From contig OY776214.1 of NCBI GenBank assembly GCA_963675425.1, forward strand, positions 2,316,978 through 2,380,977: 64,000 nt of DNA, given 5' to 3'. Both the position numbers and the translations under genes were made by a program. This document shows, one piece after another, positions 1 to 64,000 of this stretch. Below the pieces are notes generated by a model. That model ran no database searches. It saw nothing but the letters and a program-made list of their open reading frames with translations, and was not told where the DNA came from. This DNA is from an uncultured Sporobacter sp. (GTDB lineage: Bacteria; Bacillota; Clostridia; Oscillospirales; Oscillospiraceae). Numbering within the stretch: the first letter of the stretch is position 1; each line of letters starts with the position of its first letter.

Positions 1-1516
1 CATGCAGGAGCTGATCGAGAATTTCTATATCAAGATATGGGACCTCAACAAGCTCAGAAATCACATTTTAATCAAAACCTTTGGCAACGGCGGCATCGGC
101 GGCCCGGCGCTCACCGTGGGCGGTATCAAAAAAGACGGAGGCGACGGCACCAACGAGCTGACCTTCATGGTGCTTGACGCCCACGCCCACGTACGCATTC
201 CCGCGCCGTGGCTGGCCGTGCGGCTGCACGCCAACACGCCCTGGGAGCTGAAGGTCAAGACGGCCAATCTTATCCGCATGGGCACCGGCGAACCGAAGAT
301 ATTCAACGACGATGTCGCCATCCCCAGCATGCTCACCTCCAATGTCGATCTGTTCGATGCCCGGGATTATCAGGTCGTCGGCTGCGTGGAGCCCGACGTT
401 TCCGGCAAATCCTACGGCTGGAAGGACTGCGGCCATATGAACATTGCACGCGTTTTGGAGCTGGCGATCAACGACGGACGCTGCTTCAACTGCTCGGATC
501 AGTGCCCGCGCTGGGAAAAATGCGCCGGTATCGGCGGGCAATTGGGCCTTAAAACCGGCAGCCTTGCCGACTTTACGTCCTTTGAGCAGGTGCTTGAGGC
601 GTATGACAAGCAGATGGAATACTGGTGCGACCGGCAGGTGGCGCTGTTAAATGCCGTGGATCTGGCGCATCAGGCGCTGCGCCCGCTGCCGTACCTGTCC
701 ATCCTTATGGACGGCTGCATAGAGAACGGGAAAGACGTGACGATGGGCGGCACGAAATACAACTTTACCGGTCCTCAGGGCGTTGGCATCGGCACGGCAG
801 GCGACGGGCTGGCGACCATCAAGCAGCTTGTGTTTGATGAAAAGCGCATCACGGGCCGAGAACTCCTTGACGCCGCCATCGCCAACTGGGAAGGGCACGA
901 GGCCCTGTACGCCTACGTCAACTCCGACCGGGTCCACCACTACGGCAACGACGACGATTATGCCGACCGGCTCACGAAATTCGCCATGGATACCTGGTGC
1001 AAGCATATCGAGCACCGACCCAACGCCCACGGCGGCTTCTTCCAGCCCGGCGCGTACTCCGTCACCGTCAATGTCGCCCACGGGCAGAACCAGTGGGCTT
1101 CCGTCGAGGGCCGCAAAGCCTTTGAGCCGGTTTCGGACTGCATGGGGGCCGTCCATACGAAATGCTGTTCCCATGATATCAAGGGGCCCATCGCCATCTG
1201 TAAGTCTGTGACGAAGCTGGACCATGCACGCGCCACCAACGGCACGCTGCTGAACTGGAAGTTCTCGCCCTCCACGCTGGTCGGCGAGACCGGGCGCGAC
1301 AATTTCATCGCGCTCATGGACGAGTACGTCCACCGTAAGGGCATGCACAGCCAGTTCACCGTGGCCAATCGGGAGACGCTTGTGGCCGCGCAGAAAGACC
1401 CGGACGAATACCGGGACCTGCTCGTCCGCGTCGCCGGGTACAGCGCGTACTTCGTAGAGCTCAACAAGGCCCTGCAAGACGATATTATCGGCCGTACGGA
1501 ATTATCGTTCGATTAA
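1..1516 (+). CDS. Glycyl radical enzyme (PFL2/GD/PD-like eliminase class), 5'-truncated by window edge
   Basis: Cys-loop YQVVGCVEP (nt ~368-394) and C-terminal glycyl radical motif LLVRVAGYSAYF; LLNWKF and MHSQFTV motifs; activase downstream. The ATG at 2 is probably an internal Met. Confidence 0.95.
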   Translation, partial: MQELIENFYIKIWDLNKLRNHILIKTFGNGGIGGPALTVGGIKKDGGDGTNELTFMVLDAHAHVRIPAPWLAVRLHANTPWELKVKTANLIRMGTGEPKIFNDDVAIPSMLTSNVDLFDARDYQVVGCVEPDVSGKSYGWKDCGHMNIARVLELAINDGRCFNCSDQCPRWEKCAGIGGQLGLKTGSLADFTSFEQVLEAYDKQMEYWCDRQVALLNAVDLAHQALRPLPYLSILMDGCIENGKDVTMGGTKYNFTGPQGVGIGTAGDGLATIKQLVFDEKRITGRELLDAAIANWEGHEALYAYVNSDRVHHYGNDDDYADRLTKFAMDTWCKHIEHRPNAHGGFFQPGAYSVTVNVAHGQNQWASVEGRKAFEPVSDCMGAVHTKCCSHDIKGPIAICKSVTKLDHARATNGTLLNWKFSPSTLVGETGRDNFIALMDEYVHRKGMHSQFTVANRETLVAAQKDPDEYRDLLVRVAGYSAYFVELNKALQDDIIGRTELSFD

Positions 1517-1519
1517 AAA

Positions 1520-1539
1520 GGGGCGGCTTATGCCGCCCT
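1520..1539. repeat. 20-bp palindromic direct repeat (target-site duplication or terminator hairpin), copy 1; copy 2 at 1762-1781
   Basis: gggcggc-ttat-gccgccc hairpin present twice, directly after the GRE stop codon. Confidence 0.85.
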
Positions 1540-1761
1540 CAGACTGTCGAAAAAAGCCACGGATGCGGCTTTTTCGACAAATAAAGGGTTCTCGCGCTGA
1601 GGCGCTCGCAAAGTAATGCTTTTCGGAAGTGAATGCCTCAAAGCATTGAAATTAAACCATTTTCGCCGATGAGACCAGACAACTCGCCGTCATCGCCGAA
1701 AATTAAATCGCACGGCGATTGGACGCACAAAAGAAGGACAAAAGACTTTTTCGACAAGCTG
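1540..1761. mobile_element. MITE-like non-autonomous element (IS1182-like ends)
   Basis: Imperfect terminal inverted repeats cagactgtcgaaaaa (1540-1554) and tttttcgacaagctg (1747-1761), flanked by a perfect 20-bp direct repeat ggggcggcttatgccgccct at 1520-1539 and 1762-1781; no transposase. Confidence 0.7.
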
Positions 1762-1966
1762 GGGGCGGCTTATGCCGCCCTGATTTCATATCCCGCTCTC
1801 TGCCCAATTAAGGTATAGGGCTTCAGTTCTGCCAAGCCTGACATGGGTAACAGATTGTTCGGAGACATGGATCACAGTTTAAAGTGTTTCCGGCCTTGGG
1901 CTCAAGCTTGGCCTGGGCAATCCTATATCAACAGGGTAGGGGACCGGTATAAACGGAGGTTGCCTC

Positions 1967-2956
1967 TTGCTGTACAGAAACGCCGCCGGCGAGCCGTGCG
2001 CGCTCGTCAGCAATATTCAGAAATATACGATCCACGACGGTCCGGGCATCCGCACGGAGATTTTCTTCAAAGGATGTCCGCTTCGCTGCCTGTGGTGCTC
2101 CAATCCCGAAACGCTCGATACGAAGCCGCGTATTGGCGTTTATCCGACAAAGTGCCTGACGCTTACAAAATGCGGTGCATGCGTTAAAGCCTGTCCGGGA
2201 AATGGCACGCCGCTTGAATTTGAAAACGGTGTTTTAAAGGCTGCAAATATGACCGATGCCTGCAAGGGCTGTTTCAAATGTACCGACGTCTGTCCGCCCC
2301 GGGCGCTCAAGCAGTGGGGCGAGTGGATGAGCCTTCCTGAGCTGATGAAAGTCATTGCCGAGGACCGGAGCTTTTATCAGAAGACGGGCGGCGGCGTTAC
2401 GCTCAGCGGCGGGGAAGTGCTTCTGCAATGGGAAATCGCGGCGATGCTGCTGGAGGAATGCCATAAAGAGCATATCAATACATGTGTCGAGTCGGCTCTT
2501 TGTTGCCCGCCGGAGCACATGGAAACCGTCTGGCAGCATACGGACCTTGTCATTACCGATATTAAGCATATGGACCCGCTGAAACACCGGGAATACACCG
2601 GTGTTGACAACAAGCTGATCCTTGAAAATATCAAACGCACCGTTGAGCTCGGCAAGAAGCTCGTGATCCGGACGCCCGTCGTCGCGGGGTATAACGATGA
2701 TCTGGAAAACATACGCGCCACCGGCGCGTTTATCCGGGATGAGCTGGGTGGCAAAATCGTCCAGTATCAGCTTCTGCCTTATCGCAGGCTGGGCATGGAA
2801 AAATATGATTCACTCAACCTGCCATACCCGATGGGGGATTACGTAATGCCCGAGCGCGCCGTCTGGGAAGAGAATCTTCTGAAACTGACCGACATCCTCG
2901 TCTCGGAGTATGGCCTACCCGCCGTCGCTGGCTCCGGCAGCAAGCTGGAATTTTGA
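1967..2956 (+). CDS. Glycyl radical enzyme activating enzyme (radical SAM, ferredoxin-like insert)
   Basis: IQKYTIHDGPGIRTEIFFKGCPLRCLWCSNPE; Cys-rich insert (CLTLTKCGACVKACP ... CKGCFKCTDVCP); GGGVTLSGGE; TTG start with GGAGG RBS. Confidence 0.95.
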   Translation: MLYRNAAGEPCALVSNIQKYTIHDGPGIRTEIFFKGCPLRCLWCSNPETLDTKPRIGVYPTKCLTLTKCGACVKACPGNGTPLEFENGVLKAANMTDACKGCFKCTDVCPPRALKQWGEWMSLPELMKVIAEDRSFYQKTGGGVTLSGGEVLLQWEIAAMLLEECHKEHINTCVESALCCPPEHMETVWQHTDLVITDIKHMDPLKHREYTGVDNKLILENIKRTVELGKKLVIRTPVVAGYNDDLENIRATGAFIRDELGGKIVQYQLLPYRRLGMEKYDSLNLPYPMGDYVMPERAVWEENLLKLTDILVSEYGLPAVAGSGSKLEF

Positions 2957-3057
2957 ATATGTAAAATACCCATCTTTATCTGAAGCGCAGTGATCTGAGA
3001 TGTAGAGACTTTTGGCTAAAGCCAAAAATGAAGGTCTTTCACACATATATTTATGAT

Positions 3058-3104
3058 AAAAACGGCCGCTATCTCTTGTATAAAGTGATTGCGGCCGTTT
3101 TTTT
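3058..3104. terminator. Probable bidirectional intrinsic terminator
   Basis: aaaacggccgc...gcggccgttttttt between the convergent activase and DUF169 genes. Confidence 0.65.
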
Positions 3105-3146
3105 ATTACGTTGTCTGCAGTCGGAGGTTATTTCTATATTACGCAG

Positions 3147-3920
3147 TCAAATACATTGGGGATCCTCTTCCAGCTCCTGAGCCAGATCAGCAAAAACCTG
3201 TTTGTCAAATTCAATATACTTTTCCCGCCCCAGGGTATAAGCTTTGGGGACCCAGTTCATTTCGTTAAGGTTTTGGGTTATTTCAGGAATTTTTTGGTAG
3301 GGTATGGTTACCAATATCATTCCTTCCGGGAAACACTCCCTTGACTTGGCGCCGAAAGCCAAGCCGGTTACGAGATAATTGATCTTCCCGCTCTTATAGG
3401 GATAAACCAGCTGCCAGGAACAGTTTAGGACAGGCGTTGATTTGGATTCGACGATATCCCCGCTGGAATAGGATATGGCCCGGACAAGAACTTCCGCCTG
3501 GCTGGGTTTGGCGGTAAGGATGAGAAGGTCGGGTTCAAATGTCAGCTGATCCAGAGGAGCAAAAACCACATAATTCATAAGGCCTTTTTTAAACAGGTAA
3601 AATTGGTCGTATAGTCTCCCGTTGGCGCGTCCTTCCTGAAAAATGTCAAGTTTTTCGCCGAGTTGCCCGTATTCCGCAAAAGGCGGCAGGTCTTCCCAGC
3701 CCATGGCTAATTTGCCCGCGCAGTCCTCATTTTCTTTGGTAATATAAAACGGCTTGTCGCTCTCCTGAGCTTTCCAGAACATTTCGCATAAGCCGGCGGT
3801 CCCTTTCATTTTTTCAATTCCTTCGGGTTCGTGCAATAAAAATTTTACGCCTATCGGCGGCCGTTCAAAACCGAATTTATTGTAAATGGACAGGTCTTGT
3901 TTTAATGCTCTCATTTTCAT
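3147..3920 (-). CDS. DUF169-family protein
   Basis: FERPPIGVKF, LCEMFWKAQ, EDCAGKLAMG, PDLLIL and CSW motifs typical of DUF169; start placed at ATG 3920 rather than the ORF-track 3965. Confidence 0.75.
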   Translation of the reverse strand: MKMRALKQDLSIYNKFGFERPPIGVKFLLHEPEGIEKMKGTAGLCEMFWKAQESDKPFYITKENEDCAGKLAMGWEDLPPFAEYGQLGEKLDIFQEGRANGRLYDQFYLFKKGLMNYVVFAPLDQLTFEPDLLILTAKPSQAEVLVRAISYSSGDIVESKSTPVLNCSWQLVYPYKSGKINYLVTGLAFGAKSRECFPEGMILVTIPYQKIPEITQNLNEMNWVPKAYTLGREKYIEFDKQVFADLAQELEEDPQCI

Positions 3921-4071
3921 CGTTATAATAATTCCTTTCGAATCGTTCAAGGCACAAAACGGCATGAACCCTATTGTCCTTGAGCGTTATTTACTTTAAT
4001 AATTAAACAAGATAACAAGAATTCTGAACGATAAGTTGTTGATTAACCAGTCTGCAGATACGATCGATAGG

Positions 4072-4764
4072 TTACATTGGCCTTAATATTACACGGGCAG
4101 GAGCAGCATCCCCATCGTGAACTTTAAGCGGCAGACAGATCATTTCGTAGTTTCCGGGTTTTACGTCGTATAAGTCGAGCGATTCCATGATCCAGACGCC
4201 GCCGTTAAATAGGGTAACATGACCAAACACGATATCATCAAAATCAGGACCGGCTATTGCAATATAATCGATACCGGCAATAAGAGTTTTTTTCTCAACC
4301 AGGTAGAGTGCGGCATCCGGAGCAACTGCGACAAAATTATCAAACCAAGTTTTTTCCTTGGACCTGTAATAAGTAGAATTTATTGTCTTGAACAGAAGAC
4401 GTTCGCCGGTTTTAATATCATGGCGTTCAAGCTCTTTACGCCTGATTGCAGTCTTGTCCTCAATTTCGATAACACGGGCCGGCCCGATAACAACATCCAT
4501 CGGTATCTCATCGATACTGGTCCGTTTGGGAACCATTTCTTTAGAAAAATGGCGGGGAGCGTCAATATGTGTGCCGGTGTGAGGATTCACCGTCAGTTGA
4601 ACCAGATAATCCATATGGTGGTGCTTATCCGGATGGCGAACCCAATCGACACGGGGATCCAATGGATCCATCGGATTAAAATGCATGCCGTTGAAAATAG
4701 GGTAGGTCACATCGATCCACTCGGATGTGGTATTGCTGATGTCAATGGGTTTTTCCGCAGCCAA
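4072..4764 (-). CDS. Cyclase-family metal-dependent hydrolase (kynurenine formamidase/isatin hydrolase-like)
   Basis: Canonical HTGTHIDAPRH motif, GIDY, downstream His (FGHVTL) and IMESL Glu, GDAAPARVIL C-terminus. Confidence 0.9.
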   Translation of the reverse strand: MAAEKPIDISNTTSEWIDVTYPIFNGMHFNPMDPLDPRVDWVRHPDKHHHMDYLVQLTVNPHTGTHIDAPRHFSKEMVPKRTSIDEIPMDVVIGPARVIEIEDKTAIRRKELERHDIKTGERLLFKTINSTYYRSKEKTWFDNFVAVAPDAALYLVEKKTLIAGIDYIAIAGPDFDDIVFGHVTLFNGGVWIMESLDLYDVKPGNYEMICLPLKVHDGDAAPARVILRPM

Positions 4765-4806
4765 TATTCATACCTCCTAACAATTTATTATTGATAATGA
4801 AATATT

Positions 4807-5496
4807 CTATTTTAACGGTCTCAAGACGGCCCGGGCGGGAGCGGCGTCTCCGTCCAGAATTTTTATGGGCAGGCAGAATATTTCATACTGCCCCGGTTCG
4901 ACAGAGTACAAGTCAATAGCTCCCAGGAGCCAGACGCCGCTATCAAGAAGTGTTGCGCGAACCTTATCAAAGGGGTTTAGTTCCTTTTCGCCGAAGGTAA
5001 CAGTACTGTAGGGACCGAGACCTAAATAATCGAAGCCTACGACTGATACTTTTTTTTCTGCGAGAAAGCGTGCGGCTTCAAGTGTGAGGTAACAATAATA
5101 ATCAACAAAATGCTCCATTTTATAGTATGAAGAGTTAATGGTTTTAAAAAGAATCCGTTCACCCGGCTGAATATTGTGAGTTTCAAGCTCCTCAGGGTTT
5201 ATCGACACGCTGTCTTTGATTTCTATCACACGTGCCGGGCCGATAATGGCGGTCAGAGGCATCTTGTCAACACTGGTCTTGTTCGGATCAAAATGACGCG
5301 CGGTTTCGACATGGGTACCGTTATGACCGTTTATACAATATTGATACATGTAACACGCACTGCCTATGGCGGGGTCTATCACCCAGTCAAGGTGCGGCGG
5401 TATGTTGTCAGTCGGCAGATACTGCATATTGGGGCTGAGCGCATATGTAATATCTATCCAATCGGTGGAATCGCTGTTTGTTAGCATCTCTTTCAA
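4807..5496 (-). CDS. Cyclase-family paralog with degenerate metal site
   Basis: HNGTHVETARH (D>E, P>A); the equivalents of the second-metal His and Glu appear replaced (KVRATLL, LLGAID); same GDAAPARAVL tail. Confidence 0.85.
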   Translation of the reverse strand: MKEMLTNSDSTDWIDITYALSPNMQYLPTDNIPPHLDWVIDPAIGSACYMYQYCINGHNGTHVETARHFDPNKTSVDKMPLTAIIGPARVIEIKDSVSINPEELETHNIQPGERILFKTINSSYYKMEHFVDYYCYLTLEAARFLAEKKVSVVGFDYLGLGPYSTVTFGEKELNPFDKVRATLLDSGVWLLGAIDLYSVEPGQYEIFCLPIKILDGDAAPARAVLRPLK

Positions 5497-5551
5497 AATA
5501 AACCATCCATTCTTAATTTGCTAATAGTGAGATTAATTCATTTTTATACAG

Positions 5552-6850
5552 TTAAGCTAGGAAGGTCACAATCTGGGGAAATGCGACTAGTATTGCAGCA
5601 CACACAATGATTGCTATTAAAAATGGCCATATTCCTTTAAAAATATCTTCGAGAGGTACTTCTTCTTTAACGATGTCTTTTACGACATAAACATTCATTC
5701 CTACCGGAGGTGTAATAATCCCCATACCTTGTATCAGTAGTATTACTACTCCGAACCACATGGGGTCATATCCCAAAACGTTCACAACTACAGGGTAGAA
5801 AACCGGAATGGTAAGTAACACTAAAGCGGGAATGTCGATAAAACAACCTAAAACCAGGTAGACAAATAATATTGCTGCCATAATTATAAAACGTGGTAAT
5901 GATAATACACTGACAGCATTGGCTAAGGAGGTGGGAAGGTTGCTAAGCGCCATGAAGCGCCCAAAAACTATCGCTCCGGCAATTAAAAGAAGGATCATTG
6001 CAACAGAGCGGGCTGTCGAATATAGAGATCTTTTAATACCGTCCCATTTCAAATCGCCTGACAGCAACGTTACAATAAGTACCCCGAATGCACCTACGGC
6101 GCCGGCTTCAGTGGGGGTAAACCAACCGGCGAACAATCCGCCAAGGGACAGAATAAAAATAGCAACTATTTGCCAAAGGCCGCCTGTCAGAGATTTAAAT
6201 CTCTCTTTCCAGTTTGATTTTTCAGTTCTGGGAGCCAGGGCCGGATTGCGTCTAACTAAAATATAAATAACGATTATATTAAGACACAGGAGAATTATCC
6301 CGGGAATTACGGAGCATTTAAACAAAGTTTTAATTGAATTTTGCGTTGCAATACCGTATAACATTATGACGGTACTCGGAGGTATTAAAACTCCCAGGAT
6401 TCCTCCGCAAGCTACACTCGATGTTGCCAGCTTCATATCATAGTTGTATTTTTTCATCTCGGGTATGGCGATGGAGCCAATTGTGGCCGTTGCAGCCAAA
6501 ACCGATCCGCAGATTGCCCCGAAAACAGCACTGGCGCATTGAGCAGCCATAGCCAGGCCGCCCCGCCGATGCCCAATCCATTTGTTAGCCGTATCAAAAA
6601 ACTTACTGCCGATACCTGATTCATATGCAAGGTAACCCATCCATATATACATGGGCACCACAATATAATTGTAATTAGAAAACTCTTGAAATAAATTCAA
6701 AGAAACCGTTTCAAAAGCAACTTGAGGCGAAGTATATATCCACACGCCGATAAAGCCTATTAAAAGCATTGAAAATGAAATAGGCATACCCATCAACATG
6801 ACAACAAGAAAAACCAACATCAGCAACAGGCCTATTATTTCCGGGCTCAT
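5552..6850 (-). CDS. dctM: TRAP transporter large permease
   Basis: 432 aa hydrophobic protein; GGILGVLIPPS, TPTEAGAVG and ITPPVGMNVYV motifs. Confidence 0.95.
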   Translation of the reverse strand: MSPEIIGLLLMLVFLVVMLMGMPISFSMLLIGFIGVWIYTSPQVAFETVSLNLFQEFSNYNYIVVPMYIWMGYLAYESGIGSKFFDTANKWIGHRRGGLAMAAQCASAVFGAICGSVLAATATIGSIAIPEMKKYNYDMKLATSSVACGGILGVLIPPSTVIMLYGIATQNSIKTLFKCSVIPGIILLCLNIIVIYILVRRNPALAPRTEKSNWKERFKSLTGGLWQIVAIFILSLGGLFAGWFTPTEAGAVGAFGVLIVTLLSGDLKWDGIKRSLYSTARSVAMILLLIAGAIVFGRFMALSNLPTSLANAVSVLSLPRFIIMAAILFVYLVLGCFIDIPALVLLTIPVFYPVVVNVLGYDPMWFGVVILLIQGMGIITPPVGMNVYVVKDIVKEEVPLEDIFKGIWPFLIAIIVCAAILVAFPQIVTFLA

Positions 6851-7356
6851 TTTTCTTCACTTCCTTTCCCAAATTCATTTATAATTTTCATTAAAATAGC
6901 CAGAGCCAGGATCAATATACCTATTGCTAAGACATAATAAAGAGGGTAATGCGGCGTTGATGTTGTTAAAGTAGTCTTTCCGCTCAGCTTCACATTTTTA
7001 GCATAGCATGACAGAATAAACCAGCCAATTGCCCCAAACATTATCGTGCTGATTACATTAAGAATTATCCTAACCAGTTTTTGAACTATTACAGGAAATT
7101 TATCCATAATAAAAGTAATATTAACGTGGCCGTCGGTTAGATAGCAGTGGGCGAGAGACAAGCTAATTGCTGATATAAACAGCATCAACAAAATGTCATA
7201 AACACCCCTGATTGGAGTATTAAAAAAAGCCCGTAAAGCAACATTAACGACTATCAAAGCCATCATTGCAGCGATTAATATCTCACTTGCAATATTTAGA
7301 ACTGAACATAGTTTTTCTATAGTTTTGTTGATTAATTTCATATTAAACCAGCTCAC
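6847..7356 (-). CDS. dctQ: TRAP transporter small permease
   Basis: Four TM segments, GHVNITF motif, between dctP and dctM. Confidence 0.9.
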   Translation of the reverse strand: MSWFNMKLINKTIEKLCSVLNIASEILIAAMMALIVVNVALRAFFNTPIRGVYDILLMLFISAISLSLAHCYLTDGHVNITFIMDKFPVIVQKLVRIILNVISTIMFGAIGWFILSCYAKNVKLSGKTTLTTSTPHYPLYYVLAIGILILALAILMKIINEFGKGSEEK

Positions 7357-7387
7357 CTTTGATTTCCCAATATTATTTTTATTTCAT

Positions 7388-7419
7388 CGCACCCGAAGAT
7401 AATACCCCGGGTGCGATGA
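7388..7419. terminator. Stem-loop between dctP and dctQ (mRNA stabiliser or attenuator)
   Basis: tcatcgcaccc...gggtgcgatga 11-bp inverted repeat. Confidence 0.45.
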
Positions 7420-7439
7420 TCTTGTTTATTTTTATTTTT

Positions 7440-8633
7440 TTATTGATACTGAGCGATTAACGCGTCTATTCTTCCTCTCAAATCGGCAGAATAGTCTGCG
7501 AACTCTGTGTTATATTGGTCTACCAATTCTCCGATCTTTGCTAAAGCTTCGGTTCCCGGTAAGCCTTGTTCGTTTAAGAAATCTTCATATGATTGTCGTG
7601 AAGAGGACAACGCTTCTGTAATTTTTCCGTATTCTCCGTCGGAGAGCGTCGTTACTTTGAGGCCGTTCTGCAGGCCGAATTCCAGACTATCACAATATAT
7701 GTCGTCAAAAGCGGTGGACACATCTTCAAAATGCTGTTCATTAACCTCACGGATAATATTTTGGAGATCTTCAGGCAAACTGTTCCATGCATCTTTATTC
7801 ATGCAGACATTTGGTGAAGCGTTATACAAACAGGGCACTTCTACCATGTAATCGACGACTTCATATAAATTCCAGCCGACTAAAGGTTCGGTATTACCTA
7901 AAACTCCGTCTATGGTGTTTTTGGAGAGAGCTTCATAGGCTTCCGCCATTGTCATGGCTACAGGTGTTGCACCCAATGCAGCTACAGCATCGGAGGCCGA
8001 GCTATCGCACCTAATCTGCAAGCCTTTTAAATCTGCTAAGCTTTCTATCGGTTTATTAGTAAAAATGCAGCCGGGCGCCGGGGAAAAGATAAACATGAAT
8101 TCTAAATCAGAATCTACTACTTCAGGAAATGCTTTGACGTAGTCATTATTTACATTAATGGCAACTCTGCCGTTAGTCCATTCAAAACCGGGAACCGCCA
8201 GAGCATTAAACAGCGGAAGTTCGCCCGGACAATAATTATTGATAACTAAGCCTGCATCGGCAAGGCCACTGCCAATTCCTTGAAGCGCGCTGTCGGCTGC
8301 TAATAATGTTCCACCGTAATACATTGTAAATTGTACCCGCCCATTGGTGGCTTCCTCAACTTTTTCCACCCAAGGATCCATAAAGTTTTCAACCATTGGG
8401 TGCCCGTCGGGCATTGGGGAGGCAAAAGTAAAGACGTAAGTTTCCGAAGAATTTTCTTTGCCAGAAGCAGCGCCTTCACTGGAAGCAGCGTCCCCGCCGG
8501 AAGCAGCGTCCCCGCCGGAATCAGCGCCTTCTGCTGCATTATTGTTGGCACATCCGGAGAATAACATAAAAGTGGTGAGAATCAGGGCCAGGGCTACCAA
8601 AATTGAAATACCTTTAAAATTTTTAATCTTCAA
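7440..8633 (-). CDS. dctP: TRAP substrate-binding lipoprotein
   Basis: Lipobox FSGC; low-complexity linker; YYGGTL, DLKGLQIR, LGATPVAMTMAEAYEALSKNTIDG motifs; TTG start with GAGGAGG RBS. Confidence 0.93.
   Translation of the reverse strand: MKIKNFKGISILVALALILTTFMLFSGCANNNAAEGADSGGDAASGGDAASSEGAASGKENSSETYVFTFASPMPDGHPMVENFMDPWVEKVEEATNGRVQFTMYYGGTLLAADSALQGIGSGLADAGLVINNYCPGELPLFNALAVPGFEWTNGRVAINVNNDYVKAFPEVVDSDLEFMFIFSPAPGCIFTNKPIESLADLKGLQIRCDSSASDAVAALGATPVAMTMAEAYEALSKNTIDGVLGNTEPLVGWNLYEVVDYMVEVPCLYNASPNVCMNKDAWNSLPEDLQNIIREVNEQHFEDVSTAFDDIYCDSLEFGLQNGLKVTTLSDGEYGKITEALSSSRQSYEDFLNEQGLPGTEALAKIGELVDQYNTEFADYSADLRGRIDALIAQYQ
8461..8531. repeat. 18-bp coding tandem repeat (GGDAAS linker) in dctP
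   Basis: ggaagcagcgtccccgcc twice exactly, plus degenerate flanking copies. Confidence 0.8.
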
Positions 8634-8976
8634 AACAATTCCTCCTCATAATTTTTATAGTTCATGCTGATCTTTTAAGGATATTTAGCCCAAATATAAT
8701 TCTCATCCCTTCCTTCCCTTCCTTCTTGATAGGCTATCTCTTTCCTTTCAGCACGTTCATTCACCCAATATATAGCCGGCAGATTTCATTTTCTTGCAAA
8801 TAATATTGAGTAATTATTGTAATCCAAGCTGTAAGAAATTAGCGGCTTATTCGTTCTTGGTTCCTGGAATACTTCCGCCTCTCATATCTGCTATGTATAT
8901 TCCGGGCATTTTTATATGCGGTTGAGCCTCTGTAAACATGGGGGCGTTCAAATATAATCCGTATTTTTACAGTGTA

Positions 8977-9285
8977 TATTTACGCCGTAAGATTATCACG
9001 TCGCTGTTCTAATAGCAATACCTAAATTAAATAGTTATGCTCGTCTTTTTTTGTTATTATTGTTATTTGTCAAAGGGGATTAGGGTGATGTTTCTTGCAG
9101 AATGCACATGACTTATCGACATACCGAGCTTTACAAACAGAATTTTATGCCGACAGGCAGGCGTTTAAAATTAACTGCAATTAATATTTACGCCGTAAGA
9201 ATATCATGCCTTTTTTCTAATAGCAATACCTTATTTAAAATCATTATGCGAACTTATTTTTGTTATTGTTTTCACTTGTCAAGGG
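8977..9285. promoter_or_regulatory. Duplicated ~105-bp intergenic block (8977-9078 and 9184-9285) with TTAC-N3-GTAA palindromes
   Basis: atatttacgccgtaaga-tatca...tctaatagcaatacct...ttatgc...tgttatt...ttgtcaa-gg occurs twice; third short copy tttacaatgtaagaatat near 9316-9333. Confidence 0.7.
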
Positions 9286-9348
9286 TCATTAAATATGTTA
9301 CTCTGATAATATAAATTTACAATGTAAGAATATAAAGGAGTTGATTAC

Positions 9349-9621
9349 ATGAATTGGGAACAGATCGTTATTTATAAAAAAGATGAGGTTGATGCTTTAT
9401 TAACAGAAAGAGGGATACTTGATGAGGACATAAAAAAAGTAATTTCGCAGGCTATAGAAAGCGGCGAAAAATTATACCAGGAAGAGGAGTACAGATTTCT
9501 GGCTAAAGCCAAGCTGGAGAGGTTTACAGTTTATGTGGAATATTCACCTGAAAATGACGGATTCCGCATCCATACAGGTTATAGCCATCGAGTTGATTTT
9601 AAATCAGAGCATGTAGAATAG
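9349..9621 (+). CDS. Small protein resembling the isolated C-terminal domain of the oxidoreductase/dicluster protein of DVU_155x-type loci
   Basis: LLTERGILDEDIKKVISQAIESGEKL...FTVYVEYSPENDGFRIHTGYSHR; AAGGAG RBS; family resemblance from recall. Confidence 0.65.
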   Translation: MNWEQIVIYKKDEVDALLTERGILDEDIKKVISQAIESGEKLYQEEEYRFLAKAKLERFTVYVEYSPENDGFRIHTGYSHRVDFKSEHVE

Positions 9622-9635
9622 GAGGTGTTTAATAA

Positions 9636-9827
9636 ATGGGTGAATGGTTATGTTCAACTTGTAAAGTAAAAATGGAAGAAGTGGATGATATCCAGATCTT
9701 TTATGGAGAAGTAGACTTGCCGGATGCATTAGGGATCAGATGCCCGAGCTGCGGCCGAGAATATCTATTGGAACAATTTGTGACGGATGAACTCATCGCT
9801 GCTGAAGAAATGCTTGAAGGCAAATAG
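9636..9827 (+). CDS. DVU_1557-family Zn-ribbon redox protein
   Basis: WLCSTCKV...IRCPSCGREYL...AAEEMLEGK; two CxxC pairs; GGAGG RBS. Confidence 0.8.
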   Translation: MGEWLCSTCKVKMEEVDDIQIFYGEVDLPDALGIRCPSCGREYLLEQFVTDELIAAEEMLEGK

Positions 9828-9838
9828 GAGAAACCTGA

Positions 9839-10576
9839 ATGGCGAAGACAGAAAAACCGTTGATTGAAGTATTTGGTCAGCGTCCTGGCCGGTTTAAGTT
9901 AGCGCTGAAGGGCGCTGAAATAGCAGGCATAAACTGCCGAAGTAAAGTTTTGGAAGTTGGCTGTTCTTACGGCGACACCTCGTTTTTGCTGGCGGAGTCC
10001 TTTGACTGTGAAGTAACCGGGATTGATTTAGAGCGTGAGTACATTGTCCAGGCCGCTGCCAGGACAGATCATACCGACCATAAAGTGCAATTTTGCGTTG
10101 CTGATGTGGTAAAAATGCCTTTTATGGATCAAGCGTTTGATTATATATTTTGCGAAGCGGCGTATTCTCTTTTAAAAGATAAAGAAGCTGCCGTAGATGA
10201 ATATCATAGAGTTTTGGGCGAAAAAGGAAAGGTAATTGTTAATGATTTTTATTTAAAAAGACAAGTTTCGGAAAACGTTCAAAAAAAGATGGATTTTATA
10301 CCGTGCTTTTATGGAATAAAAACTGCTGAAGAATATTGTAAGATTTTTAGCGAGAAAGGATTCAGTCAACTGTTGTTTGCTGATTATTCAAGTGAAATTA
10401 TCAGGATTTCAATGTGGCTGAGCAAAGCGTATGGCGTATCTTCCAAAGAATTGAACCGGCTGTTTGTCAAGCTTTTAAGCCAAAATGATGACGATCATTG
10501 TGATTGTTTAAACGACAGCAACGAATTTTTCAAGGAAGCCAGGCTGGGTTACGGCCAATTTATATTCGGAAAATAA
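9839..10576 (+). CDS. Class I SAM-dependent methyltransferase (DVU_1556-like by context)
   Basis: VLEVGCSYGDT motif I, VTGIDL, MPFMDQAFDYIFCE. Confidence 0.85.
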   Translation: MAKTEKPLIEVFGQRPGRFKLALKGAEIAGINCRSKVLEVGCSYGDTSFLLAESFDCEVTGIDLEREYIVQAAARTDHTDHKVQFCVADVVKMPFMDQAFDYIFCEAAYSLLKDKEAAVDEYHRVLGEKGKVIVNDFYLKRQVSENVQKKMDFIPCFYGIKTAEEYCKIFSEKGFSQLLFADYSSEIIRISMWLSKAYGVSSKELNRLFVKLLSQNDDDHCDCLNDSNEFFKEARLGYGQFIFGK

Positions 10577-10595
10577 TGATAAGAAGGGGATTCAA

Positions 10596-11384
10596 ATTAT
10601 TTTTGCAGGTGTAGATATTGGGTCGACAACGGCAAAAGCAGTATTGCTTGATGAGAATGAAGAAATTTTAGCGTCGGCAATTGTTTATACGAGCTTTGAC
10701 CGCAATGAAAGCGGTATGGAAGTATTAAATCTGGCATTGGAAGAATGCGGGAAATCATTAAAAGATGTAGAATATGTGGTTTCAACGGGTTATGGCAGAA
10801 GAGCCCTGAAGATATCCAATGATGCCATACCGGAGATCATTGGCCACGCTTTGGGAACCCAAAAATTATATCCCGGGGTACGGACCATTATTGACATCGG
10901 AGGCCAGGACAGCAAAGTCATCGCGCTTGATGAAAAAGGAATAATCGAAAAATTTGAGATGAATGACAAATGCGCTGCAGGAACAGGCCGCTTTTTTGAA
11001 GTTTTAGCAGGCCGTTTGTTAAATATATCAATGGATGAATTGGGGCCGCTTTATCTAAAAGCTGAAAATCCTTGTACAATCAGCAGTATGTGTACCATTT
11101 TTGCCGAATCGGAGATTATTTCCTACTTGTCGGAAGGTAAGCTCAAAGAAGACATCATTGCAGGAATGATTAATTCCGTAGCCCGCAGGGTGGTGGCCAT
11201 GGGTAAAACCGGGCAGATTCGATATGAAGAGCCGATTATTCTCTCGGGGGGAGTAGCCAAAAACATCGGGGCGGTAAAAGCCTTTTCAGAAATTATCGGC
11301 AAAGAAGTTCAGGCTATTGAAAACCCACAGTTAACGGGGGCAATGGGGGCGGCACTGAAAGCAAAGGACGAATTTACGAAATAG
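10596..11384 (+). CDS. 2-hydroxyacyl-CoA dehydratase/benzoyl-CoA reductase activase (ASKHA ATPase, HgdC/BadF-like)
   Basis: In-frame upstream of the ORF-track start: (I)IFAGVDIGSTTAKAVLL; STGYGR, IDIGGQDSK, MNDKCAAGTGRF, ISSMCTIFAESE, GGVAKN; probable ATT start at 10596. Confidence 0.93.
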   Translation: MIFAGVDIGSTTAKAVLLDENEEILASAIVYTSFDRNESGMEVLNLALEECGKSLKDVEYVVSTGYGRRALKISNDAIPEIIGHALGTQKLYPGVRTIIDIGGQDSKVIALDEKGIIEKFEMNDKCAAGTGRFFEVLAGRLLNISMDELGPLYLKAENPCTISSMCTIFAESEIISYLSEGKLKEDIIAGMINSVARRVVAMGKTGQIRYEEPIILSGGVAKNIGAVKAFSEIIGKEVQAIENPQLTGAMGAALKAKDEFTK

Positions 11385-11398
11385 GAAGGTGAACAAGG

Positions 11399-12793
11399 GT
11401 GAAGGATTTTGACGTGGTTGTAATCGGCGGTGGTTCCGGCGGTTGTGCCGCTGCAAGCAGGTCGGCCGATCTCGGGAAAAAGGTGGCGTTAATCGAAGGC
11501 AGAGGGAAAGAAGGCCTCGGCGGAACATGTATTAATAGGGGCTGTATACCGGCTAAAATACTTTTGGCATCCGCTGAAACGTATTCCGGGGTGCAGAAAG
11601 CCAAAGATTTTGGAATTGGGGTAACAGGCATCTCCTTTGACTATGAAAAAATCGAGCAGAAAAAACAGGCGTCAATCAAAACCTTGCGGTTCGGCTTGCA
11701 GAATTACATTCTTAAACCCAGAGGAATTGAAATTATCACCGGTTTTGGTAAGATAATTGACTCTCATACGGTAGAGGTGCATGACAACGGGCAGACAGAA
11801 CGGGTTCGGGGTGAAAATATAATTATTGCTTCCGGTTCCGAGCCGGCTATGATTCCATCTTTTCATATTGATGGCCATAACGTCATTACCAGTGACGAAG
11901 CTTTAGAGGTTCGGGAGATCCCCCCGAAGATTACAATTATCGGAGCGGGCGCCCTGGGACTTGAGTTTGCGCATTTGTTTTCAACGTTTGGCAGCAAGGT
12001 GACAGTTGTGGAAATGGCGCCTCAGGTCGTGCCGGCTTTGAAGGATAAGGAATTCACCGGTATGGTTCAAAAATACTTGGAGAAGCAGGGAATTACCGTC
12101 AAGACCGGAGTCAAAATCGACGGCGTAGAAGTCGTTGATGCAGGAAAGGTCGTTTCCAGTTTAAGCAACGGTGAGAAAATCGAAAGCAGTAAAGTGCTGG
12201 TCGCCATCGGCCGCAAACTGAATACCGAAAATATGGGGATTTCGGAATCAGGAATAAAAATGGAAAAGGGCTGTATTCTTGTTGATGATGAAATGAGAAC
12301 GAATATCCCTAATGTATTAGCGGTAGGAGATATCGTCCACGGCCCCCAGCTTTCCCATAAAGCGCAACGGGAAGGAATCGTAGCTGCCGAAGTGATTGCA
12401 GGACTGAGTACGAAAATGGATTATGAGGTTATTCCCTGGGCTATTTTTACACAGCCTGAAATTGCAGCGGTAGGGCTGACCAGGGACGAAGCGGAAGAAC
12501 AGGGAATTAAAACTATTGTCGGCTCCATGCCTTTGATGGCGAATGAAAAGGCCAATGTCATGAAAAAAACAACCGGACAGGTTAAAATTGTAGCTCGCGT
12601 AGATAACAAACAGGTAATTGGCGCTCAGATTTTTGCAGCTGAAGCTTCCATTTTAATTGGCGAATTGGCCGTGGCAGTAAAAAACAAAATTTCCATTGAA
12701 GGCTTATCCAACACGGTTCATGTTCATCCGTCCTTGTCCGAAGCGATTATGGAAGCGAGTAAGAGCAGCTTAGGCAAAGCCTTTCACAAATAA
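11399..12793 (+). CDS. lpdA: Dihydrolipoyl dehydrogenase-like flavoprotein disulfide reductase
   Basis: GGGSGG, redox disulfide GGTCINRGCIPAK, GAGALGLE, HVHPSLSE; GTG start. Confidence 0.92.
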   Translation: MKDFDVVVIGGGSGGCAAASRSADLGKKVALIEGRGKEGLGGTCINRGCIPAKILLASAETYSGVQKAKDFGIGVTGISFDYEKIEQKKQASIKTLRFGLQNYILKPRGIEIITGFGKIIDSHTVEVHDNGQTERVRGENIIIASGSEPAMIPSFHIDGHNVITSDEALEVREIPPKITIIGAGALGLEFAHLFSTFGSKVTVVEMAPQVVPALKDKEFTGMVQKYLEKQGITVKTGVKIDGVEVVDAGKVVSSLSNGEKIESSKVLVAIGRKLNTENMGISESGIKMEKGCILVDDEMRTNIPNVLAVGDIVHGPQLSHKAQREGIVAAEVIAGLSTKMDYEVIPWAIFTQPEIAAVGLTRDEAEEQGIKTIVGSMPLMANEKANVMKKTTGQVKIVARVDNKQVIGAQIFAAEASILIGELAVAVKNKISIEGLSNTVHVHPSLSEAIMEASKSSLGKAFHK

Positions 12794-12834
12794 ATTTCAA
12801 CGAAATTATTTACCCCAAAAAGGAGGCTAAAAGA

Positions 12835-13989
12835 ATGGAAAAAACTTTACGAGAATTGGATGAAGCAGCGAAAAAACGCCCCATTCAGCTGAAAGAGGCA
12901 AAGAAACAAGGCAAAAAGGTTATTCAATACACGGGTAATTTTATACCACCGGAAATGATTTATGCGGCAGGAGCGGAGCCGTATCTTATGTGCAGGGGCG
13001 GAGAACCTGAACCGCCGGACGCTGTCCTGGAGTATATGCTGCGTTTTATGAATCCGCTGGCCAGGTCCATGGCCGGTTATCACATGCTGGGCCTTGATCC
13101 TGTAACGCCGATATCTGATCTGATCGTGACCCAGCAGACCGATTGTCATGTAGGCAGGGTGACAGAACTGTTGGAATTTTTAAAACTGCCCATTCATAAA
13201 GTAGGTGTTCCCTCCGACTGGAAAAAAGGATTTACAGCTGAGTATTACTATAAGTCTTTAGATAAATTAAAAAAAAGACTGGAGGATATAACCGGCAATA
13301 GTATCACGAACGACAATCTGAAGAAATATATCGGTTATACCAACCGGATTAATCGAGTATTAAGAAAAATCGACGACCTGCGTAAAAAAGATAATCCGCC
13401 GCTCGGGGAAAACGAATTCATTCACCTCAATCATTATTCTTTGCTGTGCGAGCCTGAATTTGCAGCTGACAAACTGGAAGAACTATATGAAAAGATAAAA
13501 GACGCTCCCGGCAAGTTCCCGGAAAAAGCTCCCAGATTGCTTTTCGCGGGGCATGCCCTGGCAATCGGAGATTACATTGTCCCTAAACTGATCGAGGACT
13601 ATGGCTCCGTGATTGTTACAGAAATGCTTGATGAAGGAATCCGGCCTTTCAAGTTTGATATAGAAACCGAAGGGGATATGCTTCGTAATTTTGGGGAAAC
13701 CATGTTTTTGAAAAAGACACCTATTAATGTGTTCCAGCCTTCCTGGGAAGACAGGTTTGCCTACATGAAGCAGCTCATCAGTGACTATAAGGTAGACGGC
13801 GTAATTTGGTATCAATTATGTTTCGACGAAATTTACGACATGGAGTGTACCTGCCTGGCTAAATGGCTCGGTGAATTGAACATACCGCTTTTAAAACTGG
13901 AATCCTCTTATGAATACTCCAGGGAGGCAATGGGCCCGCTAAAAACAAGAGTTGAGAGTTTTCTCGAATCTATAAAAGGGAGGAAATAG
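12835..13989 (+). CDS. 2-hydroxyacyl-CoA dehydratase-family subunit (beta/HgdB/BcrC-like)
   Basis: IQYTGNFIPPEMIYAAG, LEDITGNSITNDNLKK, DYKVDGVIWYQLCFDE, LKTRVESFLE. Confidence 0.88.
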   Translation: MEKTLRELDEAAKKRPIQLKEAKKQGKKVIQYTGNFIPPEMIYAAGAEPYLMCRGGEPEPPDAVLEYMLRFMNPLARSMAGYHMLGLDPVTPISDLIVTQQTDCHVGRVTELLEFLKLPIHKVGVPSDWKKGFTAEYYYKSLDKLKKRLEDITGNSITNDNLKKYIGYTNRINRVLRKIDDLRKKDNPPLGENEFIHLNHYSLLCEPEFAADKLEELYEKIKDAPGKFPEKAPRLLFAGHALAIGDYIVPKLIEDYGSVIVTEMLDEGIRPFKFDIETEGDMLRNFGETMFLKKTPINVFQPSWEDRFAYMKQLISDYKVDGVIWYQLCFDEIYDMECTCLAKWLGELNIPLLKLESSYEYSREAMGPLKTRVESFLESIKGRK

Positions 13990-13990
13990 C

Positions 13991-15415
13991 ATGGCTACTA
14001 ATGTGTATGAAGAGTTTTTGGAGCTTTGTGCTTTTGAGCCGGAGGAAATACCGGAAATCCTGCCGCAATGGATCGAGGCCGCTAAGACTTTTGAGCTGAC
14101 GGAAGAGGACATCCGCTTCTCTATAGAAAAGTGGATCCCGGAGAATTGGGATATCCAGTATAGGGGTATCCGCAAGATGATTGGTGCTTGGATCAGGGAA
14201 CTGATTGAACTTAGCAAGGCAACGAAGTATAAAGAAGCGGGCGCCAAGATAATCTATGGGATCATACCGGCTATTACAACCAGTTATCAGGCGATGAAAT
14301 ACAGCGCCGGGGACAATATTTACATAAGTTTTCCCGACGCTATGCTGGTAACGGTCCTGAATGCATTTTTCCATAAAGTCAACCCCTACTTGGAATGTGC
14401 GGAGGAAAACGGCTTTACCTATGGCTGCCGTCATTGTGCGTTGAATAAAACAAGGATTGCAGCCCGCTGGAAAAAAGTGATCCCGGCTCCCGATGTGATC
14501 TGGTCCTGGGGGTTTAACTGCGACGAAGGACCGAAAACGGATGAATATATTCAATGCCTGTTTGATAAGGATTGGAAATACGTTATTACCAGGCTTCCGC
14601 ACGATACCAGTTTTGGGGAGAACGACGACGAACTGGAAGACCGGGTAGAATTTGTGGCTCAGGAGATCAAGGACGGCCTGAGACAAATTGAGGAGATAAC
14701 GGGAATTGAAATAACGGAAGAGCATATGAAAAAAGCGCTGCAAGATTCCAACAGGTATGCGTTTAAAAACGGGATGCTCGTTAGTTTAATGTCCAAAGCT
14801 GATCCCGTGCCTCTGGGTGGAAGTGATATCGTCAATTTCCAGCAGCCGATGGGTGTGCCCTTTAATACCGGTCTAAAATACCTGGAGGAAGCGATTGATT
14901 TGACCATCAAAGAAGTCAGACAAGCCATAAAAGACGGGAAAGGCGTGGCTCCCAAAGGCGCTCCCAAAGTAGCCTTTTACGGCGTGCCTATTGCCGTACC
15001 CTGGGTTGACAGAATGTTCCGGGAGAACGGGGTTGCCCCTACGTTAAGTTTTAATCTGTCGCCAACGAAAAAAATGCTGATGCCTCAAAAATATACGGAC
15101 CCGTATATGGCAACAGCCGAACAATGGTTAAGAATGCCCTTGGGCATGAACATGAGAAGTGAAACAGATACCATGGTGCAAAAAATAAAAGATAATAAGC
15201 CGGATGCCGTGGTTATGGGTTTCTTCGACTTTGACAGGTGGCTCGGCGCCCAGCAAAAGATGGCGGCGAAGCTTATGGAAGATGAGACGGGGGTGTCTAC
15301 TTTTTATATGGAAGCGGACTGGTGGGAAGACAGGGACTATAGTCCGGAAGCCCTTCGTACCAGGATAGAAAGTATTTCCCAGGTATTAAAGCTTAAAAAA
15401 ATAAGCAATGAATAG
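13991..15415 (+). CDS. 2-hydroxyacyl-CoA dehydratase-family subunit (alpha-like), paralog 1, with N-terminal extension
   Basis: CRHCALNK, GFNCDEGPK, LEEITGIEITEEHMKKAL, EADWWEDRDYSPEALRTRIESI. Confidence 0.85.
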   Translation: MATNVYEEFLELCAFEPEEIPEILPQWIEAAKTFELTEEDIRFSIEKWIPENWDIQYRGIRKMIGAWIRELIELSKATKYKEAGAKIIYGIIPAITTSYQAMKYSAGDNIYISFPDAMLVTVLNAFFHKVNPYLECAEENGFTYGCRHCALNKTRIAARWKKVIPAPDVIWSWGFNCDEGPKTDEYIQCLFDKDWKYVITRLPHDTSFGENDDELEDRVEFVAQEIKDGLRQIEEITGIEITEEHMKKALQDSNRYAFKNGMLVSLMSKADPVPLGGSDIVNFQQPMGVPFNTGLKYLEEAIDLTIKEVRQAIKDGKGVAPKGAPKVAFYGVPIAVPWVDRMFRENGVAPTLSFNLSPTKKMLMPQKYTDPYMATAEQWLRMPLGMNMRSETDTMVQKIKDNKPDAVVMGFFDFDRWLGAQQKMAAKLMEDETGVSTFYMEADWWEDRDYSPEALRTRIESISQVLKLKKISNE

Positions 15416-15425
15416 TATTGAGCGA

Positions 15426-15561
15426 AAGCATAGCCAGTTAATGCTTAGTGTATAATAATTATTGGCCAGAAATAAGGAGGAATAGCGAAACTATTCCTCC
15501 TGTATACGAACTTGTTAATGTTGCCAACGTTTACCTGATACATGCCGGCTAATGGCTGTGC
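15426..15561 (+). other. Structured intergenic segment with a strong hairpin
   Basis: 11-bp perfect stem aggaggaatag/ctattcctcct (15475-15501); 15428-15440 can pair imperfectly with 15550-15561. Confidence 0.45.
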
Positions 15562-15635
15562 TTGCTTTTAGAATAAAATTAAGGTAATGTTTTCTATAGG
15601 GCAGTATCAATAATAATTGGAAGGCGCATGAGGCT

Positions 15636-17057
15636 ATGAATAATAATATTTATAAAGAGTTTTTAATGCTGACCGGTTTTGAAAAAGAAGAAATTGCAGA
15701 GTATTTGCCTGAATGGATAAAAGCCTCAAAAAAATTGGGTATTTCTGAAGAGGATATGAATCATGCTGTTAGAGAATGGCTACCCAAACACTGGAGTATT
15801 AACTTAAGGGGAATTAGGAAATGTATTGGCGCTTATATCAGAGAAGTAATTGAAATAACAAAAATATTTGAATATAAACAAAACGGAATTAAAGTGGTTT
15901 ATGGCTCTTTACCGGCTAATCCGATTAGTTTTCAGGCGATCAAAATAAGCGGCGGAGAAAAGGTTTTTGTGGGTTATCCGGGAATTCACATTGTTACAGT
16001 CTTGGGTTCCTTTTTTCATAAGACCTCGGCGTTTACTGAAAAGACTAATAAATGCATTCTGAATGCCGGTTGTCCTCACTGTGGCCTGACCAAGATGAGA
16101 TTGAGTGCCAAAATGGCGGAAGTAATTCCTTCGCCCGACGCCATTTGGAGCTGGGGATTTAATTGTAACGAAGCACCAAAAATGGATGAGTTTATTCATT
16201 GTTATGCTGATGCAAATTGGAAATCAGTATATTGCAGCCTTCCCCATGATACCTATTTAGGGGAAATAGAAAATGAAAGCCAAGAGAGGGTAAAGTATTT
16301 AGCTTTGCAAATTGAAGACGGGCAGCGGCAAATTGAAAAAATAACCGGGATCAAAGTAAGCGAGCAGCATTTTAACCAGGCCCTGGAGGATGCCGACCGG
16401 TTATTGCAAAAAGTTAATTGTCTCAATGATTTGGTTATTAATGCGGACCCGCAACCCTTAAGCGGCAATGAATTATCCCTTATCGAACAGATGATAACCA
16501 TAGCCTTTAATACCGGTTTAAAATATATGGAAGAGGCTATTGATATCACTATCGAGGAAGTGCGGGATTTAATTGACAGAAAAGAAGGAATTTTGCCGGT
16601 TGGAGCGCCTAAGCTGGGTTGTTATTTTGTCCCCTTCTGCGTGCCATGGGTTAATGGGTTATTCCTGGAAAACGGCGTGAATTTATCTTTTAGCACGTTC
16701 TATACAGCGGCGGATAAATTCCTGGAAAAGTCAAGCTATCAGGACCCATTCAGCATAATTGCTGAACAATGGCTGCAAATGCCGGGCAGTGTCAATATAG
16801 CATACGAAGTGGAACTGAATTGCCGGATACTTAGTAAATATAAGCCTGATGCCATGCTGCTTGGTTTCTACAGCTTTGAAAGATGGGTGGGGGTACATCA
16901 CAAAATAATTGTTAATAAGATTGAAGAAAAAATGAAAATACCTCATTTTTATATAGAAGGGGACATCTGGGAAGACGGGATGTTTCGCCTGGATGATTTA
17001 AGAACAAGGATCGAAACTATTTGCAATTTCTTGAAAATGAATAAAATGATTATTTAG
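15636..17057 (+). CDS. 2-hydroxyacyl-CoA dehydratase-family alpha-like paralog 2
   Basis: Colinear with 13991 protein: CPHCGLTK, GFNCNEAPK, ADPQPLSGNE, EGDIWED, LRTRIETI. Confidence 0.85.
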   Translation: MNNNIYKEFLMLTGFEKEEIAEYLPEWIKASKKLGISEEDMNHAVREWLPKHWSINLRGIRKCIGAYIREVIEITKIFEYKQNGIKVVYGSLPANPISFQAIKISGGEKVFVGYPGIHIVTVLGSFFHKTSAFTEKTNKCILNAGCPHCGLTKMRLSAKMAEVIPSPDAIWSWGFNCNEAPKMDEFIHCYADANWKSVYCSLPHDTYLGEIENESQERVKYLALQIEDGQRQIEKITGIKVSEQHFNQALEDADRLLQKVNCLNDLVINADPQPLSGNELSLIEQMITIAFNTGLKYMEEAIDITIEEVRDLIDRKEGILPVGAPKLGCYFVPFCVPWVNGLFLENGVNLSFSTFYTAADKFLEKSSYQDPFSIIAEQWLQMPGSVNIAYEVELNCRILSKYKPDAMLLGFYSFERWVGVHHKIIVNKIEEKMKIPHFYIEGDIWEDGMFRLDDLRTRIETICNFLKMNKMII

Positions 17058-17080
17058 ACTGTTTATTAGGAGCAGGTTAT

Positions 17081-18511
17081 ATGGGGGCGTTTTATGAAAA
17101 AATTCTTTCTCTTTGCGGCTTTGATCAGCAAGAAATAGCAAAGAATACCGGCAAACTACGCAGGGCTTGCGAAAAATTTGGGATTGATGAAGAACAGGTA
17201 GCCTTTGCTGCAGAGAAGTGGATACCTCAAAATTATGATTTAAAGCTGGAGGGAATAAGGAAACTTATTGGCGTTTATATCCGTGAATTTCTCAGCATTT
17301 TGGACCTGTCTCTGGATAAAAATGATAATCGTAAAATTGTCTACGGGACGGTTCCTTCCCCTGTGCCTCTTTTTCATGCCTTGAAAGACAGCTGCAAGGA
17401 GGGAATATATACTGGTGCCCCGGATTTTGTTTTCATGATCGTGTTAAACAGCTTTTTTCATTGGCGTAATATAGGTTTGGAAAGATTGGAGGAACAAGGA
17501 TTTACTCAAGCTTGCAGGCATTGCGCCCTTAATAAAATGCGGGCATTTATCTATTCCGATAATTATATTCCCAGTCCTGATATCGTCTGGACCTGGGGAA
17601 CTGCTTGTGATGAGGCGCCTAAAACTGAAGAGTTTATCCAATTTTGTTATGGTAAACAGTGGTTTTATGTTTCCACAAAAATGCCGCATGATACCTGCAA
17701 AGATGAACAGGGCGACAAGGAGCGGATAACATATCTGGCCAGGCAAATACAAGACGCCGTTTATACAATTGAACAAAAATGCCGATTAAAACTATCCCAA
17801 GAAGCTGTGAGGAAGGCAATGTATAATTGGGGTAAAATTACGGCCAAGATATATTACCTGAATACTTTGATTGCCAATGCCGACCCGGTCCCACTGGGAG
17901 GTAATGAGCTTTCCCTGATTAATTCATTGCAGCTGGCGCCATTGAATATAGAGGTTGAGCTTATTGAGGAGTCTATTGATATTATCATTAAAGAAGTAAA
18001 GGAACGGATCAGAAACGCAGAGGGAATATTACCACGTGGAGCTCCGAGGTTAGGTTGCTATCTTGTCCCTTTTTGCCTTCCCCATATTGTTAAACATTTT
18101 GAAAGGGCCGGTGTTGCTTTAACATTTAATACTTGTATGATGAGGGCAGGCATTCCGGATAATAAAGTACATGGTAGCTGTAAAGTGAGAGATAATAAAA
18201 CGGTTAAGCATCCTTATGAAATAATAGCCGGACAATGGCTGAGCTTGCCGTTGTTTAATAATGTTTTTTATGAAGCAAAGGCAATTGCTCATTTGCTTGC
18301 CAAGTATAAGAATGATGGTTTGATACTCGGTTTTTTCACATTTGACCGTTGGTTGGGGGCACACCAAAACCTTCTGAAAATCATACTCAAAGAATCAATT
18401 GCGAAACCGGTTTTTATAATGGAAGCAAATTTCTGGGATGAACGGTTTAATAATAAACAAAGAATAATAAATCAAATTGAAAGTATCGGAAGATTATTGG
18501 AGAAAGCGTAA
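17081..18511 (+). CDS. 2-hydroxyacyl-CoA dehydratase-family alpha-like paralog 3
   Basis: CRHCALNK, GTACDEAPK, ADPVPLGGNE, EANFWDER. Confidence 0.83.
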   Translation: MGAFYEKILSLCGFDQQEIAKNTGKLRRACEKFGIDEEQVAFAAEKWIPQNYDLKLEGIRKLIGVYIREFLSILDLSLDKNDNRKIVYGTVPSPVPLFHALKDSCKEGIYTGAPDFVFMIVLNSFFHWRNIGLERLEEQGFTQACRHCALNKMRAFIYSDNYIPSPDIVWTWGTACDEAPKTEEFIQFCYGKQWFYVSTKMPHDTCKDEQGDKERITYLARQIQDAVYTIEQKCRLKLSQEAVRKAMYNWGKITAKIYYLNTLIANADPVPLGGNELSLINSLQLAPLNIEVELIEESIDIIIKEVKERIRNAEGILPRGAPRLGCYLVPFCLPHIVKHFERAGVALTFNTCMMRAGIPDNKVHGSCKVRDNKTVKHPYEIIAGQWLSLPLFNNVFYEAKAIAHLLAKYKNDGLILGFFTFDRWLGAHQNLLKIILKESIAKPVFIMEANFWDERFNNKQRIINQIESIGRLLEKA

Positions 18512-19108
18512 ATGCCAAGAAAAAAAGTGATATTTGAAAAACAGAAAATTATTGATGCTTCTTTTCATATTATTAAAAGTGAGGGCAATGAAGCTTTCTC
18601 GGCCAGAAGATTAGCCACGGAACTAAACATTTCGTCAATGACTGTCTATAATTATTACAAAAACATTGATGAAATAAAAAAAGAAGTTATTATTAGAGGT
18701 TTTAGTATTCTTTACAAGATGATTTTTCGTGATATGGAAAACAAAAAGGAAAAGTTGGATGAAGACGGTATTGGTTGTTTATGCAGAATTATCGCGCTCA
18801 ATATGATGAATTTCGCTTTGGAAAATAAAGAAATATATATTTTGATGTTTACTGAGTACGGTTATAAGTTTAGAAATGATCACGAGATCAGGCTTTTTTA
18901 CAATTTCTTGCCGCAACTAGCCAATAGCATTAAACTTGCTCAATCTGAAGCGCAGGAATTAAAAAAAAGGTGCTATATATTTGAAAGCATGATTCAAAGG
19001 CTAATTATGGAAAAATTAAATAAGCTATATGATTATTCCCTGGAAGAATATAATGATTATATTGATTTTAGTTTAAAGCATTTATTTAGGATCGATTCAG
19101 AAGGATGA
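18512..19108 (+). CDS. TetR/AcrR-family transcriptional regulator
   Basis: N-terminal HTH SARRLATELNISSMTVYNYYKNIDEI; TAA-ATG coupling to the upstream gene. Confidence 0.92.
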   Translation: MPRKKVIFEKQKIIDASFHIIKSEGNEAFSARRLATELNISSMTVYNYYKNIDEIKKEVIIRGFSILYKMIFRDMENKKEKLDEDGIGCLCRIIALNMMNFALENKEIYILMFTEYGYKFRNDHEIRLFYNFLPQLANSIKLAQSEAQELKKRCYIFESMIQRLIMEKLNKLYDYSLEEYNDYIDFSLKHLFRIDSEG

Positions 19109-19117
19109 GGTGGAAAA

Positions 19118-20455
19118 ATGAATAGTATAACTGACACGAAAAGTCTATGTCCGGAATGTCTGAACATAATCCCGGCGCATTATGTTGTTGATAATAATAA
19201 TGTCTATTTACATAAAGAATGTCCTGAACATGGTCCGTATAAAGCCCTGGTATGGAGAGATGCCGAGTTATATGAACAATGGCAATCACAGAGTACCCAT
19301 GCGGAAAAAATGGAAAATGGCATTCCCCCGGTAAAGGGGTGTCCCTTGGACTGCGGCTTGTGTACCGAACATGAGGGAGGGACCTGTACAGCCGTTGTGG
19401 AAGTTACTTATCGCTGCAATATGAATTGTCCCGTTTGTTTTGCGGATAGTGCTCAAGAAATTTTCGAGCCGGACATCGATAAAATCCGGGAGATGTTTGT
19501 TGCTGTCCAGAATGAACAAAACACCCTTTGTTCGGTCCAAATAAGCGGAGGGGAACCAACAGTGAGAGATGATCTGCATGAGATTATCCGGTTGGGGAAA
19601 GAGATGGGGTTCGAGCATATTCAAGTTAATACGAACGGCTTGAGAATAGCGGAAGACTTTAATTATTTGCAGCAGCTTAAAGATAGTGGCGCTGATCTAA
19701 TATATTTGCAGTTTGACGGACTGAATGATGACATCTATCAAGCGCTTCGCGGAAAAAAAATGCTTGATACCAAGTTGAAGGCCATCGAAAACTGCCGGGC
19801 TGTTAATATTGGGGTCCTTTTGGTGCCGACAATTGTTCCCCAAGTTAATTTTTCTGAAATAGGTCGGATTATTAATTTTGCCAGAGAACAAATGCCCATA
19901 GTCAAGGGAATCCACTTTCAGCCTGTAAGTTACTTCGGTCGTTTTCCGGTAAGCAGCCCGCAGGATGAGGATAGAGTCACGCTGGCTGATATTGTCAAAG
20001 GAATCGAAGCGCAGACCCAGGGAGAAATAAAAGTTAGGAACCTTGTTCCCCGTAAAAGGTTCAATTCTCACTGCGCGTTCAGCGGATTGTTTTATTTACA
20101 GGATAATGGGAAGTTTCAGCCTATTACCCAAAACAAAACAGAGGAAGTGCCCGAACCCGAAAAAACGACTCAGGATTTTGTGGCCAAGGCAAATCAGTAC
20201 ACCAAAAACCATTGGCAACTGACAAGCGATCCTCAGAAGGAAAAGCAGACGCCTCAATCCGGAAGCCTGGCGAAAAGAATAAAAGACTATACCCTGTCGC
20301 TAACCGGTATGCCTTTCCAGGACGTTTGGAATATTGATATAGGCAGGCTAAAGGGCTGTTGTGTTCAGGTGGTTGATAATAAGGGACAGCTAATTCCACT
20401 TTGCGCTTTTCATCTGACCAGTACAAAAGGGAAAAGGTTGTATCGCAATGAATAA
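19118..20455 (+). CDS. Radical SAM protein, TrsS/MJ0619(Tes)-like architecture, copy 1
   Basis: N-terminal CPEC...CPEHG, GCPLDCGLC, CNMNCPVC SAM motif, SGGEPT, C-terminal HCAF, GCCVQV, PLCAF. Confidence 0.9.
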   Translation: MNSITDTKSLCPECLNIIPAHYVVDNNNVYLHKECPEHGPYKALVWRDAELYEQWQSQSTHAEKMENGIPPVKGCPLDCGLCTEHEGGTCTAVVEVTYRCNMNCPVCFADSAQEIFEPDIDKIREMFVAVQNEQNTLCSVQISGGEPTVRDDLHEIIRLGKEMGFEHIQVNTNGLRIAEDFNYLQQLKDSGADLIYLQFDGLNDDIYQALRGKKMLDTKLKAIENCRAVNIGVLLVPTIVPQVNFSEIGRIINFAREQMPIVKGIHFQPVSYFGRFPVSSPQDEDRVTLADIVKGIEAQTQGEIKVRNLVPRKRFNSHCAFSGLFYLQDNGKFQPITQNKTEEVPEPEKTTQDFVAKANQYTKNHWQLTSDPQKEKQTPQSGSLAKRIKDYTLSLTGMPFQDVWNIDIGRLKGCCVQVVDNKGQLIPLCAFHLTSTKGKRLYRNE

Positions 20456-21758
20456 ACAACGGGACAGGGCATTTTTAATTAAAGAAACCGTAAGCTTATG
20501 CCCTCGCTGTCTGAAGCGGATCCCGGCCAGAATAGAGGAAGTAAACAGCGAGATATATATGAATAAAAGGTGCCCCGAGCATGGCGAATTTCAAACGGTT
20601 ATCTGGCGGGACAATAAGGAAAACTATCTGCAATGGCTGGAATATGGCGGGGGAGAGTCTTTCCTTTCTTCGGAAATACAATCCGACTCCGGTTCAGGAT
20701 GTCCTCATGACTGCGGGCTGTGTGAAGACCACCGGCAGGAAATTTGTTCAGCAGCAATTATGGTTACCAACCGATGCAATCTTAATTGTCCGGTTTGCTT
20801 TACCCGGAGTCCTGAAGAGCATTATTATGAACCTGATTTAAACAGTATTAGAAGTATGTATGAATTTTACCTAAATTCGTGTGGTGAACCATATCCTGTG
20901 GAATTATGCGGGGGTGAACCTACGGTAAGGGATGACCTGCCGCAAATCATTGCGTTGGGAAAGCAATTGGGTTTTGATTATATCCAGCTCAACACGAATG
21001 GCATTAGAATCGCCCAGGATCAGGAGTATTTACATAAGTTAAAAAATGCCGGATTAACAACCGTATACTTGGGATTAGACGGAATATCGGAAGAGCCTTA
21101 TAAATATTCTTCCGGGTATTATCTGGGAAAAAGCATTCTAAGTTATAAGCTGCAGGCTATTAAAAACTGTGCGGAAGCCGGTTTGGCTGTGATTTTGGTT
21201 CCCTGTGTTATTCCCGGGGTCAATGACAGTCAATTAGGAGAAATTATCCGTCTGGCGAAGAAATGGATGCCGGCGGTTAAAGGCGTTCATTTTCAGCCAA
21301 TCAGCTATTTCGGCAATTATCCTGTCGAGCCTCAAAATAAAGACAGGATTACCATACCGGAAGTTTTACGGGCCATCGAAGAACAAACCGGTGGCGAGGT
21401 AAAACGGGATCATTTTCTGCCGACGGGCTGCGAGCATCCCCAATGTTCCTTTAATGGATTTTTTATGATGGCGAAAAATGGAAAGCTGCAGGCTTTGACC
21501 AAATACCAAAAAAGAGAGCAGCGGGAGAGTGAGCCCGCAAAAAAGACGCGTCGTTTCACCAAAACCCAATGGATATATAATGAGCGGATGTCTTTAACCA
21601 TAGGAGGAATGGCGTTCCAGGATGCCTGGAATGTTGATCTTGAAAGATTAAAGCGGTGTATTATTCATATTATCTGCTCTAATCAAAAATTTGTTCCTTT
21701 ATGCGCCAAGTATCTGACGGGTGAAAATGGGTTAAAAATCTTTCCGGGGATAAGCTGA
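20448..21758 (+). CDS. Radical SAM protein, TrsS/MJ0619(Tes)-like architecture, copy 2
   Basis: CPRC...CPEHG, GCPHDCGLC, CNLNCPVC, GGEPT, GCEHPQCSF, RCIIHI, PLCAK; overlaps copy 1 by 8 nt. Confidence 0.9.
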   Translation: MNKQRDRAFLIKETVSLCPRCLKRIPARIEEVNSEIYMNKRCPEHGEFQTVIWRDNKENYLQWLEYGGGESFLSSEIQSDSGSGCPHDCGLCEDHRQEICSAAIMVTNRCNLNCPVCFTRSPEEHYYEPDLNSIRSMYEFYLNSCGEPYPVELCGGEPTVRDDLPQIIALGKQLGFDYIQLNTNGIRIAQDQEYLHKLKNAGLTTVYLGLDGISEEPYKYSSGYYLGKSILSYKLQAIKNCAEAGLAVILVPCVIPGVNDSQLGEIIRLAKKWMPAVKGVHFQPISYFGNYPVEPQNKDRITIPEVLRAIEEQTGGEVKRDHFLPTGCEHPQCSFNGFFMMAKNGKLQALTKYQKREQRESEPAKKTRRFTKTQWIYNERMSLTIGGMAFQDAWNVDLERLKRCIIHIICSNQKFVPLCAKYLTGENGLKIFPGIS

Positions 21759-21769
21759 GGTATTTATTT

Positions 21770-23134
21770 ATGAATGGCATTGTGAAGATGCAGGACGGCC
21801 TGTTCAGGCTGTGCAGGAACCAGATTACCGAAGAAAAGCAATTCGGGCAGGAAAAAAATCTGACGCCGGACGCTAAAATCACGAATCAAATATTTGAGGA
21901 ATTCCGTTTATATAAATTAAAGAAAACGCTGCAGTACGTTTATGATAAAAGTAAATTTTACCGTGAGCTTTTCGACCGGCATAACATATTACCGGAAGAT
22001 ATTCAGTCTATACAGGACTTAAAAAAGATCCCATTAACGTCCTCCCAGGACCTGGCTGCCAGGGGGTACGACTTTCTATGCCTGTCGCAGGGAGCAATGG
22101 AAAAAGCTGTTACCTTTACCAGTTCGGGGACTGTTGGCCCTCAGAAGAAGATCTTTTTTACCGCAGGTGATCTGGAAAAGATGACAGATTTTATGGGTGT
22201 GGGCATGAATACTGTAACCGGGGCGGATGGTGTTGTCCAGATCCTGCTTCCCAGTGGGCCGGTCATGGGTCAAGCCGATTTGCTGGCCCAGGGAGTTCGG
22301 AAAATGGGAGCGGAAGCTGTTTATACAGGGATGTTTGTTCCCAGCGAAGAGCAGATTCAAGCAATTATTAAGTATGGAAGCACTGTGATTTTTGGCGAAA
22401 CCAGATTGATTTACCGCATAACAAAAGAGATGGAAGATAAGTACGATCTAGCTAAATTGGGCGTTAAGACACTCTTCGTAACAACAAGTCATCTTTCGGA
22501 TGTTATGCGTCAAAATCTTGAAACAGCCTGGAATTGTCAAATAGTGACCCACTATGGTCTGACTGAAATGGGCCTGGGCCTGGCAGTTGATTGTCCTTAT
22601 GGTGAGGGTTACCACACCAACGAGTTAGATGTAATTGCCGAGCTTGTTGATCCGAAAACAGGTGAGGTTTTGCCGGACGGAAAAGAGGGCGAACTGGTAT
22701 TTACGACGATCACCAGGGATGGGATGCCGTTAATCCGTTACCGGACGCATGATATAGCCACGTTAACCTCTCAAACTTGCCCCTGTGGTTCTCATTTAAA
22801 TACAATCAGCCGAATCAACCGCAGGTTGGAATCCATTGTGCAAATAAGCCCGGAATTCAGTATTTATCCCGCTTTATTTGACGATGTTTTGTTTAAACTA
22901 CCCGAGGTAGTAGATTACGAAATTTACCTGGAGAAAAAGGACGGGAAACAAAACCTTATATTTGAAGTGGAGCTTACTGCAGAGAGTGAAAATGTAAAAA
23001 AAGAAATCATACGGCAATTACAGAATAACGAAATTATTATGAAATACTTTGATTTGCCGGTGATAAAAACCGTTCCCCCGGGAGCTTTAAAGGGTGGGGC
23101 ACATTTTAAAAAGATGATTAGAGTTTTACCTTAG
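21770..23134 (+). CDS. AMP-dependent CoA ligase, PaaK/F390-synthetase-like (DVU_1553-like by context)
   Basis: FTSSGTVG P-loop, HYGLTEMG, GELVFTT, PLIRYRTHD. Confidence 0.88.
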   Translation: MNGIVKMQDGLFRLCRNQITEEKQFGQEKNLTPDAKITNQIFEEFRLYKLKKTLQYVYDKSKFYRELFDRHNILPEDIQSIQDLKKIPLTSSQDLAARGYDFLCLSQGAMEKAVTFTSSGTVGPQKKIFFTAGDLEKMTDFMGVGMNTVTGADGVVQILLPSGPVMGQADLLAQGVRKMGAEAVYTGMFVPSEEQIQAIIKYGSTVIFGETRLIYRITKEMEDKYDLAKLGVKTLFVTTSHLSDVMRQNLETAWNCQIVTHYGLTEMGLGLAVDCPYGEGYHTNELDVIAELVDPKTGEVLPDGKEGELVFTTITRDGMPLIRYRTHDIATLTSQTCPCGSHLNTISRINRRLESIVQISPEFSIYPALFDDVLFKLPEVVDYEIYLEKKDGKQNLIFEVELTAESENVKKEIIRQLQNNEIIMKYFDLPVIKTVPPGALKGGAHFKKMIRVLP

Positions 23135-23215
23135 TAGGAATTTTTGTCTTGAAAGTATTTAACCGGGACTTACCGCAAACGCGGACATAATAATTTTAAG
23201 ATTTGAGGTATCGCT

Positions 23216-23860
23216 ATGGAAAACAAAACATCAGGAATACAAAGCCGGTCCGAGGCGGCGGTTATACCCGCGCCCGAACCCGATCCCAAAAGCATGTTCG
23301 GCGTAGATAAAAACATAAATATGGCGACCATAGACGATTGGCTTGGACGCGGCGACGTTCTTTACAGGGATGTCAGGATGCTGTTTGACCCGGCCGAATA
23401 CGCCACCATCGGCGGCAATCAGGAACTGTCCGAAACGATCACAGGTTTCAAAATCGTTCCCCATCCTTACCTTGCGACGCTTATGAAGCTCCCGGTCAAG
23501 AACGCCTATTTGGGCGATACGCTCTTTACGCTTACGTGGGATAAAAAGGGCGCGATCACGTCGGCGACAGCTAATTACAAGGAATCACTGACTATCCTTG
23601 AGGAGCTCTTCCCCAAAAACAAAAAAATATTCATTATGTGCGGCGGCGGCGGTTATGCCTCCATGACACGGGCGCTCCTGATCCATCTGGGTTGGAACGC
23701 GAACGACCTGTATAATATCGGCGGAAACTGGGCCTATAAAGGCGGTAACGCGCTCAAACTCATCGAGTACCCGGAAGAAACGGGCGGCGACACCCTTTAT
23801 GCGCTTTGGAGGGCCGACTATGCGCTGATCGATTTTACCAGACTTCACAAAGCGGAGTAA
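23216..23860 (+). CDS. Rhodanese-like domain protein
   Basis: YRDVRML, FIMCGGGGYAS active-site loop, YNIGGNWAY. Confidence 0.7.
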   Translation: MENKTSGIQSRSEAAVIPAPEPDPKSMFGVDKNINMATIDDWLGRGDVLYRDVRMLFDPAEYATIGGNQELSETITGFKIVPHPYLATLMKLPVKNAYLGDTLFTLTWDKKGAITSATANYKESLTILEELFPKNKKIFIMCGGGGYASMTRALLIHLGWNANDLYNIGGNWAYKGGNALKLIEYPEETGGDTLYALWRADYALIDFTRLHKAE

Positions 23861-23902
23861 CACCGCTTTCCGCGCCGGCGGGCCGGGACGGCATCAGCAG
23901 TT

Positions 23903-23941
23903 AAGTGTGTAAACCGGAAATACGGTTTACACACTTTTTTC
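23903..23941 (+). terminator. Intrinsic terminator
   Basis: aagtgtgtaaaccg-gaaata-cggtttacacactt followed by a T tract. Confidence 0.75.
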
Positions 23942-24188
23942 TGGCGGTTGGCCCCTCGACGGTATAACACAGCATTGAGTAAAATTCATTTACCTCGTCC
24001 AATCCTGCCCTTGGTTACCCCGAAATGTCAAAAAGCTCGTTGTAGAAAGGCGGCCGCGAGAAGTCCGGCTGCACCTCTTTGGACAGCTGCGCATACCCCA
24101 TACCCCGGTCATAAATTAAGATGATATCCGGTTTATAAGTACAGTGCTTAGCAGCGCTGTAACAATTCCAATATAGGATCCTTGCGGC

Positions 24189-24235
24189 AGCATTGGAAAA
24201 GCAGCGAAGAATTCCTTCGCTGCTTTTCCAATGCT
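24189..24235. repeat. Perfect 21-bp inverted repeat
   Basis: agcattggaaaagcagcgaag-aattc-cttcgctgcttttccaatgct. Confidence 0.85.
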
Positions 24236-24377
24236 ATACTATTACAGACTGCATCAAACGCTTTAGACACGGCTTCCCATCAACAAAGTCGAATCTCATA
24301 AGCTATTGTTATAGAATCCATATAAAAATACGGGTAATACGCAATCAAGCGATTACCCGTGTTCTAAATTCCTTATT

Positions 24378-25355
24378 TCAGGCCTGGCTGGCTTTAAGCT
24401 TCTTCGATCTGAGTTCGGTGGTAATATAGTCGACAAGGAGCGCTGCAACGAGCAGGAGTCCGGAAGCTACGATCTGCCAGTAAGTGCCAAGCCCAATAAT
24501 GGACAGCCCATTGTTGAAAAAGTTTAACAAAAGCAGGCCGAAAAACGCGCCGAGCATGCCGCCGGAGCCGCCGCCGAAGGAGATGCCGCCGAGCAGGATG
24601 GCGATAATACCGTCAATTTCCGTACCGTGTACGGAAAAAGGCGTGGCGTTGTGCATACGCCCGACGAGAATGGACCCGCCGATTGTGGAGATCACGGAGC
24701 AATTAATTAATAGGAGGGTCTGCACGCGTTTAATGTTAATGCCGGCCAGCCGCGCGGCGTTCCTGTTGCCGCCGACCATATAGATATTCCGTCCAAAATT
24801 TGAGTGCTTGAGCATCAGGCCGTATAAGACATACAACACGATCATAATAACGAAGGGAAGCGGAAGACCCAAAATCGATATAACGCCGATTTTATGAAAA
24901 GCCGCATTGGAGACGGAAATGCTTTGATTATCGGTTATGATGTAGCCCAGCCCTTTCCAGACGGATGCCATTGCCAGCGTTGATATGAAGGGCATCATAC
25001 GACACACATTGATAAAAAATGCGTTGAGAAATCCGGCGGCCACGCCAAATCCCATGGCGATGAGAAGCGATGGGAACCAGCCCAGGCCCGCATTCATTAA
25101 CATAGCAAGTAAGAGGCCGCCTATGCAGCCGACAGCGCCGGTCGAAAGGTCTGGAATGCCTAAAATGAGAAGACAACCCATGCCCACAGCCAGCGTACCG
25201 GAAAGGCTGGCGGCGTTGAGTATGTTACGGAAATTGTCGGAGGACATATAGTTTTTGTTAACAAGCTGGAAAATGATGATAATTGCTATAAGCACAATCA
25301 GAAGCGTAAAGCTTCTATCTTTGACAAATTTTTTAATAAAGGTATTACTTTTCAT
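24378..25355 (-). CDS. Sugar-type (CUT2/RbsC-like) ABC permease
   Basis: PDLSTGAV, FGRNIYMVGGNRNAARLAGI, LLGGISFGGGSG. Confidence 0.93.
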   Translation of the reverse strand: MKSNTFIKKFVKDRSFTLLIVLIAIIIIFQLVNKNYMSSDNFRNILNAASLSGTLAVGMGCLLILGIPDLSTGAVGCIGGLLLAMLMNAGLGWFPSLLIAMGFGVAAGFLNAFFINVCRMMPFISTLAMASVWKGLGYIITDNQSISVSNAAFHKIGVISILGLPLPFVIMIVLYVLYGLMLKHSNFGRNIYMVGGNRNAARLAGINIKRVQTLLLINCSVISTIGGSILVGRMHNATPFSVHGTEIDGIIAILLGGISFGGGSGGMLGAFFGLLLLNFFNNGLSIIGLGTYWQIVASGLLLVAALLVDYITTELRSKKLKASQA

Positions 25356-25423
25356 ACTTTCCTCCTTCTAATCGAGCAAGGGAACGACAGCACTGTTTCT
25401 TTGTCGCATCCACTCGGAAGTCG

Positions 25424-26401
25424 TCATAAAAGCTTTCTTTCCTTGCGCATCATACTGATAAAATCAAGCATTAGCGCAATCAGCAGCAGCGCACCGGAAG
25501 CGACTGTCTGCCAGTACGGGTTAACGTTCATGACGGTCATACCATTATTGAAGCAGTTTAGCAGGAGTAAGCCGAAAAATGCCCCGAGCATACCGCCGGA
25601 ACCGCCGCCGAAGGAAATGCCGCCGAGAATTGCGGCCGTAATACCGGCGAACTGACTTGCTGAGATGCCGGTGACGGTGGCCGATTTCATACGAGCGGCC
25701 AGAATGATACCGGAAAGCGATGCTAAAATGCCCATGTTAACAAACAGAATATAGCAGATTTTTTCAGGCTTCAGGCCAGCAAGGCGGGCTGCTTCACGGT
25801 TGCAGCCACACATATACACGGAGCGCCCAAATTCCGTTTTACTCATGATGAGACCATAAATCAAAAATAGTGCGAGGGCAATGATGACGGAGATAGGGAT
25901 GAGCCCGTCTGCAAAACGGTACGTGCCGATAAACGTCAAAACAGGGTCTTTGACTTCTACGGCAGCAGCGTTGCCGAAAACGTAGGTCAGGCCTTCGGCA
26001 ACCGATGCCATAGCCAATGTCGCTATAAAACCCTGAAAGCGGAATTTAACAATCAGCGTGGCATTTAATATACCGAAAGCCGCGCCGACGGCAAATGCGG
26101 CCAGCAGACTTATATACCACGGAAGACCGAGGTTGGTCAAAGCGCAGCCGAGGATAACGGAGGATAACGTACCCACAGCGCCGCTGGACAGATCGATATT
26201 TCCATAAATGATCAGCATGCCTTCGCCGATGGTCAGGAAGCTGACGATAACCATAGCGTTGAGAATATTGCGGATATTTAAAGGTTTAATAAAGATGCCG
26301 CCTGTAAAAATCGTGAAGAAGACTATAACGGCAATAGTCAGCAGGAGCATAGTAAACGCTTTTGACTTGAAAAATGACTTTAATCGATAGCTGTTTTTCA
26401 T
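25424..26401 (-). CDS. Sugar-type ABC permease (second)
   Basis: NIDLSSGAV, FGRSVYMCGCNREAARLAGL, ILGGISFGGGSG. Confidence 0.93.
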   Translation of the reverse strand: MKNSYRLKSFFKSKAFTMLLLTIAVIVFFTIFTGGIFIKPLNIRNILNAMVIVSFLTIGEGMLIIYGNIDLSSGAVGTLSSVILGCALTNLGLPWYISLLAAFAVGAAFGILNATLIVKFRFQGFIATLAMASVAEGLTYVFGNAAAVEVKDPVLTFIGTYRFADGLIPISVIIALALFLIYGLIMSKTEFGRSVYMCGCNREAARLAGLKPEKICYILFVNMGILASLSGIILAARMKSATVTGISASQFAGITAAILGGISFGGGSGGMLGAFFGLLLLNCFNNGMTVMNVNPYWQTVASGALLLIALMLDFISMMRKERKLL

Positions 26402-26413
26402 GATACTCTCCTT

Positions 26414-27907
26414 CTAGCCGAGCATGGCCAGCGACAGAACTTTTTCTTCAGTTGCCTCCTGTCTGGACAGTCTGCCGGTGATATGGCCGCTTTGCATGAC
26501 GATAATATTGTCACAAACATTTAGGACTTCTGTCAGCTCCGACGAGATAAAAATGACGCCGATGCCCTGCTTGGCAAAATCGCATACCTGTTGGTAAATC
26601 TCGGCCTTAGTTCCAACGTCGATGCCTTTGGTCGGCTCGTCCAGCAAAAGGACCTTCGTCGTCATAAGCTCAGACGTCCAGCGGCCCAGAATGACCTTCT
26701 GCTGATTGCCGCCGGAGAGCTCTGCCGTGAGTTTATCGATTGTCGGGGTCCTTATCGAATATTTCTTTACGGCCGCTTCGGCTAAATCCATCTCGATTTT
26801 GCGATTTAAAAACGGCCATTTTTTAACTTTTTTAAGGACCGGAATACTGATGTTATCCGATATGGAGCGCAGCAGCGCCAGCCCCTGATCCTTACGGTCC
26901 TCCGGGCACAGGGCGATGCCGGCGTCAACGGCGTCCCTCGGCATTTTAAATTTTACGGGTTTACCCTCCAGCAGTATTTCCCCTGAGATAATCGGGTCGG
27001 CCGCAAAAATCGCGCGCATAACCTCCGTGCGCCCCGCGCCGACAAGGCCGGCAAATCCCAAAACTTCGCCGGCCCGCAGCGTGAAGCTAACATCGTGCAC
27101 CATGTCGGTCTCAAGATGCCTCACCTCCAGCAGCACATCGCCGTACCGCTCATTCCGGCTGAGGTTTTTATATGTATCACCGATATCCCTGCCCACCATC
27201 GCTGTGATAAGCTCCGGTTCGCTCGTTTGAGATGTTTGATATTTCTTGATAAATTTGCCGTCCTTCAAGACGACAATCTCGTCGGTTACCTGGAATATTT
27301 CCGCCATGCGGTGCGATACGTACAGGATGATCTTGCCCTCTTTTTTAAGTTGCTTGATAATTCGGAAGAGGATTTTAATCTCCGCGTCCGTTAGAGGCGC
27401 TGTCGGTTCATCAAATGCGATAATCGTGGAATCGCGTCGATACGCCTTCATGATTTCAACCATCTGCTGATACGCAACGCTAAGGCGGCCAACAAGTTCG
27501 GTAGGGTCGATCGGCAAGCCGAATGTATCAATAATTTCTTGTGCTTTCCGCTTGAGCTCGCCGCCTCTGATAATGCCAAGCTTCGTCCTCGGTAGGTCAT
27601 CCAGAAAGATGTTTTCCATGACCGTCATGGTTGGGACGAGCTGGCGTTCTTGATAAATAACGCTGATGCTGGATTTAATTGCCTCGTTGGGACCTGAAAA
27701 CTTTTTTACCTCGCCGTTAATACTGAGCGTACCTTCATCCGGTTTCAGATCACCGCTCAATATCTTCAGTAAGGTACTTTTGCCCGCTCCGTTTTCGCCC
27801 AGCAACGCGCAGATGTTCCCTCCGTTTATATCGAAGCTTATGTCCTTAAGCGCCTGTACACCGGGGAACGCCTTGCTGATTCCTCTGAACTCCATCTTGT
27901 GATTCAC
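26414..27907 (-). CDS. Sugar ABC transporter ATP-binding protein (RbsA/AraG-like, two NBDs)
   Basis: GENGAGKST, FDEPT, LSGGNQQK, LDEPTKGIDVG; GTG start at 27907 with GGAGGG RBS. Confidence 0.95.
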   Translation of the reverse strand: MNHKMEFRGISKAFPGVQALKDISFDINGGNICALLGENGAGKSTLLKILSGDLKPDEGTLSINGEVKKFSGPNEAIKSSISVIYQERQLVPTMTVMENIFLDDLPRTKLGIIRGGELKRKAQEIIDTFGLPIDPTELVGRLSVAYQQMVEIMKAYRRDSTIIAFDEPTAPLTDAEIKILFRIIKQLKKEGKIILYVSHRMAEIFQVTDEIVVLKDGKFIKKYQTSQTSEPELITAMVGRDIGDTYKNLSRNERYGDVLLEVRHLETDMVHDVSFTLRAGEVLGFAGLVGAGRTEVMRAIFAADPIISGEILLEGKPVKFKMPRDAVDAGIALCPEDRKDQGLALLRSISDNISIPVLKKVKKWPFLNRKIEMDLAEAAVKKYSIRTPTIDKLTAELSGGNQQKVILGRWTSELMTTKVLLLDEPTKGIDVGTKAEIYQQVCDFAKQGIGVIFISSELTEVLNVCDNIIVMQSGHITGRLSRQEATEEKVLSLAMLG

Positions 27908-28143
27908 TGTTTCCCTCCTGTTCTGTATTACCCTCATTATAAAATTGGTAAATAAGATACATGATGTTTCTTTTAGGCCCTATATAATAACGCATCGGTG
28001 TCGTGTCGATGATTATGTTAATGATGAATAACAGATCAACCGATTTAACCGATGCTATAACTTTATGGGGTGCTGCCCAGATATAGCGGGGACGGGAGAG
28101 CGCCCCCGCCATACAGGGTACTAAGAGGAAAGCTGTTATATCA

Positions 28144-30417
28144 TTAAGCCTGCTCAAACTCTCGCTCAAGCTCTAGCATGATATCCATATCGTCGGTTGG
28201 ACGCTCCAGATCAAATTCGACGCGGTCTATTACGCCCGTGTACCTGAAGTAACCCTTACCCTTATGCTGATGCTGTACGGGAGAGGAGGCATATCGTCCA
28301 ATTCCCAGTCCGCCGGCAGCAGGGAACAGCGGGTATTCGCTGATGGCGATGGGTTGTCCGGCCTGGCCGTCTACCAGCACCCGGCCAACGCCCTTATCCG
28401 GGCTTGTATTTACGAAGTCGAATACGAAATTATGCTCGCCGTCCTCAATCTCAGTAGCGGATTCTACTTGATAGTATCGCTCGTCGAGATAGTTGAAATG
28501 GAATTTGAGCCGATTGCCCTCAATGTACAAAACGTATCCGCCAACGTTAACGCCGGCAGAAACCAGCACGCCCTCGTCTCCTTTTTTGTAATTGGCCACG
28601 ACCATGAGTGTGAACGATTTATTGCCCAGACGCGGTGCGGGGCCGTTGATATCCATTTCAGGGTAAAATATGAGATGAGATTTATATTCAACCGGAGCAA
28701 AACGCAGCATTCGGTTAAAATCAAAACCGTCCCGTTTGGTGAAATGGCTTTCCAGCATCGGCAGTACGCCGTATGTGCCGGCTTCGTGCCACCAGAGATT
28801 AATGAGTTCCTTGAGTTTTTCCGGATGTTGTTCCGCCAGATCACGGGACTCGGAGAAATCCTTATCCGTGTTGTAAAGCTCCCACTTATCCTGATCGAAA
28901 TCCAGCGTGTCTACATGATTGGCAACAGCCTTCCAACCATCGCGCCAGATACCGCGATTTCCAAGCATTTCATAGTACTGGACATGGCGCCGGCGCTGCG
29001 CGTGTGCGTCATCAAAGCTGTACCGCATACTGATACCGGGCTTTTTTTCCTGGGTTACGCCACGGATGACGTCCGGCTGAGCAATACCGCATATGTCGAG
29101 AACTGTAGTGTTGATGTCAATAACGTGATGATATTGGCTGCGGATGCCGCCCTTGTCCCGAATATGGTCTGGACAACTAATGATGAGGGGCACCTTGACG
29201 CCACCGGCGTGTGTCCATGTTTTGTACCATTTGAGTGGAGTGTTGCCCGCCCAAGCCCAACCGGGCGGATAATTGTTCTGGGCGTCTTCCGTGCCGATTT
29301 TCTCATATTCCTCCTCGTCGGCGAGCTTTGGCCAGTGCATGGACAGCAGATGGTACAGCTCGCTTACACTCCCGTTAGGGCCGCCTTCGGCGGAAGCGCC
29401 GTTGTCGGATACTAAAACAATCATGGTGTTGTCGTACTGGCCGATTTTTTTGAGATAATCAAGCAGACGTCCCAGTTGGGCATCCGTATAATTGAGATAG
29501 CCGGCAAAGGCTTCCATGAAACGTGCGTAAACCTTTTTCTCCCAAGGGGTCAAGGAGTCCCAGGGTTTTGCCATGTCGTTGCGCTCGGTTAAGACAGTGT
29601 CTTCAGGAAAGAGACCCAATTGCTTCTGGCGGTTAAATACTTTTTCGCGGTATACGTCATAACCCTCGTCAAACTCTCCGCTAAATTTATCCAAATACTC
29701 TTTGGGCGCGTGGTGCGGCCCGTGCATTGCGCCGAGCGCGAGATAGCAGAAGAAGGGCTTTTCCGGAGCCACAGATTTTTGTGTGCCTATGTATTTAATC
29801 GTGTGGTCAATCAGGTCTGCGCTTAGGTGATACTCCTTGTCAGGATGTTTCGGTGGATCAATTGAAGTGTTATCCTGAATAAGGGTTGGATGGAACTGGC
29901 TTGTGGAAGCGTTTAAAAAGCCATAGTATTTTTCAAAGCCTCTTCCCAAAGGCCATTGGTCATACGGGCCGGCGCCGCTCATACTGGTCTGATTGCACAG
30001 GTGCCACTTACCAACGGCAAATGTAGAATAACCGCTTTCCAGAAGCGTCTCGCTAATGTAGCCGTACTTGGGATTAATATTTCCGGATACAGCCGGAAAG
30101 CCGAGGTTGTAATTGGACAGATAACCCAATCCTACGGTGTGATGATTGCAGCCTGTCAATAGGCTAGCGCGTGTTGGCGAGCACATGGCGTTTACATGAA
30201 AATCACTGTACCGGAGGCCATCTGCCGCGATGGAATCGATATTCGGTGTGGGTACCAGCGAGCCGTAACAGCCGAGCTGAGAATAGCCGGTATCATCCAG
30301 CACGACATACAGCACATTTGGTGCACCTTCCGGTGGCTTTTTAGAAGCCGGCCACCACGGGGCGGAATCCATATAGCTGGTTTCAATAACGCCTTTAAAT
30401 CCTACGCTGTCTGACAA
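28144..30417 (-). CDS. Cys-type formylglycine arylsulfatase (AtsA-like), no signal peptide, C-terminal beta domain
   Basis: VLDDTG, CSPTRASLLTG (CxPxR), GKWHL, SDNGA, WELYN motifs. Confidence 0.95.
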   Translation of the reverse strand: MSDSVGFKGVIETSYMDSAPWWPASKKPPEGAPNVLYVVLDDTGYSQLGCYGSLVPTPNIDSIAADGLRYSDFHVNAMCSPTRASLLTGCNHHTVGLGYLSNYNLGFPAVSGNINPKYGYISETLLESGYSTFAVGKWHLCNQTSMSGAGPYDQWPLGRGFEKYYGFLNASTSQFHPTLIQDNTSIDPPKHPDKEYHLSADLIDHTIKYIGTQKSVAPEKPFFCYLALGAMHGPHHAPKEYLDKFSGEFDEGYDVYREKVFNRQKQLGLFPEDTVLTERNDMAKPWDSLTPWEKKVYARFMEAFAGYLNYTDAQLGRLLDYLKKIGQYDNTMIVLVSDNGASAEGGPNGSVSELYHLLSMHWPKLADEEEYEKIGTEDAQNNYPPGWAWAGNTPLKWYKTWTHAGGVKVPLIISCPDHIRDKGGIRSQYHHVIDINTTVLDICGIAQPDVIRGVTQEKKPGISMRYSFDDAHAQRRRHVQYYEMLGNRGIWRDGWKAVANHVDTLDFDQDKWELYNTDKDFSESRDLAEQHPEKLKELINLWWHEAGTYGVLPMLESHFTKRDGFDFNRMLRFAPVEYKSHLIFYPEMDINGPAPRLGNKSFTLMVVANYKKGDEGVLVSAGVNVGGYVLYIEGNRLKFHFNYLDERYYQVESATEIEDGEHNFVFDFVNTSPDKGVGRVLVDGQAGQPIAISEYPLFPAAGGLGIGRYASSPVQHQHKGKGYFRYTGVIDRVEFDLERPTDDMDIMLELEREFEQA

Positions 30418-30903
30418 TTTGCCTTCCTCCTTATTGTGTTTAGCTAATAAGTGCCCGGAAATGTTCCGTCGTTTTTCGGCGCCTTCCAGTTAGCCTGCCC
30501 TCCATTTCAAATGGTCACATGCCACTCCAAATCATGGACGGGGGATGAGCTGCGGTGGTTGCTGAGCCATATATCCTGGAGCACAGAAAACAGGAAGCAC
30601 TATTTCGTCATTTGCACCTAATAATACCAAAAAATGATACTTTATTTTATTGTAAACGTTGATTACCGATAAAACAATTTCTATTCAGAATGACAGCCAT
30701 TCCACACAGAAATAGCGGGGAAGGGGCGTGGATTTCGTGATTGTTTATTCCGGTGGCGAATCACTATAAGTCTCCATTTGAATTGATGCTAAACACCGTT
30801 AATGATACATTACAAATAGGATTTTTAAATAAAATGTATAGACTTGTCCATGGTAATACAAGTTTATATAAGCAATACACACAAATAATAAGGAGGAAAC
30901 AAG

Positions 30904-32184
30904 ATGAAAAAAATGGCATGTATCCTATTGGCATTCGTTTTACTGCTAGCTCTGGCAGCCTGTGGCACGGGCGGCAGCACGACGCCTGGTGAATCATCTT
31001 CGCCAGCTTCCACAGTACCCGAATCACCGGAACCCGACGGCGAATCGCCGGCAGCACCGCCGGAAGACGCGGCTGACGACGCCACAAAGGAAGATATCAT
31101 TAAAGGACTCATCGGTGATGACGTCGAGATTTTCCCCGAATTTCTCGGCCTCGTTGGCGGCTCGGTCGGATATATAACCGACGATGTGGACCACCAGGCC
31201 CGAGATACGTATCAGTTTGTGTTGATCGGAAACACGTCTTCATCCGCCACAACGAACACATTCAACGGCTTCGTTCAATTCTCCAAGTACTTTAATTATG
31301 AAATCGAGCAATCCTACAGCGACAATGATAACGACAAATTTATAACCTTGATGGAGACGTATGCGCTTCAGGGCAAAAACGGCTTTATACTTAATCCAGA
31401 CAACAACGTGTTTGACCGGATCAAGGAAGTTGCCGATGAACTGGAAATACCGTACATATTCATCCTGACACCGTACAAGGACGAAGACGGGCACAATCTT
31501 GTCCCATGCGTCGGTGAAGATGATTATACGGACGGCAGCAATGTGATGAACTGGCTGCTGGACAACTATCAGGACAGACTTGGTGATATTAATATGGACG
31601 ACGTCGGCGTGATGGCTATTGGTTGGTCTGTTGTAAAGCCCTTCGCTGTCCGTGCGCAGGCCGCAGAGGACGTCTGGAATGAACGCTTCCCAGGCCGAGA
31701 GGATCAGTTCTATTTTATTGATACCGCAGCACAGGATAACCCCGTTACGCAGGAAGCCGCTTATAACGAGGTTGCCGCCTTCGTATCGGCACATCCTGAA
31801 ATTAAATACTGGATTATTCCGAGTGGGGCAGGCCTGTTTGCCAATGGCGCCGCCCGCGCGCTTGAGTCCCTGAATGTCGATCAAAACTGCATTATTTGCT
31901 CCATCGGCATTGAAGAGCTTATCAATGAATGGAATGCCGGCTATGACGGGTGCTGGGCTGCCTGCTTGTCCATTAAGCCCAACATCTACTCCATGCCAAT
32001 GCTGGCCGGACTGCTTGCACTAGCGGATGGCCGAGCCACGCCTGAAACACTCTGGCAGGAAGTTCGTGCGGAAGGTGATAAAGCCACCTACTATATTATG
32101 GATACTACGGTTATTACGAGAGATACATATAAACAATACGGAGAAGCCTGTGATATTCTCGCGGCGAAATTTACAGTTGAGTAA
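30904..32184 (+). CDS. Sugar-type ABC substrate-binding lipoprotein (periplasmic binding protein type I fold)
   Basis: Lipobox LAACG, Pro/Ser/Glu linker, VGEDDYTDG, EVAAFVSAHPEI; divergent from the permease operon. Confidence 0.75.
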   Translation: MKKMACILLAFVLLLALAACGTGGSTTPGESSSPASTVPESPEPDGESPAAPPEDAADDATKEDIIKGLIGDDVEIFPEFLGLVGGSVGYITDDVDHQARDTYQFVLIGNTSSSATTNTFNGFVQFSKYFNYEIEQSYSDNDNDKFITLMETYALQGKNGFILNPDNNVFDRIKEVADELEIPYIFILTPYKDEDGHNLVPCVGEDDYTDGSNVMNWLLDNYQDRLGDINMDDVGVMAIGWSVVKPFAVRAQAAEDVWNERFPGREDQFYFIDTAAQDNPVTQEAAYNEVAAFVSAHPEIKYWIIPSGAGLFANGAARALESLNVDQNCIICSIGIEELINEWNAGYDGCWAACLSIKPNIYSMPMLAGLLALADGRATPETLWQEVRAEGDKATYYIMDTTVITRDTYKQYGEACDILAAKFTVE

Positions 32185-32221
32185 TCGCTGATTTGCTTCC
32201 CAAAATAAAAATTTAATGCTG

Positions 32222-32255
32222 AAAAAGCCGCCGGCTTATGCCGGCGGCCTCTTTT
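32222..32255. terminator. Bidirectional terminator-like hairpin
   Basis: aaaaa-gccgccggc-ttat-gccggcggc-ctctttt between convergent genes. Confidence 0.7.
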
Positions 32256-32267
32256 GGTAGCTTTGAA

Positions 32268-33182
32268 TTACAGTGGGGTGTTCTTTTTTATAGTGTCCAG
32301 GTACTTTATAAACATCGTCAGTGGAGCGCTCATGTAGTCGCAGTTCCACGCGAGCACGGTGTGTACGGACGGTGAATTGCTTATGGGGATCAGCCTAAGC
32401 GCATTGGTATTGCAACATTCGCTTTCGTTCATGATCCCGATGTAGTCCGAAGCGGCGACATGCATCATCATACCATAGTAAGAGCTTTCATTTGATTTTA
32501 TTTCTGGCATTATACCGTTATCTGCAAATATATCAAGTGCCATTTTATGTGCGCTGGGCGAGTAACTTTCTCGGACGTTTACAAAGCAAAAGTCCGTAAG
32601 GTCCATCAGTTCAGGCGCGTCGAACTTCTCAAACAGCGGATGGTCGCGTCGGGCGATAGCAACCATCTTGCATGTGGACAGAATCCTGAATTCGCCTTCG
32701 GCGATGAAGGTCATATCATGCTGCTTGGTGATAATTGCATCAATTTTCTTGGAAATAAGCAAATTGCGGGCAGTCTTCGTCGTCATGGGTATATAATCGA
32801 TGCTATAAAGCGGGCATTCTTTATAAAAACTATAAAAGATATCGGTAATTTCTTTAACGATACCATGCATGCCATAGATGCCGATGTCAATATGGCCACG
32901 CTTACCTTCATTGATTTCCCGCGCGTAGGCCGTTGCATTCTGCATCTCAAGAAGAGAGTTTTTAAAATATTCGTATAGATATTCACCCGCGGGAGTAAGC
33001 GTTACATTGCGGTTGCTTCTTAAAAATAGTTGGCAACCTAGCGTCTGTTCAAGGCTGGCTATGCTTTTTGACAGAGATGACTGCGTTGTATAAAGTCTGT
33101 TGGCCGCTTCGGTAAAACTGAGGCATTTTGCGATTTCGCAAAATGCAAATATTTTCGGATAATCAACCATAAGCATTACCAC
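32268..33182 (-). CDS. LysR-family transcriptional regulator
   Basis: SFTEAANRLYTTQSSLSKSIASLEQTLGCQLFLRSNRNVTLTPAG. Confidence 0.95.
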   Translation of the reverse strand: MVMLMVDYPKIFAFCEIAKCLSFTEAANRLYTTQSSLSKSIASLEQTLGCQLFLRSNRNVTLTPAGEYLYEYFKNSLLEMQNATAYAREINEGKRGHIDIGIYGMHGIVKEITDIFYSFYKECPLYSIDYIPMTTKTARNLLISKKIDAIITKQHDMTFIAEGEFRILSTCKMVAIARRDHPLFEKFDAPELMDLTDFCFVNVRESYSPSAHKMALDIFADNGIMPEIKSNESSYYGMMMHVAASDYIGIMNESECCNTNALRLIPISNSPSVHTVLAWNCDYMSAPLTMFIKYLDTIKKNTPL

Positions 33183-33299
33183 TTCCTTTTTAAGGGCTAA
33201 AAAGTTCGTCTGTTTTCACTATACATTTTAAAATACAACCATGGATTTTGTCAATTATATTCTATTCTGTCAATTAAGTAACTTTGAGAGGGTGATTTG

Positions 33300-34424
33300 A
33301 TGCCGCCAATCAGCGTACTTATCAAACCGGCGTCAGGAAAATGCAACTTGAGGTGTGAATACTGCTTTTATGAAGACATAGCCGTTAACCGCAGCGTAGC
33401 GGATTTTGGATTTATGACGCCGGAAACACTGGAAACCATCGTTCGAAAAGTCATGGCGTTTGCCGACGGTCAGGCGACGTTTTCATTTCAGGGCGGCGAG
33501 CCGACGCTGCGGGGTTTGGATTTTTACCGAATGCTGATTGATCTTCAAAAGAAATATAACACAAAAAACGTCACGGTCAGCAATTGCATCCAAACTAATG
33601 GAATATTACTTGACATAGAGTGGGCTGAATTCCTTCACGACAATGGTTTTCTCGTGGGCTTGTCGCTCGACGGCCCCCAAAAATTACATGACCTGTACCG
33701 AAAGGATGCAGTTGGCGGCGGCACGTATACCACGGTAATGCAAAAAGCGCGCCTTTTGAAAAAATATGGTGTGGATTTTAATATTTTATTGGTGGTTACA
33801 GGTGCTACGACGGAAGACGCGGGGAAAACATATGCATTCTTTCAAAAGAATGGATTTAATTATCTGCAATTTATTCCATGTATTGACCCGCTGGCAGAAA
33901 AGAGGGGCGGTTATTCCTTTTCTTTGCGTCCGGCTGAATACACGCGTTTCCTAAAAAGATTTTTCGATAGATGGAGTGCTGATATCCTGAGCGGAACGGA
34001 TGTCAGCGTAAGATATTTTGATAACCTGGTACGAATGATAATGGGTATGCCGCCCGAGACATGCAGTATGCGCGGTATATGCAGCTGTCAGTTTGTATTT
34101 GAGGCAGATGGATCATGTTACCCATGCGATTTCTATGTCACGGAAAACTGGCGACTGGGAAACATACACGAAATGGGAATTATGAATTTTTACGAATCAA
34201 AGACGAATCAATGCTTTCTCGATATGAGTAAAGCCGTCGCTGACGAATGCCGACGATGTAAATGGCAGCAGCTCTGTCGCGGCGGCTGCCGGAGAGACCG
34301 AGAGGATGCTCTGGCTGGCGCCCCAGGCAGAAACTATTTCTGTCAGTCTTTCTATAGTTTTTTCGACTACGCCTACCCAAGGCTCAAGGAAATAGCGCAT
34401 TATATTATCCGCCAAGCAAAATAG
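33300..34424 (+). CDS. Anaerobic sulfatase-maturating enzyme (anSME, radical SAM/SPASM)
   Basis: IKPASGKCNLRCEYCFY, QGGEPTL, SPASM Cys (CSMRGICSC, CYPCDF, CRRCKWQQLCRGGC). Confidence 0.95.
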   Translation: MPPISVLIKPASGKCNLRCEYCFYEDIAVNRSVADFGFMTPETLETIVRKVMAFADGQATFSFQGGEPTLRGLDFYRMLIDLQKKYNTKNVTVSNCIQTNGILLDIEWAEFLHDNGFLVGLSLDGPQKLHDLYRKDAVGGGTYTTVMQKARLLKKYGVDFNILLVVTGATTEDAGKTYAFFQKNGFNYLQFIPCIDPLAEKRGGYSFSLRPAEYTRFLKRFFDRWSADILSGTDVSVRYFDNLVRMIMGMPPETCSMRGICSCQFVFEADGSCYPCDFYVTENWRLGNIHEMGIMNFYESKTNQCFLDMSKAVADECRRCKWQQLCRGGCRRDREDALAGAPGRNYFCQSFYSFFDYAYPRLKEIAHYIIRQAK

Positions 34425-34504
34425 CGCTCACTGATGTATCGGCGGCACGGCGGTAAAGGTCGGCGTCCGTATTTGAGTGTGTTTTAGCAGGCAAGAGGTT
34501 ATCT

Positions 34505-35299
34505 ATGTACATAATATTTTTCATCATCAGCATCTCCGCGTCTATGATCGGGGCAATTTGCGGTATTGGCGGCGGCATCATCATCAAGCCGGTTTTGGAC
34601 GCGTTCGGGGTGTTGAGCGTTGCCGCCATCAATTTTCTTTCCGGGTGCACGGTTTTGTCCATGACGCTGTGTACGGTTGTCAAATCCAAAATCAAGAAAG
34701 AATCGACTATTGATTTCAAGGTCAGCGCCGCGCTAGCTGCCGGGGCGATTTTGGGCGGAATACTGGGTAAGGCGTTATTTCAAACCATTTGGAATAACGT
34801 GGCGGACAAAAATATCGTCGGTTTAATTCAGGCGCTCTGCCTTATAGCCGTTACAGCGGGCACGCTTGTCTATACCGTCTGTCAGAAAAAAATCCAAACG
34901 AAGAAAATAGAAAACATTATTGTTACGGTAATTCTGGGTTTAGTTTTGGGACTGATGTCCTCGTTTTTGGGTATCGGCGGCGGCCCTGTTAATCTTGCTG
35001 TTCTTTTTTACTTTTTCTCGATGGAGATTAAAGTGGCTGCAGAAAATTCACTTTTCATTATTCTGTTTTCACAATCGGCAAACCTCGTGAGCTCTGCTGT
35101 CACGCATACGATCCCCGGTATTGACGGCTTGTTGCTGATTTTGATGATTGGCGCTGGGATTGCGGGCGGCCTGATTGGCAAGGCGATCAATAAAAAGATC
35201 GACAGTGCAGCAGTTGGAAAATTGTTTACGGGATTAATGCTGTTTATTATTCTTGTCAACATTTATAACGCTGTCCGTTTTTCATTGCTCTGCGTATAA
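34505..35299 (+). CDS. Sulfite exporter TauE/SafE-family membrane protein
   Basis: GAICGIGGGIIIKP and repeated SFLGIGGGP half-motifs. Confidence 0.88.
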   Translation: MYIIFFIISISASMIGAICGIGGGIIIKPVLDAFGVLSVAAINFLSGCTVLSMTLCTVVKSKIKKESTIDFKVSAALAAGAILGGILGKALFQTIWNNVADKNIVGLIQALCLIAVTAGTLVYTVCQKKIQTKKIENIIVTVILGLVLGLMSSFLGIGGGPVNLAVLFYFFSMEIKVAAENSLFIILFSQSANLVSSAVTHTIPGIDGLLLILMIGAGIAGGLIGKAINKKIDSAAVGKLFTGLMLFIILVNIYNAVRFSLLCV

Positions 35300-35364
35300 A
35301 ACCAAATATGACATACCCTGTGCAAATCGTTAACTCTTCAGAATTCAAACCTGACTTTCCGGAG

Positions 35365-35405
35365 AAAAGAAAAAAGAGCCGAAAACAGTGTGTTTTCGGC
35401 TCTTT
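35365..35405 (-). terminator. Intrinsic terminator (minus strand) immediately after a tRNA-like 3' end
   Basis: aaagagccgaaaac-agtgt-gttttcggctcttt, with an A-run on + giving a U-tract on -. Confidence 0.7.
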
Positions 35406-35450
35406 GGCACCCCCGAGACGATTCGAACGTCCGACCCCTGCGCGTAGGAG
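35405..35450 (-). pseudogene. 3' fragment of a tRNA (Arg-CCT-like); putative att site
   Basis: Minus strand CTCCTAC GCGCA GGGGTC GGACG TTCGAAT CGTCT CGGGGGT G CCA: intact T arm and CCA end, but no matching 5' acceptor or D arm upstream. Confidence 0.65.
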
Positions 35451-35476
35451 TATGCGGTGTTGTACAGTCTAGCGTT

Positions 35477-35507
35477 TGGAGTGGTGTCTTGCAGTGCCCC
35501 AAACCCG
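35477..35507. repeat. 31/32-bp direct repeat, copy 1 (copy 2 at 46110-46141)
   Basis: tggagtggtgtcttgcagtgcc(g)ccaaacccg. Confidence 0.85.
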
Positions 35508-35696
35508 AAAGATATTATCTCTGATTTGCGCCGCTTTTGCCGAAGCAACAGCCTTAGATATCACATCTTCTTTCGTCATAGAAGCGTGCTCTGGCTGTGG
35601 ATAATTCCGTCTGTTCCCGGCCACACTTCGGGTACCGGGAACGGCATCGCGTGACCGAGTATTCATTCCTACTAATTCTTGTGTGTCGCAGTGCGG

Positions 35697-36068
35697 TTAC
35701 ACCTCTGCGATGAGTTCAATTTCGCAAAGGACATTCTTTGGAAGGGTCTTTACGGCAACGCAGGAACGGGCCGGTTTCCCGGTGAAGTACCCGGCGTAAA
35801 TTTCGTTAAATGCGGCAAAATCGCCCATGTCAGCCAGATAGCACGTGGTTTTAACAACCTTTGTGAAATCGGTTCCCGCTGCTTCAAGAACGGCCTTCAG
35901 GTTTTTGCAGACCTGTTCTGTCTGACTTTCAATGCTTGTGCCTGCGATTTCACCCGTCAGCGGGTTTACAGGTATCTGACCGGAGGTGTACAGCATATTG
36001 CCGGAAATAAAGGCTTGAGAATACGGCCCGATGGCCGCCGGCGCCTGATTTGAGTGAATGAGTTTCAT
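35697..36068 (-). CDS. ridA: RidA/YjgF enamine-imine deaminase
   Basis: APAAIGPYSQA, SGQIP, FNEIYA, PARSCV, LCEIELIA. Confidence 0.95.
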   Translation of the reverse strand: MKLIHSNQAPAAIGPYSQAFISGNMLYTSGQIPVNPLTGEIAGTSIESQTEQVCKNLKAVLEAAGTDFTKVVKTTCYLADMGDFAAFNEIYAGYFTGKPARSCVAVKTLPKNVLCEIELIAEV

Positions 36069-36144
36069 ATATAATCCTTACTTTCTTAATGTTGGTGTTT
36101 CCTGCCGTTGTACATCTTACCTGACCGCATAAGCCGAAGTCTCG

Positions 36145-37131
36145 TTATAAGACGTCCCGCAGCAGGCGCAGCACGTTTCCGCGTGCGAATTTTTCAACCT
36201 GACGCTCCGATAGCCCCTTTTTTAAGAGTGCCTGGAACAGCATTTCCATGTCCGTGGGCTGACCGATCTCAAATTGCCCTTGAATCCCATCGAAATCTGT
36301 GCCGAGGCCAACGCAGTCCTCACCGCCCTGGTTTACGAAATGAAGCACGTGACGGCAGATATCATCGATGCGGCTTTCACATTTTCCATCTCCGGTGAGG
36401 AATTCCGGCCCGAAATTTACTCCGGAGACACCCCCTGCGGCAGCAAGCTGCCGGATCATTGCATCCGTGAGATTCCGGGGATGATCACATAGCGCTCTGC
36501 AATTAGAATGGGTCGCGGCAAACGGCTTTGCCGAATGCTGTGCCACGTCCCAAAAGCCACCGTCCGACAAGTGTGATACGTCCACAAGAAGTCCCATGGA
36601 ATTCATTTCTGACAGAGCGTCCATACCGAAGCCGGTCAGTCCCAAACGCATGAGTTCGGGATCGGAGGAGTTAGGGTATCCAAAGCAATTGGGATGATTC
36701 CACGTTAAGGACATGGCGCGTACCCCTGTGTCGTAAAGCCGACGCAGCCGCCGTAGGTCGCTGTCCACAACGCGGGCGTCCTCAACGGTCAGAACGGCGG
36801 AGCAAAGACCCGCCGTCTCATTTCTGACGATGTCGGCTGCATTGTATGCCATCGCGATGACGTCCGGGTGCGCTGCAACGGTATCCAGCAATAAAGCAGC
36901 AGCTTTTTCAAACAGATCGTCATCCGCGGGGAACGGCCTGCTTTCTCCAGATGTGGAATGGCCGGACGGCCTTGGCGGAAAGAACACCGCGAAGAATTGA
37001 GCGCCTTGACCGGCTAAGGCCATCCGGGACACATCAAACATGTGTCCCGGATGGTCGTACAGTTGTCCGTCCATGATTCCCTTGAGAATAGAATCACAGT
37101 GCATATCAATATATCTGTGCGCCTTGTTCAT
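36145..37131 (-). CDS. Membrane/renal dipeptidase family (M19)
   Basis: DMHCDS, LTVED, SLTWN, DVSHL, THSN, VGLGTDFDG. Confidence 0.92.
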   Translation of the reverse strand: MNKAHRYIDMHCDSILKGIMDGQLYDHPGHMFDVSRMALAGQGAQFFAVFFPPRPSGHSTSGESRPFPADDDLFEKAAALLLDTVAAHPDVIAMAYNAADIVRNETAGLCSAVLTVEDARVVDSDLRRLRRLYDTGVRAMSLTWNHPNCFGYPNSSDPELMRLGLTGFGMDALSEMNSMGLLVDVSHLSDGGFWDVAQHSAKPFAATHSNCRALCDHPRNLTDAMIRQLAAAGGVSGVNFGPEFLTGDGKCESRIDDICRHVLHFVNQGGEDCVGLGTDFDGIQGQFEIGQPTDMEMLFQALLKKGLSERQVEKFARGNVLRLLRDVL

Positions 37132-37170
37132 GATCTCTCCTGCAAAGGAAATCGAGGTTTATGACTTAGA

Positions 37171-38856
37171 TTATTTTGCTGCGGTCCATTGGTATATAAC
37201 GACGCCTGCGGCATTTTTAACCCACGTGTAATCTTGATTCTCAAGGTTTGAGGCAGCCAGCTGGTACAGCGGCAGGATAGCCGCGTCGTTGAGGATTAAT
37301 TTTTCCATATCAGCTTGAGCCTGAATACGCTTATCCTGATCCAATGAATACTCACCGTTCTCTAATGCGAACAGCGCATCATAGTCAGGGTTGCTGTAAG
37401 CACCGTAGTTCATCTGAGCATCCGAGGTCCAAATGTCAACATAAGTTGAAGCTTCAGGATAATCCGCGTACCAACGCGTGAAACCAAGCTGGAAGTCCTG
37501 GGCGCCCATCAGTTCAAGACGGTTGTTGTAAGTGGTCGATACGAGGTTGATGGTGAGGCCGGGAAGGGTGTTTTGCCACTCGGACTGCAGATAGGCGCAC
37601 ACAGCCGGGAATATGGGGTCCTCATTGTACAGCAGATCGAGAGTAAGGCTGTCGACGCCGAGCTCGGTTTTTGCTTTTTCCCACAGTTCAGCGGCCTTTG
37701 CCTTGTCCATGGTGTTATAGGTCGGATTGCCGATTTTATCGCGGAAGAATACACCGTCAGCATCTGGAGCGAAGGTATCGGGAATGATATAGTCCGCGGC
37801 TTTCGATCCATTGTTGAGGATGTTGTCCACGATGGCTTGCTTATCAACAGCAAGCGAGAGGGCCATGCGCAGGTTGTCGTTGGCGATTGTCTCATCCGTC
37901 ATATTAAATGCCACCCAAAACATAGCGGCCATATCGTTGATAACAAGCGCAGGATCATCCTTGTACTTTGGCACATAGTCGCCGCTTACGTTAACAAAAT
38001 CCAATGCGCCGCTGTCCCAACTCATCAGCGTCTGTGATGGATCGGTGATGACACTAAAGTTGAGTTCCTCGGCGGTCACCTGGTCCGCATTGTAAAATTT
38101 ATCGTTCTTAACTAAAGTATAGCTTGTACCGCCGACTTCCCAATCGGAGAAGACATAAGGGCCGCACGAGAGATAATGGTCGATGTCAAGTCCAAACTGG
38201 TCGCCGCACTCATTGAAATAGGCTTCGTTAATGGGCATGAGGTAGCTTGAAAGTGCGGTGAGATAGAGAAAATAGGAGCGGGGGGCGTCCAGCTCCACGA
38301 CAAAGGTGGATTCATCCGGAGCGCTGATGCCAAGGGTGTCAACCGGTGCACCGGCATAGGCAACGGCAAAACCATTCTTTACGCCGCTGGCGCCTAACGC
38401 ATACGCAACAGGGGAACCGGTGGCGGGGTCAGTGACATGTTGCCAGGCAAACAAAAAGTCATAAGCTGTTACCTTATCGCCGTTGTTCCAATAAGCGTCA
38501 TCACGAATATGGAAAGTATAAGTCAATCCATCGTCGCTGAGGTCGTAGCTGTCGGCTAAGCCGTAGGTAACTGCACCGTCCTTATCAAAGGACATCAGGC
38601 CATAGTTGGTCAACGTGATCATTGTCATGGTCCACATCGAGCCATTCTGAGAGGGATCCAGAGTGCTTAAGGCTTCGCTAATTGATAGGTTCAGTTTTAC
38701 ACCTTCAGTGGCTGCTGCGGAATCAGTCGCCGCACTGCTGCCGGGAGTAGTACCGGGGGATACTTCGCCGTTGTCCGTGGCCTTACAGCCCGCAAGAACG
38801 GTAACCAACATTGCTATACCCATAAGTAAGGCTAGAATTCTTGTTCGGTTTTTCAT
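37171..38856 (-). CDS. oppA: Oligopeptide ABC substrate-binding lipoprotein
   Basis: Lipobox LAGC, STLDPS, DGLTYTFHIRDDAYWNNGDKVTAYDF, GPYVF, RWYADY. Confidence 0.92.
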   Translation of the reverse strand: MKNRTRILALLMGIAMLVTVLAGCKATDNGEVSPGTTPGSSAATDSAAATEGVKLNLSISEALSTLDPSQNGSMWTMTMITLTNYGLMSFDKDGAVTYGLADSYDLSDDGLTYTFHIRDDAYWNNGDKVTAYDFLFAWQHVTDPATGSPVAYALGASGVKNGFAVAYAGAPVDTLGISAPDESTFVVELDAPRSYFLYLTALSSYLMPINEAYFNECGDQFGLDIDHYLSCGPYVFSDWEVGGTSYTLVKNDKFYNADQVTAEELNFSVITDPSQTLMSWDSGALDFVNVSGDYVPKYKDDPALVINDMAAMFWVAFNMTDETIANDNLRMALSLAVDKQAIVDNILNNGSKAADYIIPDTFAPDADGVFFRDKIGNPTYNTMDKAKAAELWEKAKTELGVDSLTLDLLYNEDPIFPAVCAYLQSEWQNTLPGLTINLVSTTYNNRLELMGAQDFQLGFTRWYADYPEASTYVDIWTSDAQMNYGAYSNPDYDALFALENGEYSLDQDKRIQAQADMEKLILNDAAILPLYQLAASNLENQDYTWVKNAAGVVIYQWTAAK

Positions 38857-38905
38857 TTGTTTTCCTCCTTTTAATTTATATTGTCAGCTGATGCTGCAAT
38901 AAACT

Positions 38906-39850
38906 TTAAAGTGTCCATTTTTCAATTTCGCTTTCTGTTCCAAGAACCATGTGGGTTGGTGTAAGAAAATGCTCTTTGCCCACCAGGTAGTCAATACCCT
39001 CGGCGGCACGGTCATACGAAACCGATTTTTTATGGCGTTCAACCATCGGGTTTGGCTCAGGAATAGCTGATAAAAGCGATCTGGTATAGGGATGTATAGG
39101 ATTATTAAAAATCTCGTCCTTTGTTCCGGCTTCCACCAGGTGACCCAGATGAATAACACCTATGTCGTCAGATATATACTTGACCATAGACAGATCGTGA
39201 GCAATAAACAGATATGTCAGGTTCCGCTCAATTTGCAGGTCTTTCATCAAATTGACGACCTGTGCCTGAATGGACACGTCAAGAGCTGATATGCATTCGT
39301 CAGCTATGATTAGGTCCGGCTCCATGATAATGGCTCTTGCGATACCCACACGCTGCCGCTGCCCACCGGAAAACATGTGCGGATAGCGACACGCAAACTC
39401 GCGAGACAGGCCGACGCGCTCCAACATTGCACACACTTTTTCCTCGCGCTCAGCTGCGGACTTGCAAAGATGATTGGCGTCGAGCCCTTCGGCGACAATA
39501 TCAATAATCTTTTTTCGTGGGTTCAGGCTGGCCATGGGGTCCTGAAAAATCATTTGCATCTTCTGTGTAATAAAGCGGCGGGTTTCTTTATTGAGTTTGC
39601 CGGCGATTTCCACATTGTTAAAGGTGACGCTGCCGGCGGTCGGGTCGTAGAGCCGAATCAGCGCCCTGCCGATGGTAGATTTACCGCTCCCAGACTCTCC
39701 GACCAACCCGAAGGTGCTGCCGCGTCTTATTTTGAAGCTGACACCGTCAACCGCTTTGACCAACTGGTCTCTACTGGGGCAAAAATACTGTTTGAGGGCG
39801 TTGACGTCCAAAATGTTTTCTGTATCTTTATTGGTTTTCATCACCGGCAC
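38906..39850 (-). CDS. oppF: Oligopeptide ABC ATP-binding protein
   Basis: GESGSGKST, FSGGQRQR, HPYTRSLLSA. Confidence 0.95.
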   Translation of the reverse strand: MPVMKTNKDTENILDVNALKQYFCPSRDQLVKAVDGVSFKIRRGSTFGLVGESGSGKSTIGRALIRLYDPTAGSVTFNNVEIAGKLNKETRRFITQKMQMIFQDPMASLNPRKKIIDIVAEGLDANHLCKSAAEREEKVCAMLERVGLSREFACRYPHMFSGGQRQRVGIARAIIMEPDLIIADECISALDVSIQAQVVNLMKDLQIERNLTYLFIAHDLSMVKYISDDIGVIHLGHLVEAGTKDEIFNNPIHPYTRSLLSAIPEPNPMVERHKKSVSYDRAAEGIDYLVGKEHFLTPTHMVLGTESEIEKWTL

Positions 39851-40943
39851 CTCCTAGCTTGACGTTACTGAGTATTTTATCTATTCTCTGACGGAGCGTT
39901 TCAGGCATTTCAACCGTCGGTGCGTCAGGATGCCGGAGCCAGGAGGCTACTTCATGGGTATCGGAAATTTTAAAGACCGGCGCCTCCTCCTCAAAGTCAA
40001 TATTCAGTGCAAAGGTGTTTCGGACAGCAAATGCGTCACCCTTGACATGGTGCAAAAGATTGGGGGGCGAGCCCGGGATTGTATAAAGCCGGTCGTCTGC
40101 TGTGCTGAGATCCGGCATGGATAACAGTAAGCCCCATGTATAGGGATGAGCCGGCTCAAAATAAATCTCATATGCTGTCCCGCGTTCCACAATTTTTCCG
40201 GCATACATGACTGCGACATAATCGGCTACCTTGGCAACGACACCAAGATCATGGGTGATATAGATGACGGAGATATTCCTTTTTTTCTGCAGGGACTGAA
40301 TCAGCTCGAGAATTTTGGCTTGAATTGTCACGTCCAGCGAGGTGGTAGGCTCATCGCAGATAAGAATATCCGGATTGCAGCTGATGGCAATGGCAATAAC
40401 AACACGCTGCCTCATACCGCCTGACAGCTGATGCGGATAGCGCTTCATATTCAGTTCGGGGTTGGTGATGCCGACCTCCCTGAGCAGTTCAACACCCTTT
40501 TTCCAAGCCTCTTTTTTGCTTACATTCAAATGGAGCCTTATGCCTTCGGTAAGCTGATACCCAATGGTCAGCAGCGGATTTAACGCTGTCATGGGGTCCT
40601 GAAATACCATGGCAATGTGTTTGCCGTTGATCTCGCTAACCATTTGCTGTTTTGTGTATTTTAGTAAATCAACCGTTTTCTTCTCACCGTGGTCTATATA
40701 AGTGAAGATAATTTCACCGTCATTGATGATCTGGTTGCTGCTGCGGATGCCCATAACCCCTTTAACCGTTACGGACTTCCCACTGCCGGATTCTCCCACA
40801 ATAGCCAAAGTTTCACCCTTGCGCAGGGAAAAGTTAACGCCGCGAATCGCGTTGAGCGGTCCTCTGGAGGTTTCAAAGGATACTGACAGGTTTTTTACTT
40901 CAAGAATGGGGTCTCCCATCCGAATCTCGTTTTTCTGCTCCAT
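39828..40943 (-). CDS. oppD: Oligopeptide ABC ATP-binding protein
   Basis: GESGSGKS, LSGGMRQR, DEPTT, HPYTWGLL. Confidence 0.95.
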   Translation of the reverse strand: MEQKNEIRMGDPILEVKNLSVSFETSRGPLNAIRGVNFSLRKGETLAIVGESGSGKSVTVKGVMGIRSSNQIINDGEIIFTYIDHGEKKTVDLLKYTKQQMVSEINGKHIAMVFQDPMTALNPLLTIGYQLTEGIRLHLNVSKKEAWKKGVELLREVGITNPELNMKRYPHQLSGGMRQRVVIAIAISCNPDILICDEPTTSLDVTIQAKILELIQSLQKKRNISVIYITHDLGVVAKVADYVAVMYAGKIVERGTAYEIYFEPAHPYTWGLLLSMPDLSTADDRLYTIPGSPPNLLHHVKGDAFAVRNTFALNIDFEEEAPVFKISDTHEVASWLRHPDAPTVEMPETLRQRIDKILSNVKLGGAGDENQ

Positions 40944-40954
40944 CTGTATCCTCC

Positions 40955-41947
40955 TTAAACCCTTTTCATGGTTGGATCCAGCGCATCTCTGAGACCGTCG
41001 CCGATGATATTGAGCGAGAGCATTAAAAGCGCAAAGAAAACAGTCGGAATTGTCAGCTGATAGGAATACAGCAGCATGTTCTGAAAACCGTCATTAATAA
41101 GTGACCCCAGAGACGCTTGCGGATTTGGAATTCCCAAACCCACGAAGGAGAGGAACGCTTCCATGAAAATAGCTCCCGGTATGGACAGCATGGTCATGAC
41201 GATAACGGTGCTTAAAAGGTTTGGGAATATTTCCCTGAACATGATGCGCCATGTCCCAACACCAAGAGTTCTCGATGCCATAACATGCTCTGTTTCTTTA
41301 AGCCTTAGAGTGCTTGCGCGAACAAGTCTTGCTGTAACGGTCCATTGTGAGATGGCCATGGCAATGATAATGGACATGATGCCCGGATTAAGCACGATGA
41401 CCAACAATGACACGATGACAAGAGTCGGAATGCCGGCGATGACTTCGAGAATACGTTGCATCAAGATATCCAGTTTGCCGCCTTTGTAGCCGGAGACAAG
41501 GCCATACGTTACGCCAATGATCATATTAAGAAGCGCGCTGACAGCGCCAATAAGCAGAGATATCTGCGTGCCCATGCAAAAGCGGGTAAAGAGATCGCGG
41601 CCAAGCTTATCGGTTCCAAATAAAAAATATGAATCGTTAAAGCCCTTGGCCAGATAGATGTCTTCGCCGTTACGCATGCCGTTGAATATCCCGATGTTTT
41701 CCAAAAGAGGGATTCTCGGGGGAAGATTCTGCCGCGCCAATTCAATTCCGTCATAGGTGTAGCCACTCAAAAGCGGGCCGACCAAAGACACGATAATCAT
41801 GACAATCAAGAAGATAAAGCTGATAACAGCGCCCTTGTTTTTCGAGAATACCAGGAGCGTTTCTTTCCATTGGGGGCGGCTTTCATAAACTTCGTCCAGA
41901 ATGCTGTCGGGGCGTTTTGCAAAAGCAAACTTATTTAATATATCCAT
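40955..41947 (-). CDS. oppC: Oligopeptide ABC permease
   Basis: FGTDKLGRDLF, EAA-like ASRTLG, EAFLSFVGLG. Confidence 0.95.
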   Translation of the reverse strand: MDILNKFAFAKRPDSILDEVYESRPQWKETLLVFSKNKGAVISFIFLIVMIIVSLVGPLLSGYTYDGIELARQNLPPRIPLLENIGIFNGMRNGEDIYLAKGFNDSYFLFGTDKLGRDLFTRFCMGTQISLLIGAVSALLNMIIGVTYGLVSGYKGGKLDILMQRILEVIAGIPTLVIVSLLVIVLNPGIMSIIIAMAISQWTVTARLVRASTLRLKETEHVMASRTLGVGTWRIMFREIFPNLLSTVIVMTMLSIPGAIFMEAFLSFVGLGIPNPQASLGSLINDGFQNMLLYSYQLTIPTVFFALLMLSLNIIGDGLRDALDPTMKRV

Positions 41948-42883
41948 TTATTTACGCCCTCCCGCCAGTCGGATTCGCGGATCGATAACACCGTATAGAA
42001 GATCAACCACGAGCATTGTTCCAATAAAAAGCGCGCTAAAAATGAAGGCAAGGGTCAAGACGACATTATAGTCGTTTGTTGTAATCGCGGTGACAAACAG
42101 CTTACCGATTCCGGGGATTGAAAAAATGTTTTCAATAACGGTGCTTCCGGTTAATAACATGATTACCATTGGCGCCATTGCCGTGATTAATGGAACCAGC
42201 GTATTCTTCAGTGCGTGCACAACGAGAACGCGTTTCCTTGGAACGCCTTTCGTCTCAGCGAGGGTTATGTACTCGCTGCTTAGTACCTCCAGCATTTCGT
42301 TTCGAGTAAATCGGGCCGCAATGGCCATTGGGAAAATTGCCATAGACGCTGTTGCCAATATCGTCGAATATATCGGTTCTTTTGTAGAGTAGGTCAGCGG
42401 GAACCATCCAAGTTTAAACGCTAAGACATAAACCATTCCAAGAGCGAGCACCTGGGCTGGAATACTTGCGCCGATCATTGCGATAAAAGTTGTTAATGTG
42501 TCCCAAAAGCCGTTGTGGAAGATTGCCGCAACGATTCCCAGAATCACACCTAAGGTCAGCCCGATTGCGGCGGCCGAAAGCCCAATGCGAAGTGTCGTGG
42601 GAAATTTGTTTGCAATCAGGCCCGCTACTGGGTAGTTGGGCTGAATGGAATACGAGACGCCAAAGTCGCCCGACATCATATTCTTGATGTAAAGAAGTAT
42701 TTGCACGAATATAGGCTTATCCAACCCATATTTAGCCTCCACCGCCGCCCTTTGCACATCTGTCATTCGTTCGTTGTTAAACGGCGAGCCCGGCATCAGC
42801 TTGAGAAGGCAGAATAGAACTACAATTATAACGAGCAATGTAATAGCCGCAATAAAGAGTCTCTTCAAGGTGTACTTGACCAT
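41948..42883 (-). CDS. oppB: Oligopeptide ABC permease
   Basis: MPGSPF, GDFGVSY, AETKG..HALKN, IPGIG. Confidence 0.95.
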   Translation of the reverse strand: MVKYTLKRLFIAAITLLVIIVVLFCLLKLMPGSPFNNERMTDVQRAAVEAKYGLDKPIFVQILLYIKNMMSGDFGVSYSIQPNYPVAGLIANKFPTTLRIGLSAAAIGLTLGVILGIVAAIFHNGFWDTLTTFIAMIGASIPAQVLALGMVYVLAFKLGWFPLTYSTKEPIYSTILATASMAIFPMAIAARFTRNEMLEVLSSEYITLAETKGVPRKRVLVVHALKNTLVPLITAMAPMVIMLLTGSTVIENIFSIPGIGKLFVTAITTNDYNVVLTLAFIFSALFIGTMLVVDLLYGVIDPRIRLAGGRK

Positions 42884-42959
42884 AATTTCCCTCCGTTGCT
42901 TGAAAACCTTTGTGTTATTGGCACTTGCTTAGTACGCAACATTAATTTGTTGCACCGCT

Positions 42960-44147
42960 TCAGCGTTCTTTCAGAGCCAAACTTAGGCGGTGCAGGGCCT
43001 CCTGCAGGACGTGTGTCGGGCAAGCGATATTAATACGTTCAAAGCCCTTCCCGGATTCACCGAACATATATCCCTCATCCAAGAAAAGATAGGCCTTCTT
43101 TGTCATGAATTCTTTCATTTCTTCGTCGTTGTCAAATAGGTTCCGGCAGTCCCACCATTGGAGATAAGTGCCTTCGAGAGGATAGACTTTTATCTCCGGA
43201 ATATATTCCGCCATGTAGTCTTCTATAAACCTGGCATTGTGATGGATAAGCTCAATGACTTGATCCAGCCAATCCTCGCACTGTGTATAGGCAATTTCGC
43301 AGGCCTTGTATCCGATTGTATTCAGAGTAAACAGTGCGCTGCTGAACACTTGCTTTGAAAACGTTTCACGCAGTGCGTCGTTTGGAACAAAGATATTGGA
43401 GGTTTGAAGCCCGGCCAGCGAAAAAGCTTTTGACGGCGCTGTGAATATCAGACAGTTTTGCTCCGCTTCCTTTGAAATTGTGGCGTAGACGGTATGTTTA
43501 TACCCCGGCATGATCAGGTCGTTATGTATCTCATCAGAGAGCAAAAGCACATCGTTGGCAAGGCATATTTTCGAAAGCCGTGTGAGTTCCTCCACCGTCC
43601 ATACACGTCCTACAGGATTATGTGGACTGCAAAACAATAGCACCTTATTCGCCGGATCCCTTGCCGCTTCTTCAAATTTATCCCAGTCTATCTCATAGTG
43701 CATATCATGGTCAATAAGCGGGATATCCACGACGGTACGCTGAGACACGTCGATCGACATCTTAAATGGATAGTAAACAGGCGTGAAAATAACGACGCCG
43801 TCTCCAGGCTCTGTAAAGGCTTTTACAGCGTTAAAAAATGCACTGACGACACCGGGGCTTAAGACGTTCCAGCTCATATCCACATCCCAGTTGTGACGCC
43901 TTTTCATCCAGCCCCGAACAGCCTTGTTATAGCTTTCTGTGGGGGATGTGTAGCCAAAGGATACTGTATCAACATCAAGGAATTCCCGAAGCCCTTCCAT
44001 GATCTGAGGGGCGTTTTTAAACTCCATATCGGCAACGGAGAACGGGACGATGCCATCGGGGACGTCCGGATTTGCCTTTTTCATGCCACTCCACTTGCTG
44101 GATCCAATCTTGCTGCGGTCTATAATGTTTTCAAAATCATATATCAT
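42960..44147 (-). CDS. MalY/PatB-family PLP-dependent cystathionine beta-lyase (C-S lyase)
   Basis: VADMEF, CSPHNPVGRVW, SDEIH, APSKAFSLAG (PLP Lys), RINIAC; start at Met27 of the ORF-track protein. Confidence 0.93.
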   Translation of the reverse strand: MIYDFENIIDRSKIGSSKWSGMKKANPDVPDGIVPFSVADMEFKNAPQIMEGLREFLDVDTVSFGYTSPTESYNKAVRGWMKRRHNWDVDMSWNVLSPGVVSAFFNAVKAFTEPGDGVVIFTPVYYPFKMSIDVSQRTVVDIPLIDHDMHYEIDWDKFEEAARDPANKVLLFCSPHNPVGRVWTVEELTRLSKICLANDVLLLSDEIHNDLIMPGYKHTVYATISKEAEQNCLIFTAPSKAFSLAGLQTSNIFVPNDALRETFSKQVFSSALFTLNTIGYKACEIAYTQCEDWLDQVIELIHHNARFIEDYMAEYIPEIKVYPLEGTYLQWWDCRNLFDNDEEMKEFMTKKAYLFLDEGYMFGESGKGFERINIACPTHVLQEALHRLSLALKER

Positions 44148-44399
44148 TTTGTATAACCTTCCGGCGTCATATTTTGACGACTTGAAATTAACAAAAGGCG
44201 GCAATAGAATCATCTGTGATGACACCCTTGCCGCTCTTTCTTCTATATATTGAGGTTCATCAAATGTAATTCACTCATGTGCCTCATGTTAAATCTATAT
44301 TAAAAATACCACAGAGGATTTTAGAATGTAATCCGTAAAAGGTTGACTTTTAAGGTGCTGAATTTATACTAAGGATATAAATAGCTGGGAGGTCTGGCG

Positions 44400-45956
44400 A
44401 TGAGAATCAGTATGTGGATGTTATATGATGCGATATCTGCTTCAGTTTGCGATCATAACCTCGGCGATACGGCAGAGACGCGCCTGTTAGAAGGTGTGTT
44501 ACCCTTTCTGCCCGGAGAATCAGCGGCGGCGGACCACGTTTATCTGGCGCATATATCAGATTTAGGAAAAGAACGACTGAGCGACGGGGTATCTCTGGTC
44601 ATCTACGGAGACGGGGACGCGGTTCAGGCTGACATCGGTAACCAATACATTCGTCTTGAGCCGGAATTGAGCGCCGGTGCATCCTTCAAGCTTGTGCTCA
44701 ATGCCTTTGAGAAATATAACACCTGGTATGACAGGCTGCGGCAGGAGCTCATTGGAAAGCCTGATCTGATGCGCATTTGTGAGATAGGCAATGAGCTGCT
44801 TGATAATTATATCACGTTGTTTAATCCGGAGCACGTTCTCATTGCTTATGCTGATCTGCCTCCACAGATGATCGGTTCGGTATTGGAAAATAAAGGTGGA
44901 TCTTATTACTCGCTGACGGATACTGCTTATAAAGCAATGGTAAGCAGCCCTCAGCATACGGATGACATGAGGGCGGAACACGCGGCGTTTTTCTTTGATC
45001 CAATGCGGCAGCTCCGGATTTTGTACGCTAACGTCGGTCCGGGCAGCTTTGAGTGCCGGCTTTGTATCGGCGAGGAAAAGCGCTTGTTTAAACAGAGCGA
45101 CGCCCAGCTTTGTGAGGTACTTGCGGAAGTTCTCCTGACCGCCTTCCAAAATGATCATTTAAGCGGTGCGGGTACCAAAACGAATTTGCGGGATTTGCTC
45201 CAGAGTATTCTTAAGGAGTATTCTGTTGAAAACGTTACACTTGAAAGGAATCTGACAGGGATACAGTGGAGCCGGTACGACAGCTTTATCTGCATGGAGA
45301 TCGAAAAGATAAACCCGGATAACATGTTCGTTTCCAATGATCGGTATATCTGTTCGAGAATCGAAGAGCTTCTAAATGACGACGCCTGTGCTTTCTTCAT
45401 GGATGGGAAAATTATCTGTCTTGCCAGACTGCTGCCTGAGGAGCAGCCTGAACAGGTTGTTGAACGATTGGCCGGTTTCCTGAGGGACAGCATTTTTATC
45501 GTCGGCGCCAGTGAAAAATTCAAGGATATATTGGATATTGGAAACCACTATAAGCAAGCATGCATTGCTGCACAGCTGGGAAGAGTAAAGCGCCCCGACG
45601 ACTGGTACCACATGTTTGCAAACTATGCACTTTTGCACTTTTTCCAGTATGGGACATCCATACTGCCTGCCATTTATTATTGCGACCGAAATGTACAAAA
45701 GCTGATGGAGATTACCAATACAAAGGTTGATTACTGCGAAACGCTGCGGGTTTATCTGGAAAACGACCGTAACCTGCTTCATGCCTCGGCAGCGCTTCAT
45801 ATCCATCGAACCACCCTGTTTTATCGCTTAAACCGTATTGATGAGATGATTGACGGCAGCCTGGATGATCCGAACGTACGGCTGCGTATGTTGTTTTCCT
45901 TCGAATTGCTTGAGTTGGATAAAAATCCGCGTAGGTTTGTGGGGGTATTGTCCTGA
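44400..45956 (+). CDS. PucR/CdaR-family transcriptional regulator
   Basis: C-terminal TLRVYLENDRNLLHASAALHIHRTTLFYRLNRI HTH; divergent from patB. Confidence 0.9.
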   Translation: MRISMWMLYDAISASVCDHNLGDTAETRLLEGVLPFLPGESAAADHVYLAHISDLGKERLSDGVSLVIYGDGDAVQADIGNQYIRLEPELSAGASFKLVLNAFEKYNTWYDRLRQELIGKPDLMRICEIGNELLDNYITLFNPEHVLIAYADLPPQMIGSVLENKGGSYYSLTDTAYKAMVSSPQHTDDMRAEHAAFFFDPMRQLRILYANVGPGSFECRLCIGEEKRLFKQSDAQLCEVLAEVLLTAFQNDHLSGAGTKTNLRDLLQSILKEYSVENVTLERNLTGIQWSRYDSFICMEIEKINPDNMFVSNDRYICSRIEELLNDDACAFFMDGKIICLARLLPEEQPEQVVERLAGFLRDSIFIVGASEKFKDILDIGNHYKQACIAAQLGRVKRPDDWYHMFANYALLHFFQYGTSILPAIYYCDRNVQKLMEITNTKVDYCETLRVYLENDRNLLHASAALHIHRTTLFYRLNRIDEMIDGSLDDPNVRLRMLFSFELLELDKNPRRFVGVLS

Positions 45957-46109
45957 CAAACGCGTTGCCCTGACCGAAATAGCTTACGCGAACCTAACGA
46001 CCTGCAAATCTAGGTTAGGTGCCACACAAAACCTTCATATATAAAAGGTATCTGCGAGATATTGCGGACTGGTACGCGTTGGGAACTTATTAACGATATA
46101 GGTATGCTC

Positions 46110-46141
46110 TGGAGTGGTGTCTTGCAGTGCCGCCAAACCCG
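46110..46141. repeat. Direct repeat copy 2
   Basis: tggagtggtgtcttgcagtgccgccaaacccg. Confidence 0.85.
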
Positions 46142-46690
46142 CACAGTACAAGGAATATTAGCGATTAGAATGTTATTTTGTGTTCGCCCGTGTTCGCTGG
46201 TTCTTGCTGGTTTCTCAGCTTTTAATTGGTAAAAAATCTACAAAAAACGAAAAACGACAACAGGACACCTCCCAGTGCCCTGTAAAAGTGTGTTTGTTAT
46301 CCACATTTCAGAGTGATTTTGCAGATTGCCGTCCGCATTTGTGCCTTAAAATGCCGGGAGTGCCTCAATTTGTTTTGAGACACTCCCTTTTTTATATAAC
46401 ATTGATTATGATAGTTGGCTGGTGGGTTACAAGGTGCGGATAAAACCATTCCGGCTATTGTCTGTCTGCTTGTTCTTGTGGCCATGCTTGGAGTAGCCTA
46501 GTCGCACTCAAGCTCCGCTCAGCGAACGCATATAACTTAAAACAATGGTGACGCCACTTGAAAAACGGTGCCAGCTTGATTATTTCTCTGGTGTTTTACG
46601 ATTGGGGATTCTTTCTCGTGTCCGTTTACTCTAGGGCAGTACACATTACAGATGCTATAACTTTTGGTGTGTTTCCATTACGTGGACTTT

Positions 46691-47749
46691 TCATAACGGC
46701 TTATTGTCCGGCAAAATAACGGGACTTGGGCAGCTTTCTCTATAAGTAAGAATGCATTCGTGTTTTTTTACGTTGCCCTTTCCAATGGCGCCTCTCATCG
46801 ATTGGTCTATCATCTGGATACAGTCATAACCCATATCGCTGGTGGGTGGGCAGATGCTAGTAATTGTCGGAGTTATAATCTCGCATGCAGTGTTGTTGCC
46901 ATAGGAAATTATGAATATATCGCCTGGTATCGAGCAACCATGATCTGTACAGCACTTAACGAAACCGGCCAGCATTGAATCTCCGGATACAAATACGCCG
47001 AAGGGCTCTTTGGCACTTTTTATGATCCTTTGCGCGGCGGCGTACCCGCCGTTGAAGTTATTCTCTTCATAAATAGTGTATATGTTTTCATACGGAAGCC
47101 CTGCTTTCACGCACGTATCATAAAATCCGGCATACCTAATACCTGGGTTTTTATGCATGATAAGAGGATTGATACAAGCCATTGAGACCGGAGAATTATT
47201 AAGCAGGCATTTTGCGGCTCTTTGACCAACAGAGTAATTGTCGATATATACCGCATTATAGTTGCCGGTGTCATTATTGAAAAGGACGATGGGCATCTCG
47301 GTATTTACCGACTTAAGAAAATCTTCATCTTCTTCGGAAAGACCTGTAACGACAATCCCCTGATAGATCCCAAGAGAAATTATTTGACTCATTGAAGACA
47401 GCGTGCCGGTCTCGTAAGGATGGATGGCGAACTCAAAGCCGGGTACACATTCGTTTTTATATCGCATTAATCCTTCAAAAAATTCTTTTAGCGGGCCATG
47501 GTCGAAGAAAGCTTCCCAGAATATACATACAATTGGATTCTCGACAGCATTACCCATGGCGAGCTTCTTTGCGTAGACATTAGTCCTGTATTTTAGTTCT
47601 TTAGCCACAGAGAGAACTTTCGCCTGTGTATTTTTTGATATTCTGTACTTGTTTCCATTATTGTTGAGGATGATGGAGACGGTGCTGGGCGATACGCCAG
47701 CTGCTACGGCTACATCTTTTATTGTGATGACTTTATTTTTTTTTGCCAT
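46691..47749 (-). CDS. LacI-family transcriptional regulator
   Basis: TIKDVAVAAGVSPSTVSIILN HTH, IDNYSVG, GYGNN-like ISYGNN, PTITSI. Confidence 0.95.
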   Translation of the reverse strand: MAKKNKVITIKDVAVAAGVSPSTVSIILNNNGNKYRISKNTQAKVLSVAKELKYRTNVYAKKLAMGNAVENPIVCIFWEAFFDHGPLKEFFEGLMRYKNECVPGFEFAIHPYETGTLSSMSQIISLGIYQGIVVTGLSEEDEDFLKSVNTEMPIVLFNNDTGNYNAVYIDNYSVGQRAAKCLLNNSPVSMACINPLIMHKNPGIRYAGFYDTCVKAGLPYENIYTIYEENNFNGGYAAAQRIIKSAKEPFGVFVSGDSMLAGFVKCCTDHGCSIPGDIFIISYGNNTACEIITPTITSICPPTSDMGYDCIQMIDQSMRGAIGKGNVKKHECILTYRESCPSPVILPDNKPL

Positions 47750-47862
47750 AACTCAGACATCCCCTTTGCAGAAATACTAAAACAATTATACATCAATTGC
47801 CATTACTTTCAAATAATATTACCGGAGTTGAATTTGTCCACCCGCGGTAGTGGCAATGGCGA

Positions 47863-47880
47863 TTGCTAAACTTTTAGCAA
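47863..47880. promoter_or_regulatory. LacI-type operator 1
   Basis: TTGCTAAA-CT-TTTAGCAA palindrome in the lacI/ABC divergent intergenic region. Confidence 0.65.
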
Positions 47881-48041
47881 TATTTTAGCATTATATCGGT
47901 CGTTTGTCAAAGTGAAATGCTTAAATATATTGAAATAATAAACAAAATATTATTTAAGATAATGTTATTATAAACGAAATTGTCAAATATTTAAAATTTA
48001 CCCTTGAAATATCCGCAGTTTTAATTTAACATTTGCTTAAT

Positions 48042-48059
48042 TGCAAAATCGTTTTAGCA
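48042..48059. promoter_or_regulatory. LacI-type operator 2
   Basis: TGCAAAATCGTTTTAGCA, with central CG, related to operator 1. Confidence 0.6.
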
Positions 48060-48111
48060 TCATTTGAAAGTGTGTAGGACCTCACTTTGAACGCCGAAGG
48101 GAAATGAGGAT

Positions 48112-49044
48112 ATGGGTAAATTCATTTTAAGGCGGTTGCTCTGGATAATCCCAGTCATAATCGCAGTATCAATCTTTGTCTTCACAATCATGTATTTCAC
48201 GCCGGGTGATCCAGCGATGATCATTCTTGGCCCAAATGCATCCGAGGAGATGTACGAAGCACAACGAGCTGAGTTGGGTATTGACGAGCCATACATAGTG
48301 CAGCTTGGGGTTTTTTTGAAAGATGTGTTTTTAAAGGGAGACCTGGGAAATTCCTTTAAAACGGATCAAGAAGTCTCCAAACAAGTAATAATGCGCCTTC
48401 CGTACACACTTAAGCTGGCTCTGGGCAGTGTGCTGTTGTCTGTATTGATAGGAATACCAATGGGTGTCTATGCAGCAACCCATCAGGCAAGCTGGAAGGA
48501 CAACCTCTCAATGTTTGGGGCACTCTTCTGCCTTTCTATGCCGGACTTTTGGTTTGCCCTACTGCTGGTAATGTTGTTTTCACTTAAGCTCGGATGGCTG
48601 CCGTCAATCGGAGCGGACGGCTTTATATACTATATATTGCCCTGTTTTGCACTGGCTCTCGGTGGTGCCGCTTCAATAGCCAGGCAAACACGATCAAGTA
48701 TGTTGGAGGTTATCCGCCAGGATTATATTGTAACGGCCAGATCAAAAGGACAGAAGGAACGCGTAGTTATTTATCGTCATGCCCTCAAAAATGCGCTCAT
48801 CCCTATTATAACAGTCGCCGGCATGCAGACCGCCAAAATGTTTGGAGGCGCGATCGTAGCGGAAGTAATTTTCTCGATACCTGGCGTTGGTTCCTATATG
48901 CTGACAGCTATCAATAACCGTGACTATCCGGCGGTACGTGGGGGCGTTCTCATCATTGCCGTATGCTTTTGCTTAATCATGTTGATTGTCGATATCATAT
49001 ATGCCGTCGTAGATCCCAGAATCCGCGAGCAATACGAATCATGA
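48112..49044 (+). CDS. Peptide/nickel-type ABC permease (DppB-like)
   Basis: TPGDPA, GDLGNSF, TARSKG..HALKNA, IPGVG. Confidence 0.95.
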   Translation: MGKFILRRLLWIIPVIIAVSIFVFTIMYFTPGDPAMIILGPNASEEMYEAQRAELGIDEPYIVQLGVFLKDVFLKGDLGNSFKTDQEVSKQVIMRLPYTLKLALGSVLLSVLIGIPMGVYAATHQASWKDNLSMFGALFCLSMPDFWFALLLVMLFSLKLGWLPSIGADGFIYYILPCFALALGGAASIARQTRSSMLEVIRQDYIVTARSKGQKERVVIYRHALKNALIPIITVAGMQTAKMFGGAIVAEVIFSIPGVGSYMLTAINNRDYPAVRGGVLIIAVCFCLIMLIVDIIYAVVDPRIREQYES

Positions 49045-49057
49045 AGAAGGTGCGCTA

Positions 49058-49948
49058 ATGGACAACATAATGAACGAATCCGCGAAGGCCTCAAAATCCC
49101 CCAAAAACAAATCCCGCTCTGCCACGGTATTCCGCCAATTGAAAAAGAACAAGCTTGCTATGGCGGGTATGGTTATCATAATCTGCCTTATAATCCTCGC
49201 TGTCATTGCCCCCTTTATCACGCCTTACGAATATGATTATCAGGATCTTAACGCCGTCCTGGTTTCGCATTCTAAGGACCACCTTCTTGGAACCGATAGT
49301 CTCGGAAGGGATATCCTCAGCAGGCTTATATACGGCGCGCGCGTTTCACTCTCGATGGGCTTGATGATCGTTGTCATCGGTGCGGTTATCGGAATAATTC
49401 TGGGTAGTATATCTGGATTTTATGGTGGGAGGACCGACAACTACATTATGCGTTTTCTTGACATATACCAGTCGATACCCAGCGTCCTGCTTGCCATAGC
49501 GCTGGCCACCGCAATGGGTCCGGGTATTAAGAGTGCGGTCATCGCACTGGGAGTAGCGTCCTTTCCTAAATATGCAAGACTAATAAGAGCCGCCATACTA
49601 CAAGTCAGAGGGCTGGAGTATGTCGAAGCCTCGCGTGTTATCGGCGCAAGCGATTTCCGAATTCTGCTGACGCATATTATTCCCAATGCGTTTTCCCCAA
49701 TGATCGTCTTTATTACGATGTATGTCGGAACAAGCATACTGGTTGCAGCATCGCTCAGCTTCATAGGCCTTGGCGCTGAGGCGCCGCTGCCGGAATGGGG
49801 CGCAATGCTTTCCGGCGGCAGATCTCTGATGCGCGATTATCCAACGCTGGTCCTCTACCCGGGGATCATGATAATGATAACTGTGCTGGCGTTTAACGTG
49901 TTCGGAGATGGGCTCAGAGATGCGCTGGATCCGAGACTGAATGACTAA
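49058..49948 (+). CDS. Peptide/nickel-type ABC permease (DppC-like)
   Basis: LGTDSLGRDILSRL, EYVEASRVIGA, LSFIGLG, PEWGAML. Confidence 0.95.
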   Translation: MDNIMNESAKASKSPKNKSRSATVFRQLKKNKLAMAGMVIIICLIILAVIAPFITPYEYDYQDLNAVLVSHSKDHLLGTDSLGRDILSRLIYGARVSLSMGLMIVVIGAVIGIILGSISGFYGGRTDNYIMRFLDIYQSIPSVLLAIALATAMGPGIKSAVIALGVASFPKYARLIRAAILQVRGLEYVEASRVIGASDFRILLTHIIPNAFSPMIVFITMYVGTSILVAASLSFIGLGAEAPLPEWGAMLSGGRSLMRDYPTLVLYPGIMIMITVLAFNVFGDGLRDALDPRLND

Positions 49949-49959
49949 GGAGAAGAATC

Positions 49960-50982
49960 ATGGCTGAAAAAAAGGGGAAGACCATCGATGCAGAGCGGCT
50001 TGTCGAACATGCTGAGACATTACTGACGGTTAATGATCTGGTCGTCAAATACATAACCAGTCTCAATACAATAAATGCCGTAAACAGCGTTAGCTTTTCC
50101 ATTAACAAAGGGGAAACGCTTGGTTTGGTTGGCGAAACTGGCGCAGGAAAAACCACAATAGCAAAGGCAATTATGCGCATACTCCCGGAACCGCCATCAA
50201 AAATCTGTGGTGGAGAGATAAGACTTAACGGTGAAGAGATTCTTACAGCTAAACCGATTCGTATTAGGGCCATTCGAGGCGATAAGATTTCCATGATATT
50301 TCAGGATCCGATGACATCGCTAAACCCAATTGAGAAGGTTGGTAATCAGATTGCTGAATCTATCAAACTCCATTCCAGTTTTTTGAAAAAGGAAGTCGTA
50401 GAGCGTGGAATGCAGATGCTTGAGAAGGTCGGGATTCCCCGTGAGCGTTATTACGATTATCCAAACCAATTTTCCGGTGGTATGAAGCAGCGTGTTGTAA
50501 TAGCTATGGCACTGGCCTGCAACCCGGAGCTTCTGATTGCGGACGAACCGACAACGGCTCTTGATGTCACGATTCAGGCCCAGGTGCTAGAGATGATGAA
50601 CAACCTTAAAACCGAGCTGGGAACGTCTATGATTTTGATAACCCATGATCTGGGGATAGTGGCCGAGACATGTGATAATGTAGCCATTGTTTACGCGGGT
50701 GAAATAGTTGAATACGGAACAGCAGAGGAAATCTTCGACCATACAGCACATCCATATACAATCGGACTATTCAATTCAATTCCTGGAGCCAATAAAAAAG
50801 CGCGGCGCCTGAACCCTATTAAAGGTCTTATGCCTGATCCCTCAAACCTGCCATCTGGATGCAAATTCCACGAAAGGTGTCCATATGCCACAAAGCGCTG
50901 TTCTCATGATATTCCTGATTACAGATACCGTTCAGACACACATTACACGAGATGTTTTGTTGAAGGAGACATGAAACGGTGA
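49960..50982 (+). CDS. ABC ATP-binding protein (DppD-like)
   Basis: [17 protein letters not shown]-terminal CKFHERCP...C. Confidence 0.95.
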
Positions 50983-51935
50983 ATTCAATGATTGAAGTCA
51001 AGAACCTGAAAAAATACTTTAAAACGTCACATGGAATGCTGCATGCCGTCGATGATGTGAGCTTTACAATAAAACCCGGTAGGACATTCGGACTTGTCGG
51101 CGAGTCCGGATGCGGTAAATCCACTCTGGGGAGGCTCCTGGTCCACCTCACGGAGAGTACCGGCGGGCAAATAATGTTCAACGGCAGGGATATTACCCAT
51201 CTGAAAAAGACGGAGTTAAAGGAATACAGAAGTCACGCGCAGATTATTTTCCAGGATCCATACGCATCCCTAGATCCGCGGAAGACGGTCAGGCAAACAA
51301 TTGCCGAGCCGCTCGTCATAAGACGAGAGCTTTCCAGACAGGAAATATATGATAAAGGCAACGAGCTTATGGAATTGGTCGGGCTTGCAGAACGTTTTGC
51401 TGAGGCCTATCCCCACGAGCTCGACGGCGGTCGCAGGCAGCGTATCGGCATAGCAAGGGCGCTGGCCCTTGAACCACAGTTTATTGTCTGTGATGAGCCT
51501 GTCTCTGCTCTGGACGTATCCATTCAGGCCCAGATAATCAATCTGCTGCAGGATCTACAGGAACAACTGGGGCTGGCCTATATATTCATAACCCACGATC
51601 TTTCGGTTGTTGAACATATTTCCGATGAAATTGCGGTTATGTATCTCGGACAGATTGTTGAGAAGTCCTCCACCGAGGCGCTTTTTGAAAACCCACTGCA
51701 CCCGTACACTAAAATTCTGCTATCGGCCATACCGGTACCCGATGTCCACTTTACTCAAAAACGCATCATTGCAAAAGGCGAGATAACCTCACCCATCAAC
51801 CCTGCCCCCGGCTGCCGATTTGCTGCCAGGTGCCATTATGCAACTGAGGAATGTAAAAAGCCGCAGGCGCTGGAGGAAATTAGAAGTGATCATTTTGTTT
51901 CTTGCTGCAGAGTAAAAGAAATAAATGGTTTATGA
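50979..51935 (+). CDS. ABC ATP-binding protein (DppF-like)
   Basis: GESGCGKST, LDGGRRQR, CRFAARC. Confidence 0.95.
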   Translation: MNSMIEVKNLKKYFKTSHGMLHAVDDVSFTIKPGRTFGLVGESGCGKSTLGRLLVHLTESTGGQIMFNGRDITHLKKTELKEYRSHAQIIFQDPYASLDPRKTVRQTIAEPLVIRRELSRQEIYDKGNELMELVGLAERFAEAYPHELDGGRRQRIGIARALALEPQFIVCDEPVSALDVSIQAQIINLLQDLQEQLGLAYIFITHDLSVVEHISDEIAVMYLGQIVEKSSTEALFENPLHPYTKILLSAIPVPDVHFTQKRIIAKGEITSPINPAPGCRFAARCHYATEECKKPQALEEIRSDHFVSCCRVKEINGL

Positions 51936-51959
51936 AAATAATATGAAAGGAAGAAAGAA

Positions 51960-53564
51960 ATGAAGAAATGTATTGTTGTCCTGCTTTGCTTGGTTTTAAT
52001 GTTCTCCTTTGTAGCTTGCACTTCTACTCCAAACAGCAATTCCCAAGAGACCGTATCTTCAGGAGACGCGTCGTCGGGTGACACGTCGTCAGATAACGGA
52101 GCTTCTCAGCCCGCTGAAGCGATAGATTCTATAGTTGTAGCCTATCCCACAGACCCTGGAAACCTGAGCCCCTTCGGAACCAGTAATTCCTTTACAGACT
52201 TTATTGTATACAATATATACGAACCCCTGTTTAAACTCGAGGATGCCACCGGTGAGATCGTCCCGGTCATTATGGAAAGCTATGACTTGAGCGATGATGG
52301 TTTAATCTACACCTTCCACCTCAATAAAGGTGTTAAGGACATCAACGGAAACGAGATCACAGCCCAGGATTGTCTTTTCAGTTTCCTTCTTTGCAAAGAC
52401 AGCCCGATGGGAAGCAATACGAATATGATCGACTTTGACAAAACGGAAGTCGTTGACGACTATACCTTCAAACTGGTTACAACGAGCACCGGGAAAATAT
52501 ATATGTCACAAATCGCCAAGATCTATATTATCAGTGAGAAATCATATACCGAGAGCCCCGATCAGTTTGTCACAACACCCGTCGGAACAGGCCCCTACAA
52601 GCTGGATGAGTGGGTGCAGGGATCTTCTGTCAAGCTTGTCGCAAACGATAACTACTGGAATGACAATAAACCCACAGTTCAAAATTTAGAGTTTAAAATT
52701 ATAGGTGAGCCGTCCCAGCGTACAAACACGCTTATGACCGGCGAGTGTAACTTCGTATATGATTATCTCATCAGCGACGCCGATTACATAAACGGCACAG
52801 ACGGTTTGAAAACCGAGGACCGCAACACAAATACCGTATATGCCATTTTCTTCAATTGTGCTGAAGGCAAAGCCGGTTACGATATCAACTTCAGAAAAGC
52901 TGTCTGTCTCGCCCTTAATAACGAAGGCCTGACAAACATGATTTATCAAGGACACAATACGCCGGCAACTACCTGTGAATCCAACTCCTGCTCGGATTAT
53001 ACTCAGGAATGGGAAGGCTGCGAGTTCTATAAATATGACGTCGAGGCCGCCAAGGAGTACCTTGCGCAGTCAAACTATGACGGCTCACCACTTGTGCTTG
53101 TTACCAAAAGCAATGTAAATAACTTTCAGATGCTGTGCGAAGCCGTACAAAATCAGCTTAAGCAAATTGGCGTAACTGTAGAAATCCAGCAGTATGAAGC
53201 GGCGACGCTGAGGACTATTATCATAGAGCAGCCTGAAGATTGGGATATGCAGATATCGGATCACAGCACATTCTCAAACTACGGTGTAGACTCCATTCAT
53301 AACATGCATGTAAGACGTAACTATCCCCACATTGAGGGTGAATTATTTGATTTATTCACTGAGTACTGCGAAAAGGCTATCTCCAGCACCAACGAACAGG
53401 AGTGTTTGGAGTATGCTGCAAAAGCGGTCCAGCTCAATCAGGACAACTGTACTATTCGCGGGATTTGCTATGCAACTATGAAAATTGCCTATGCAGATTA
53501 CATCTCCAATATTAACACCTATACCACCAACAAAATTGACTGGCGTGAGGTAACCATCGGGTAA
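51960..53564 (+). CDS. Family-5 ABC substrate-binding lipoprotein
   Basis: Lipobox FVAC, IYEPLF, DGLIYTFHL, PVGTGPYK. Confidence 0.92.
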   Translation: MKKCIVVLLCLVLMFSFVACTSTPNSNSQETVSSGDASSGDTSSDNGASQPAEAIDSIVVAYPTDPGNLSPFGTSNSFTDFIVYNIYEPLFKLEDATGEIVPVIMESYDLSDDGLIYTFHLNKGVKDINGNEITAQDCLFSFLLCKDSPMGSNTNMIDFDKTEVVDDYTFKLVTTSTGKIYMSQIAKIYIISEKSYTESPDQFVTTPVGTGPYKLDEWVQGSSVKLVANDNYWNDNKPTVQNLEFKIIGEPSQRTNTLMTGECNFVYDYLISDADYINGTDGLKTEDRNTNTVYAIFFNCAEGKAGYDINFRKAVCLALNNEGLTNMIYQGHNTPATTCESNSCSDYTQEWEGCEFYKYDVEAAKEYLAQSNYDGSPLVLVTKSNVNNFQMLCEAVQNQLKQIGVTVEIQQYEAATLRTIIIEQPEDWDMQISDHSTFSNYGVDSIHNMHVRRNYPHIEGELFDLFTEYCEKAISSTNEQECLEYAAKAVQLNQDNCTIRGICYATMKIAYADYISNINTYTTNKIDWREVTIG

Positions 53565-53596
53565 GCGCGTTGCAATAAAACCGAGGCGTCTATGGA

Positions 53597-53626
53597 GAGG
53601 GGCTGCCTAAAAACAGCCCCTTTTGT
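53597..53626 (+). terminator. Hairpin or terminator after the SBP gene
   Basis: aggggctg-cctaaaaa-cagcccct-tttgtt. Confidence 0.55.
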
Positions 53627-53655
53627 TATTAAGCTATCATTTAGGAGAAATAGCA

Positions 53656-56010
53656 ATGAATAATGATGAAATGTTAGAAACTACGCCTGTTACAGCGAGT
53701 GCCACAACAAAGGGCTTTGGTGGGGATGTGACCGTTACCCTGACAGTACTTGAGGACAGGATCACAGATTGCCTGATTCGCGGAGACGATGAAACCCCGG
53801 ATACCGGCGGCCGTGCAATAAGGACAATGCAGACAAGGGTTATTGAGGCCGGAATTGCAAAAGTGGACGGGGTCAGCGGTGCGACCTCTACCTCCAGAGC
53901 GGTTTTAAGAGCCGCTGCTAAAGCCTATAATGAAGCGACTGGCCGCGAAGCGGGAGAAGTGAAAATGATGCCCGGCGAATACACAGCCGCTGAAACGGGG
54001 TACTGGGGTATATGGAAGCTGCCTGTAACTATTACGGTAAATGAAAAGGCTTTGCTGAAAATTGAAGTGCCAAGTGACCGCTTTGCCCACGGAGAAACAG
54101 AGGTGATTTTGCAAAGCGTTAAGGATAAGCTGTTTCCACGCATAATCGAAACCCAATCTCTCAATGTGGATGCAATAGCAGGCGCGACAGTATCAAGTAA
54201 TGCCGCCAAGCAGGCTATTGAGTCCGCGCTTAAAGAAGCGCTTGCAGAAGGGGAGTCGGAGGAATCCGCGATTGAGCATTTTTATAAACCGCTGTATAAG
54301 ACTGAAACAGATATGATAGAGGAGATTGATACAGATCTTCTCGTTGTTGGGATGAGTACAGGCGGTATTCTGGGACTGTACAGCGCGATGGAGACGATGA
54401 AGAGCCTCAACGGGAATAAGCGCGTCAGTATCCTTGCTATCGATAAGGCTGGAAAGTATGGAGGGAGGTCTGCGCTTGTTCATGAAATGGCCGCTGTCAA
54501 TCCTCGGGAATACCAGAACGCCGTTAATAATGGCGAGGATTTTGTTGATTCGGCAAGATTTTTGAAGGAATGGCTTGATTATACGACAAACAATGGCGTT
54601 CAAAGCGCTAAGGAAGAGTTGATTAGACTGTTCTTCGAGGAATCCGGGAAGACAATCGATCTGATGTACAAGCTGGGCTGGTTGTTCGGTACTGCTAAAA
54701 AATCTGACATGACCGACGGTTACACGGCTTTCAACACCGCGCTGACTTCCAATGTGGATATCGGCACATATGAAGACCGCCGCAATATTCTCGACACTTA
54801 TTATAAATATCTTTTAGCCGCTGTGGTGGCGCAGGGTGGCAATTATATGCTTGAAACCGAGGGTTATGATTTTGTAATGGACGAAGACCGGGTTAAAGGC
54901 GTGAAAGCCCGGAATATCGTTACCGGCAAAGAATATTTAATTAACGCCAAAGCCGTGATTATGTCAACAGGCGGTTTCGGTGGTAATGACAAGATGTTAA
55001 CTGAACTTATTGATCCCCGCTGGGCAGGCCCACGGAAAAAGCTCGGAACAGGAATGGACGATGGCAAGATGTTTAAGGCGGCTCTTGAATCCGGCGCTGG
55101 AACATGGAATATAAATATGTCGCCGCTTGTCATGCATTTTAGCCTGCCACATACATTAACGCGTTTTCCAATCATGCTTCAGGAAGGTACTTTGAACGGG
55201 AGAACCGGGCGCAGTACATCTTGGACGCTTAACGACTTGCCTCTCGGTTTAGGTATCTCAGCCGACACGATATACGTCAACAAAGACGGCACGCGCTTTT
55301 GCGACGAGTCGCGTGTAGGACAATTCGCGACTGACCCCACTATGGATTCATGGCTCGGTTCATTGGCTGGACAGTATTACTATGCCATTTATTCAAAAGA
55401 CCAGCTGGATGTCATAGCGAAAGAAGGCCTGAATAATGTATCACGTTGGGAAGGTTATTGCAGTCAGGGCGGCGTCCCAAAAGACCTCCCCATTCCGGTG
55501 GTATATGAGTGCCTTGATGTCTGTGTGGAAGAAGGGATGGCGTGGAAAGGCGACACTCTTCATGAGCTGGAAAAGCAGATGGAGATGGAACGGGACTCAT
55601 TGGTCAAAGCAGTAAACACCTATAATAACTTCTGCGCTACCGGCAATGATGAGCAATTTGGTAAGGCTTCAAAGTATCTGGCTGGCGTAGGTTCAGGCCC
55701 TTATTATGCTATCAAGATCATGTGTGTCATCTTTGCTACTTCCGGCGGTTTGGATGTCGATACTCAGATTCGCGTTCTAAAGTCGGATCACAAAACCCCA
55801 ATTTGCGGTCTTTACGCGATTGGAAATGATTCTCTCGGCGTGCTTCTCAATGGGGATCGTAATTACATTGGTTTCGGCGGTATTGCCCAGGGGTGGCTTG
55901 CTACATCAGGCCGCCTGGCAGGCATGAACGCAACAAAGTATATCAATGAAGCGTATGGACTTGCGGACGTCAGTCCAGCACTTGTGAACCTCGATTCAAT
56001 GATATCATAA
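53656..56010 (+). CDS. Flavoenzyme with two N-terminal FMN-binding domains and an FAD-binding (flavocytochrome c/SdhA-like) domain
   Basis: VDGVSGATSTS and VDAIAGATVSS flavinylation-type motifs; KAVIMSTGGFG, GPYYAI, TSGGLDVD, GLYAIGND; no signal peptide; start Met12 (AGGAG RBS). Confidence 0.88.
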   Translation: MNNDEMLETTPVTASATTKGFGGDVTVTLTVLEDRITDCLIRGDDETPDTGGRAIRTMQTRVIEAGIAKVDGVSGATSTSRAVLRAAAKAYNEATGREAGEVKMMPGEYTAAETGYWGIWKLPVTITVNEKALLKIEVPSDRFAHGETEVILQSVKDKLFPRIIETQSLNVDAIAGATVSSNAAKQAIESALKEALAEGESEESAIEHFYKPLYKTETDMIEEIDTDLLVVGMSTGGILGLYSAMETMKSLNGNKRVSILAIDKAGKYGGRSALVHEMAAVNPREYQNAVNNGEDFVDSARFLKEWLDYTTNNGVQSAKEELIRLFFEESGKTIDLMYKLGWLFGTAKKSDMTDGYTAFNTALTSNVDIGTYEDRRNILDTYYKYLLAAVVAQGGNYMLETEGYDFVMDEDRVKGVKARNIVTGKEYLINAKAVIMSTGGFGGNDKMLTELIDPRWAGPRKKLGTGMDDGKMFKAALESGAGTWNINMSPLVMHFSLPHTLTRFPIMLQEGTLNGRTGRSTSWTLNDLPLGLGISADTIYVNKDGTRFCDESRVGQFATDPTMDSWLGSLAGQYYYAIYSKDQLDVIAKEGLNNVSRWEGYCSQGGVPKDLPIPVVYECLDVCVEEGMAWKGDTLHELEKQMEMERDSLVKAVNTYNNFCATGNDEQFGKASKYLAGVGSGPYYAIKIMCVIFATSGGLDVDTQIRVLKSDHKTPICGLYAIGNDSLGVLLNGDRNYIGFGGIAQGWLATSGRLAGMNATKYINEAYGLADVSPALVNLDSMIS

Positions 56011-56051
56011 GATGCATTTTGAAATAATTATGGACACATGGAGAACAAAAT

Positions 56052-56984
56052 GTGGATATACATACCGTAAAATGCTCATTTTTCAACACCGAGAACACCA
56101 TCACCGCCGCTTGTGATCCGCCGCTGTTGGAACGGGTGATAGCAATGTGTAATTTCTATGACCGTCTGCTCAGCAAGACCGCTCCGGGAAGCGACGTGTG
56201 GAGACTCAACCAGGCGCACGATGTCCCGGTTGAGGTGAGCGAGCACACTATCAAAATCCTGAAGCTGGCGATGGAGATGTATGAGGTTTCCGGAGGGCGG
56301 TTTAATATCGCGATAGGTTCCGTTATGGCGCTTTGGAACTTTAATGGCGGGAACGAAGACCTCCCGCCTTCAGCGGCATTGGATGAAGCGCTGGGTATTA
56401 TGGACTGTAAAAAGATTAGGCTATCAGGACGTTTTGTTCGTGTTCCGGACGGAATGCAAATCGACTTAGGCGGTATTGCCAAAGGGTACATTGCCGATAG
56501 AATCGCAGAGGAGTTGCGCAAAAACGGTGTAGAGAGCGCCCTCGTTAACCTCGGCGGGAATATTATTACAATAGGTAAAAAGCCGGATGGAACGCCGTGG
56601 AGAGTCGGCTTACAGGTTCCGTTTACTGAACGGAGTTATCGGGACAGCTTCTGGTCGGCTGTAGATTGTACCGACGCATCCATTGTGACAAGCGGCTCTT
56701 ATGAGCGTGGATTTTCCAAAGGCAATCGCTGGTATCACCATATAATCAATCCAGAAACAGGGATGCCGGTTGATAATGACGTCCTGTCGGTCACAGTCTG
56801 CGCGACGTCGAGTTTTCTGGCAGATGCTCTGTCCACACCATTATTTATGCTCGGTAAGCGTGAGGGAATGGATTTGGCTGAACGCTATGGTGTTGACGTC
56901 GCGTATTATCTTCGGGATAACCGCGTGATTGTCAGCAGCGGCATGGAAAAGAGGTTGCGTGTTCAGGTAAACATTGAGAAATGA
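56052..56984 (+). CDS. apbE: FAD:protein FMN transferase
   Basis: IDLGGIAKGY, VTSGSYER, YHHIINPETG, ADALST; no signal peptide or lipobox. Confidence 0.93.
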   Translation: MDIHTVKCSFFNTENTITAACDPPLLERVIAMCNFYDRLLSKTAPGSDVWRLNQAHDVPVEVSEHTIKILKLAMEMYEVSGGRFNIAIGSVMALWNFNGGNEDLPPSAALDEALGIMDCKKIRLSGRFVRVPDGMQIDLGGIAKGYIADRIAEELRKNGVESALVNLGGNIITIGKKPDGTPWRVGLQVPFTERSYRDSFWSAVDCTDASIVTSGSYERGFSKGNRWYHHIINPETGMPVDNDVLSVTVCATSSFLADALSTPLFMLGKREGMDLAERYGVDVAYYLRDNRVIVSSGMEKRLRVQVNIEK

Positions 56985-56991
56985 AAGGAAT

Positions 56992-58686
56992 ATGAAGCTC
57001 ATGTATCAAATCAAGGAGTCATGCTCCGGGTGTCATTATTGTGAATTGGCGTGCCCTATGAGGGCTGTCTACTATAACGGCTCGAAATACGAGATCGACC
57101 GTGAGCAGTGCGTGGAATGCGGGCTCTGCGAGACGCTGTGCCCCACGTGTTCTATCTGCGATGAGCACGACAGGTTGAGTCCGGCGTCTCATGAAAGGAT
57201 TACCCGCAAATGCGATTTGGTCGTATGTGGCGGCGGGAGCGGTTTGGTCGCGGCTGTCAAAGCGGCCCAGCTTGGAAAGAAAGTTATTCTGCTGGAAAAG
57301 GCAAAGCGAATTGGCGGAAACATGTGCCTTGCCCACTCCTTTTTCCCGGTCTACAGCAGACTTCATGCCGAGCTTGGCTTAAATGATGTCAGGGAGGAGG
57401 CGGTCTCGGAGTTATCGGACCGCACAGGCGGCGTAATCGGCAGTGATATGATGCGTACAGCGGTGTATGGCTGCTCGGAGTTTACTGACTGGTTCTTGGA
57501 GTTTCCAGGTACGCGCAATCGGTTTTCACTTGAGCTGTCCGAACACGCGGTGGCTCGTCCTGTTTTCGGACCGGCTGTCCTGCGATTTCCCAAACGGATC
57601 GAAAACAAGCTAAGCAAGGATCCCTCCATAGGTCCGGGCTTTATGGGAAGCTTTGTGAAAAAGATCATGCTGGAGGCAATACCCAGCCAAAAGCTGGACG
57701 TTGAGATATTGCCCCGGCATGAAGCCAGACATCTGATAACCAACGGCGCCGGGAGAGTCACCGGCGTGATCGCCGGGGATCCCGGAGGTGAGACGGAAAT
57801 CCACTGCAAAGCCGTGATACTGGCGACCGGCGGTTATGGCGCAAGCGACGAAAAGCTGCAGAGGTATTTTAGATTCTTTGATACACAGTGGCCTATGCAA
57901 CGATTTACGGTTCCCAGCAATACCGGCGACGCAATCGATATGCTTCAGGAGTTGGGCGTAGAGCCTGACACTGAGCGTATGCATGTATCAACGTCCGGGC
58001 CGGCGCACCGCCCGTTCAGCTATAGCCTGTGCCGCGTATTGGAGCATCCCGCCGCATTGCTTGTTGACCTCAGCGGTAAGCGCTGGATCGATGAAAGTAC
58101 CTGCTTAACGGACGGGGCGGCAAGAATAAAGAGCAGCCTGGAAAAGGTCACATGGGGTATTTATACGCAAAAGAACATAGATGATATCATGCAAGGCTAT
58201 CTGGGTAATCCGTCACTAGCGGACGACTACGAATGCCTCGCATATTATCAGGAGGATCTGGATCGGGAGGCGGGCTACAGGAAGCCGCCCGTTTATAAGG
58301 CAGATACCATTGAAGAGCTCGCTGAAAAGCTTGATATTGACCCCGACGTACTGAAAAAGACGGCAGAGGACTATAACCGTTTCTGCAGAAACGGAATCGA
58401 TGAGGAGTTTAACAAAAACGCCGAATATCTGGCCCCAAGGGAGCAAGGGCCATACTATGCGATTTACGGGCAGTTGTTTTCGGAATGTGCCGCGGGCGGC
58501 TTAACGGTGGACGCGAAATGCCGCGTTCTGCATAACGACAACACCCCGATCTCCGGGCTTTACGCGGGCGGCGACGCTACGTCGGCGATGCAACGCCGCG
58601 GTGAGCCGGCAGTAGTTTCCGAACTGACATGGGCGCTGGCTTCAGCTTACCACTGTGCGGTTCAATCTGTAAAAGAAATGGAGTGA
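56992..58686 (+). CDS. 2x[4Fe-4S] ferredoxin fused to FAD-binding (SdhA/flavocytochrome c-like) oxidoreductase
   Basis: CSGCHYCELACP and CVECGLCETLCP; VVCGGGSG, LATGGY, TGDAI, GPYYAI, GLYAGGD. Confidence 0.88.
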   Translation: MKLMYQIKESCSGCHYCELACPMRAVYYNGSKYEIDREQCVECGLCETLCPTCSICDEHDRLSPASHERITRKCDLVVCGGGSGLVAAVKAAQLGKKVILLEKAKRIGGNMCLAHSFFPVYSRLHAELGLNDVREEAVSELSDRTGGVIGSDMMRTAVYGCSEFTDWFLEFPGTRNRFSLELSEHAVARPVFGPAVLRFPKRIENKLSKDPSIGPGFMGSFVKKIMLEAIPSQKLDVEILPRHEARHLITNGAGRVTGVIAGDPGGETEIHCKAVILATGGYGASDEKLQRYFRFFDTQWPMQRFTVPSNTGDAIDMLQELGVEPDTERMHVSTSGPAHRPFSYSLCRVLEHPAALLVDLSGKRWIDESTCLTDGAARIKSSLEKVTWGIYTQKNIDDIMQGYLGNPSLADDYECLAYYQEDLDREAGYRKPPVYKADTIEELAEKLDIDPDVLKKTAEDYNRFCRNGIDEEFNKNAEYLAPREQGPYYAIYGQLFSECAAGGLTVDAKCRVLHNDNTPISGLYAGGDATSAMQRRGEPAVVSELTWALASAYHCAVQSVKEME

Positions 58687-58691
58687 TCGAT

Positions 58692-60047
58692 ATGAGCACC
58701 CGTAGGCCCGATATGTCGCCCCACAAAACCCCGATGGCTGAGCAGCCTGTGGAGACGAGAATCAGTAATTTAAGCGAGGTGGGATTGGGTTATACCGATG
58801 AGCAGGCCATGGCCGAAGCCGAACGCTGTATGAACTGTCCCGAACGCTATTGTGCGGAAAACTGTCCGGCTCATACCGCCATACCGGTATTTATTGAAAA
58901 AATACGAGCGGGAGATTTTGAAAAGGCATATGAAATCATTGCCTCCACAAACCCGTGCGCCGCGATTTCCAGCCGGTTGTGCCCGTATGAGCGCCAATGT
59001 GAAAGCGCGTGTACACGCGGGATAAAACATGAGCCTGTAGCTATTGGACGTCTTGAGCGGTTTGTCTGCGACAAGCATCGCATGAAAGGTGCCGAAATAC
59101 TATATTCTGGGCCCCAAAAAAGAGGCAGCGCGGCTGTGGTGGGTTCAGGCCCCGCTGGATTATGCTGCGCGCGCGCCTTGGTAAAAGCAGGTGTATCAGT
59201 CACCGTTTTTGAAAAATCGGATCGCGTAGGTGGCGCTCTGTCATGGGGTATCCCGGCATTTGTGGTTCCAAAGATTCTGCTTGGGGATCTGGTCGGTGAG
59301 CTCGTTACGTATGGTGTGACGTTCAAAACCGGGATGGAGCTAGGCAGGGACATAACGCTTTGTGATTTACACAGCAAGTATGACGCGGTCTTTCTCGCCT
59401 GCGGGGCCGGTAAGCCGACCGACTTCCCCGCCATGGACGGCCAGCCAGGAGTAATGCAAGCCGCGGATTATCTGGTGGCGCCTGTGAAACCCTCCGCTGC
59501 GCGGGTTGCTGTATTCGGGGACGGTGGCACGGCAATCGATACAGCGCGGACTGCTTTAAGAGCGGGTGCGGATGAGGTTTCTTTGGTAATTTGGCGCACC
59601 GAAAAAGAAATACCCACCACTCAGGTTGAATTGGAATTAGCCCGAACAGAGGGCATAAAGGTAATTACTCTTTTAAGCCCCGCCAAATTTATTGCTGAAT
59701 CAGGAAAACTGACAGGGGTTGAGTGTCATATAATGACATTTATCGAACCCGATTATCCGGGCGGGTTTGGAAATGTCGCTCCTTCCGGACGGCGGACGGT
59801 TATAGACGCCGACCTTGCGATAATTGCTTTCGGGTTTGTAAACAAGCCTATTGAAGGAGTGAAGACGGATTCGCGAAACCGTATAATTGTGGATGAGAAA
59901 TACATGACTTCGACAAGCCGTATTTTCGCAGGGGGCGAGGCTGTGACCGGCCCTTCAACATTTATGAAATCGGCAGCCGCAGGCATGGCCGCCGCCGAAG
60001 CGATGCTACAGGTCTGCTTCGCTGACCAAATGAGGGATACAGAATAG
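58692..60047 (+). CDS. GltD/PreT/SudA-like NAD(P)H:Fe-S flavoprotein oxidoreductase
   Basis: EAERCMNC...CAENCP, RLCPYERQCESAC, GSGPAGL, GDGGTAIDTAR, FAGGEAVTGP; start at Met22. Confidence 0.88.
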   Translation: MSTRRPDMSPHKTPMAEQPVETRISNLSEVGLGYTDEQAMAEAERCMNCPERYCAENCPAHTAIPVFIEKIRAGDFEKAYEIIASTNPCAAISSRLCPYERQCESACTRGIKHEPVAIGRLERFVCDKHRMKGAEILYSGPQKRGSAAVVGSGPAGLCCARALVKAGVSVTVFEKSDRVGGALSWGIPAFVVPKILLGDLVGELVTYGVTFKTGMELGRDITLCDLHSKYDAVFLACGAGKPTDFPAMDGQPGVMQAADYLVAPVKPSAARVAVFGDGGTAIDTARTALRAGADEVSLVIWRTEKEIPTTQVELELARTEGIKVITLLSPAKFIAESGKLTGVECHIMTFIEPDYPGGFGNVAPSGRRTVIDADLAIIAFGFVNKPIEGVKTDSRNRIIVDEKYMTSTSRIFAGGEAVTGPSTFMKSAAAGMAAAEAMLQVCFADQMRDTE

Positions 60048-60048
60048 C

Positions 60049-60062
60049 GGGGGGGGGGGGGG
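60049..60062. repeat. Poly-G homopolymer (14 G)
   Basis: Directly read, immediately after the stop codon at 60047. Confidence 0.9.
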
Positions 60063-60272
60063 CCTCTTCAGCTGTGACAAGCGGATCCTGCAAATGCAGA
60101 TTTCTAAAACTCGGGTATTGGTATCATAACATCCTAGATATCCGCAGTATAGTAACCGTGTGGATCGCCCGATTTTCCATTTTTCTCGATGCGCAGTCCA
60201 CACCATTCCTTGAAACGGGAAGAGGGCTTCAAAATGAAAGCGGACTAATTTATATTATAGGGATGTGACAAC

Positions 60273-61283
60273 ATGGCAAATTCACCAAAAGAAAACCTGA
60301 TTATGGCGCTTCGGCACCAAACACCGGAATATATTCCCAACTTTCGGCTTGAGGCGATGTCTTATATTCCCTCGTGCATACATGAGCGCGCACCCGGCGA
60401 TGGATCGCCGCAGCAGCGCCAGGGGGGAACCGGGAAAGACTGGTTCGGGGTCGAATGGCTTTTTGAACCTACAGTCGGCGGTTCAATGGTCAACCCTCGT
60501 ATCCCGCCGATGCTTTATGATGTGAACGAATGGAAAGAGGTTGTTAAGTTCCCTAATTTGGACGCTATCGACTGGCAAGCAGCCCGGGAGCGGGATGAAG
60601 AACTGATCGACCGGGATAAGCTGCTTGTTATCACCATTTTAAACGGTCCCTTCGAGCGTATGCACTCGCTTATGGGTATGATAGATGCCAACTGCGCATT
60701 GGTCACCGACCCGGAGGTTTCCGCAGAATTATTAATGGCCATCGCTGAATATAAGATGAAGCTCATCGATAAAATCGTCGAGTATTATCCCGTGGATATG
60801 ATTGAGGTTCATGACGATTGGGGTCACCAGAAAAGCACCTTTATGTCGCCTGATACATGGGATGCACTCATAGCCCCGGCCATGAAAAAAATTGTGGCTC
60901 ACGTCAAGAGCAAGGGGAAGCTGTTTATGCTCCACTCCTGCGGAAAAATTGAGTCCCTGATTCCACGGATAATCGAAATCGGTATCGACCATTGGTCGTC
61001 CTGCCAGACCTGTAACGATATTGACGGGATTATCGCCAGGTATGGAGACAAAATAACGCTCCTTGGCGGGATGGATACACCCGAGCTTTCAAACTCCTCG
61101 AAGTCAAGGTCGGAGCTAAAAGAACTGGCCGCAAAACGCATTGACAAGATATGTAGAGGCTGCGGGCTTCTTGTATACGGTTCAATGAATAATCCGACGC
61201 TGATCGATGTCATTACTGAAGTAATTGAGGAAAGGAAACATTTCTTCAGTAAGCCTGAAAATCGGGAGCTGCCAAGGCTGTAA
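60273..61283 (+). CDS. Uroporphyrinogen decarboxylase-family protein (MtaA/CmuA-like methyltransferase fold)
   Basis: GKDWFGVEW, NGPFERMHSLMG, HDDWGHQ, FMSP, LHSCG. Confidence 0.82.
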   Translation: MANSPKENLIMALRHQTPEYIPNFRLEAMSYIPSCIHERAPGDGSPQQRQGGTGKDWFGVEWLFEPTVGGSMVNPRIPPMLYDVNEWKEVVKFPNLDAIDWQAARERDEELIDRDKLLVITILNGPFERMHSLMGMIDANCALVTDPEVSAELLMAIAEYKMKLIDKIVEYYPVDMIEVHDDWGHQKSTFMSPDTWDALIAPAMKKIVAHVKSKGKLFMLHSCGKIESLIPRIIEIGIDHWSSCQTCNDIDGIIARYGDKITLLGGMDTPELSNSSKSRSELKELAAKRIDKICRGCGLLVYGSMNNPTLIDVITEVIEERKHFFSKPENRELPRL

Positions 61284-61453
61284 TACATACCCGGGCGGGA
61301 GAAGAGGGAAGTTGTGAGAAACCCGCTCCCGCCATTTTTAATCAGCGAGCCCAACCCGCGCCTTTACACCGAGGTTGTCATCGGTGAGTTTGCAAGATGT
61401 ACCACAGATAACGATAATCGAATAACGTTGTTTGTTAATTGCTGGGAGATATC

Positions 61454-61482
61454 TTGACAACTTTGCCTTTGTACGCTAATAT
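61454..61482 (+). promoter_or_regulatory. Sigma70/SigA-type promoter for tetR
   Basis: TTGACA (61454-59), 17-bp spacer, TAATAT (61477-82). Confidence 0.7.
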
Positions 61483-61499
61483 GCAAGTATTCACTTGCA
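61482..61499. promoter_or_regulatory. TetR operator 1 (TGCAAGT-N4-ACTTGCA)
   Basis: tgcaagt-attc-acttgca abutting the -10 box. Confidence 0.8.
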
Positions 61500-61517
61500 G
61501 CAAGGGCGTGAGACTGG

Positions 61518-62099
61518 GTGGACGAGACGGCACAGAGAATAATCGATGCCACAATGGAGCTTTTAAAAGAAAAAGGTTATGTCGCAACGACGACAAAGGA
61601 CATAGCAAAAAAAGCCCACGTTAATGAATGTACAATTTTCCGGAAATTCAAGAGTAAAAAAGATATTGTTGTTTTGGGAATAGAACAGAATAAATGGCGG
61701 GGAAATGTTTCTTCCGAGATATTTAACAATGTCACATGGGACTTGCAGGCTGACCTCACAATGTACATGAGAAGCTATCTGGAGAGAATAACTGCAGATT
61801 TTGTTAAGCTTTCCATCGGCTTGCGCGCGCCGCAGATTAATGAGTACACCATTCCGTATATTATGAAAATTCCCGAGGCGTTTCTTAAATCACTCGTTCG
61901 ATATTTTGAGGCGATGCATGAAAAAGGTAAAATCGGTAAATTTGATTATGAAAGCCTGGCAATGACGATTTTTTCAGCCACCTTTGGTTTTACTTTTTTA
62001 ACAGCATCCTTTGGCGACCAATTAACAAAAGTAACGCAGCAGGAATATATCGAAAAAAGTGTGGCGTTATTTGTAAACGGAATAAGTATAAAAGATTGA
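61518..62099 (+). CDS. TetR/AcrR-family transcriptional regulator
   Basis: TTTKDIAKKAHVNECTIFRKFKSKKDI HTH. Confidence 0.93.
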   Translation: MDETAQRIIDATMELLKEKGYVATTTKDIAKKAHVNECTIFRKFKSKKDIVVLGIEQNKWRGNVSSEIFNNVTWDLQADLTMYMRSYLERITADFVKLSIGLRAPQINEYTIPYIMKIPEAFLKSLVRYFEAMHEKGKIGKFDYESLAMTIFSATFGFTFLTASFGDQLTKVTQQEYIEKSVALFVNGISIKD

Positions 62100-62140
62100 T
62101 GGTACCATCACAATGGATGGTACCAAAAAAATAGGCAGCA

Positions 62141-62158
62141 TGCAAGTGCGCACTTGCA
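62141..62158. promoter_or_regulatory. TetR operator 2 upstream of ilvB
   Basis: tgcaagt-gcgc-acttgca, perfect palindrome with arms identical to operator 1. Confidence 0.8.
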
Positions 62159-62180
62159 CGTCCGAAATGGAGTTGAATTT

Positions 62181-63902
62181 ATGGAGATAACAGGCGCAGA
62201 GCTTTTTGTAAAGGCTTTGAAGGAAGAGCGGGCTAATATGCTGTTTGGGTATCCCGGTGGTCAGGCCATCGACCTTTTCGACGCGCTGTATGGACAAGAT
62301 GATATCGAGATCATTTTGCCGCGCCATGAGCAGGGCTTAATTCACGCCGCAGACGGTTACGCGCGCTCAACAGGAAAGGTTGGCGTTTGCCTCGTTACAA
62401 GTGGGCCGGGTGCAACCAATCTGGTAACGGGTATCGCAACGGCAAATTATGACAGCGTACCATTGGTCTGCTTCACAGGTCAGGTGCCGACGAACCTCAT
62501 CGGCAACGACGCGTTTCAAGAGGTTGATATTGTCGGCATCACTAGAAATATTTGCAAATACGCGGTAACTGTCCGTAACCGACAGGATTTGGCGCGAATT
62601 ATCAAAAAAGCCTTTATTATAGCCAGGACGGGAAAGCCGGGCGTGGTGGTGGTTGATCTGCCCAAGGATATTCAGCGCGCCTATGGTGATGACACATACC
62701 CCGAGCTTGTTGACATTAGAGGGTATAAACCGAACAGTACCGTCCATGAAGGTCAGCTCAAAAAAGCGATGGAGGCTTTAAATCAGGCAAAGAAGCCGCT
62801 GTTTTTGGTTGGCGGCGGCGTCAATATCGCCGGGGCCGGCAAAGAAATGCGGCAACTGGCGGAACTCACCGGAATTCCTGTGGTGACAACTATGATGGGA
62901 AAAGGCGCCATACCCACAAGTCATCCCCTTTATATCGGAAATATCGGAATCCATGCCGGTTATGCCGCCAACTCAGCCATCAGCGCGTGCGACGTATTGT
63001 TTTCCATCGGAACGCGCTTCAACGATAGAATCACAGGAAAAACCGAGTCCTTCGCAAGAAATACGACGCTGATCCATATTGATATCGATCCGGCATCGAT
63101 TTCAAGAAACATTGCGGTTGATATCCCGATTGTGGCGGACGCCCAAAAAGCGATTGAGCTGCTGCTCAAGAAGGCAAAGCCTCTGGAATGCAAGGACTGG
63201 TTGGGTGAGATCGCGGCATGGAAAGAGGCCTACCCGCTTACGATGAAGCGAGGCGGCCTGACGCCACAGAGTATCATCGAACACATCAATCAAGACTTTA
63301 GAAACGCCATTGTCGTAACTGATGTGGGGCAGAACCAGCTTTGGACCACGCAGTTTCTGGAGCTGGACGAAAACAGACAGCTGCTGACCTCCGGCGGCCT
63401 TGGGACCATGGGCTATGGCCTCCCTGCCGCGCTGGGCGCCAAATTGGGAAACCCGCAAAAAGATGTTATCGTGATTTCCGGAGACGGCGGGATTCAAATG
63501 AATATTCAGGAGCTGGCCACAGCCGTTGTTCAGGAGCTGCCGGTAATCGTCTGTATATTCAATAACGGGTATCTTGGAAACGTGCGTCAATGGCAGGAAA
63601 TGTTCTATCATAAGCGGTATTCCGGCACCTGCCTGCGGTACCGAAAAGGCTGTGCGGCGCATTGCAGTGCACCTGGGCAAAATTGTCCGCCGTATACGCC
63701 CGATTATATAAAGCTGGCGGAAAGCTACGGGGCCTGCGGTATCCGTGTAACGCAGGCGGAAGAGATAGATGCGGCGTTGCAAACCGCAAAAAAGAACCTT
63801 TTCGCCCCGACTGTTATTGAATTTATAATTGAGCCGGAAGAAAACGTCTTGCCGATTGTCCCGCCGGGCAGTCCGCTCAATGACATGATTATGGAATACT
63901 AA
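62181..63902 (+). CDS. ilvB: Acetolactate synthase large subunit
   Basis: FGYPGG, RHEQG, TSGPGATN, GTRFNDRITG, ThDP motif GDGG...NN; start at Met10. Confidence 0.95.
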   Translation: MEITGAELFVKALKEERANMLFGYPGGQAIDLFDALYGQDDIEIILPRHEQGLIHAADGYARSTGKVGVCLVTSGPGATNLVTGIATANYDSVPLVCFTGQVPTNLIGNDAFQEVDIVGITRNICKYAVTVRNRQDLARIIKKAFIIARTGKPGVVVVDLPKDIQRAYGDDTYPELVDIRGYKPNSTVHEGQLKKAMEALNQAKKPLFLVGGGVNIAGAGKEMRQLAELTGIPVVTTMMGKGAIPTSHPLYIGNIGIHAGYAANSAISACDVLFSIGTRFNDRITGKTESFARNTTLIHIDIDPASISRNIAVDIPIVADAQKAIELLLKKAKPLECKDWLGEIAAWKEAYPLTMKRGGLTPQSIIEHINQDFRNAIVVTDVGQNQLWTTQFLELDENRQLLTSGGLGTMGYGLPAALGAKLGNPQKDVIVISGDGGIQMNIQELATAVVQELPVIVCIFNNGYLGNVRQWQEMFYHKRYSGTCLRYRKGCAAHCSAPGQNCPPYTPDYIKLAESYGACGIRVTQAEEIDAALQTAKKNLFAPTVIEFIIEPEENVLPIVPPGSPLNDMIMEY

Positions 63903-63919
63903 TGGAGGAGGCGGTTTTG

Positions 63920-64000
63920 GTGAAGAAAAGATGGCTCTGTTTGTTTGTAGAAAATGAAATCGGTGTACTTGCCCATATATCAGGTCTGTTTTCAGGTAAA
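63920..64000 (+). CDS. ilvN: Acetolactate synthase small (ACT) subunit, 3'-truncated by window edge
   Basis: gtg aag aaa aga tgg ... gives MKKRWLCLFVENEIGVLAHISGLFSGK; GGAGGAGG RBS. Confidence 0.85.
   Translation, partial: MKKRWLCLFVENEIGVLAHISGLFSGK

Follow-up and report, generated by a model that had tools for sequence, protein, structure and literature searches.

The window, that is, the whole 64,000-nucleotide stretch of DNA analysed, comes from a Sporobacter-like gut/sediment anaerobe and carries on its plus strand an operon (9349-23860) of the TrsS radical-SAM/CoA-ligase/methyltransferase/disulfide-reductase type, with the following features.

9349-9621, + strand: 90-aa protein, NF045663 C-terminal domain (70.6 bits, profile positions 675-757 of 759)
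9636-9827, + strand: zinc-ribbon protein of 63 aa, DUF7479/DVU_1557-like (PF24292, 43.3 bits, cut-off 27; NF045645, 30.8 bits, cut-off 60)
9839-10576, + strand: class I SAM methyltransferase, DVU_1556-like (NF045667, 117 bits, under the cut-off of 155)
10596-11384, + strand: activase (archerase, BcrAD_BadFG; PF01869, 217 bits; TIGR00241, 226 bits, over cut-off)
11399-12793, + strand: flavoprotein disulfide reductase of the dihydrolipoyl-dehydrogenase type (TIGR01350, 472 bits, over the cut-off of 409)
12835-13989, + strand: BETA, HGD-D protein of 384 aa (Pfam HGD-D, 209 bits, over cut-off)
13991-15415, + strand: A1, alpha-like HGD-D subunit of 474 aa (Pfam HGD-D, 98 bits, over cut-off)
15416-15635, + strand: spacer of 220 bp, with a hairpin and a conserved stretch upstream of A2
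15636-17057, + strand: A2, HGD-D paralog of 473 aa (Pfam HGD-D, 64 bits, over cut-off)
17081-18511, + strand: A3, HGD-D paralog of 476 aa (Pfam HGD-D, 64 bits, over cut-off)
18512-19108, + strand: TetR-family regulator, beginning right after the A3 stop codon
19118-20455 and 20448-21758, + strand: two overlapping TrsS radical-SAM paralogs (NF045646, 553.6 and 512.9 bits, cut-off 490)
21770-23134, + strand: AMP-dependent (PaaK-like) CoA ligase, DVU_1553 family (NF045666, 340 bits, cut-off 300)
23216-23860, + strand: 214-aa protein without a family match, final gene of the operon (GC 0.519)
23903-23936, + strand: intrinsic terminator at the operon end, with a 14-bp stem and a T run behind it

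For this locus, the analysis established the gene anatomy, the orthogroups and the selection acting on the genes, as well as ligand patterns, folds and recurrence. An earlier note on this DNA had described three colinear paralogs of about 475 aa behind one beta-like gene, a 220-bp spacer and a single activase, and all of this was borne out by the reading frames, the A1 start lying one base past the BETA stop codon and A2 and A3 being separated by 23 nt. The activase gave a full-length match to PF01869 (profile positions 2-271) only when its frame was read from 10596, and its start codon is probably a non-canonical ATT. Four further activase domains were found elsewhere in the genome, each adjoining another HGD-D module. 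NF045663, the family matched by the first gene, comprises a pyridine nucleotide-disulfide oxidoreductase/dicluster protein that occurs near selenoproteins.

The three A proteins display 45% (A1-A2), 37% (A1-A3) and 38% (A2-A3, over 472 aa) identity and share the motifs that had been pointed out, namely, a CxxC (CRHC in A1 and A3, CPHC in A2), a CD/NExPK (NCDEGPK, NCNEAPK and ACDEAPK in A1, A2 and A3, respectively) and an ADP(V/Q)PL (ADPQPL in A2, ADPVPL in the two others). The N-terminal extension ascribed to them is likewise real: when the A and BETA family profiles are aligned, the match begins at A1 residue 160 and BETA residue 87, and in the AF2 model of A1 five helices (residues 5-82) precede the first strand, as against one in BETA. 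The A-type fold is HadB/BzdO-like with an added N-terminal helical bundle, Foldseek placing HadB nearest to A1 (TM 0.80), followed by DCCP, BzdO and MbdO, before the beta types. BETA, which is 24% identical to A1 over 328 aa, has a fold of the DCCP/BzdN/HadC type, with DCCP (TM 0.90), BzdN and HadC (TM 0.88-0.90) ranking before the alpha types.

Ligands were assigned from alignments and the secondary-structure register, and the predicted cluster site is located in the A subunits, not in BETA. In A1, this site comprises Cys146, Cys149 and Cys177 together with Asp415. The C149, C177, E179, K182 and D415/R416 positions are kept in all three A lineages, A2 having a Glu at the Asp415 position, while C146 is kept in the A1 and A2 lineages and the A3 lineage has a CxxxxC form. 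D415 aligns with the third ligand Cys of HadB, BzdO and, via BETA, DCCP/BzdN; since a carboxylate is unusual at a cluster-ligand position, the A-subunit cofactor may be other than a plain [4Fe-4S].

At the cluster-Cys positions of its solved relatives, BETA has Gly34, Asn73, Asp266, Ile297/Val299 and Asp331, so that one of the six double-cubane (DCCP/BzdN) ligand positions is retained and the canonical three read Asn73, Cys104 and Asp331. Cys104, the sole ligand Cys left, is present in about 81% of orthologs, none of the cysteines is invariant among the 74 BETA orthologs, and whole lineages lack both Cys53 and Cys104. The cavity carries the invariant polar residues R70, H105, R108, D266, E267, Q301, W304 and E332. 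The lack of an invariant Cys and the single remaining double-cubane position make BETA unlikely as the shared electron-input subunit that the earlier note had seen in it. In the window's own lineage (window, L001 and L002), BETA has Cys53, Cys104, Cys329, Cys338 and Cys340, and a cluster may thus be possible in this particular BETA.

In an equivalog profile search, neither BETA nor the A proteins reached the family cut-offs for HAD, class I BCR or DCCP, and the proposed filing next to HgdAB/FldBC/HadBC or Bcr was dropped, as all scores were far too low: 39 and 50 bits for the HadB and HadC models (cut-offs 750 and 700), 16-51 bits for the class I BCR models (cut-offs 421-487), and 193 (BETA) and 50 bits (A1) for the DCCP model NF040772 (cut-off 350). 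With HadBC/HgdAB/FldBC and HadI/HgdC the locus shares the HGD-D fold, adjacent alpha- and beta-type genes, an ATP-dependent archerase and a likely CoA-ester context. It differs in that its beta-type subunit is without the three-Cys cluster site, its alpha type has an Asp for the third Cys, an extra Cys and the helical bundle, three alpha-type genes accompany one beta, and an AMP-forming ligase stands in place of a CoA-transferase or 2-hydroxyacid dehydrogenase. BzdNO/BcrBC and MbdON are heterodimers of two homologous HGD-D subunits with ATP-dependent electron activation, as we propose here; the folds match (8s02 and 9g87 chains), and the aryl-/acyl-CoA ligase logic fits. However, BzdN holds its [8Fe-9S] cluster on six Cys (PMC11971306), of which BETA keeps one position, and BCR has two different activase subunits where the operon has one activase gene. 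By sequence, DCCP is the best relative of both BETA (126 bits, 28-29% identity) and the A profile (61 bits); it too has a single-gene activase. DCCP is nevertheless a homodimer with a six-Cys [8Fe-9S] per monomer, whereas the window encodes two very different subunit types, neither with six Cys. Genomes that carry unusual selenium or organometallic loci often have several DCCP paralogs (bioRxiv 10.1101/2022.07.06.499078).

The surroundings resemble the TrsS/DVU_1553-DVU_1557 neighbourhood (NF045646, NF045666, NF045667, NF045645 and NF045663; Haft & Tolstoy 2025, as cited in PMC13188914), with two TrsS and a DVU_1553-family ligase over cut-off, a DVU_1556-like methyltransferase, a DVU_1557-like zinc ribbon and the NF045663 C-terminal domain. 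In contrast to that neighbourhood, both TrsS paralogs are Cys rather than Sec forms, and an LpdA-like protein and the 90-aa domain take the place of a single oxidoreductase. Alongside these genes, the operon has the module of activase, BETA and A1-A3.

A1, A2 and A3 are three old lineages and no recent tandem copies. In the tree, A1 forms one clade and A2 another that includes the window's A2, the two being sisters (99*); the A3 rows lie deeper, although monophyly of A3 was not rejected (p-AU 0.41) and their deep placement may partly be a long-branch effect. All three are under purifying selection: compared with L001, dN/dS was 0.045 for A1, 0.127 for A2 and 0.244 for A3, the fastest-evolving lineage, against 0.079 for BETA and 0.236 for the methyltransferase, the A2 and A3 values thus lying within the range of other operon genes. 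Decay of A2 and A3, with dN/dS near 1, which would have spoken against the earlier note, was not what we found. It is very improbable that these two genes are duplicates, redundant or in decay, that lack a function of their own: their GC and GC3 are below those of A1, the A3 ratio is the highest among the HGD-D genes and A3 is cut to its first 123 residues in the MAG contig L002, but both frames are open over their full length and contain every motif found family-wide, both lineages have been maintained in different clostridial families, and a full-length, 61% identical A3 ortholog (P0123) suggests that the L002 truncation may have arisen during assembly or as a local event.

BETA directly adjoins A1 in every locus with flanks present, and A1 was never seen without BETA in the loci examined. 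Activase, BETA and A1 make up the core that is conserved from one phylum to another, and they occur alone in Dehalococcoidia, Actinomycetota, Acidobacteriota and Deltaproteobacteria; the commonest neighbours of these minimal loci are acyl-CoA dehydrogenases and carboxyltransferases. TrsS is present in every genome with A2 or A3, and 4 of 25 genomes have the core without TrsS. A2 usually adjoins a TetR gene in other genomes, and A3 usually adjoins the TrsS pair, directly upstream of it in several families; the order A3-TrsS1-TrsS2-ligase is recurrent. One BETA with A1, A2 and A3 was found in at least six genomes from four clostridial families (the window, G151, G155, G158, G162 and G165), and a 1:2 ratio is seen independently in the A1a-BETA-A1b order of Bdellovibrionota/Myxococcota and in L079 with BETA-A1-A3. 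The surplus of alpha-like over beta-like subunits is thus a recurrent, conserved design. A2 and A3 co-occur 1:1 in most clostridial genomes having either, but A3 is found without A2 in L079 and Oceanispirochaeta, and an A2-type gene without A3 (L020; a Sphaerochaetaceae genome). In some Oscillospiraceae, a late BETA duplicate, BETA', has been recruited to the A2/A3 module.

These data place one partner subunit and one activase beside three old, still-selected, cluster-bearing copies, and this arrangement is met again in several clostridial families. With a probability slightly better than even, we interpret the locus as the catalytic module from an uncharacterised and deeply divergent branch of archerase-activated iron-sulfur radical enzymes (BCR-I/HAD/DCCP superfamily, Pfam HGD-D), in which electrons enter the A subunits; here we infer the type of cluster, the path of the electron, the pairing and the CoA-ester substrate. 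The single activase dimer would hydrolyse ATP and pass a low-potential electron straight into an A-subunit [4Fe-4S], direct entry into the A subunits being probable, and BETA, poor in clusters, would serve not as a relay but as a partner with a role in structure or in the substrate pocket. The A2 and A3 lineages would have been acquired along with the TetR/TrsS portion. Within this model, the likeliest role of A2 and A3, at a little less than even odds, is that of alternative catalytic subunits: both would depend on the one activase and on BETA as partner, and would carry out different reductive or dehydrating reactions on CoA thioesters formed by the DVU_1553-type ligase. The PaaK-like ligase in the operon and the acyl-CoA dehydrogenases and carboxyltransferases beside the minimal loci are a genomic context that would suit such a substrate. 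Sharing of BETA would be in line with A3 without A2, A2-type genes without A3, the A1a-BETA-A1b operons and the recruitment of BETA'.

The most serious alternative, which we regard as possible but doubtful, is that A2 and A3 act without BETA, either each as a homodimer, like DCCP, or together as a heterodimer that forms a second alpha/alpha' enzyme, with only the activase in common with BETA-A1. Among solved relatives, the one closest in sequence to the A profile, DCCP, is indeed a homodimer, A2 and A3 are adjacent and mostly co-occur, each A subunit has its own predicted cluster site and would need no relay partner, and one activase per module elsewhere in the genome suggests that the activase, not BETA, is what must be shared. 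However, the occurrence of either gene without the other makes an obligate A2-A3 pair unlikely, the recruitment of BETA' suggests that A2/A3 use a BETA-type partner, and A1, with the same cluster site, is never without BETA. Clearly less probable is the model as the earlier note had put it, a HAD/BCR-type enzyme with beta as common electron-input and storage subunit and three exchangeable alphas for substrate specificity. Foldseek confirmed its alpha/beta assignment, the HAD activase does pass its electron to the beta cluster (PMC11574389), the 1:3 and 1:2 ratios recur and the window's BETA has Cys53, Cys104 and Cys329, but the cysteines vary among orthologs as described above and the HadC, BcrC and BzdN equivalog scores were near 50 bits, the cut-offs being 421-700. 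The intact, selected paralogs and the recurrent alpha excess speak for that note; electron input through beta, later accretion of A3 and the HAD/Bcr filing found no support. Less probable still are A2 and/or A3 as scaffolds or maturases (NifEN-to-NifDK-like), on which the TrsS pair, methyltransferase and ligase would build a cofactor for the emptied BETA-A1 cavity. This would suit the A3-type genes directly upstream of TrsS, the rapid evolution of A3, a BETA cavity without its cysteines yet with invariant polar residues, and the genomes without TrsS, which make A2, A3 and TrsS an add-on; but a core existing in other phyla without any of these needs no such cofactor, A2 and A3 share the cluster and polar motifs of A1, which fits catalysis, and the superfamily offers no precedent.

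A2 and A3 are, as had been noted, more AT-rich than A1 (GC 0.389 and 0.398 versus 0.468; GC3 0.401 and 0.375 versus 0.543), and the TetR gene has a GC of 0.296. Later accretion of both, as had been suggested, holds in part: L079 has the order BETA-A1-A3-TetR-TrsS, with A3 directly after A1 and A2 absent, and in L002 A2 lies elsewhere with a TetR gene, so that A2 with the spacer looks inserted between A1 and A3, whereas A3 is a deep TrsS-linked lineage present in several families. Separate regulation, the other suggestion, fits the spacer, which contains a conserved hairpin of 12 bp (15475-15501) and, just 5' of A2, about 110 nt that are conserved relative to L001. A search of the spacer against Rfam matched no family, and we read it as probably an attenuating hairpin followed by an internal promoter. 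Upstream of the operon, the operator-like palindrome TTTACRNYGTAAGA occurs on the plus strand at 8979-8992, 9187-9200 and 9316-9329, its only matches in the window (0.32 expected by chance). The first two lie within a direct repeat of about 107 nt (8976-9082 and 9184-9291), and all three are candidate TetR sites.

The operon genes from 9349 to 23860 all lie on the + strand and are closed by a strong terminator at 23903-23936. They begin with a 90-aa domain protein (s90), a 63-aa DUF7479 zinc ribbon, a SAM methyltransferase, an activase (an ATP-dependent archerase) and an LpdA-type flavoprotein, followed by the subunits considered here:

12835-13989, + strand: BETA, partner subunit of 384 aa, after the LpdA-type flavoprotein
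13991-15415, + strand: A1, alpha-like paralog of 474 aa, after BETA
220 bp between A1 and A2: spacer
15636-17057, + strand: A2, alpha-like paralog of 473 aa, after the spacer
17081-18511, + strand: A3, alpha-like paralog of 476 aa, after A2

Downstream of A3, a gene for a TetR regulator is followed by two TrsS radical-SAM genes that overlap, then by those for a DVU_1553-family CoA ligase and a 214-aa protein. All four subunits are HGD-D proteins (PF06050 matches), and with the BETA stop codon at 13989 and the A1 start at 13991, two homologous HGD-D subunits are encoded side by side, a feature common to the HAD enzymes (HadBC/HgdAB/FldBC), as is a dedicated ATP-dependent activator of the HgdC/HadI type. 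The earlier note had described three colinear paralogs of ~475 aa, and this was borne out: A1, A2 and A3 show pairwise identities of 45, 37 and 38% and have in common the motifs CRHC/CPHC/CRHC, C(D/N)ExPK and ADP(V/Q)PL, the proposed N-terminal extension corresponds to additional N-terminal helices relative to BETA, and A2 and A3 are indeed more AT-rich (GC 0.39 and 0.40 versus 0.47 for A1).

The single activase gene of the operon scored 226 bits against TIGR00241, above the cut-off. Read from the listed TTG at 10644, its ORF is missing the N-terminal ATP-binding strand (PF01869, 190 bits), and a full-length PF01869 match (217 bits) was obtained only when it was read from the ATT at 10596 (IIFAGVDIGSTTAKAV...), which is preceded by a AAGAAGGGG ribosome-binding site; the start codon is probably this non-canonical ATT. 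Neither a CoA-transferase nor a 2-hydroxyacid dehydrogenase was found in the operon by Pfam and NCBIfam profile searches. The LpdA-type gene (11399-12793) lies between activase and BETA, a position kept in clostridial relatives, and its product scored 472 bits against the dihydrolipoyl-dehydrogenase equivalog, above the cut-off; no E1/E2 or glycine-cleavage genes were found near it. The protein corresponds to the N-terminal portion of NF045663, a fused oxidoreductase whose C-terminal domain is here the separate 90-aa gene at 9349-9621.

BETA and the A subunits belong to a distinct, uncharacterised branch of archerase-dependent Fe-S enzymes, the core of which is the BETA-A1 pair. We placed them among the named families by HMM scores and fold ranks. 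None of BETA, A1, A2 and A3 reached the curated cut-offs of HadB/HadC, BcrB/BcrC, BzdN/BzdO or the double-cubane protein (DCCP), and the HgdAB/Bcr framing of the earlier note was abandoned, no HAD or BCR equivalog cut-off having been reached. The highest score against these families was that of BETA to NF040772 (DCCP), 192.8 bits for a cut-off of 350, with A1, A2 and A3 at 49.9, 28.8 and 25.1 bits; the HAD equivalogs gave 39.3 bits against 750 (NF052455, HadB) and 49.6 bits against 700 (NF052456, HadC), and the class I BCR equivalogs TIGR02260, TIGR02263, TIGR03190 and TIGR03191 gave 16-51 bits against cut-offs of 421-487. The AF2 models were confident (pLDDT of 91 for A1 and 94 for BETA), and Foldseek matched A1 and BETA to chains A and B of 3o3m. 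The nearest folds of A1 were alpha-type chains, namely, HadB (TM 0.80), then DCCP, BzdO and MbdO, while those of BETA were DCCP (TM 0.90), BzdN and HadC, alpha types ranking behind; the labels "alpha-like" and "beta-like" are thus structurally justified. We found no description of this HGD-D branch in the literature searched, and a literature search with DVU_155x locus tags gave no matches.

Ligands were assigned from four independent alignments combined with the DSSP register, and the BETA sites were mapped by aligning BETA with DCCP/BzdN and the A-family profile with the BETA-family profile. BzdN binds an [8Fe-9S] cluster through Cys36/73/100/263/293/327 (PMC11971306) and BzdO a [4Fe-4S]-OH2 cluster through Cys95/128/380, while DCCP has six cysteines per monomer and each HAD subunit holds a [4Fe-4S] cluster by three cysteines (PMC11971306, PMC11574389). 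In contrast, BETA has Gly34, Asn73, Cys104, Asp266, Ile297/Val299 and Asp331 at the six BzdN/DCCP positions, thus keeping only one of the six cysteines of DCCP and of the class I BCR (BcrABCD/BzdNOPQ) storage subunit, and Asn73, Cys104 and Asp331 at the three HAD ligand positions. No cysteine is invariant among 74 BETA orthologs (Cys53 occurs in 82%, Cys104 in 81% and Cys329 in 5 of 74), and both Cys53 and Cys104 are missing from several clostridial and spirochaete lineages; many polar residues surrounding the former cluster cavity are invariant.

The A subunits do not match the HAD pattern either. All three lineages keep Cys149, Cys177, Glu179, Lys182 and Asp415/Arg416 (A1 numbering), and Cys146 is kept in A1 and A2, most A3-type proteins having a CxxxxC variant. 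Asp415, which is a glutamate in the window's A2, aligns directly with the third ligand cysteine of HadB and BzdO and, via BETA, with a ligand cysteine of DCCP and BzdN, so that relative to the six cysteines of DCCP the A subunits keep two, plus the aspartate and one extra cysteine. The conservation of these residues, together with the loss of cysteines from BETA, places the predicted cluster site in the A subunits. Judged from its residues, the beta-type partner no longer has a relay cluster, and BETA as a family is not built for electron relay; the window's own BETA lineage has five cysteines (53, 104, 329, 338 and 340), however, and this particular BETA could therefore hold an Fe-S cluster. 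Selenocysteine in A3-like genes, considered because of in-frame TGA codons (one each in two genomes), was rejected, the TGA lying upstream of the homologous ORF.

Relatives of A1 number in the hundreds (~475 aa, 50-84% identity), and the A family forms ~143 clusters (50% identity) at E<=1e-30 in a library of 1.84 billion representatives. The family is rare, a single genome having it among the 151 sampled from the window's order. We compared 78 loci from species genomes and one ENA contig, and BETA directly adjoined A1 wherever flanks existed. In Dehalococcoidia, Actinomycetota, Acidobacteriota and several Deltaproteobacteria, the system consists of BETA, A1 and activase alone, and acyl-CoA dehydrogenases and carboxyltransferases are the commonest neighbours of these minimal loci. 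In Clostridia, the pair lies in operons of the order s90, zinc ribbon, methyltransferase, activase, LpdA, BETA, A1, and additional A paralogs recur in two modules, one with A2 ahead of TetR and the other with A3 ahead of TrsS1-TrsS2-ligase.

The ratio of BETA to A genes was then counted by whole-genome searches in 25 genomes, which were reached through the loci, order-wide sampling having yielded just the 1 in 151. The ratio was 1:3 in the window genome, the Sporobacter MAG, Cuneatibacter, Schaedlerella, an Anaerovoracaceae MAG and an Oscillospiraceae MAG, and probably in one more; 2:3 in three Oscillospiraceae with an extra BETA' (a BETA duplicate) in an A2-TetR-BETA'-s90-zinc ribbon-activase-A3 module; 1:2 in one Sphaerochaetaceae genome and in Myxococcota/Bdellovibrionota operons; and 1:1 in other phyla. 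TrsS was found in every one of these genomes with A2 or A3 and was missing from four core-only genomes. The BETA' module occurs at loci L030, L034, L035, L036, L039 and L042 (e.g., L035:11684-18271, minus strand), and BETA' is 37-47% identical to the window's BETA. The Myxococcota and Bdellovibrionota MAG operons read activase-A1a-BETA-A1b (L017, L018 and L019; e.g., L017:577-4688), with A1a and A1b forming sister clades that flank a single BETA, gene ends overlapping. This is an independent case of two putatively cluster-bearing subunits per partner. Clostridia have three old lineages of the predicted cluster-bearing subunit, all under selection, beside one BETA and one operon activase.

A1 forms a clade, A2 forms another that includes the window's A2, and the two are sisters (99*). 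A3-type sequences are deeper and on long branches, their monophyly is not rejected (p-AU 0.41), and their depth may be exaggerated by a fast rate; of 5.8 billion proteins, just three are closer orthologs of the window's A3 (83, 61 and 58% identity). BETA' was ruled out as an ancient partner of A2/A3, since its place within the BETA clade marks it as a late duplicate (98*/100*). In the ENA contig (L079:4169-15955), the order is zinc ribbon-methyltransferase-activase-LpdA-BETA-A1-A3-TetR-TrsS1-TrsS2-ligase, A2 being missing, and in a MAG contig (L002; A1 85% identical) A2 and a TetR gene lie at the head of the operon. These two loci indicate that in the window's lineage A2 came, together with its spacer, to lie between A1 and A3 by insertion, and also that A3 does not need A2. 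In the MAG contig, only the first ~123 residues of A3 remain, leading directly into TrsS1 (L002:11203-11628), the product of a genuine deletion or of an assembly artefact; we set this truncation aside as a sign of decay, given the MAG origin of the contig and the existence of an ortholog of full length at 61% identity (P0123). In the ENA contig, the cluster is followed by IS21, Mu-like and DDE transposase genes, and the gene cluster may be mobile.

Decay of A2 and A3, with dN/dS near 1, was not observed. Relative to a 97%-identical Sporobacter MAG (dS about 0.3-0.46), dN/dS was 0.045 for A1, 0.127 for A2, 0.244 for A3 and 0.079 for BETA, values that fall in the span shown by the other genes of the operon. 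Within the A1-A2 spacer are a 12-bp hairpin lacking a U-tract and about 110 nt conserved beyond synonymous sites, features that would fit attenuation together with an internal promoter. Compared with shuffled sequence, the spacer folds just modestly better (z = -2.0), and no relevant Rfam match to a riboswitch or known RNA was found in spacer or leader. A direct repeat of ~107 nt (8976-9082 and 9184-9291, 72-86% identical) lies in the 715-bp leader, along with three palindromic TTTACRNYGTAAGA sites (8979, 9187 and 9316) that occur nowhere else in the 64-kb window. These palindromes could serve as operators, possibly bound by the TetR of the operon.

In the mechanism we propose, the activase would reduce the A-subunit cluster directly, the substrates would be putative CoA thioesters supplied by the PaaK-like ligase, and A2 and A3 would serve as alternative catalytic subunits. 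The idea of combinatorial specificity raised in the earlier note lives on in modified form, while its shared electron-input subunit falls, the cluster site lying in the A subunits. A2 and A3 may dock on the same BETA as A1, which is favoured by the finding of A3 without A2 and of A2 without A3, by the existence of A1a-BETA-A1b operons and by the recruitment of a BETA duplicate into an A2/A3 module. The alternative is that A2 and A3 form dimers of their own instead of docking on BETA. An obligate A2-A3 heterodimer is weakened by the occurrence of A3 without A2 in the ENA contig and by the extra paralog of locus L020, which falls in the A2 clade. We consider it very improbable that the operon encodes a new cofactor pathway and its user enzyme, the emptied BETA cavity, in which the double-cubane cysteines are replaced and which is lined by invariant Arg/His/Asp/Glu/Trp, holding a new organic or metallo-cofactor built by the TrsS pair, methyltransferase and ligase, and A3 (and A2) being NifEN-like assembly scaffolds.

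To our knowledge, in every solved BCR-I, HAD or DCCP member the ATP-energised electron passes a cluster that is held by the beta-type subunit or by each of the two monomers. The present branch would depart from this solved superfamily in a beta-type partner without a cluster, a Cys/Cys/Cys/Asp site in the alpha-type subunit and several alpha-type paralogs per one partner and one activase, whereas class I BCR has two distinct activase subunits (BcrA/D, BzdP/Q). If true biochemically, this would be a new wiring plan in low-potential radical enzymology and a concrete system in which to ask whether subunit exchange diversifies substrate range in these enzymes. An organism with a complete genome exists, and Schaedlerella arabinosiphila DSM 106076 and Cuneatibacter sp. 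NSJ-177 are among the relatives.

An enzymatic module is now also tied to the still function-less TrsS neighbourhood. Both window TrsS proteins exceed the NF045646 cut-off of 490 (553.6 and 512.9 bits), and the ligase exceeds that of NF045666 (DVU_1553; 340.3 versus 300 bits). The methyltransferase scored 117 bits against the DVU_1556 model (cut-off, 155) and the zinc ribbon 30.8 bits against the DVU_1557 model (cut-off, 60) and 43.3 bits against Pfam DUF7479 (cut-off, 27). The window TrsS paralogs (19118-21758) overlap, a third copy lies at a distance in the genome (G000:C1:1387825-1389123), and in relatives the second copy of the pair usually scores well under the first (NF045646). The last operon gene (23216-23860, 214 aa) matches no Pfam or NCBIfam family, shows a GC of 0.519 and GC3 of 0.633, far above the rest of the operon, and has a counterpart in only one fetched locus, that of the Sporobacter MAG. 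Outside the window, the genome holds three further activase-containing modules (G000:C1:2268396-2271525, 3705883-3708173 and 673014-674720): about 47 kb upstream of the window, a classical activase accompanied by two HGD-D genes that score 253 and 243 bits; a weak pair; and a fused double activase in a 1013-aa frame.

Follow-up and report, generated by a model that had tools for sequence, protein, structure and literature searches.

The closest solved structure by sequence to the two proteins analysed here (E 7e-89) is that of GDGT-MAS/Tes, the archaeal tetraether lipid synthase that couples lipid tails by C(sp3)-C(sp3) bonds (MJ0619, 506 aa; 7TOL/7TOM; Lloyd et al. 2022, PMC9433317). With it they share a Cys3His rubredoxin-like site, a Cys3+His N-terminal [4Fe-4S] motif and the CX3CX2C radical-SAM motif, and they have a stretch that aligns with its C-terminal RCC...PFC region and labile Met. 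When GDGT-MAS is run under single-turnover conditions, an adduct between substrate and sulfur arises at its C-terminal 3Cys+Met cluster (PMC9433317; PMC13459092), and Met439 and Tyr459 are strictly conserved across 1000 archaeal GDGT-MAS/Tes homologues (PMC9433317). A parallel with enzymes of the LipA/BioB/MiaB type was drawn for GDGT-MAS in its own paper (PMC9433317). LipA, BioB and MiaB/RimO likewise combine a radical-SAM cluster with an auxiliary [4Fe-4S] cluster, sacrificial or substrate-binding, that has one non-Cys ligand, and we take the resemblance as a mechanistic analogy only: our pair differs from these sulfur inserters by a Tes-like fold with two extra N-terminal metal domains, and the LipA and MiaB models gave no match to either protein in a profile search.

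The other described relative is TrsS, a radical SAM (seleno)protein that an AEM 2026 review (PMC13188914) credits to Haft & Tolstoy 2025, mSystems. Single-copy TrsS (NF045646) belongs to the DVU_1551-DVU_1557 neighbourhood, and an AOR-diclust-MTase-TrsS-ligase-XdhC-DVU_1551 arrangement, in which AOR is a molybdenum aldehyde oxidoreductase, was found in 11/14 single-copy loci, including that of the third TrsS copy of this genome.

Two intact, overlapping genes with Tes-type metal-site motifs

The window, by which we mean the whole 64,000-nucleotide stretch of DNA that was analysed, carries two TrsS paralogs in tandem:

19118..20455, + strand: TrsS-A, radical SAM enzyme, upstream member, 445 aa
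20448..21758, + strand: TrsS-B, radical SAM enzyme, downstream member, 436 aa
20448..20455, + strand: 8-nt overlap ATGAATAA of TrsS-A and TrsS-B, with the TrsS-B start within the stop-codon end of TrsS-A (sequence and ORF coordinates)

The overlap ATGAATAA begins with the TrsS-B start codon (20448-20450), ends with the TrsS-A stop codon (20453-20455) and is preceded by GGGAAAAGG. Because of this 8-nt overlap, the two genes are predicted to be translationally coupled. The translations have no internal stops, and the two products are 41% identical to each other (E 2e-126 in a pairwise comparison). A preliminary description of this DNA had reported two overlapping paralogs, each with a series of cysteine motifs; the ORFs are indeed intact and every motif was located. 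Both proteins have the rubredoxin-like site (C11/C14/C35/H38 in TrsS-A and C18/C21/C42/H45 in TrsS-B, from translations and conservation) and the CPxDCGLCxxH motif (C75/C79/C82/H85 and C85/C89/C92/H95, respectively), in addition to the following:

19415..19438, + strand: codons of the TrsS-A radical-SAM motif C100-x3-C104-x2-C107, invariant in 126/126 A-type proteins
20775..20798, + strand: codons of the TrsS-B radical-SAM motif C110-x3-C114-x2-C117, invariant in 114/114 B-type proteins
20357..20404, + strand: TrsS-A C-terminal site C414-C415...C429 (GCCVQV...PLCAFH), which aligns with RCCIHY...PFCTYN of 7TOL
21657..21704, + strand: TrsS-B C-terminal site C404...C419 (RCIIHI...PLCAKY), from conservation

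In TrsS-A, C319 and M398 together with C414-C415...C429 are candidate ligands of the C-terminal cluster; in TrsS-B, the candidates grouped with C404...C419 are C328, C333 and M388. By alignment, the putative C-terminal cluster site has three invariant Cys (C319/C414/C429 in A-type and C333/C404/C419 in B-type proteins, each 100% conserved) and a Met that is present in 88% of A-type and 100% of B-type proteins. The first three Tes-type metal motifs are intact in both proteins and both keep the GGE motif, and to judge by these residues and by the dN/dS values given below TrsS-A and TrsS-B both look active.

Neither ORF has an in-frame TGA, so both are Cys rather than Sec forms, as had been proposed at first reading. 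The difference between GCCVQV and RCIIHI, which had been brought into the same Cys/Sec question, turned out to be uninformative: single-copy TrsS, too, commonly has just one Cys at the C-terminal CC site (RCSLHV), and the Sec form, which only some TrsS members have and which would have served to place the Sec residue, was not found in the 399 Clostridia and 251 Desulfobacterota genomes sampled. Apparent 'TGA inside' matches in relatives were rejected as Sec, being terminal stops.

The pair belongs to TrsS and not to Tes

TrsS-A and TrsS-B are members of the TrsS family, with NF045646 scores of 553.6 and 512.9 bits against an equivalog cut-off of 490 bits, well above anything expected by chance and also confirmed on the genome. 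The Tes model NF045702 was the second-best match for the pair, and its curated cut-off of 450 bits was not reached by either protein (374.7 bits for TrsS-A, 368.5 bits for TrsS-B). AF2 models of TrsS-A (pLDDT 89.6) and TrsS-B (pLDDT 91.8) matched 7TOL and 7TOM in Foldseek with TMq values of 0.82 and 0.81, respectively, at 32-33% identity, and the next-best match was MoaA with TM 0.43-0.49. The models thus point to an overall fold shared with Tes/GDGT-MAS, and the original placement of the pair among TrsS/MJ0619(Tes)-like enzymes holds by profile score, sequence and predicted structure. NifB and HydE were among the weaker fold matches of the two models.

Several features set the pair apart from GDGT-MAS/Tes. 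Met439 of Tes is kept as M398 in TrsS-A and M388 in TrsS-B; Tyr459 is not, being Val in TrsS-A (CCVQV) and Ile in TrsS-B (CIIHI) where Tes has CCIHY, and Gly replaces Cys438 of MJ0619 in the two proteins. Between the radical-SAM core and the C-terminal motif, where GDGT-MAS/Tes has its helical lipid pocket, the pair is about 60-70 residues shorter and has few helices (alignment and AF2 models). The two proteins are also bacterial, and their gene context is non-lipid.

The two-TrsS cassette as a distinct version

The neighbours of the pair at this locus are as follows:

9349..9621, + strand: 90-aa protein homologous to the last ~85 residues of NF045663, an oxidoreductase of the TrsS neighbourhood (E 7.7e-20)
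9636..9827, + strand: DUF7479/DVU_1557-like 63-aa Zn-ribbon mini-protein ending in ...EEMLEGK (PF24292, 43.3 bits)
9839..10576, + strand: DVU_1556-like, ArsM-like SAM methyltransferase (NF045667, 117 bits, below the cut-off of 155)
10644..11384, + strand: acyl-CoA dehydratase-type activase (TIGR00241, 226 bits)
11399..12793, + strand: dihydrolipoyl-dehydrogenase homologue, Lpd (TIGR01350, 471.8 bits, cut-off 408.8)
12835..18511, + strand: redox module of one double-cubane/HgdB-like subunit and three HGD-D paralogues (profile matches)
18512..19108, + strand: TetR-family regulator, 9 nt upstream of TrsS-A (PF00440)
21770..23134, + strand: DVU_1553-family adenylate-forming ligase, PaaK/LuxE-like (NF045666, 340.3 bits, cut-off 300)
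23216..23860, + strand: 214-aa weakly rhodanese-like protein with an MCGGGGYAS loop (PDB 6mxv, E 9e-4; Pfam Rhodanese, E 0.13)
23903..23936, + strand: strong intrinsic-terminator-like hairpin, 14-bp stem and T run (sequence)

The ligase, the constant third gene of an A/B/ligase triad, begins 11 nt downstream of TrsS-B, and a ligase adjoins A/B in 49/54 loci, three of the other five being cut by the contig end just past B. The double-cubane/HGD-D module adjoins A/B in most loci, and a TetR gene also stands ahead of A in five others (L053, L056, L061, L066 and L077). The rhodanese-like protein, also present in G009, occupies the DUF5714 slot of other cassettes, and the hairpin behind it likely marks the end of the operon. 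The 90-aa protein, which recurs in cassettes, covers positions 675-757 of the 759 of the NF045663 profile. Homologues of DVU_1556 and DVU_1557 are present in diverged form, under the equivalog level: the methyltransferase matches ArsM models at E 1e-21 to 1e-16, and the mini-protein passes Pfam DUF7479 (43.3 against a cut-off of 27) and falls below that of NF045645 (30.8 against 60). The C-terminal Lys of the mini-protein is found in 35/35 cassette homologues.

The locus resembles the single-copy TrsS neighbourhood in passing the TrsS and ligase equivalog scores and in having homologues of DVU_1556, DVU_1557 and a C-terminal piece of NF045663. It differs in encoding two co-inherited paralogues that form a clade of their own, both of which lack the CC/CxC motif found in 97% of the single-copy proteins sampled, with the first Cys of CxxxxC additionally missing from TrsS-A. 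Instead of the aldehyde oxidoreductase there are the activase, Lpd and the HAD/double-cubane-like reductase, and a profile search of the window operon found no Mo aldehyde oxidoreductase (NF045668), XdhC, DVU_1551 or full-length NF045663. The A/B pair travels either with HAD/double-cubane-like reductases and Lpd or with Hdr-like genes. The two-TrsS cassette is a distinct version, with an ATP-driven HAD/double-cubane-like reductase and an Lpd-type flavoprotein, or with an Hdr-like module. The preliminary description had passed over these larger differences, namely the missing CC/CxC motif, the non-molybdenum context and, in TrsS-B, a deletion and a Cys next to GGE (see below).

Some further observations concern these neighbours. 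As a further resemblance to the sulfur inserters, thiol/disulfide enzymes (Lpd, Hdr-like) adjoin the A/B pair, as do a lipoyl carrier with LplA, or SufBD, in some cassettes. This genome has an Lpd equivalog without LplA/LipB, LipA or GcvH, and Lachnospiraceae cassettes have a genuine lipoyl carrier and LplA. One cassette includes SufBD and a SufC-like ATPase, and in P0213 an intact SIR2 domain (lysine deacylase family) is fused to an A-type TrsS.

TrsS-A and TrsS-B are old, co-inherited and asymmetric

TrsS-A and TrsS-B are old sister clades that arose from one ancient duplication, not a local one. In a 50-sequence tree the supports were 92 for A, 99 for B and 100 for A+B, and in a 141-sequence tree all A (52/52, support 87), all B (55/55, support 99) and all A+B sequences (107/107, support 99) grouped together. 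About 50 species from Bacillota, Chloroflexota, Desulfobacterota and Spirochaetota carry both. Both were called in 51/54 loci, the other three being contig-truncated: those contigs end ~1.1-1.5 kb past B, inside the ligase and before the expected position of A. No case of B without A was seen among those of the 54 loci with enough flank on both sides, and look-ups on contigs found an A-type gene before B and a ligase after it in 5/5. The gene order is A-B-ligase in 29 loci and B-ligase-A in 20 (49/54 together); a ligase call is missing for A-B at L061 and L068, where 85 and 318 bp separate B from the contig end, and for B-A at L085. In all loci examined A and B are at most one gene apart, and no A-B fusion protein was present among the matches listed (proteins up to 1.75x query length). 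Since some loci have the order B-ligase-A, strict A-B coupling is not universal.

Patristic distances within A and B correlate with r = 0.89 over 51 loci, the two trees mirroring each other, and dN/dS values of 0.16 for TrsS-A and 0.12 for TrsS-B reveal purifying selection on both. The idea that the paralogs carry out sequential or heterodimeric radical steps, raised when the pair was first described, gains comparative support from these data, in that the old sister clades are found together with the ligase wherever flank is sufficient; co-inheritance and mirrored trees are nevertheless expected for any two genes of an operon and do not prove physical interaction.

The two members have not diverged equally. 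TrsS-A is the conservative member of an asymmetric pair: the N-terminal auxiliary cluster motif is present in 52/52 A proteins versus ~18/54 B proteins, and the mean patristic distance is 1.57 for B versus 1.34 for A. The TrsS-B of this genome retains that motif, unlike its orthologues in about two thirds of species. The second Cys of the "CC" site has been lost in 90% of B sequences, including the TrsS-B described here with its single Cys, and the C-terminal domain of TrsS-B is missing ~30 aa ahead of the GGMAFQD motif through a deletion (alignment). Conversely, C154 (ELCGGEP, beside the SAM-binding GGE) is specific to B and found in 98% of B proteins, and C138 is found in 93% of A proteins. 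That most B orthologues no longer have the N-terminal cluster may mean that B has a different, non-equivalent role.

Two coupled radical functionalisations as the preferred reading

We lean modestly towards a reading in which the two members of this old TrsS-A/B duplication would carry out two coupled radical C-H functionalisations, probably with C-S bond formation, on the acyl product of the ligase; C-C or C-S bond formation on the ligase product had been put forward as a possibility in the preliminary description. TrsS-A and TrsS-B would form a hetero-oligomer or act one after the other on a single substrate. The DVU_1553-type ligase would activate a carboxylic acid, which might then be loaded onto the invariant C-terminal Lys of the 63-aa DUF7479 mini-protein; hints for such a lysine carrier are the conservation of that Lys in all 35 homologues and the SIR2 fusion in P0213. 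In each TrsS, a 5'-deoxyadenosyl radical would abstract H from one unactivated carbon, and the C-terminal 3-Cys + Met site, holding a [4Fe-4S] cluster, would capture the carbon radical via a C-S bond, by analogy with what was shown for GDGT-MAS. Two enzymes acting at two carbon sites would give a doubly thiolated or cyclised product, and its processing would fall to the ArsM-like methyltransferase together with the disulfide-reductase module.

The other explanations can be weighed against the same observations. It seems unlikely that A and B are independent, non-interacting enzymes that serve separate substrates or distant intermediates and are neighbours only through a shared operon: the B-ligase-A order shows that the two genes need not be adjacent, and any operon partners would give mirrored trees, but B never occurs without A where flank allows, at most one gene ever separates the two, one duplication has been kept throughout the history of the clade in four phyla, and the 8-nt overlap at this locus argues for stoichiometric co-production. 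We find it distinctly unlikely that A alone is catalytic and that B is an accessory which scaffolds, delivers substrate or supplies a second SAM-derived radical or H atom via Cys154. The missing auxiliary motif in ~36/54 species, the lost second Cys, the deletion and the longer branches of B would fit such a role, yet CxxxCxxC, GGE, C333, C404, C419 and the Met are present in 100% of 114 B sequences, the dN/dS of B is lower than that of A, B scores above the equivalog threshold of TrsS, and in this genome it retains every metal motif. We are just as sceptical of a novel lipoyl-like prosthetic arm, in which the ligase, as an LplA analogue, would acylate the C-terminal Lys of the mini-protein and A and B, as a 'split LipA', would each insert one sulfur from the C-terminal cluster; the dithiol/dithiolane arm would be cycled by Lpd or the Hdr-like module as an electron relay for the ATP-driven HAD/double-cubane-like reductase, and in single-TrsS cassettes the product would be a monothiol arm on which CCG/Hdr-type reductases act. 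The conserved Lys, the A-type TrsS with its fused sirtuin, the sulfur adduct formed by GDGT-MAS, the Lpd equivalog of a genome without LplA/LipB, LipA and GcvH, and the SufBD of one cassette all speak for this arm, whereas LplA is present in 7/7 other cassette genomes, Lachnospiraceae cassettes have their own lipoyl carrier with LplA, and Hdr-type two-TrsS cassettes lack Lpd.

Two readings appear very unlikely to us. If A and B worked as Tes does, they would join two unactivated carbons, with the S adduct only transient, and the product would be a lipid that spans the membrane or is macrocyclic, or else a small molecule cyclised through a C-C bond. The fold and metal-site motifs held in common with GDGT-MAS, the retained Met439 and the second rank of NF045702 are in keeping with this, but both proteins score below the Tes cut-off, Tyr459 is replaced, the region of the lipid pocket is much shorter with few helices, and the genes nearby encode a CoA-ligase-type enzyme, a methyltransferase and disulfide reductases, not enzymes of lipid synthesis. 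Alternatively, A and B might build or repair an unusual Fe-S or other metal cofactor of a neighbouring low-potential enzyme (double-cubane/HAD-like or Hdr-like here, Mo/W enzymes in other cassettes) in the manner of NifB or HydE/G. TrsS cassettes do adjoin unrelated low-potential metalloenzymes (AOR; HAD/DCCP-like; Hdr-like), NifB and HydE recur among the weaker fold matches, and one cassette has SufBD with a SufC-like ATPase; the constant partners, namely an adenylating ligase, a SAM methyltransferase and a mini-protein with a C-terminal Lys, nonetheless fit small-molecule or protein-arm chemistry better, and the cofactors of the partner enzymes differ, making one maturase for all of them unlikely.

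Implications for the TrsS family

Bacterial 'Tes homologues' of the TrsS-A/B type fail the Tes membership tests and so should not be counted as biomarker genes for tetraether lipids (GDGT). TrsS cassettes are common in strict anaerobes, including many gut Oscillospiraceae and Lachnospiraceae as well as sediment anaerobes, and cultured carriers include Schaedlerella arabinosiphila DSM 106076 and Cuneatibacter sp. NSJ-177. For enzymologists, the recognition that part of the TrsS family comes as an obligate A/B pair, asymmetric and accompanied by particular partner genes, offers a concrete design. If the pair is indeed a split sulfur-inserting system, it would represent a new way of making dithiols, whether protein-bound or small-molecule.

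TrsS-A and TrsS-B are overlapping, intact paralogues

Two adjacent radical SAM paralogues of the window, TrsS-A and TrsS-B (A and B below), carry the following features:

TrsS-A: 19118-20455, + strand, complete ORF, 445 aa; rubredoxin-like Cys3His C11/C14/C35/H38; CPxDCGLCxxH C75/C79/C82/H85; CxxxCxxC C100/104/107; C-terminal site GCCVQV...PLCAFH
TrsS-B: 20448-21758, + strand, complete ORF, 436 aa; rubredoxin-like Cys3His C18/C21/C42/H45; CPxDCGLCxxH C85/C89/C92/H95; CxxxCxxC C110/114/117; C-terminal site RCIIHI...PLCAKY

The preliminary description of two overlapping paralogues held up: the two products share 41% identity (E 2e-126), every motif it listed was found in both translations, and the ORFs share 8 nt, ATGAATAA. 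Together with a purine tract closely upstream, GGGAAAAGG, this overlap implies that the two genes are translationally coupled. Neither ORF contains an in-frame stop, in agreement with the earlier reading of both as Cys rather than Sec forms. No internal TGA was seen in TrsS across 399 Clostridia and 251 Desulfobacterota genomes sampled; apparent internal TGAs in relatives all proved to be terminal stops, leaving no Sec form against which to read the CC-versus-C difference.

Both proteins have a Tes-like fold but are not Tes

Both proteins combine the Pfam domains Zn_ribbon_HMPTM and Radical_SAM, and both score above the curated equivalog cut-off of 490 for NCBIfam NF045646, 'radical SAM (seleno)protein TrsS' (553.6 for A, 512.9 for B). 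We know of no characterised member of the TrsS family. By sequence, the sole close solved structure is that of the archaeal tetraether lipid synthase GDGT-MAS (Tes, MJ0619; 7TOL; E 7e-89). AlphaFold2 models (pLDDT 89.6 and 91.8, pTM 0.92 and 0.93 for A and B, respectively) gave query-normalised TM values to 7TOL/7TOM of 0.82 and 0.81, and the second-ranking fold was MoaA (TM 0.43-0.49).

Scores against the NCBIfam Tes model NF045702 nonetheless fall under its cut-off of 450 (374.7 for A, 368.5 for B). With GDGT-MAS ligand positions taken from PMC9433317, the labile Met439 is retained (M398 in TrsS-A, M388 in TrsS-B), whereas Val (TrsS-A) or Ile (TrsS-B) takes the place of the strictly conserved Tyr459, and Cys438 is Gly in both. 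The segment that joins the radical-SAM core to the C-terminal motif is 60-70 residues shorter; in GDGT-MAS, the helical lipid pocket lies in that part. Given the sub-threshold score, the exchanged residues and the shorter segment, TrsS-A and TrsS-B are Tes-shaped, yet not Tes.

Tes-like homologues of 460-496 aa that score under the TrsS cut-off also occur in Clostridia (loci L044-L046, genomes G160, G224 and G198). They carry another C-terminal Cys set (C1, CxC, and ECVH in place of RC), have no Met at the Met439 position and have none of the screened cassette genes close by.

The pair is an old, co-inherited subfamily

Tandem TrsS pairs are rare among TrsS-bearing genomes: they were found in two of 21 such genomes in the 399-genome Clostridia sample, in a further genome of the same genus, and in one of the 20 Desulfobacterota genomes scoring above cut-off. 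Single-copy TrsS has a different setting. The window's own genome encodes a third TrsS on the same single 4.6-Mb contig, 0.95 Mb from the pair, in a complete canonical neighbourhood (locus L009, G000:C1:1378000-1397000) ordered DVU_1551 transferase, molybdopterin aldehyde oxidoreductase NF045668, NF045663 oxidoreductase, TrsS, DVU_1556 methyltransferase, DVU_1553 ligase and XdhC-like factor. All of its cassette genes pass their NCBIfam cut-offs, and 11 of the 14 fetched single-copy loci, all from Clostridia, share this arrangement.

Hundreds of relatives match TrsS-B at 45-75% identity, closer to it than TrsS-A is, and in five of five contig look-ups another Zn_ribbon_HMPTM/Radical_SAM gene lay directly before the B-type gene, with an AMP-binding ligase after it. 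A B-type profile scan of species-representative genomes recovered about 50 species: Sporobacter, many Oscillospiraceae gut MAGs, Faecalicatena, Peptostreptococcaceae, Anaerovoracaceae, Sedimentibacter, Schaedlerella arabinosiphila DSM 106076, Cuneatibacter sp. NSJ-177, Dehalococcoidia/Chloroflexota, Desulfomonilaceae, Desulfovibrionaceae, Oceanispirochaeta and Sphaerochaetaceae. The triad of A, B and ligase was present in 49 of 54 non-redundant loci, as A-B-ligase (29) or B-ligase-A (20). A was uncalled in three loci, where the contig is cut 1.1-1.5 kb past B, inside the ligase and before the expected position of A; the ligase was uncalled in two (A-B in L061 and L068, whose contigs end 85 and 318 bp after B), and L085 reads B-A, likewise with the ligase uncalled. 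Wherever the flank was long enough, B never occurred without A. In the ORF scan, the A-type gene of L056, L061 and L072 and the B-type gene of L099 showed up as two or three consecutive ORFs; frameshifts, MAG assembly errors or overlapping calls could be the cause.

Database proteins were typed as A or B by best phmmer score plus motifs. Phylogenies from quick tree searches, with SH-aLRT as the sole support measure and three bacterial Tes-like homologues as the root, resolved A and B as sister clades, each monophyletic, within single-copy TrsS. Support was 92 for A, 99 for B and 100 for A+B with 50 sequences, and 87 (52/52), 99 (55/55) and 99 (107/107), respectively, with 141. Across 51 loci, A-A and B-B patristic distances correlate at r = 0.89. 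The reciprocal monophyly and this correlation fit a single duplication, after which A and B diverged in step and were transferred laterally as a unit.

A and B have diverged asymmetrically around a shared candidate cluster

The C-terminal half of single-copy TrsS bears six conserved Cys and the Met of an AMAFQD motif: C1 and C2 lie in PSxC-xxxx-C-xFHG, C3/C4 form SCC/CxC about 25 residues further on, C5 lies in RC and C6 in PFC. C3/C4 are absent from both members of the pair. In A-type proteins, C1 is replaced by Arg/Gln and an extra Cys stands behind C5 ('CC'); B-type proteins retain C1 in 56% of sequences, have a single C5 and show a deletion of about 30 residues, which form two helices in the A model, ahead of the GGMAFQD motif.

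Conservation of motifs in 126 A-type and 114 B-type proteins
Radical-SAM motif: A-type 100%; B-type 100%
C2, C5, C6: A-type 100%; B-type 100%
Met: A-type 88%; B-type 100%
Clade-specific Cys near GGE, A-type: C138, five residues upstream, 93%
Clade-specific Cys near GGE, B-type: C154 in ELCGGEP (Ser in A and single-copy TrsS), 98%

The invariant C2/C5/C6 and the Met are candidate ligands of the C-terminal cluster, matching the '3 Cys + 1 Met' count given for GDGT-MAS (PMC13459092), for which PMC9433317 leaves the individual Cys unnamed. Because this set matches that count, and because the first Cys of CxxxxC also seems to be missing from MJ0619 itself (FYPVPSV), we did not adopt the reading that loss of CC/CxC means loss of the cluster. 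A bacterial Tes-like fragment gave no alignment with the middle of MJ0619.

All 52 A-type proteins compared keep an intact N-terminal CPxDCGLC motif, but only about 18 of 54 B-type proteins do; in B it has been lost across Oscillospiraceae and Lachnospiraceae and retained in the window genome, its congener, Dehalococcoidia and others. With dN/dS of 0.16 (A) and 0.12 (B) between the window genome and the congener, neither gene is decaying. The contrast between a conservative A, with a predicted full electron-transfer chain, and a streamlined B, which has often lost the N-terminal cluster and has a Cys of its own at the SAM site, speaks for a division of labour and against redundancy.

The cassette surrounds the pair with a ligase and redox genes

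The predicted operon begins at ~9349 and probably ends at a strong terminator-like hairpin (23903-23936):

Gene 1: from ~9349, 90-aa protein homologous to the NF045663 C-terminus
Gene 2: DUF7479/DVU_1557-like Zn ribbon, 63 aa (mini-protein)
Gene 3: ArsM-like methyltransferase
Gene 4: activase
Gene 5: 11399-12793, dihydrolipoyl-dehydrogenase (Lpd) equivalog (471.8, cut-off 408.8)
Genes 6-9: one double-cubane/HgdB-like subunit and three HGD-D subunits
Gene 10: 18512-19108, TetR
Genes 11-13: TrsS-A, TrsS-B, ligase
Gene 14: 23216-23860, 214-aa protein, weakly rhodanese-like

What recurs across loci as the constant core is TrsS-A, TrsS-B, ligase, mini-protein, 90-aa protein and methyltransferase. 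The redox module differs between loci: most have HAD/DCCP-like, activase and Lpd genes, and Chloroflexota and some Desulfobacterota have HdrA-like/FlpD/CCG genes. The 214-aa protein has a rhodanese-like active-site loop, IFIMCGGGGYASMTRA, with weak matches to PDB 6mxv (E 9e-4) and Pfam Rhodanese (E 0.13); most other cassettes have in its slot DUF5714, itself faintly related to C_GCAxxG_C_C. In Oceanispirochaeta (L032 = L064), a SufC-like ABC ATPase and a SufBD-core protein lie between activase and methyltransferase (4871-6476), and an unannotated 451-aa protein is immediately upstream of TrsS-A.

Rfam gave no riboswitch or other RNA in the operon at E <= 0.1. In the 715-bp region upstream, a segment of ~110 nt occurs twice (8971-9082 and 9179-9291, spacing 208, 72-86% identical) and a third time in part (9308-9333), matching no Rfam family. 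Every copy holds a box, TTTAC(G/A)(C/A)(C/T)GTAAG, with dyad symmetry (TTACG-C-CGTAA) in the first two; these are candidate operators, perhaps of the TetR encoded at 18512-19108.

All 35 mini-proteins compared have a C-terminal Lys, within the motif (E/Q)MLEGK. A 692-aa database protein, P0213 (L133:10001-12079), fuses a complete SIR2 (sirtuin) domain, with NAD-binding glycine motif, HG motif and Zn-ribbon Cys pairs readable, to an A-type TrsS that has Lys at the conserved Met position (SGKGFQD); its cassette reads B-ligase-[SIR2-A], with HGD-D genes, DUF5714 and an Lpd-like gene. Lachnospiraceae cassettes have an additional lipoyl-carrier domain protein and LplA. The extra ~97-aa Biotin_lipoyl-domain carrier was seen in Lachnospiraceae and relatives (L033, L067, L070, L072 and L076), and an LplA-type ligase adjoins the triad in all of these but L076. 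The whole window genome has no LplA/LipB catalytic domain, GcvH or LipA. Missing lipoylation genes are not a general trait of cassette hosts, as LplA is present in seven of seven other cassette-bearing genomes, the congener included.

A proposed two-site model for a new TrsS subfamily

Judged by sequence, TrsS-A and TrsS-B are active-looking, co-inherited radical-SAM enzymes of Tes fold with a constant adenylating partner, and their neighbours are predicted thiol/disulfide and low-potential redox genes. We propose that A and B work together, either as a heteromer or one step after the other; their substrate would be an acyl group that the ligase activates and that may be tethered to the terminal lysine of the mini-protein. 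Each enzyme would take H from one unactivated carbon, and its C-terminal cluster would capture the carbon radical through a C-S bond. Such C-S trapping has been demonstrated for GDGT-MAS, where a single turnover yields a sulfur-bearing lipid (PMC9433317).

The simplest reading of an obligate pair is two enzymes for two carbon sites. The rival readings are each unlikely by comparison. One is true Tes-like C-C coupling by A and B, beside which stand both the shared fold and the departures from Tes. A might instead be catalytic and B accessory, a reading to be set against B's frequent loss of the N-terminal motif on one side and its invariant radical-SAM motif and low dN/dS on the other. A and B could also be independent enzymes, to be weighed against their co-inheritance, or cofactor maturases.

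The TrsS family and its neighbourhood are already catalogued in NCBIfam, and an AEM 2026 review (PMC13188914) attributes TrsS to Haft & Tolstoy 2025. In a literature search of limited coverage we found no description of an A/B paired subfamily, and no mention of DVU_1553/1556/1557, DUF5714, DUF7479 or PF23545. New here is the A/B pair as a distinct, monophyletic and, by its gene contexts, obligately paired TrsS subfamily, with a defined asymmetry and its own predicted non-molybdenum partners, whose hosts include cultured gut bacteria.

What the first reader, a model, noticed from the sequence alone, without database searches (positions are those of the whole stretch)
35697..45956. Coherent pathway: peptide import, M19 dipeptidase, PatB C-S lyase and RidA under a PucR regulator
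Seen: patB-oppBCDFA-dipeptidase-ridA on one strand, divergent from PucR. Known: beta-lyases release 2-aminoacrylate, which RidA detoxifies, and M19 dipeptidases cleave Cys-Gly-type and D-amino-acid dipeptides. Inference: catabolism of cysteine-, S-conjugate- or lanthionine-containing peptides (for example glutathione fragments) to release thiols or H2S. This is an apparently dedicated cassette rather than scattered housekeeping genes.
Basis: partly seen in the sequence, partly recalled or inferred. Interest (0 to 1): 0.55.

Follow-up and report, generated by a model that had tools for sequence, protein, structure and literature searches.

The report
Mobile cysteinyl-peptide desulfhydration operon
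A Sporobacter-like anaerobe carries, on a discrete 10.6-kb insert, one operon joining a peptide importer, a dipeptidase, a cystalysin-type sulfur-cleaving enzyme and a detoxifying deaminase, most likely turning cysteine-bearing small peptides into pyruvate, ammonia and hydrogen sulfide or thiols; the enzymes are known kinds, but finding them in one regulated unit is new.

Summary
Eight genes lie head to tail on the minus strand: patB, oppB, oppC, oppD, oppF, oppA, an M19 dipeptidase and ridA. A PucR-type regulator lies divergent from them, at the stated coordinates.

The lyase is more specific than "PatB". Its best solved relative by far is cystalysin, the H2S-forming cysteine desulfhydrase of Treponema denticola (about 52% identity over the full length).

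PatB, M19 and canonical RidA are each single-copy in this 4.6-Mb genome, and no gamma-glutamyltransferase was found.

The cassette recurs in four related Oscillospiraceae records, with PucR or MarR as regulator. M19-PatB adjacency appears in at least three separate PatB clades with different transporters. Many relatives add thiol-redox parts (AhpC/TSA fusion, C_GCAxxG, DUF169).

Caveats:
- The Opp-M19 front end also serves non-sulfur cassettes.
- M19 is decayed in two close relatives.
- The ridA is the genome's only canonical copy, not an extra one.
- The substrate is untested.

The module is a discrete insert bracketed by a 31-nt duplication inside a tRNA-Arg-derived attachment remnant, and it holds no integrase.

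Verdict: a coherent peptide-to-H2S/thiol catabolic operon, a new variant of a known kind. The scan has not reported this cassette on other DNA.

The parts
35697..36068 (-). ridA, 2-aminoacrylate/2-iminopropanoate deaminase; last gene of the operon
   Evidence: TIGR00004 170.7 bits, over the cut-off. Best PDB match is an enamine/imine deaminase, 8v8r. The PARS arginine is present. It is the only canonical RidA in the genome.
36145..37131 (-). Cytosolic M19 (renal-dipeptidase family) dipeptidase
   Evidence: PF01244 271 bits, covering profile positions 5-318 of 319. H11, D13, E117, H187, H208, R219 and D279 are invariant in four cassette copies. No signal peptide. PDB relatives include Sco3058, Lmo2462, GliJ and human DPEP1. 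It is the only M19 in the genome.
37171..38856 (-). oppA, lipoprotein substrate-binding protein of the peptide ABC importer
   Evidence: SBP_bac_5 234 bits. Lipobox LAGC. Best PDB relatives are oligopeptide binders: 6npo, 5kzt, PrgZ, DppE and OppA.
38906..39850 (-). oppF, ATPase
   Evidence: ABC_tran plus oligo_HPY; OppF/DppF-like in NCBIfam.
39828..40943 (-). oppD, ATPase
   Evidence: ABC_tran plus oligo_HPY; OppD-like.
40955..41947 (-). oppC, permease
   Evidence: OppC_N plus BPD_transp_1; Opp3C 405 bits.
41948..42883 (-). oppB, permease
   Evidence: BPD_transp_1_N plus BPD_transp_1; Opp3B 348 bits.
42960..44147 (-). patB, cystalysin-type PLP C-S (C-beta/S-gamma) lyase; first gene of the operon (395 aa from the ATG at 44147)
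   Evidence: TIGR04350 395 bits against a cut-off of 340. Cystalysin 1c7n gives 459 bits with about 52% identity over the full length; the next PDB entry gives 296 bits. It is the only copy over the cut-off in the genome.
44185..44233 (-). Conserved leader hairpin (CGGCAA...TTGCCG) followed by a U-rich tract, about 40 nt upstream of the patB start
   Evidence: Fold z-score is -3.4. The hairpin is kept in the three PucR-type cassettes and partly kept in a MarR-type one. Two pairs show compensatory changes. No Rfam family matches.
44148..44399 (.). Divergent control region between patB and the regulator
   Evidence: Long conserved blocks are shared among three cassettes whose proteins are only 59-73% identical. 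Promoter-like sites occur on both strands.
44400..45956 (+). PucR-type transcriptional regulator with an uncharacterised N-terminal sensor region
   Evidence: HTH_30 62 bits and GGDEF_2. Residues 1-300 have no Pfam match. The ESM Atlas's nearest named cluster is the PucR N-domain, score 0.91. Orthologues at 59-66% identity sit divergent from patB in L018 and L104.
35477..35507 (+). Left copy of the 31-nt direct repeat that bounds the insert
   Evidence: Only two copies exist in the genome.
46110..46141 (+). Right copy of the direct repeat
35373..35447 (-). Terminator plus a tRNA-Arg(CCT) 3'-half remnant (attachment-site relic) directly outside the left repeat
   Evidence: blastn gives 91% identity to the real tRNA-Arg at C1:c2490055-2490130 and a 100% copy at 2411444. 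Alignment. Terminator.

Best explanation
This is a substrate-inducible catabolic operon for small peptides that carry cysteine or an S-substituted or oxidised cysteine.

Proposed steps:
1. The lipoprotein OppA and OppBCDF import the peptide.
2. The cytosolic binuclear-metal M19 dipeptidase splits a Cys-Xaa dipeptide. Cys-Gly or its disulfide cystinyl-bis-glycine are the model substrates.
3. The cystalysin-type PLP lyase beta-eliminates the sulfur substituent. This gives H2S, or a thiol or persulfide, plus 2-aminoacrylate.
4. RidA hydrolyses 2-aminoacrylate/2-iminopropanoate to pyruvate and ammonium. This protects PLP enzymes and feeds fermentation.
5. The divergent PucR-type regulator probably activates the operon. 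A conserved leader hairpin with a U-tract may add attenuation control.

Shown here: the gene identities, the catalytic motifs, the single-copy status, the conserved synteny and the physical unity of the insert.

Inferred: the substrate, the reaction order, the induction and the physiological role.
For: Family assignments are over curated cut-offs.

The lyase is closest to cystalysin: 459 bits and about 52% identity. That compares with 296 bits or less for every other solved relative, including BsPatB (282), FnaPatB1 (242), ShPatB (202) and MalY (189).

Cystalysin is the last enzyme of the GGT, cysteinylglycinase, cystalysin route from glutathione to H2S (PMC4808752).

M19 relatives in the PDB include DPEP1 and GliJ. 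DPEP1 cleaves cystinyl-bis-glycine and LTD4 (PMC11730190).

RidA is known to cluster with 2-aminoacrylate-forming PLP lyases (PMC4433059).

The cassette is conserved in L102, L104, L018/L022 and L103.

Variants of the same theme:
- patB and M19 overlap in L019.
- oppBCDFA-patB::AhpC-M19 occurs in Lachnospiraceae.
- MarR-M19-DUF5058-patB::AhpC occurs in five gut genome assemblies.
- An M20 peptidase replaces M19 in a Neobacillus PatB-Opp cluster.
- M19 with a PatB-like lyase is common in human-gut contigs.

M19 adjacency falls in at least three well-supported PatB clades.

Thiol-redox partners recur: an AhpC/TSA domain in 27 of 80 loci, plus C_GCAxxG and DUF169.

The operon is tightly packed with one terminator. 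Its control region is conserved.
Against: No biochemical or expression data exist.

OppA belongs to the general oligopeptide-binding clade. Its 45-48% identical relatives serve cassettes with an aminotransferase and a 2-hydroxyacid dehydrogenase instead of a lyase.

M19 is deleted in the congener's cassette and frameshifted in L104, so it may be dispensable.

Characterised bacterial M19 enzymes prefer L-Xaa-D-Xaa dipeptides (my recollection of Cummings et al. 2010; the paper was not held).

The ridA is the only canonical copy here and in the congener that carries the cassette. Its presence could therefore reflect housekeeping need.

There is no GGT to make Cys-Gly from glutathione.
Confidence: 0.55

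Rival explanations
1. This is a dedicated thiol-releasing pathway for Cys-Gly S-conjugates, that is, host biliary, dietary or plant glutathione-derived conjugates. M19 removes glycine and the lyase releases an organic thiol rather than H2S. It would be the operon-encoded equivalent of the skin-bacterial Cys-Gly-3M3SH route.
For: The known bacterial route uses a peptide transporter, a dipeptidase and a PatB lyase (PMC7385124; PMC11742315). Mammalian and fungal M19 enzymes (DPEP1, GliJ) act on Cys-Gly conjugates and are PDB relatives. Many M19 plus PatB-like pairs come from human-gut contigs.
Against: The lyase is far closer to cystalysin than to the conjugate-specialised ShPatB (459 against 202 bits). 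By my recollection cystalysin favours small substrates. The recurrent thiol-redox partners fit disulfide or persulfide chemistry better than bulky thioethers. The closest cassettes are not shown to be host-associated.
Confidence: 0.15
2. This is a general peptide-scavenging operon. The PatB enzyme acts mainly as a cystathionine beta-lyase or aminotransferase in sulfur amino-acid interconversion (an anabolic role). RidA is simply the cell's housekeeping copy.
For: OppA is in the general oligopeptide clade. The Opp-M19 front end is reused with other back ends. The ridA is the sole canonical copy. PatB and MalY have cystathionine beta-lyase activity (PMC7385124).
Against: No S-box, T-box or other sulfur or methionine leader was found. 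PucR-family regulators typically control catabolic operons (my knowledge). Among 300 genomes of the family, only 2 hold an orthologue at 69% identity or more. Two of three congeners lack it. This is odd for a biosynthetic step. The repeated linkage of the lyase with M19 and with thiol-redox domains also argues against this reading.
Confidence: 0.12
3. The substrates are non-sulfur: L-Xaa-D-Xaa or Ser/beta-substituted-alanine dipeptides, for example cell-wall-derived ones. M19 acts as an L-D dipeptidase and the PLP enzyme acts as a racemase, transaminase or dehydratase.
For: Characterised bacterial M19 enzymes prefer L-D dipeptides (my recollection). Their structures are among the best PDB hits (3id7, 3lu2/3neh). 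Cystalysin has reported racemase and transaminase side reactions (my recollection).
Against: All cystalysin motifs that I recall as catalytic or PLP-binding are conserved. Relatives carry AhpC/TSA, C_GCAxxG and DUF169 partners, which point to sulfur. RidA fits beta-elimination.
Confidence: 0.08
4. The pathway degrades lanthionine- or dehydroalanine-containing peptides (lanthipeptide or lanthionine-peptidoglycan fragments). The M19 dehydropeptidase activity releases 2-aminoacrylate directly and the lyase cleaves lanthionine.
For: By my recollection, M19 is the classical dehydropeptidase family and PatB-type lyases cleave lanthionine. RidA sits next to M19.
Against: RidA tracks PatB, not M19, in other genomes: 11 of 80 PatB loci against 1 of 80 M19 loci. 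No lanthipeptide or immunity genes lie nearby.
Confidence: 0.05

Closest known systems
Treponema denticola glutathione-to-H2S pathway (gamma-glutamyltransferase, cysteinylglycinase, cystalysin)
   Same: The terminal enzyme is the closest solved relative of this lyase (1c7n, about 52% identity over the full length). The logic is the same: dipeptide cleavage followed by cysteine desulfhydration to pyruvate, NH3 and H2S (PMC4808752).
   Different: This genome has no GGT. The dipeptidase here belongs to family M19 and so is not homologous to the T. denticola enzyme, which by my recollection is M17-type. Here the transporter, dipeptidase, lyase, RidA and regulator form one operon on a mobile-looking insert.
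Skin-bacterial Cys-Gly-3M3SH thioalcohol pathway (DtpT, PepV or TpdA, PatB) in Staphylococcus hominis and Corynebacterium
   Same: Peptide uptake, then a dipeptidase, then a PatB-family C-S beta-lyase giving pyruvate, ammonia and a thiol (PMC7385124, PMC11742315).
   Different: [quoted passage not shown] The peptidases are M20 and the transporter is a POT family member. Here an ABC importer, an M19 enzyme and RidA are co-operonic. This lyase is only distantly like ShPatB (202 bits).
Eukaryotic M19 plus C-S lyase pairs: DPEP1 with cysteine-conjugate beta-lyase in the mercapturate pathway, and GliJ with GliI in gliotoxin biosynthesis
   Same: An M19 dipeptidase removes glycine from a Cys-Gly adduct before a PLP C-S lyase acts. 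DPEP1 and GliJ are detectable PDB relatives of this M19 (DPEP1 substrates in PMC11730190).
   Different: The eukaryotic enzymes are membrane-anchored or biosynthetic. This one is a cytosolic bacterial catabolic enzyme, and sequence similarity is modest (80-105 bits).
RidA clustering with 2-aminoacrylate-forming PLP enzymes (Niehaus et al. 2015)
   Same: RidA lies next to a cystathionine-beta-lyase-type enzyme (PMC4433059). It is canonical, with the essential Arg.
   Different: Here the clustered ridA is also the only canonical RidA of the genome. The cluster also includes an importer and a dipeptidase.

Membership tests
PatB family C-S lyase (NCBIfam TIGR04350) | Whole-protein score above the curated cut-off | tested here: met
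   395.3 bits against a cut-off of 340. It is the only such gene in the genome.
PatB family C-S lyase (NCBIfam TIGR04350) | PLP-binding lysine and the fold-type I motifs that I recall as cystalysin's active-site residues (YY, SPHNP Asn, SDEIH Asp, carboxylate-binding Arg) | tested here: met
   In the alignment to cystalysin 1c7n, APSK, PVYYPF, SPHNPVGRVW, SDEIH and GFERIN are conserved. Which residues are catalytic is my recollection of Krupka et al. 2000; the paper was not held.
PatB family C-S lyase (NCBIfam TIGR04350) | Beta-elimination activity on cysteine, cystathionine or S-conjugates | not testable with these tools
   This needs an enzyme assay.
Cystalysin (T. denticola L-cysteine desulfhydrase) orthologue group | Closest characterised relative over the full length, clearly ahead of other PatB/MalY subgroups | tested here: met
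   459 bits over query residues 1-394 and chain residues 1-392, against 296 bits for the next entry. Spirochaete homologues sit in the same broad group of the tree (quick tree).
Peptidase family M19 (PF01244) | Near full-length match over the gathering score | tested here: met
   271 bits, covering profile positions 5-318 of 319.
Peptidase family M19 (PF01244) | Binuclear-metal ligands (HxD, bridging Glu, two His, Asp) kept, unlike non-hydrolytic members such as PvdM | tested here: met
   H11, D13, E117, H187, H208 and D279 (plus R219) are invariant in four cassette copies. Mapping them to the ligand roles is from memory. PvdM as a non-hydrolytic member is from PMC9305348.
Peptidase family M19 (PF01244) | Membrane or GPI anchoring, as in renal dipeptidase | tested here: not met
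   The protein has no signal peptide or hydrophobic terminus. It is predicted cytosolic, like other bacterial members.
RidA subfamily (TIGR00004) | Score over the cut-off, plus the arginine needed for imine hydrolysis | tested here: met
   170.7 bits against a cut-off of 106. The PARS motif aligns with an enamine/imine deaminase, 8v8r.
Opp-type peptide ABC importer | Five components: a family-5 binding protein, two permeases, and two ATPases with the oligo_HPY tail | tested here: met
   Lipobox.
Opp-type peptide ABC importer | Ligand specificity for sulfur-containing peptides | not testable with these tools
   PDB relatives are general oligopeptide binders. Relatives at 45-48% identity sit in non-lyase cassettes.
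PucR family regulator | C-terminal PucR HTH (PF13556) | tested here: met
   62 bits against a cut-off of 27.
PucR family regulator | N-terminal PucR sensor domain (PF07905) | tested here: inconclusive
   No Pfam match even at E=5. The ESM Atlas's nearest named cluster is PF07905 at 0.91, which is only a lead. No PDB relative was found.
Glutathione-to-H2S three-enzyme pathway | Gamma-glutamyltransferase present | tested here: not met
   PF01019 has no match in the 97.6%-complete single-contig genome.
tRNA-linked integrative genomic island | Direct repeats at both ends and a tRNA 3' fragment at the junction | tested here: met
   The 31-nt repeat is unique to the two ends. A tRNA-Arg 3' half lies beside the left end. 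An uninterrupted copy of the element lies at C1:2389513-2389686.
tRNA-linked integrative genomic island | Own integrase or recombinase | tested here: not met
   All nine ORFs are accounted for. The nearest tyrosine integrases lie at C1:2410743 and 2488959, outside the insert. No serine recombinase is nearby.

The most novel reading that the evidence does not exclude
The cassette is the first operon-encoded bacterial counterpart of the DPEP1/beta-lyase arm of glutathione and mercapturate metabolism. It would be a horizontally mobile unit that lets gut and sediment Clostridia harvest Cys-Gly, cystinyl-bis-glycine or Cys-Gly S-conjugates and release H2S, persulfides or thiols. The recurrent uncharacterised partners in relatives (DUF169, C_GCAxxG_C_C, an AhpC/TSA domain fused to the lyase, DUF5058) would form an undescribed persulfide- or disulfide-handling and uptake layer around cystalysin-type lyases.
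Probability: 0.2. Interest if true: 0.6.

Novelty: new variant of a known kind. Interest (0 to 1): 0.42.

Why it matters
Microbial H2S and thiol release from cysteine sources matters for gut and oral health, for the fate of xenobiotics and for odour. The known bacterial routes from Cys-Gly compounds use scattered, mostly housekeeping genes.

A self-contained, regulated and apparently transferable operon gives three things:
- A clean genetic handle, as one promoter region, one regulator and one binding protein to screen.
- A marker for metagenomic surveys of peptide-derived sulfide production.
- A set of uncharacterised partner families (DUF169, C_GCAxxG, AhpC/TSA fusions, DUF5058) whose linkage to cystalysin-type lyases suggests a testable role in persulfide or disulfide handling.

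Tried and rejected
1. The tRNA-like sequence and terminator left of ridA suggested an ssrA (tmRNA) gene split by the insert. ARAGORN found nothing on the joined flanks. The genome's tmRNA lies elsewhere, at C1:1397886. The fragment is a tRNA-Arg 3' half.
2. I looked for a riboswitch, T-box or S-box in the leader. There was no Rfam hit at E<=0.1 across 30-50 kb.
3. A metagenome scan with OppA alone found no relative. I replaced it with an M19 alignment scan and a protein search.
4. Base composition gives no sign of foreign origin. The cassette GC is 0.483 against a genome value of 0.509 +/- 0.037, the 22nd percentile.
5. The repeat core does not flank relatives' cassettes in any fetched locus.
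6. The regulator has no PDB relative, and its N-terminal 300 residues have no Pfam domain.
7. The phyletic link between M19 and the cassette among close genomes is not clean. G272 keeps a 60%-identical M19 unlinked to the cassette, and G002's M19 is only 34% identical.
8. The papers by Krupka et al. 2000 and Cummings et al. 2010 were not held. Residue roles and the L-D preference of bacterial M19 enzymes therefore rest on memory.

Full report
**What is there**

The minus strand between 35697 and 44225 carries eight tightly packed ORFs, and the plus strand carries one divergent ORF at 44400-45956. Pfam and NCBIfam identify them as follows:
- a PatB-family C-S lyase (TIGR04350, 395 bits against a cut-off of 340);
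- Opp3-like permeases OppB and OppC;
- ATPases OppD and OppF with the oligo_HPY tail;
- a family-5 binding protein;
- an M19 dipeptidase (PF01244, 271 bits, near full length);
- a canonical RidA (TIGR00004, 171 bits against a cut-off of 106);
- a regulator with the PucR C-terminal HTH and a GGDEF_2-like middle domain.

The binding protein has a lipoprotein signal ending LAGC. The dipeptidase has no signal peptide and keeps the HxD, Glu, His, His and Asp set. RidA keeps the PARS arginine.

Gaps between genes run from a 23-nt overlap to 76 nt. No convincing internal terminator is predicted, and a 15-bp-stem terminator follows the unit.

One correction applies. Homologues are about 395 aa long, and the ribosome-binding site and ATG are conserved, so patB starts at 44147, not at the GTG at 44225.

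**What the lyase is**

Against all PDB sequences the lyase matches cystalysin of Treponema denticola (1c7n) at 459 bits over its whole length. I counted about 203 identities in 394 aligned positions in the alignment. Other solved relatives score far lower:
- a Clostridioides difficile protein, 296 bits;
- Bacillus subtilis PatB, 282 bits;
- Fusobacterium FnaPatB1, 242 bits;
- Staphylococcus hominis PatB, 202 bits;
- E. coli MalY, 189 bits.

The PLP lysine motif (APSK) and the YY, SPHNP, SDEIH and GFERIN motifs are conserved. That these are cystalysin's catalytic and PLP-binding residues is my recollection of the cystalysin structure paper, which was not held.

Cystalysin is the L-cysteine desulfhydrase that ends the gamma-glutamyltransferase, cysteinylglycinase, cystalysin route from glutathione to H2S, pyruvate and ammonia (PMC4808752; PMC11203769).

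**Standing in its own genome**

The genome is a 4.6-Mb single contig, 97.6% complete. It belongs to the same genus as a genome assembly titled "uncultured Sporobacter sp.".
- The cassette holds the only PatB over the cut-off.
- It holds the only M19 peptidase.
- It holds the only canonical RidA.
- No gamma-glutamyltransferase was found. Intact glutathione is therefore an unlikely substrate unless other organisms trim it first.

Two congeners that lack the cassette each have one RidA elsewhere. The congener that has the cassette again has its only canonical RidA inside it. The ridA is thus not an extra, dedicated copy. It probably doubles as the housekeeping enzyme.

**Is the cassette a conserved unit?**

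Yes. Contigs encoding the closest lyases (73-79% identity) show the same set:
- L102: MarR / patB-oppBCDFA-DUF169-M19-ridA-C_GCAxxG-DUF169.
- L104: PucR / patB-oppBCDFA-M19-ridA-C_GCAxxG-DUF169.
- L018/L022, the congener: PucR / patB-oppBCDFA-ridA-C_GCAxxG.
- L103: a rearranged MarR version.

In L019 patB and M19 overlap by 4 nt, with no transporter. A C26 gamma-glutamyl-hydrolase-type peptidase lies opposite.

Among 300 sampled genomes of the family, only two carry an orthologue at 69% identity or more. Two of three congeners have only 38%-identical paralogues. The distribution is therefore patchy.

**Is the dipeptidase-lyase link more than local?**

I anchored on the lyase in 80 species-level genome loci (47-73% identity) and searched them with the cassette proteins and the partner proteins. 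Counts out of 80:
- an AhpC/TSA thiol-redox domain, 27 (fused to the lyase's C-terminus wherever I checked the ORF by Pfam: L044, L065 and L072);
- MarR, 12;
- ridA, 11;
- M19, 6;
- DUF5058 with a second small protein, 6;
- DUF169, 4, including ridA-patB-DUF169 in spirochaete genome assemblies.

Five gut genome assemblies share MarR-M19-DUF5058-unknown-patB::AhpC. Lachnospiraceae contigs share oppBCDFA-patB::AhpC-M19. A Neobacillus genome has PatB-OppA-OppBC-OppDF followed by an M20 peptidase, a non-homologous replacement of the dipeptidase.

I then anchored on M19 in 80 metagenome loci. A PatB-like gene is adjacent in 28. Most of these belong to one human-gut lineage whose neighbour scores 309 bits on TIGR04350, and at least six other lineages show the same adjacency.

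On a quick maximum-likelihood tree of 90 lyases, M19 adjacency falls in at least three well-supported separate clades. The tree needs 4 changes, against 9.2 on average in shuffles. Long-branch rows in that tree are unreliable.

The lyase-dipeptidase pairing is thus recurrent across different transporters and regulators.

**What qualifies the reading**

- OppA falls in the general oligopeptide-binding clade of solved structures.
- Its protein relatives form a tight group down to about 45% identity and then drop to about 40%.
- The three contexts I could retrieve at 45-48% identity lack a lyase. Instead they show MatE, D-2-hydroxyacid dehydrogenase, a HisC-like aminotransferase, a cytidylate-kinase-like protein and oppBCDFA, with M19 adjacent in two of the three (L215 and L217, not L216). 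L163 shows a similar arrangement without MatE and with M19. L044 combines this aminotransferase front with patB::AhpC-M19.

The Opp-M19 "front end" is therefore a reusable module for peptide import and cleavage, and the "back end" decides which amino acid is degraded. In this window the back end is a cysteine desulfhydrase with RidA.

- M19 is reduced to a 29-residue remnant in the congener's cassette and is split over three frames in L104. General peptidases may be able to substitute for it, as PepV does in S. hominis (PMC11742315).
- The regulator is PucR in three close cassettes and MarR in two.

**Regulation**

The divergent 252-nt control region has long blocks conserved among the three PucR-type cassettes. 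It also has promoter-like sites on both strands.

About 40 nt upstream of the patB start lies a 35-nt hairpin (44199-44233, minus strand) followed by a U-rich tract. The hairpin is kept in the three PucR-type cassettes and partly kept in a MarR-type one, and two pairs show compensatory changes. The leader folds better than all 200 shuffles, with z = -3.4. No Rfam family matches. This could be an attenuator, but I did not establish that.

The regulator's first 300 residues have no Pfam or PDB match. The nearest named ESM-Atlas cluster is the PucR N-domain at 0.91, which is only a lead.

**A discrete insert**

A 31-nt direct repeat (35477-35507 and 46110-46141) occurs only at these two places in the genome. 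It brackets exactly the nine genes.

Directly outside the left copy lie a tRNA-Arg(CCT) 3' half and a terminator. About 37 kb away, at C1:2389513-2389686, the genome holds an uninterrupted copy of the same roughly 175-nt element. In that copy the left and right flanks of the cassette are contiguous.

Further copies of the tRNA half lie at 2411444 and at the intact tRNA-Arg (c2490055-2490130). Each of those has a tyrosine integrase beside it, at 2410743 and 2488959.

The window from about 35.4 kb onward therefore belongs to a roughly 138-kb array of islands downstream of tRNA-Arg, and the cassette has entered the terminal attachment remnant. It carries no recombinase, and its GC content is unremarkable. 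How it moved is therefore unknown; the possibilities include mobilisation in trans, or the "empty" copy arising by deletion.

This agrees with, and extends, the scan's sister note e1-5259868. It also shows that the regulator and the eight structural genes travel as one piece.

**Most likely mechanism**

The steps below are inferred unless marked.
1. The OppA lipoprotein captures a small cysteine-bearing peptide, and OppBCDF imports it.
2. M19 hydrolyses a Cys-Xaa dipeptide. Cys-Gly or its disulfide are the best models, because DPEP1 cleaves cystinyl-bis-glycine and LTD4 (PMC11730190) and GliJ is a detectable relative.
3. The cystalysin-type lyase eliminates H2S, or a persulfide from cystine, or a thiol from an S-conjugate.
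4. RidA converts 2-aminoacrylate to pyruvate and ammonium. RidA-lyase clustering is documented in PMC4433059.

The frequent thiol-redox partners in relatives favour oxidised (disulfide) substrates or persulfide products. These partners are absent from this window's version, which ends at ridA.

I put 0.55 on this scheme. Within it, the exact substrate class is open.

**Comparison with what is known, and novelty**

The chemistry matches the T. denticola pathway, the skin-bacterial Cys-Gly-3M3SH pathway, and the eukaryotic DPEP1/beta-lyase and GliJ/GliI pairs. In the bacterial precedents, however, the genes are scattered. The transporter and peptidase there are housekeeping proteins of other families (POT transporter; M17 or M20 peptidases). 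One paper states that PatB genes are not associated with operons.

I found no paper describing an Opp-M19-cystalysin-RidA operon. The scan's own notes hold no equivalent on other DNA.

I therefore rate this a new variant of a known kind, of moderate interest. It is a good candidate marker and experimental handle for peptide-derived sulfide or thiol production in anaerobes. It also links several domains of unknown function to cystalysin-type lyases.

Noticed in passing
window 35371-35507 and 46110-46178; genome C1:2389513-2389686, 2411444-2411479, c2490055-2490130: The cassette interrupts one copy of a roughly 175-nt element (terminator, tRNA-Arg 3' half, 31-nt core, tail). This copy ends a roughly 138-kb array of islands downstream of tRNA-Arg(CCT). 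Tyrosine integrases sit beside the intact tRNA (2488959) and beside one fragment (2410743). The rest of the window to the right of 35.4 kb lies inside this array.
   Followed up: partly
window 44185-44233 (-): A conserved 35-nt hairpin plus a U-rich tract lies in the patB leader, about 40 nt before the start codon. It is a possible attenuator. No Rfam family matches it.
   Followed up: partly
L044:9965-11755, L065:4843-6603, L072:10001-11788 and others: In 27 of 80 species-level loci the cystalysin-type lyase has an AhpC/TSA (peroxiredoxin-like) domain nearby. It is fused to the lyase's C-terminus in the three loci I checked by Pfam. This suggests coupled disulfide or persulfide chemistry.
   Followed up: partly
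L102:17204-20961, L104:18652-19974, L018:17850-18359, L048, L055, L060, L067: DUF169 and C_GCAxxG_C_C proteins repeatedly follow the lyase or RidA in related cassettes. This includes ridA-patB-DUF169 in spirochaete genome assemblies. They are missing from this window's version, which stops at ridA. The own genome has two C_GCAxxG genes elsewhere.
   Followed up: no
L215, L216, L217, L163 (and the upstream part of L044): A sister cassette has MatE, D-2-hydroxyacid dehydrogenase, a HisC-like aminotransferase, a cytidylate-kinase-like protein, oppBCDFA and usually M19. It looks like a peptide-to-2-hydroxyacid route that uses the same import and cleavage front end.
   Followed up: partly
L058, L059, L065, L072, L088: In gut Oscillospiraceae and Lachnospiraceae, DUF5058 and a 187-236-aa protein with no Pfam match sit between M19 and patB::AhpC, downstream of a MarR gene where the contig extends that far. 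They may be an uncharacterised transporter replacing Opp.
   Followed up: no
L018:17014-17100; L104:17132-18113: M19 is reduced to a 29-residue remnant in the congener's cassette. In another close cassette it is split over three reading frames. The congener keeps a 60%-identical M19 about 1 Mb away (L218).
   Followed up: yes
L019:12171-12773 (-): A C26 (gamma-glutamyl hydrolase / GATase-like) peptidase lies opposite an overlapping patB-M19 pair. It may be a gamma-glutamyl-removing step for glutathione-type substrates. This was seen in one lineage only, plus a 39% hit in L098.
   Followed up: no
window 46691-53564: Immediately right of the insert lie a LacI-type regulator (46691-47749, -) and a second complete Opp/Dpp-type ABC importer (48112-53564, +). 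They lead into the flavin-reductase operon noted earlier by the scan.
   Followed up: no
whole genome G000 against congeners G116, G205 and G272: This genome is 4.6 Mb, while three congeners are 2.0-2.8 Mb. It holds 17 tyrosine-integrase and 7 serine-recombinase matches, which suggests heavy island load.
   Followed up: no
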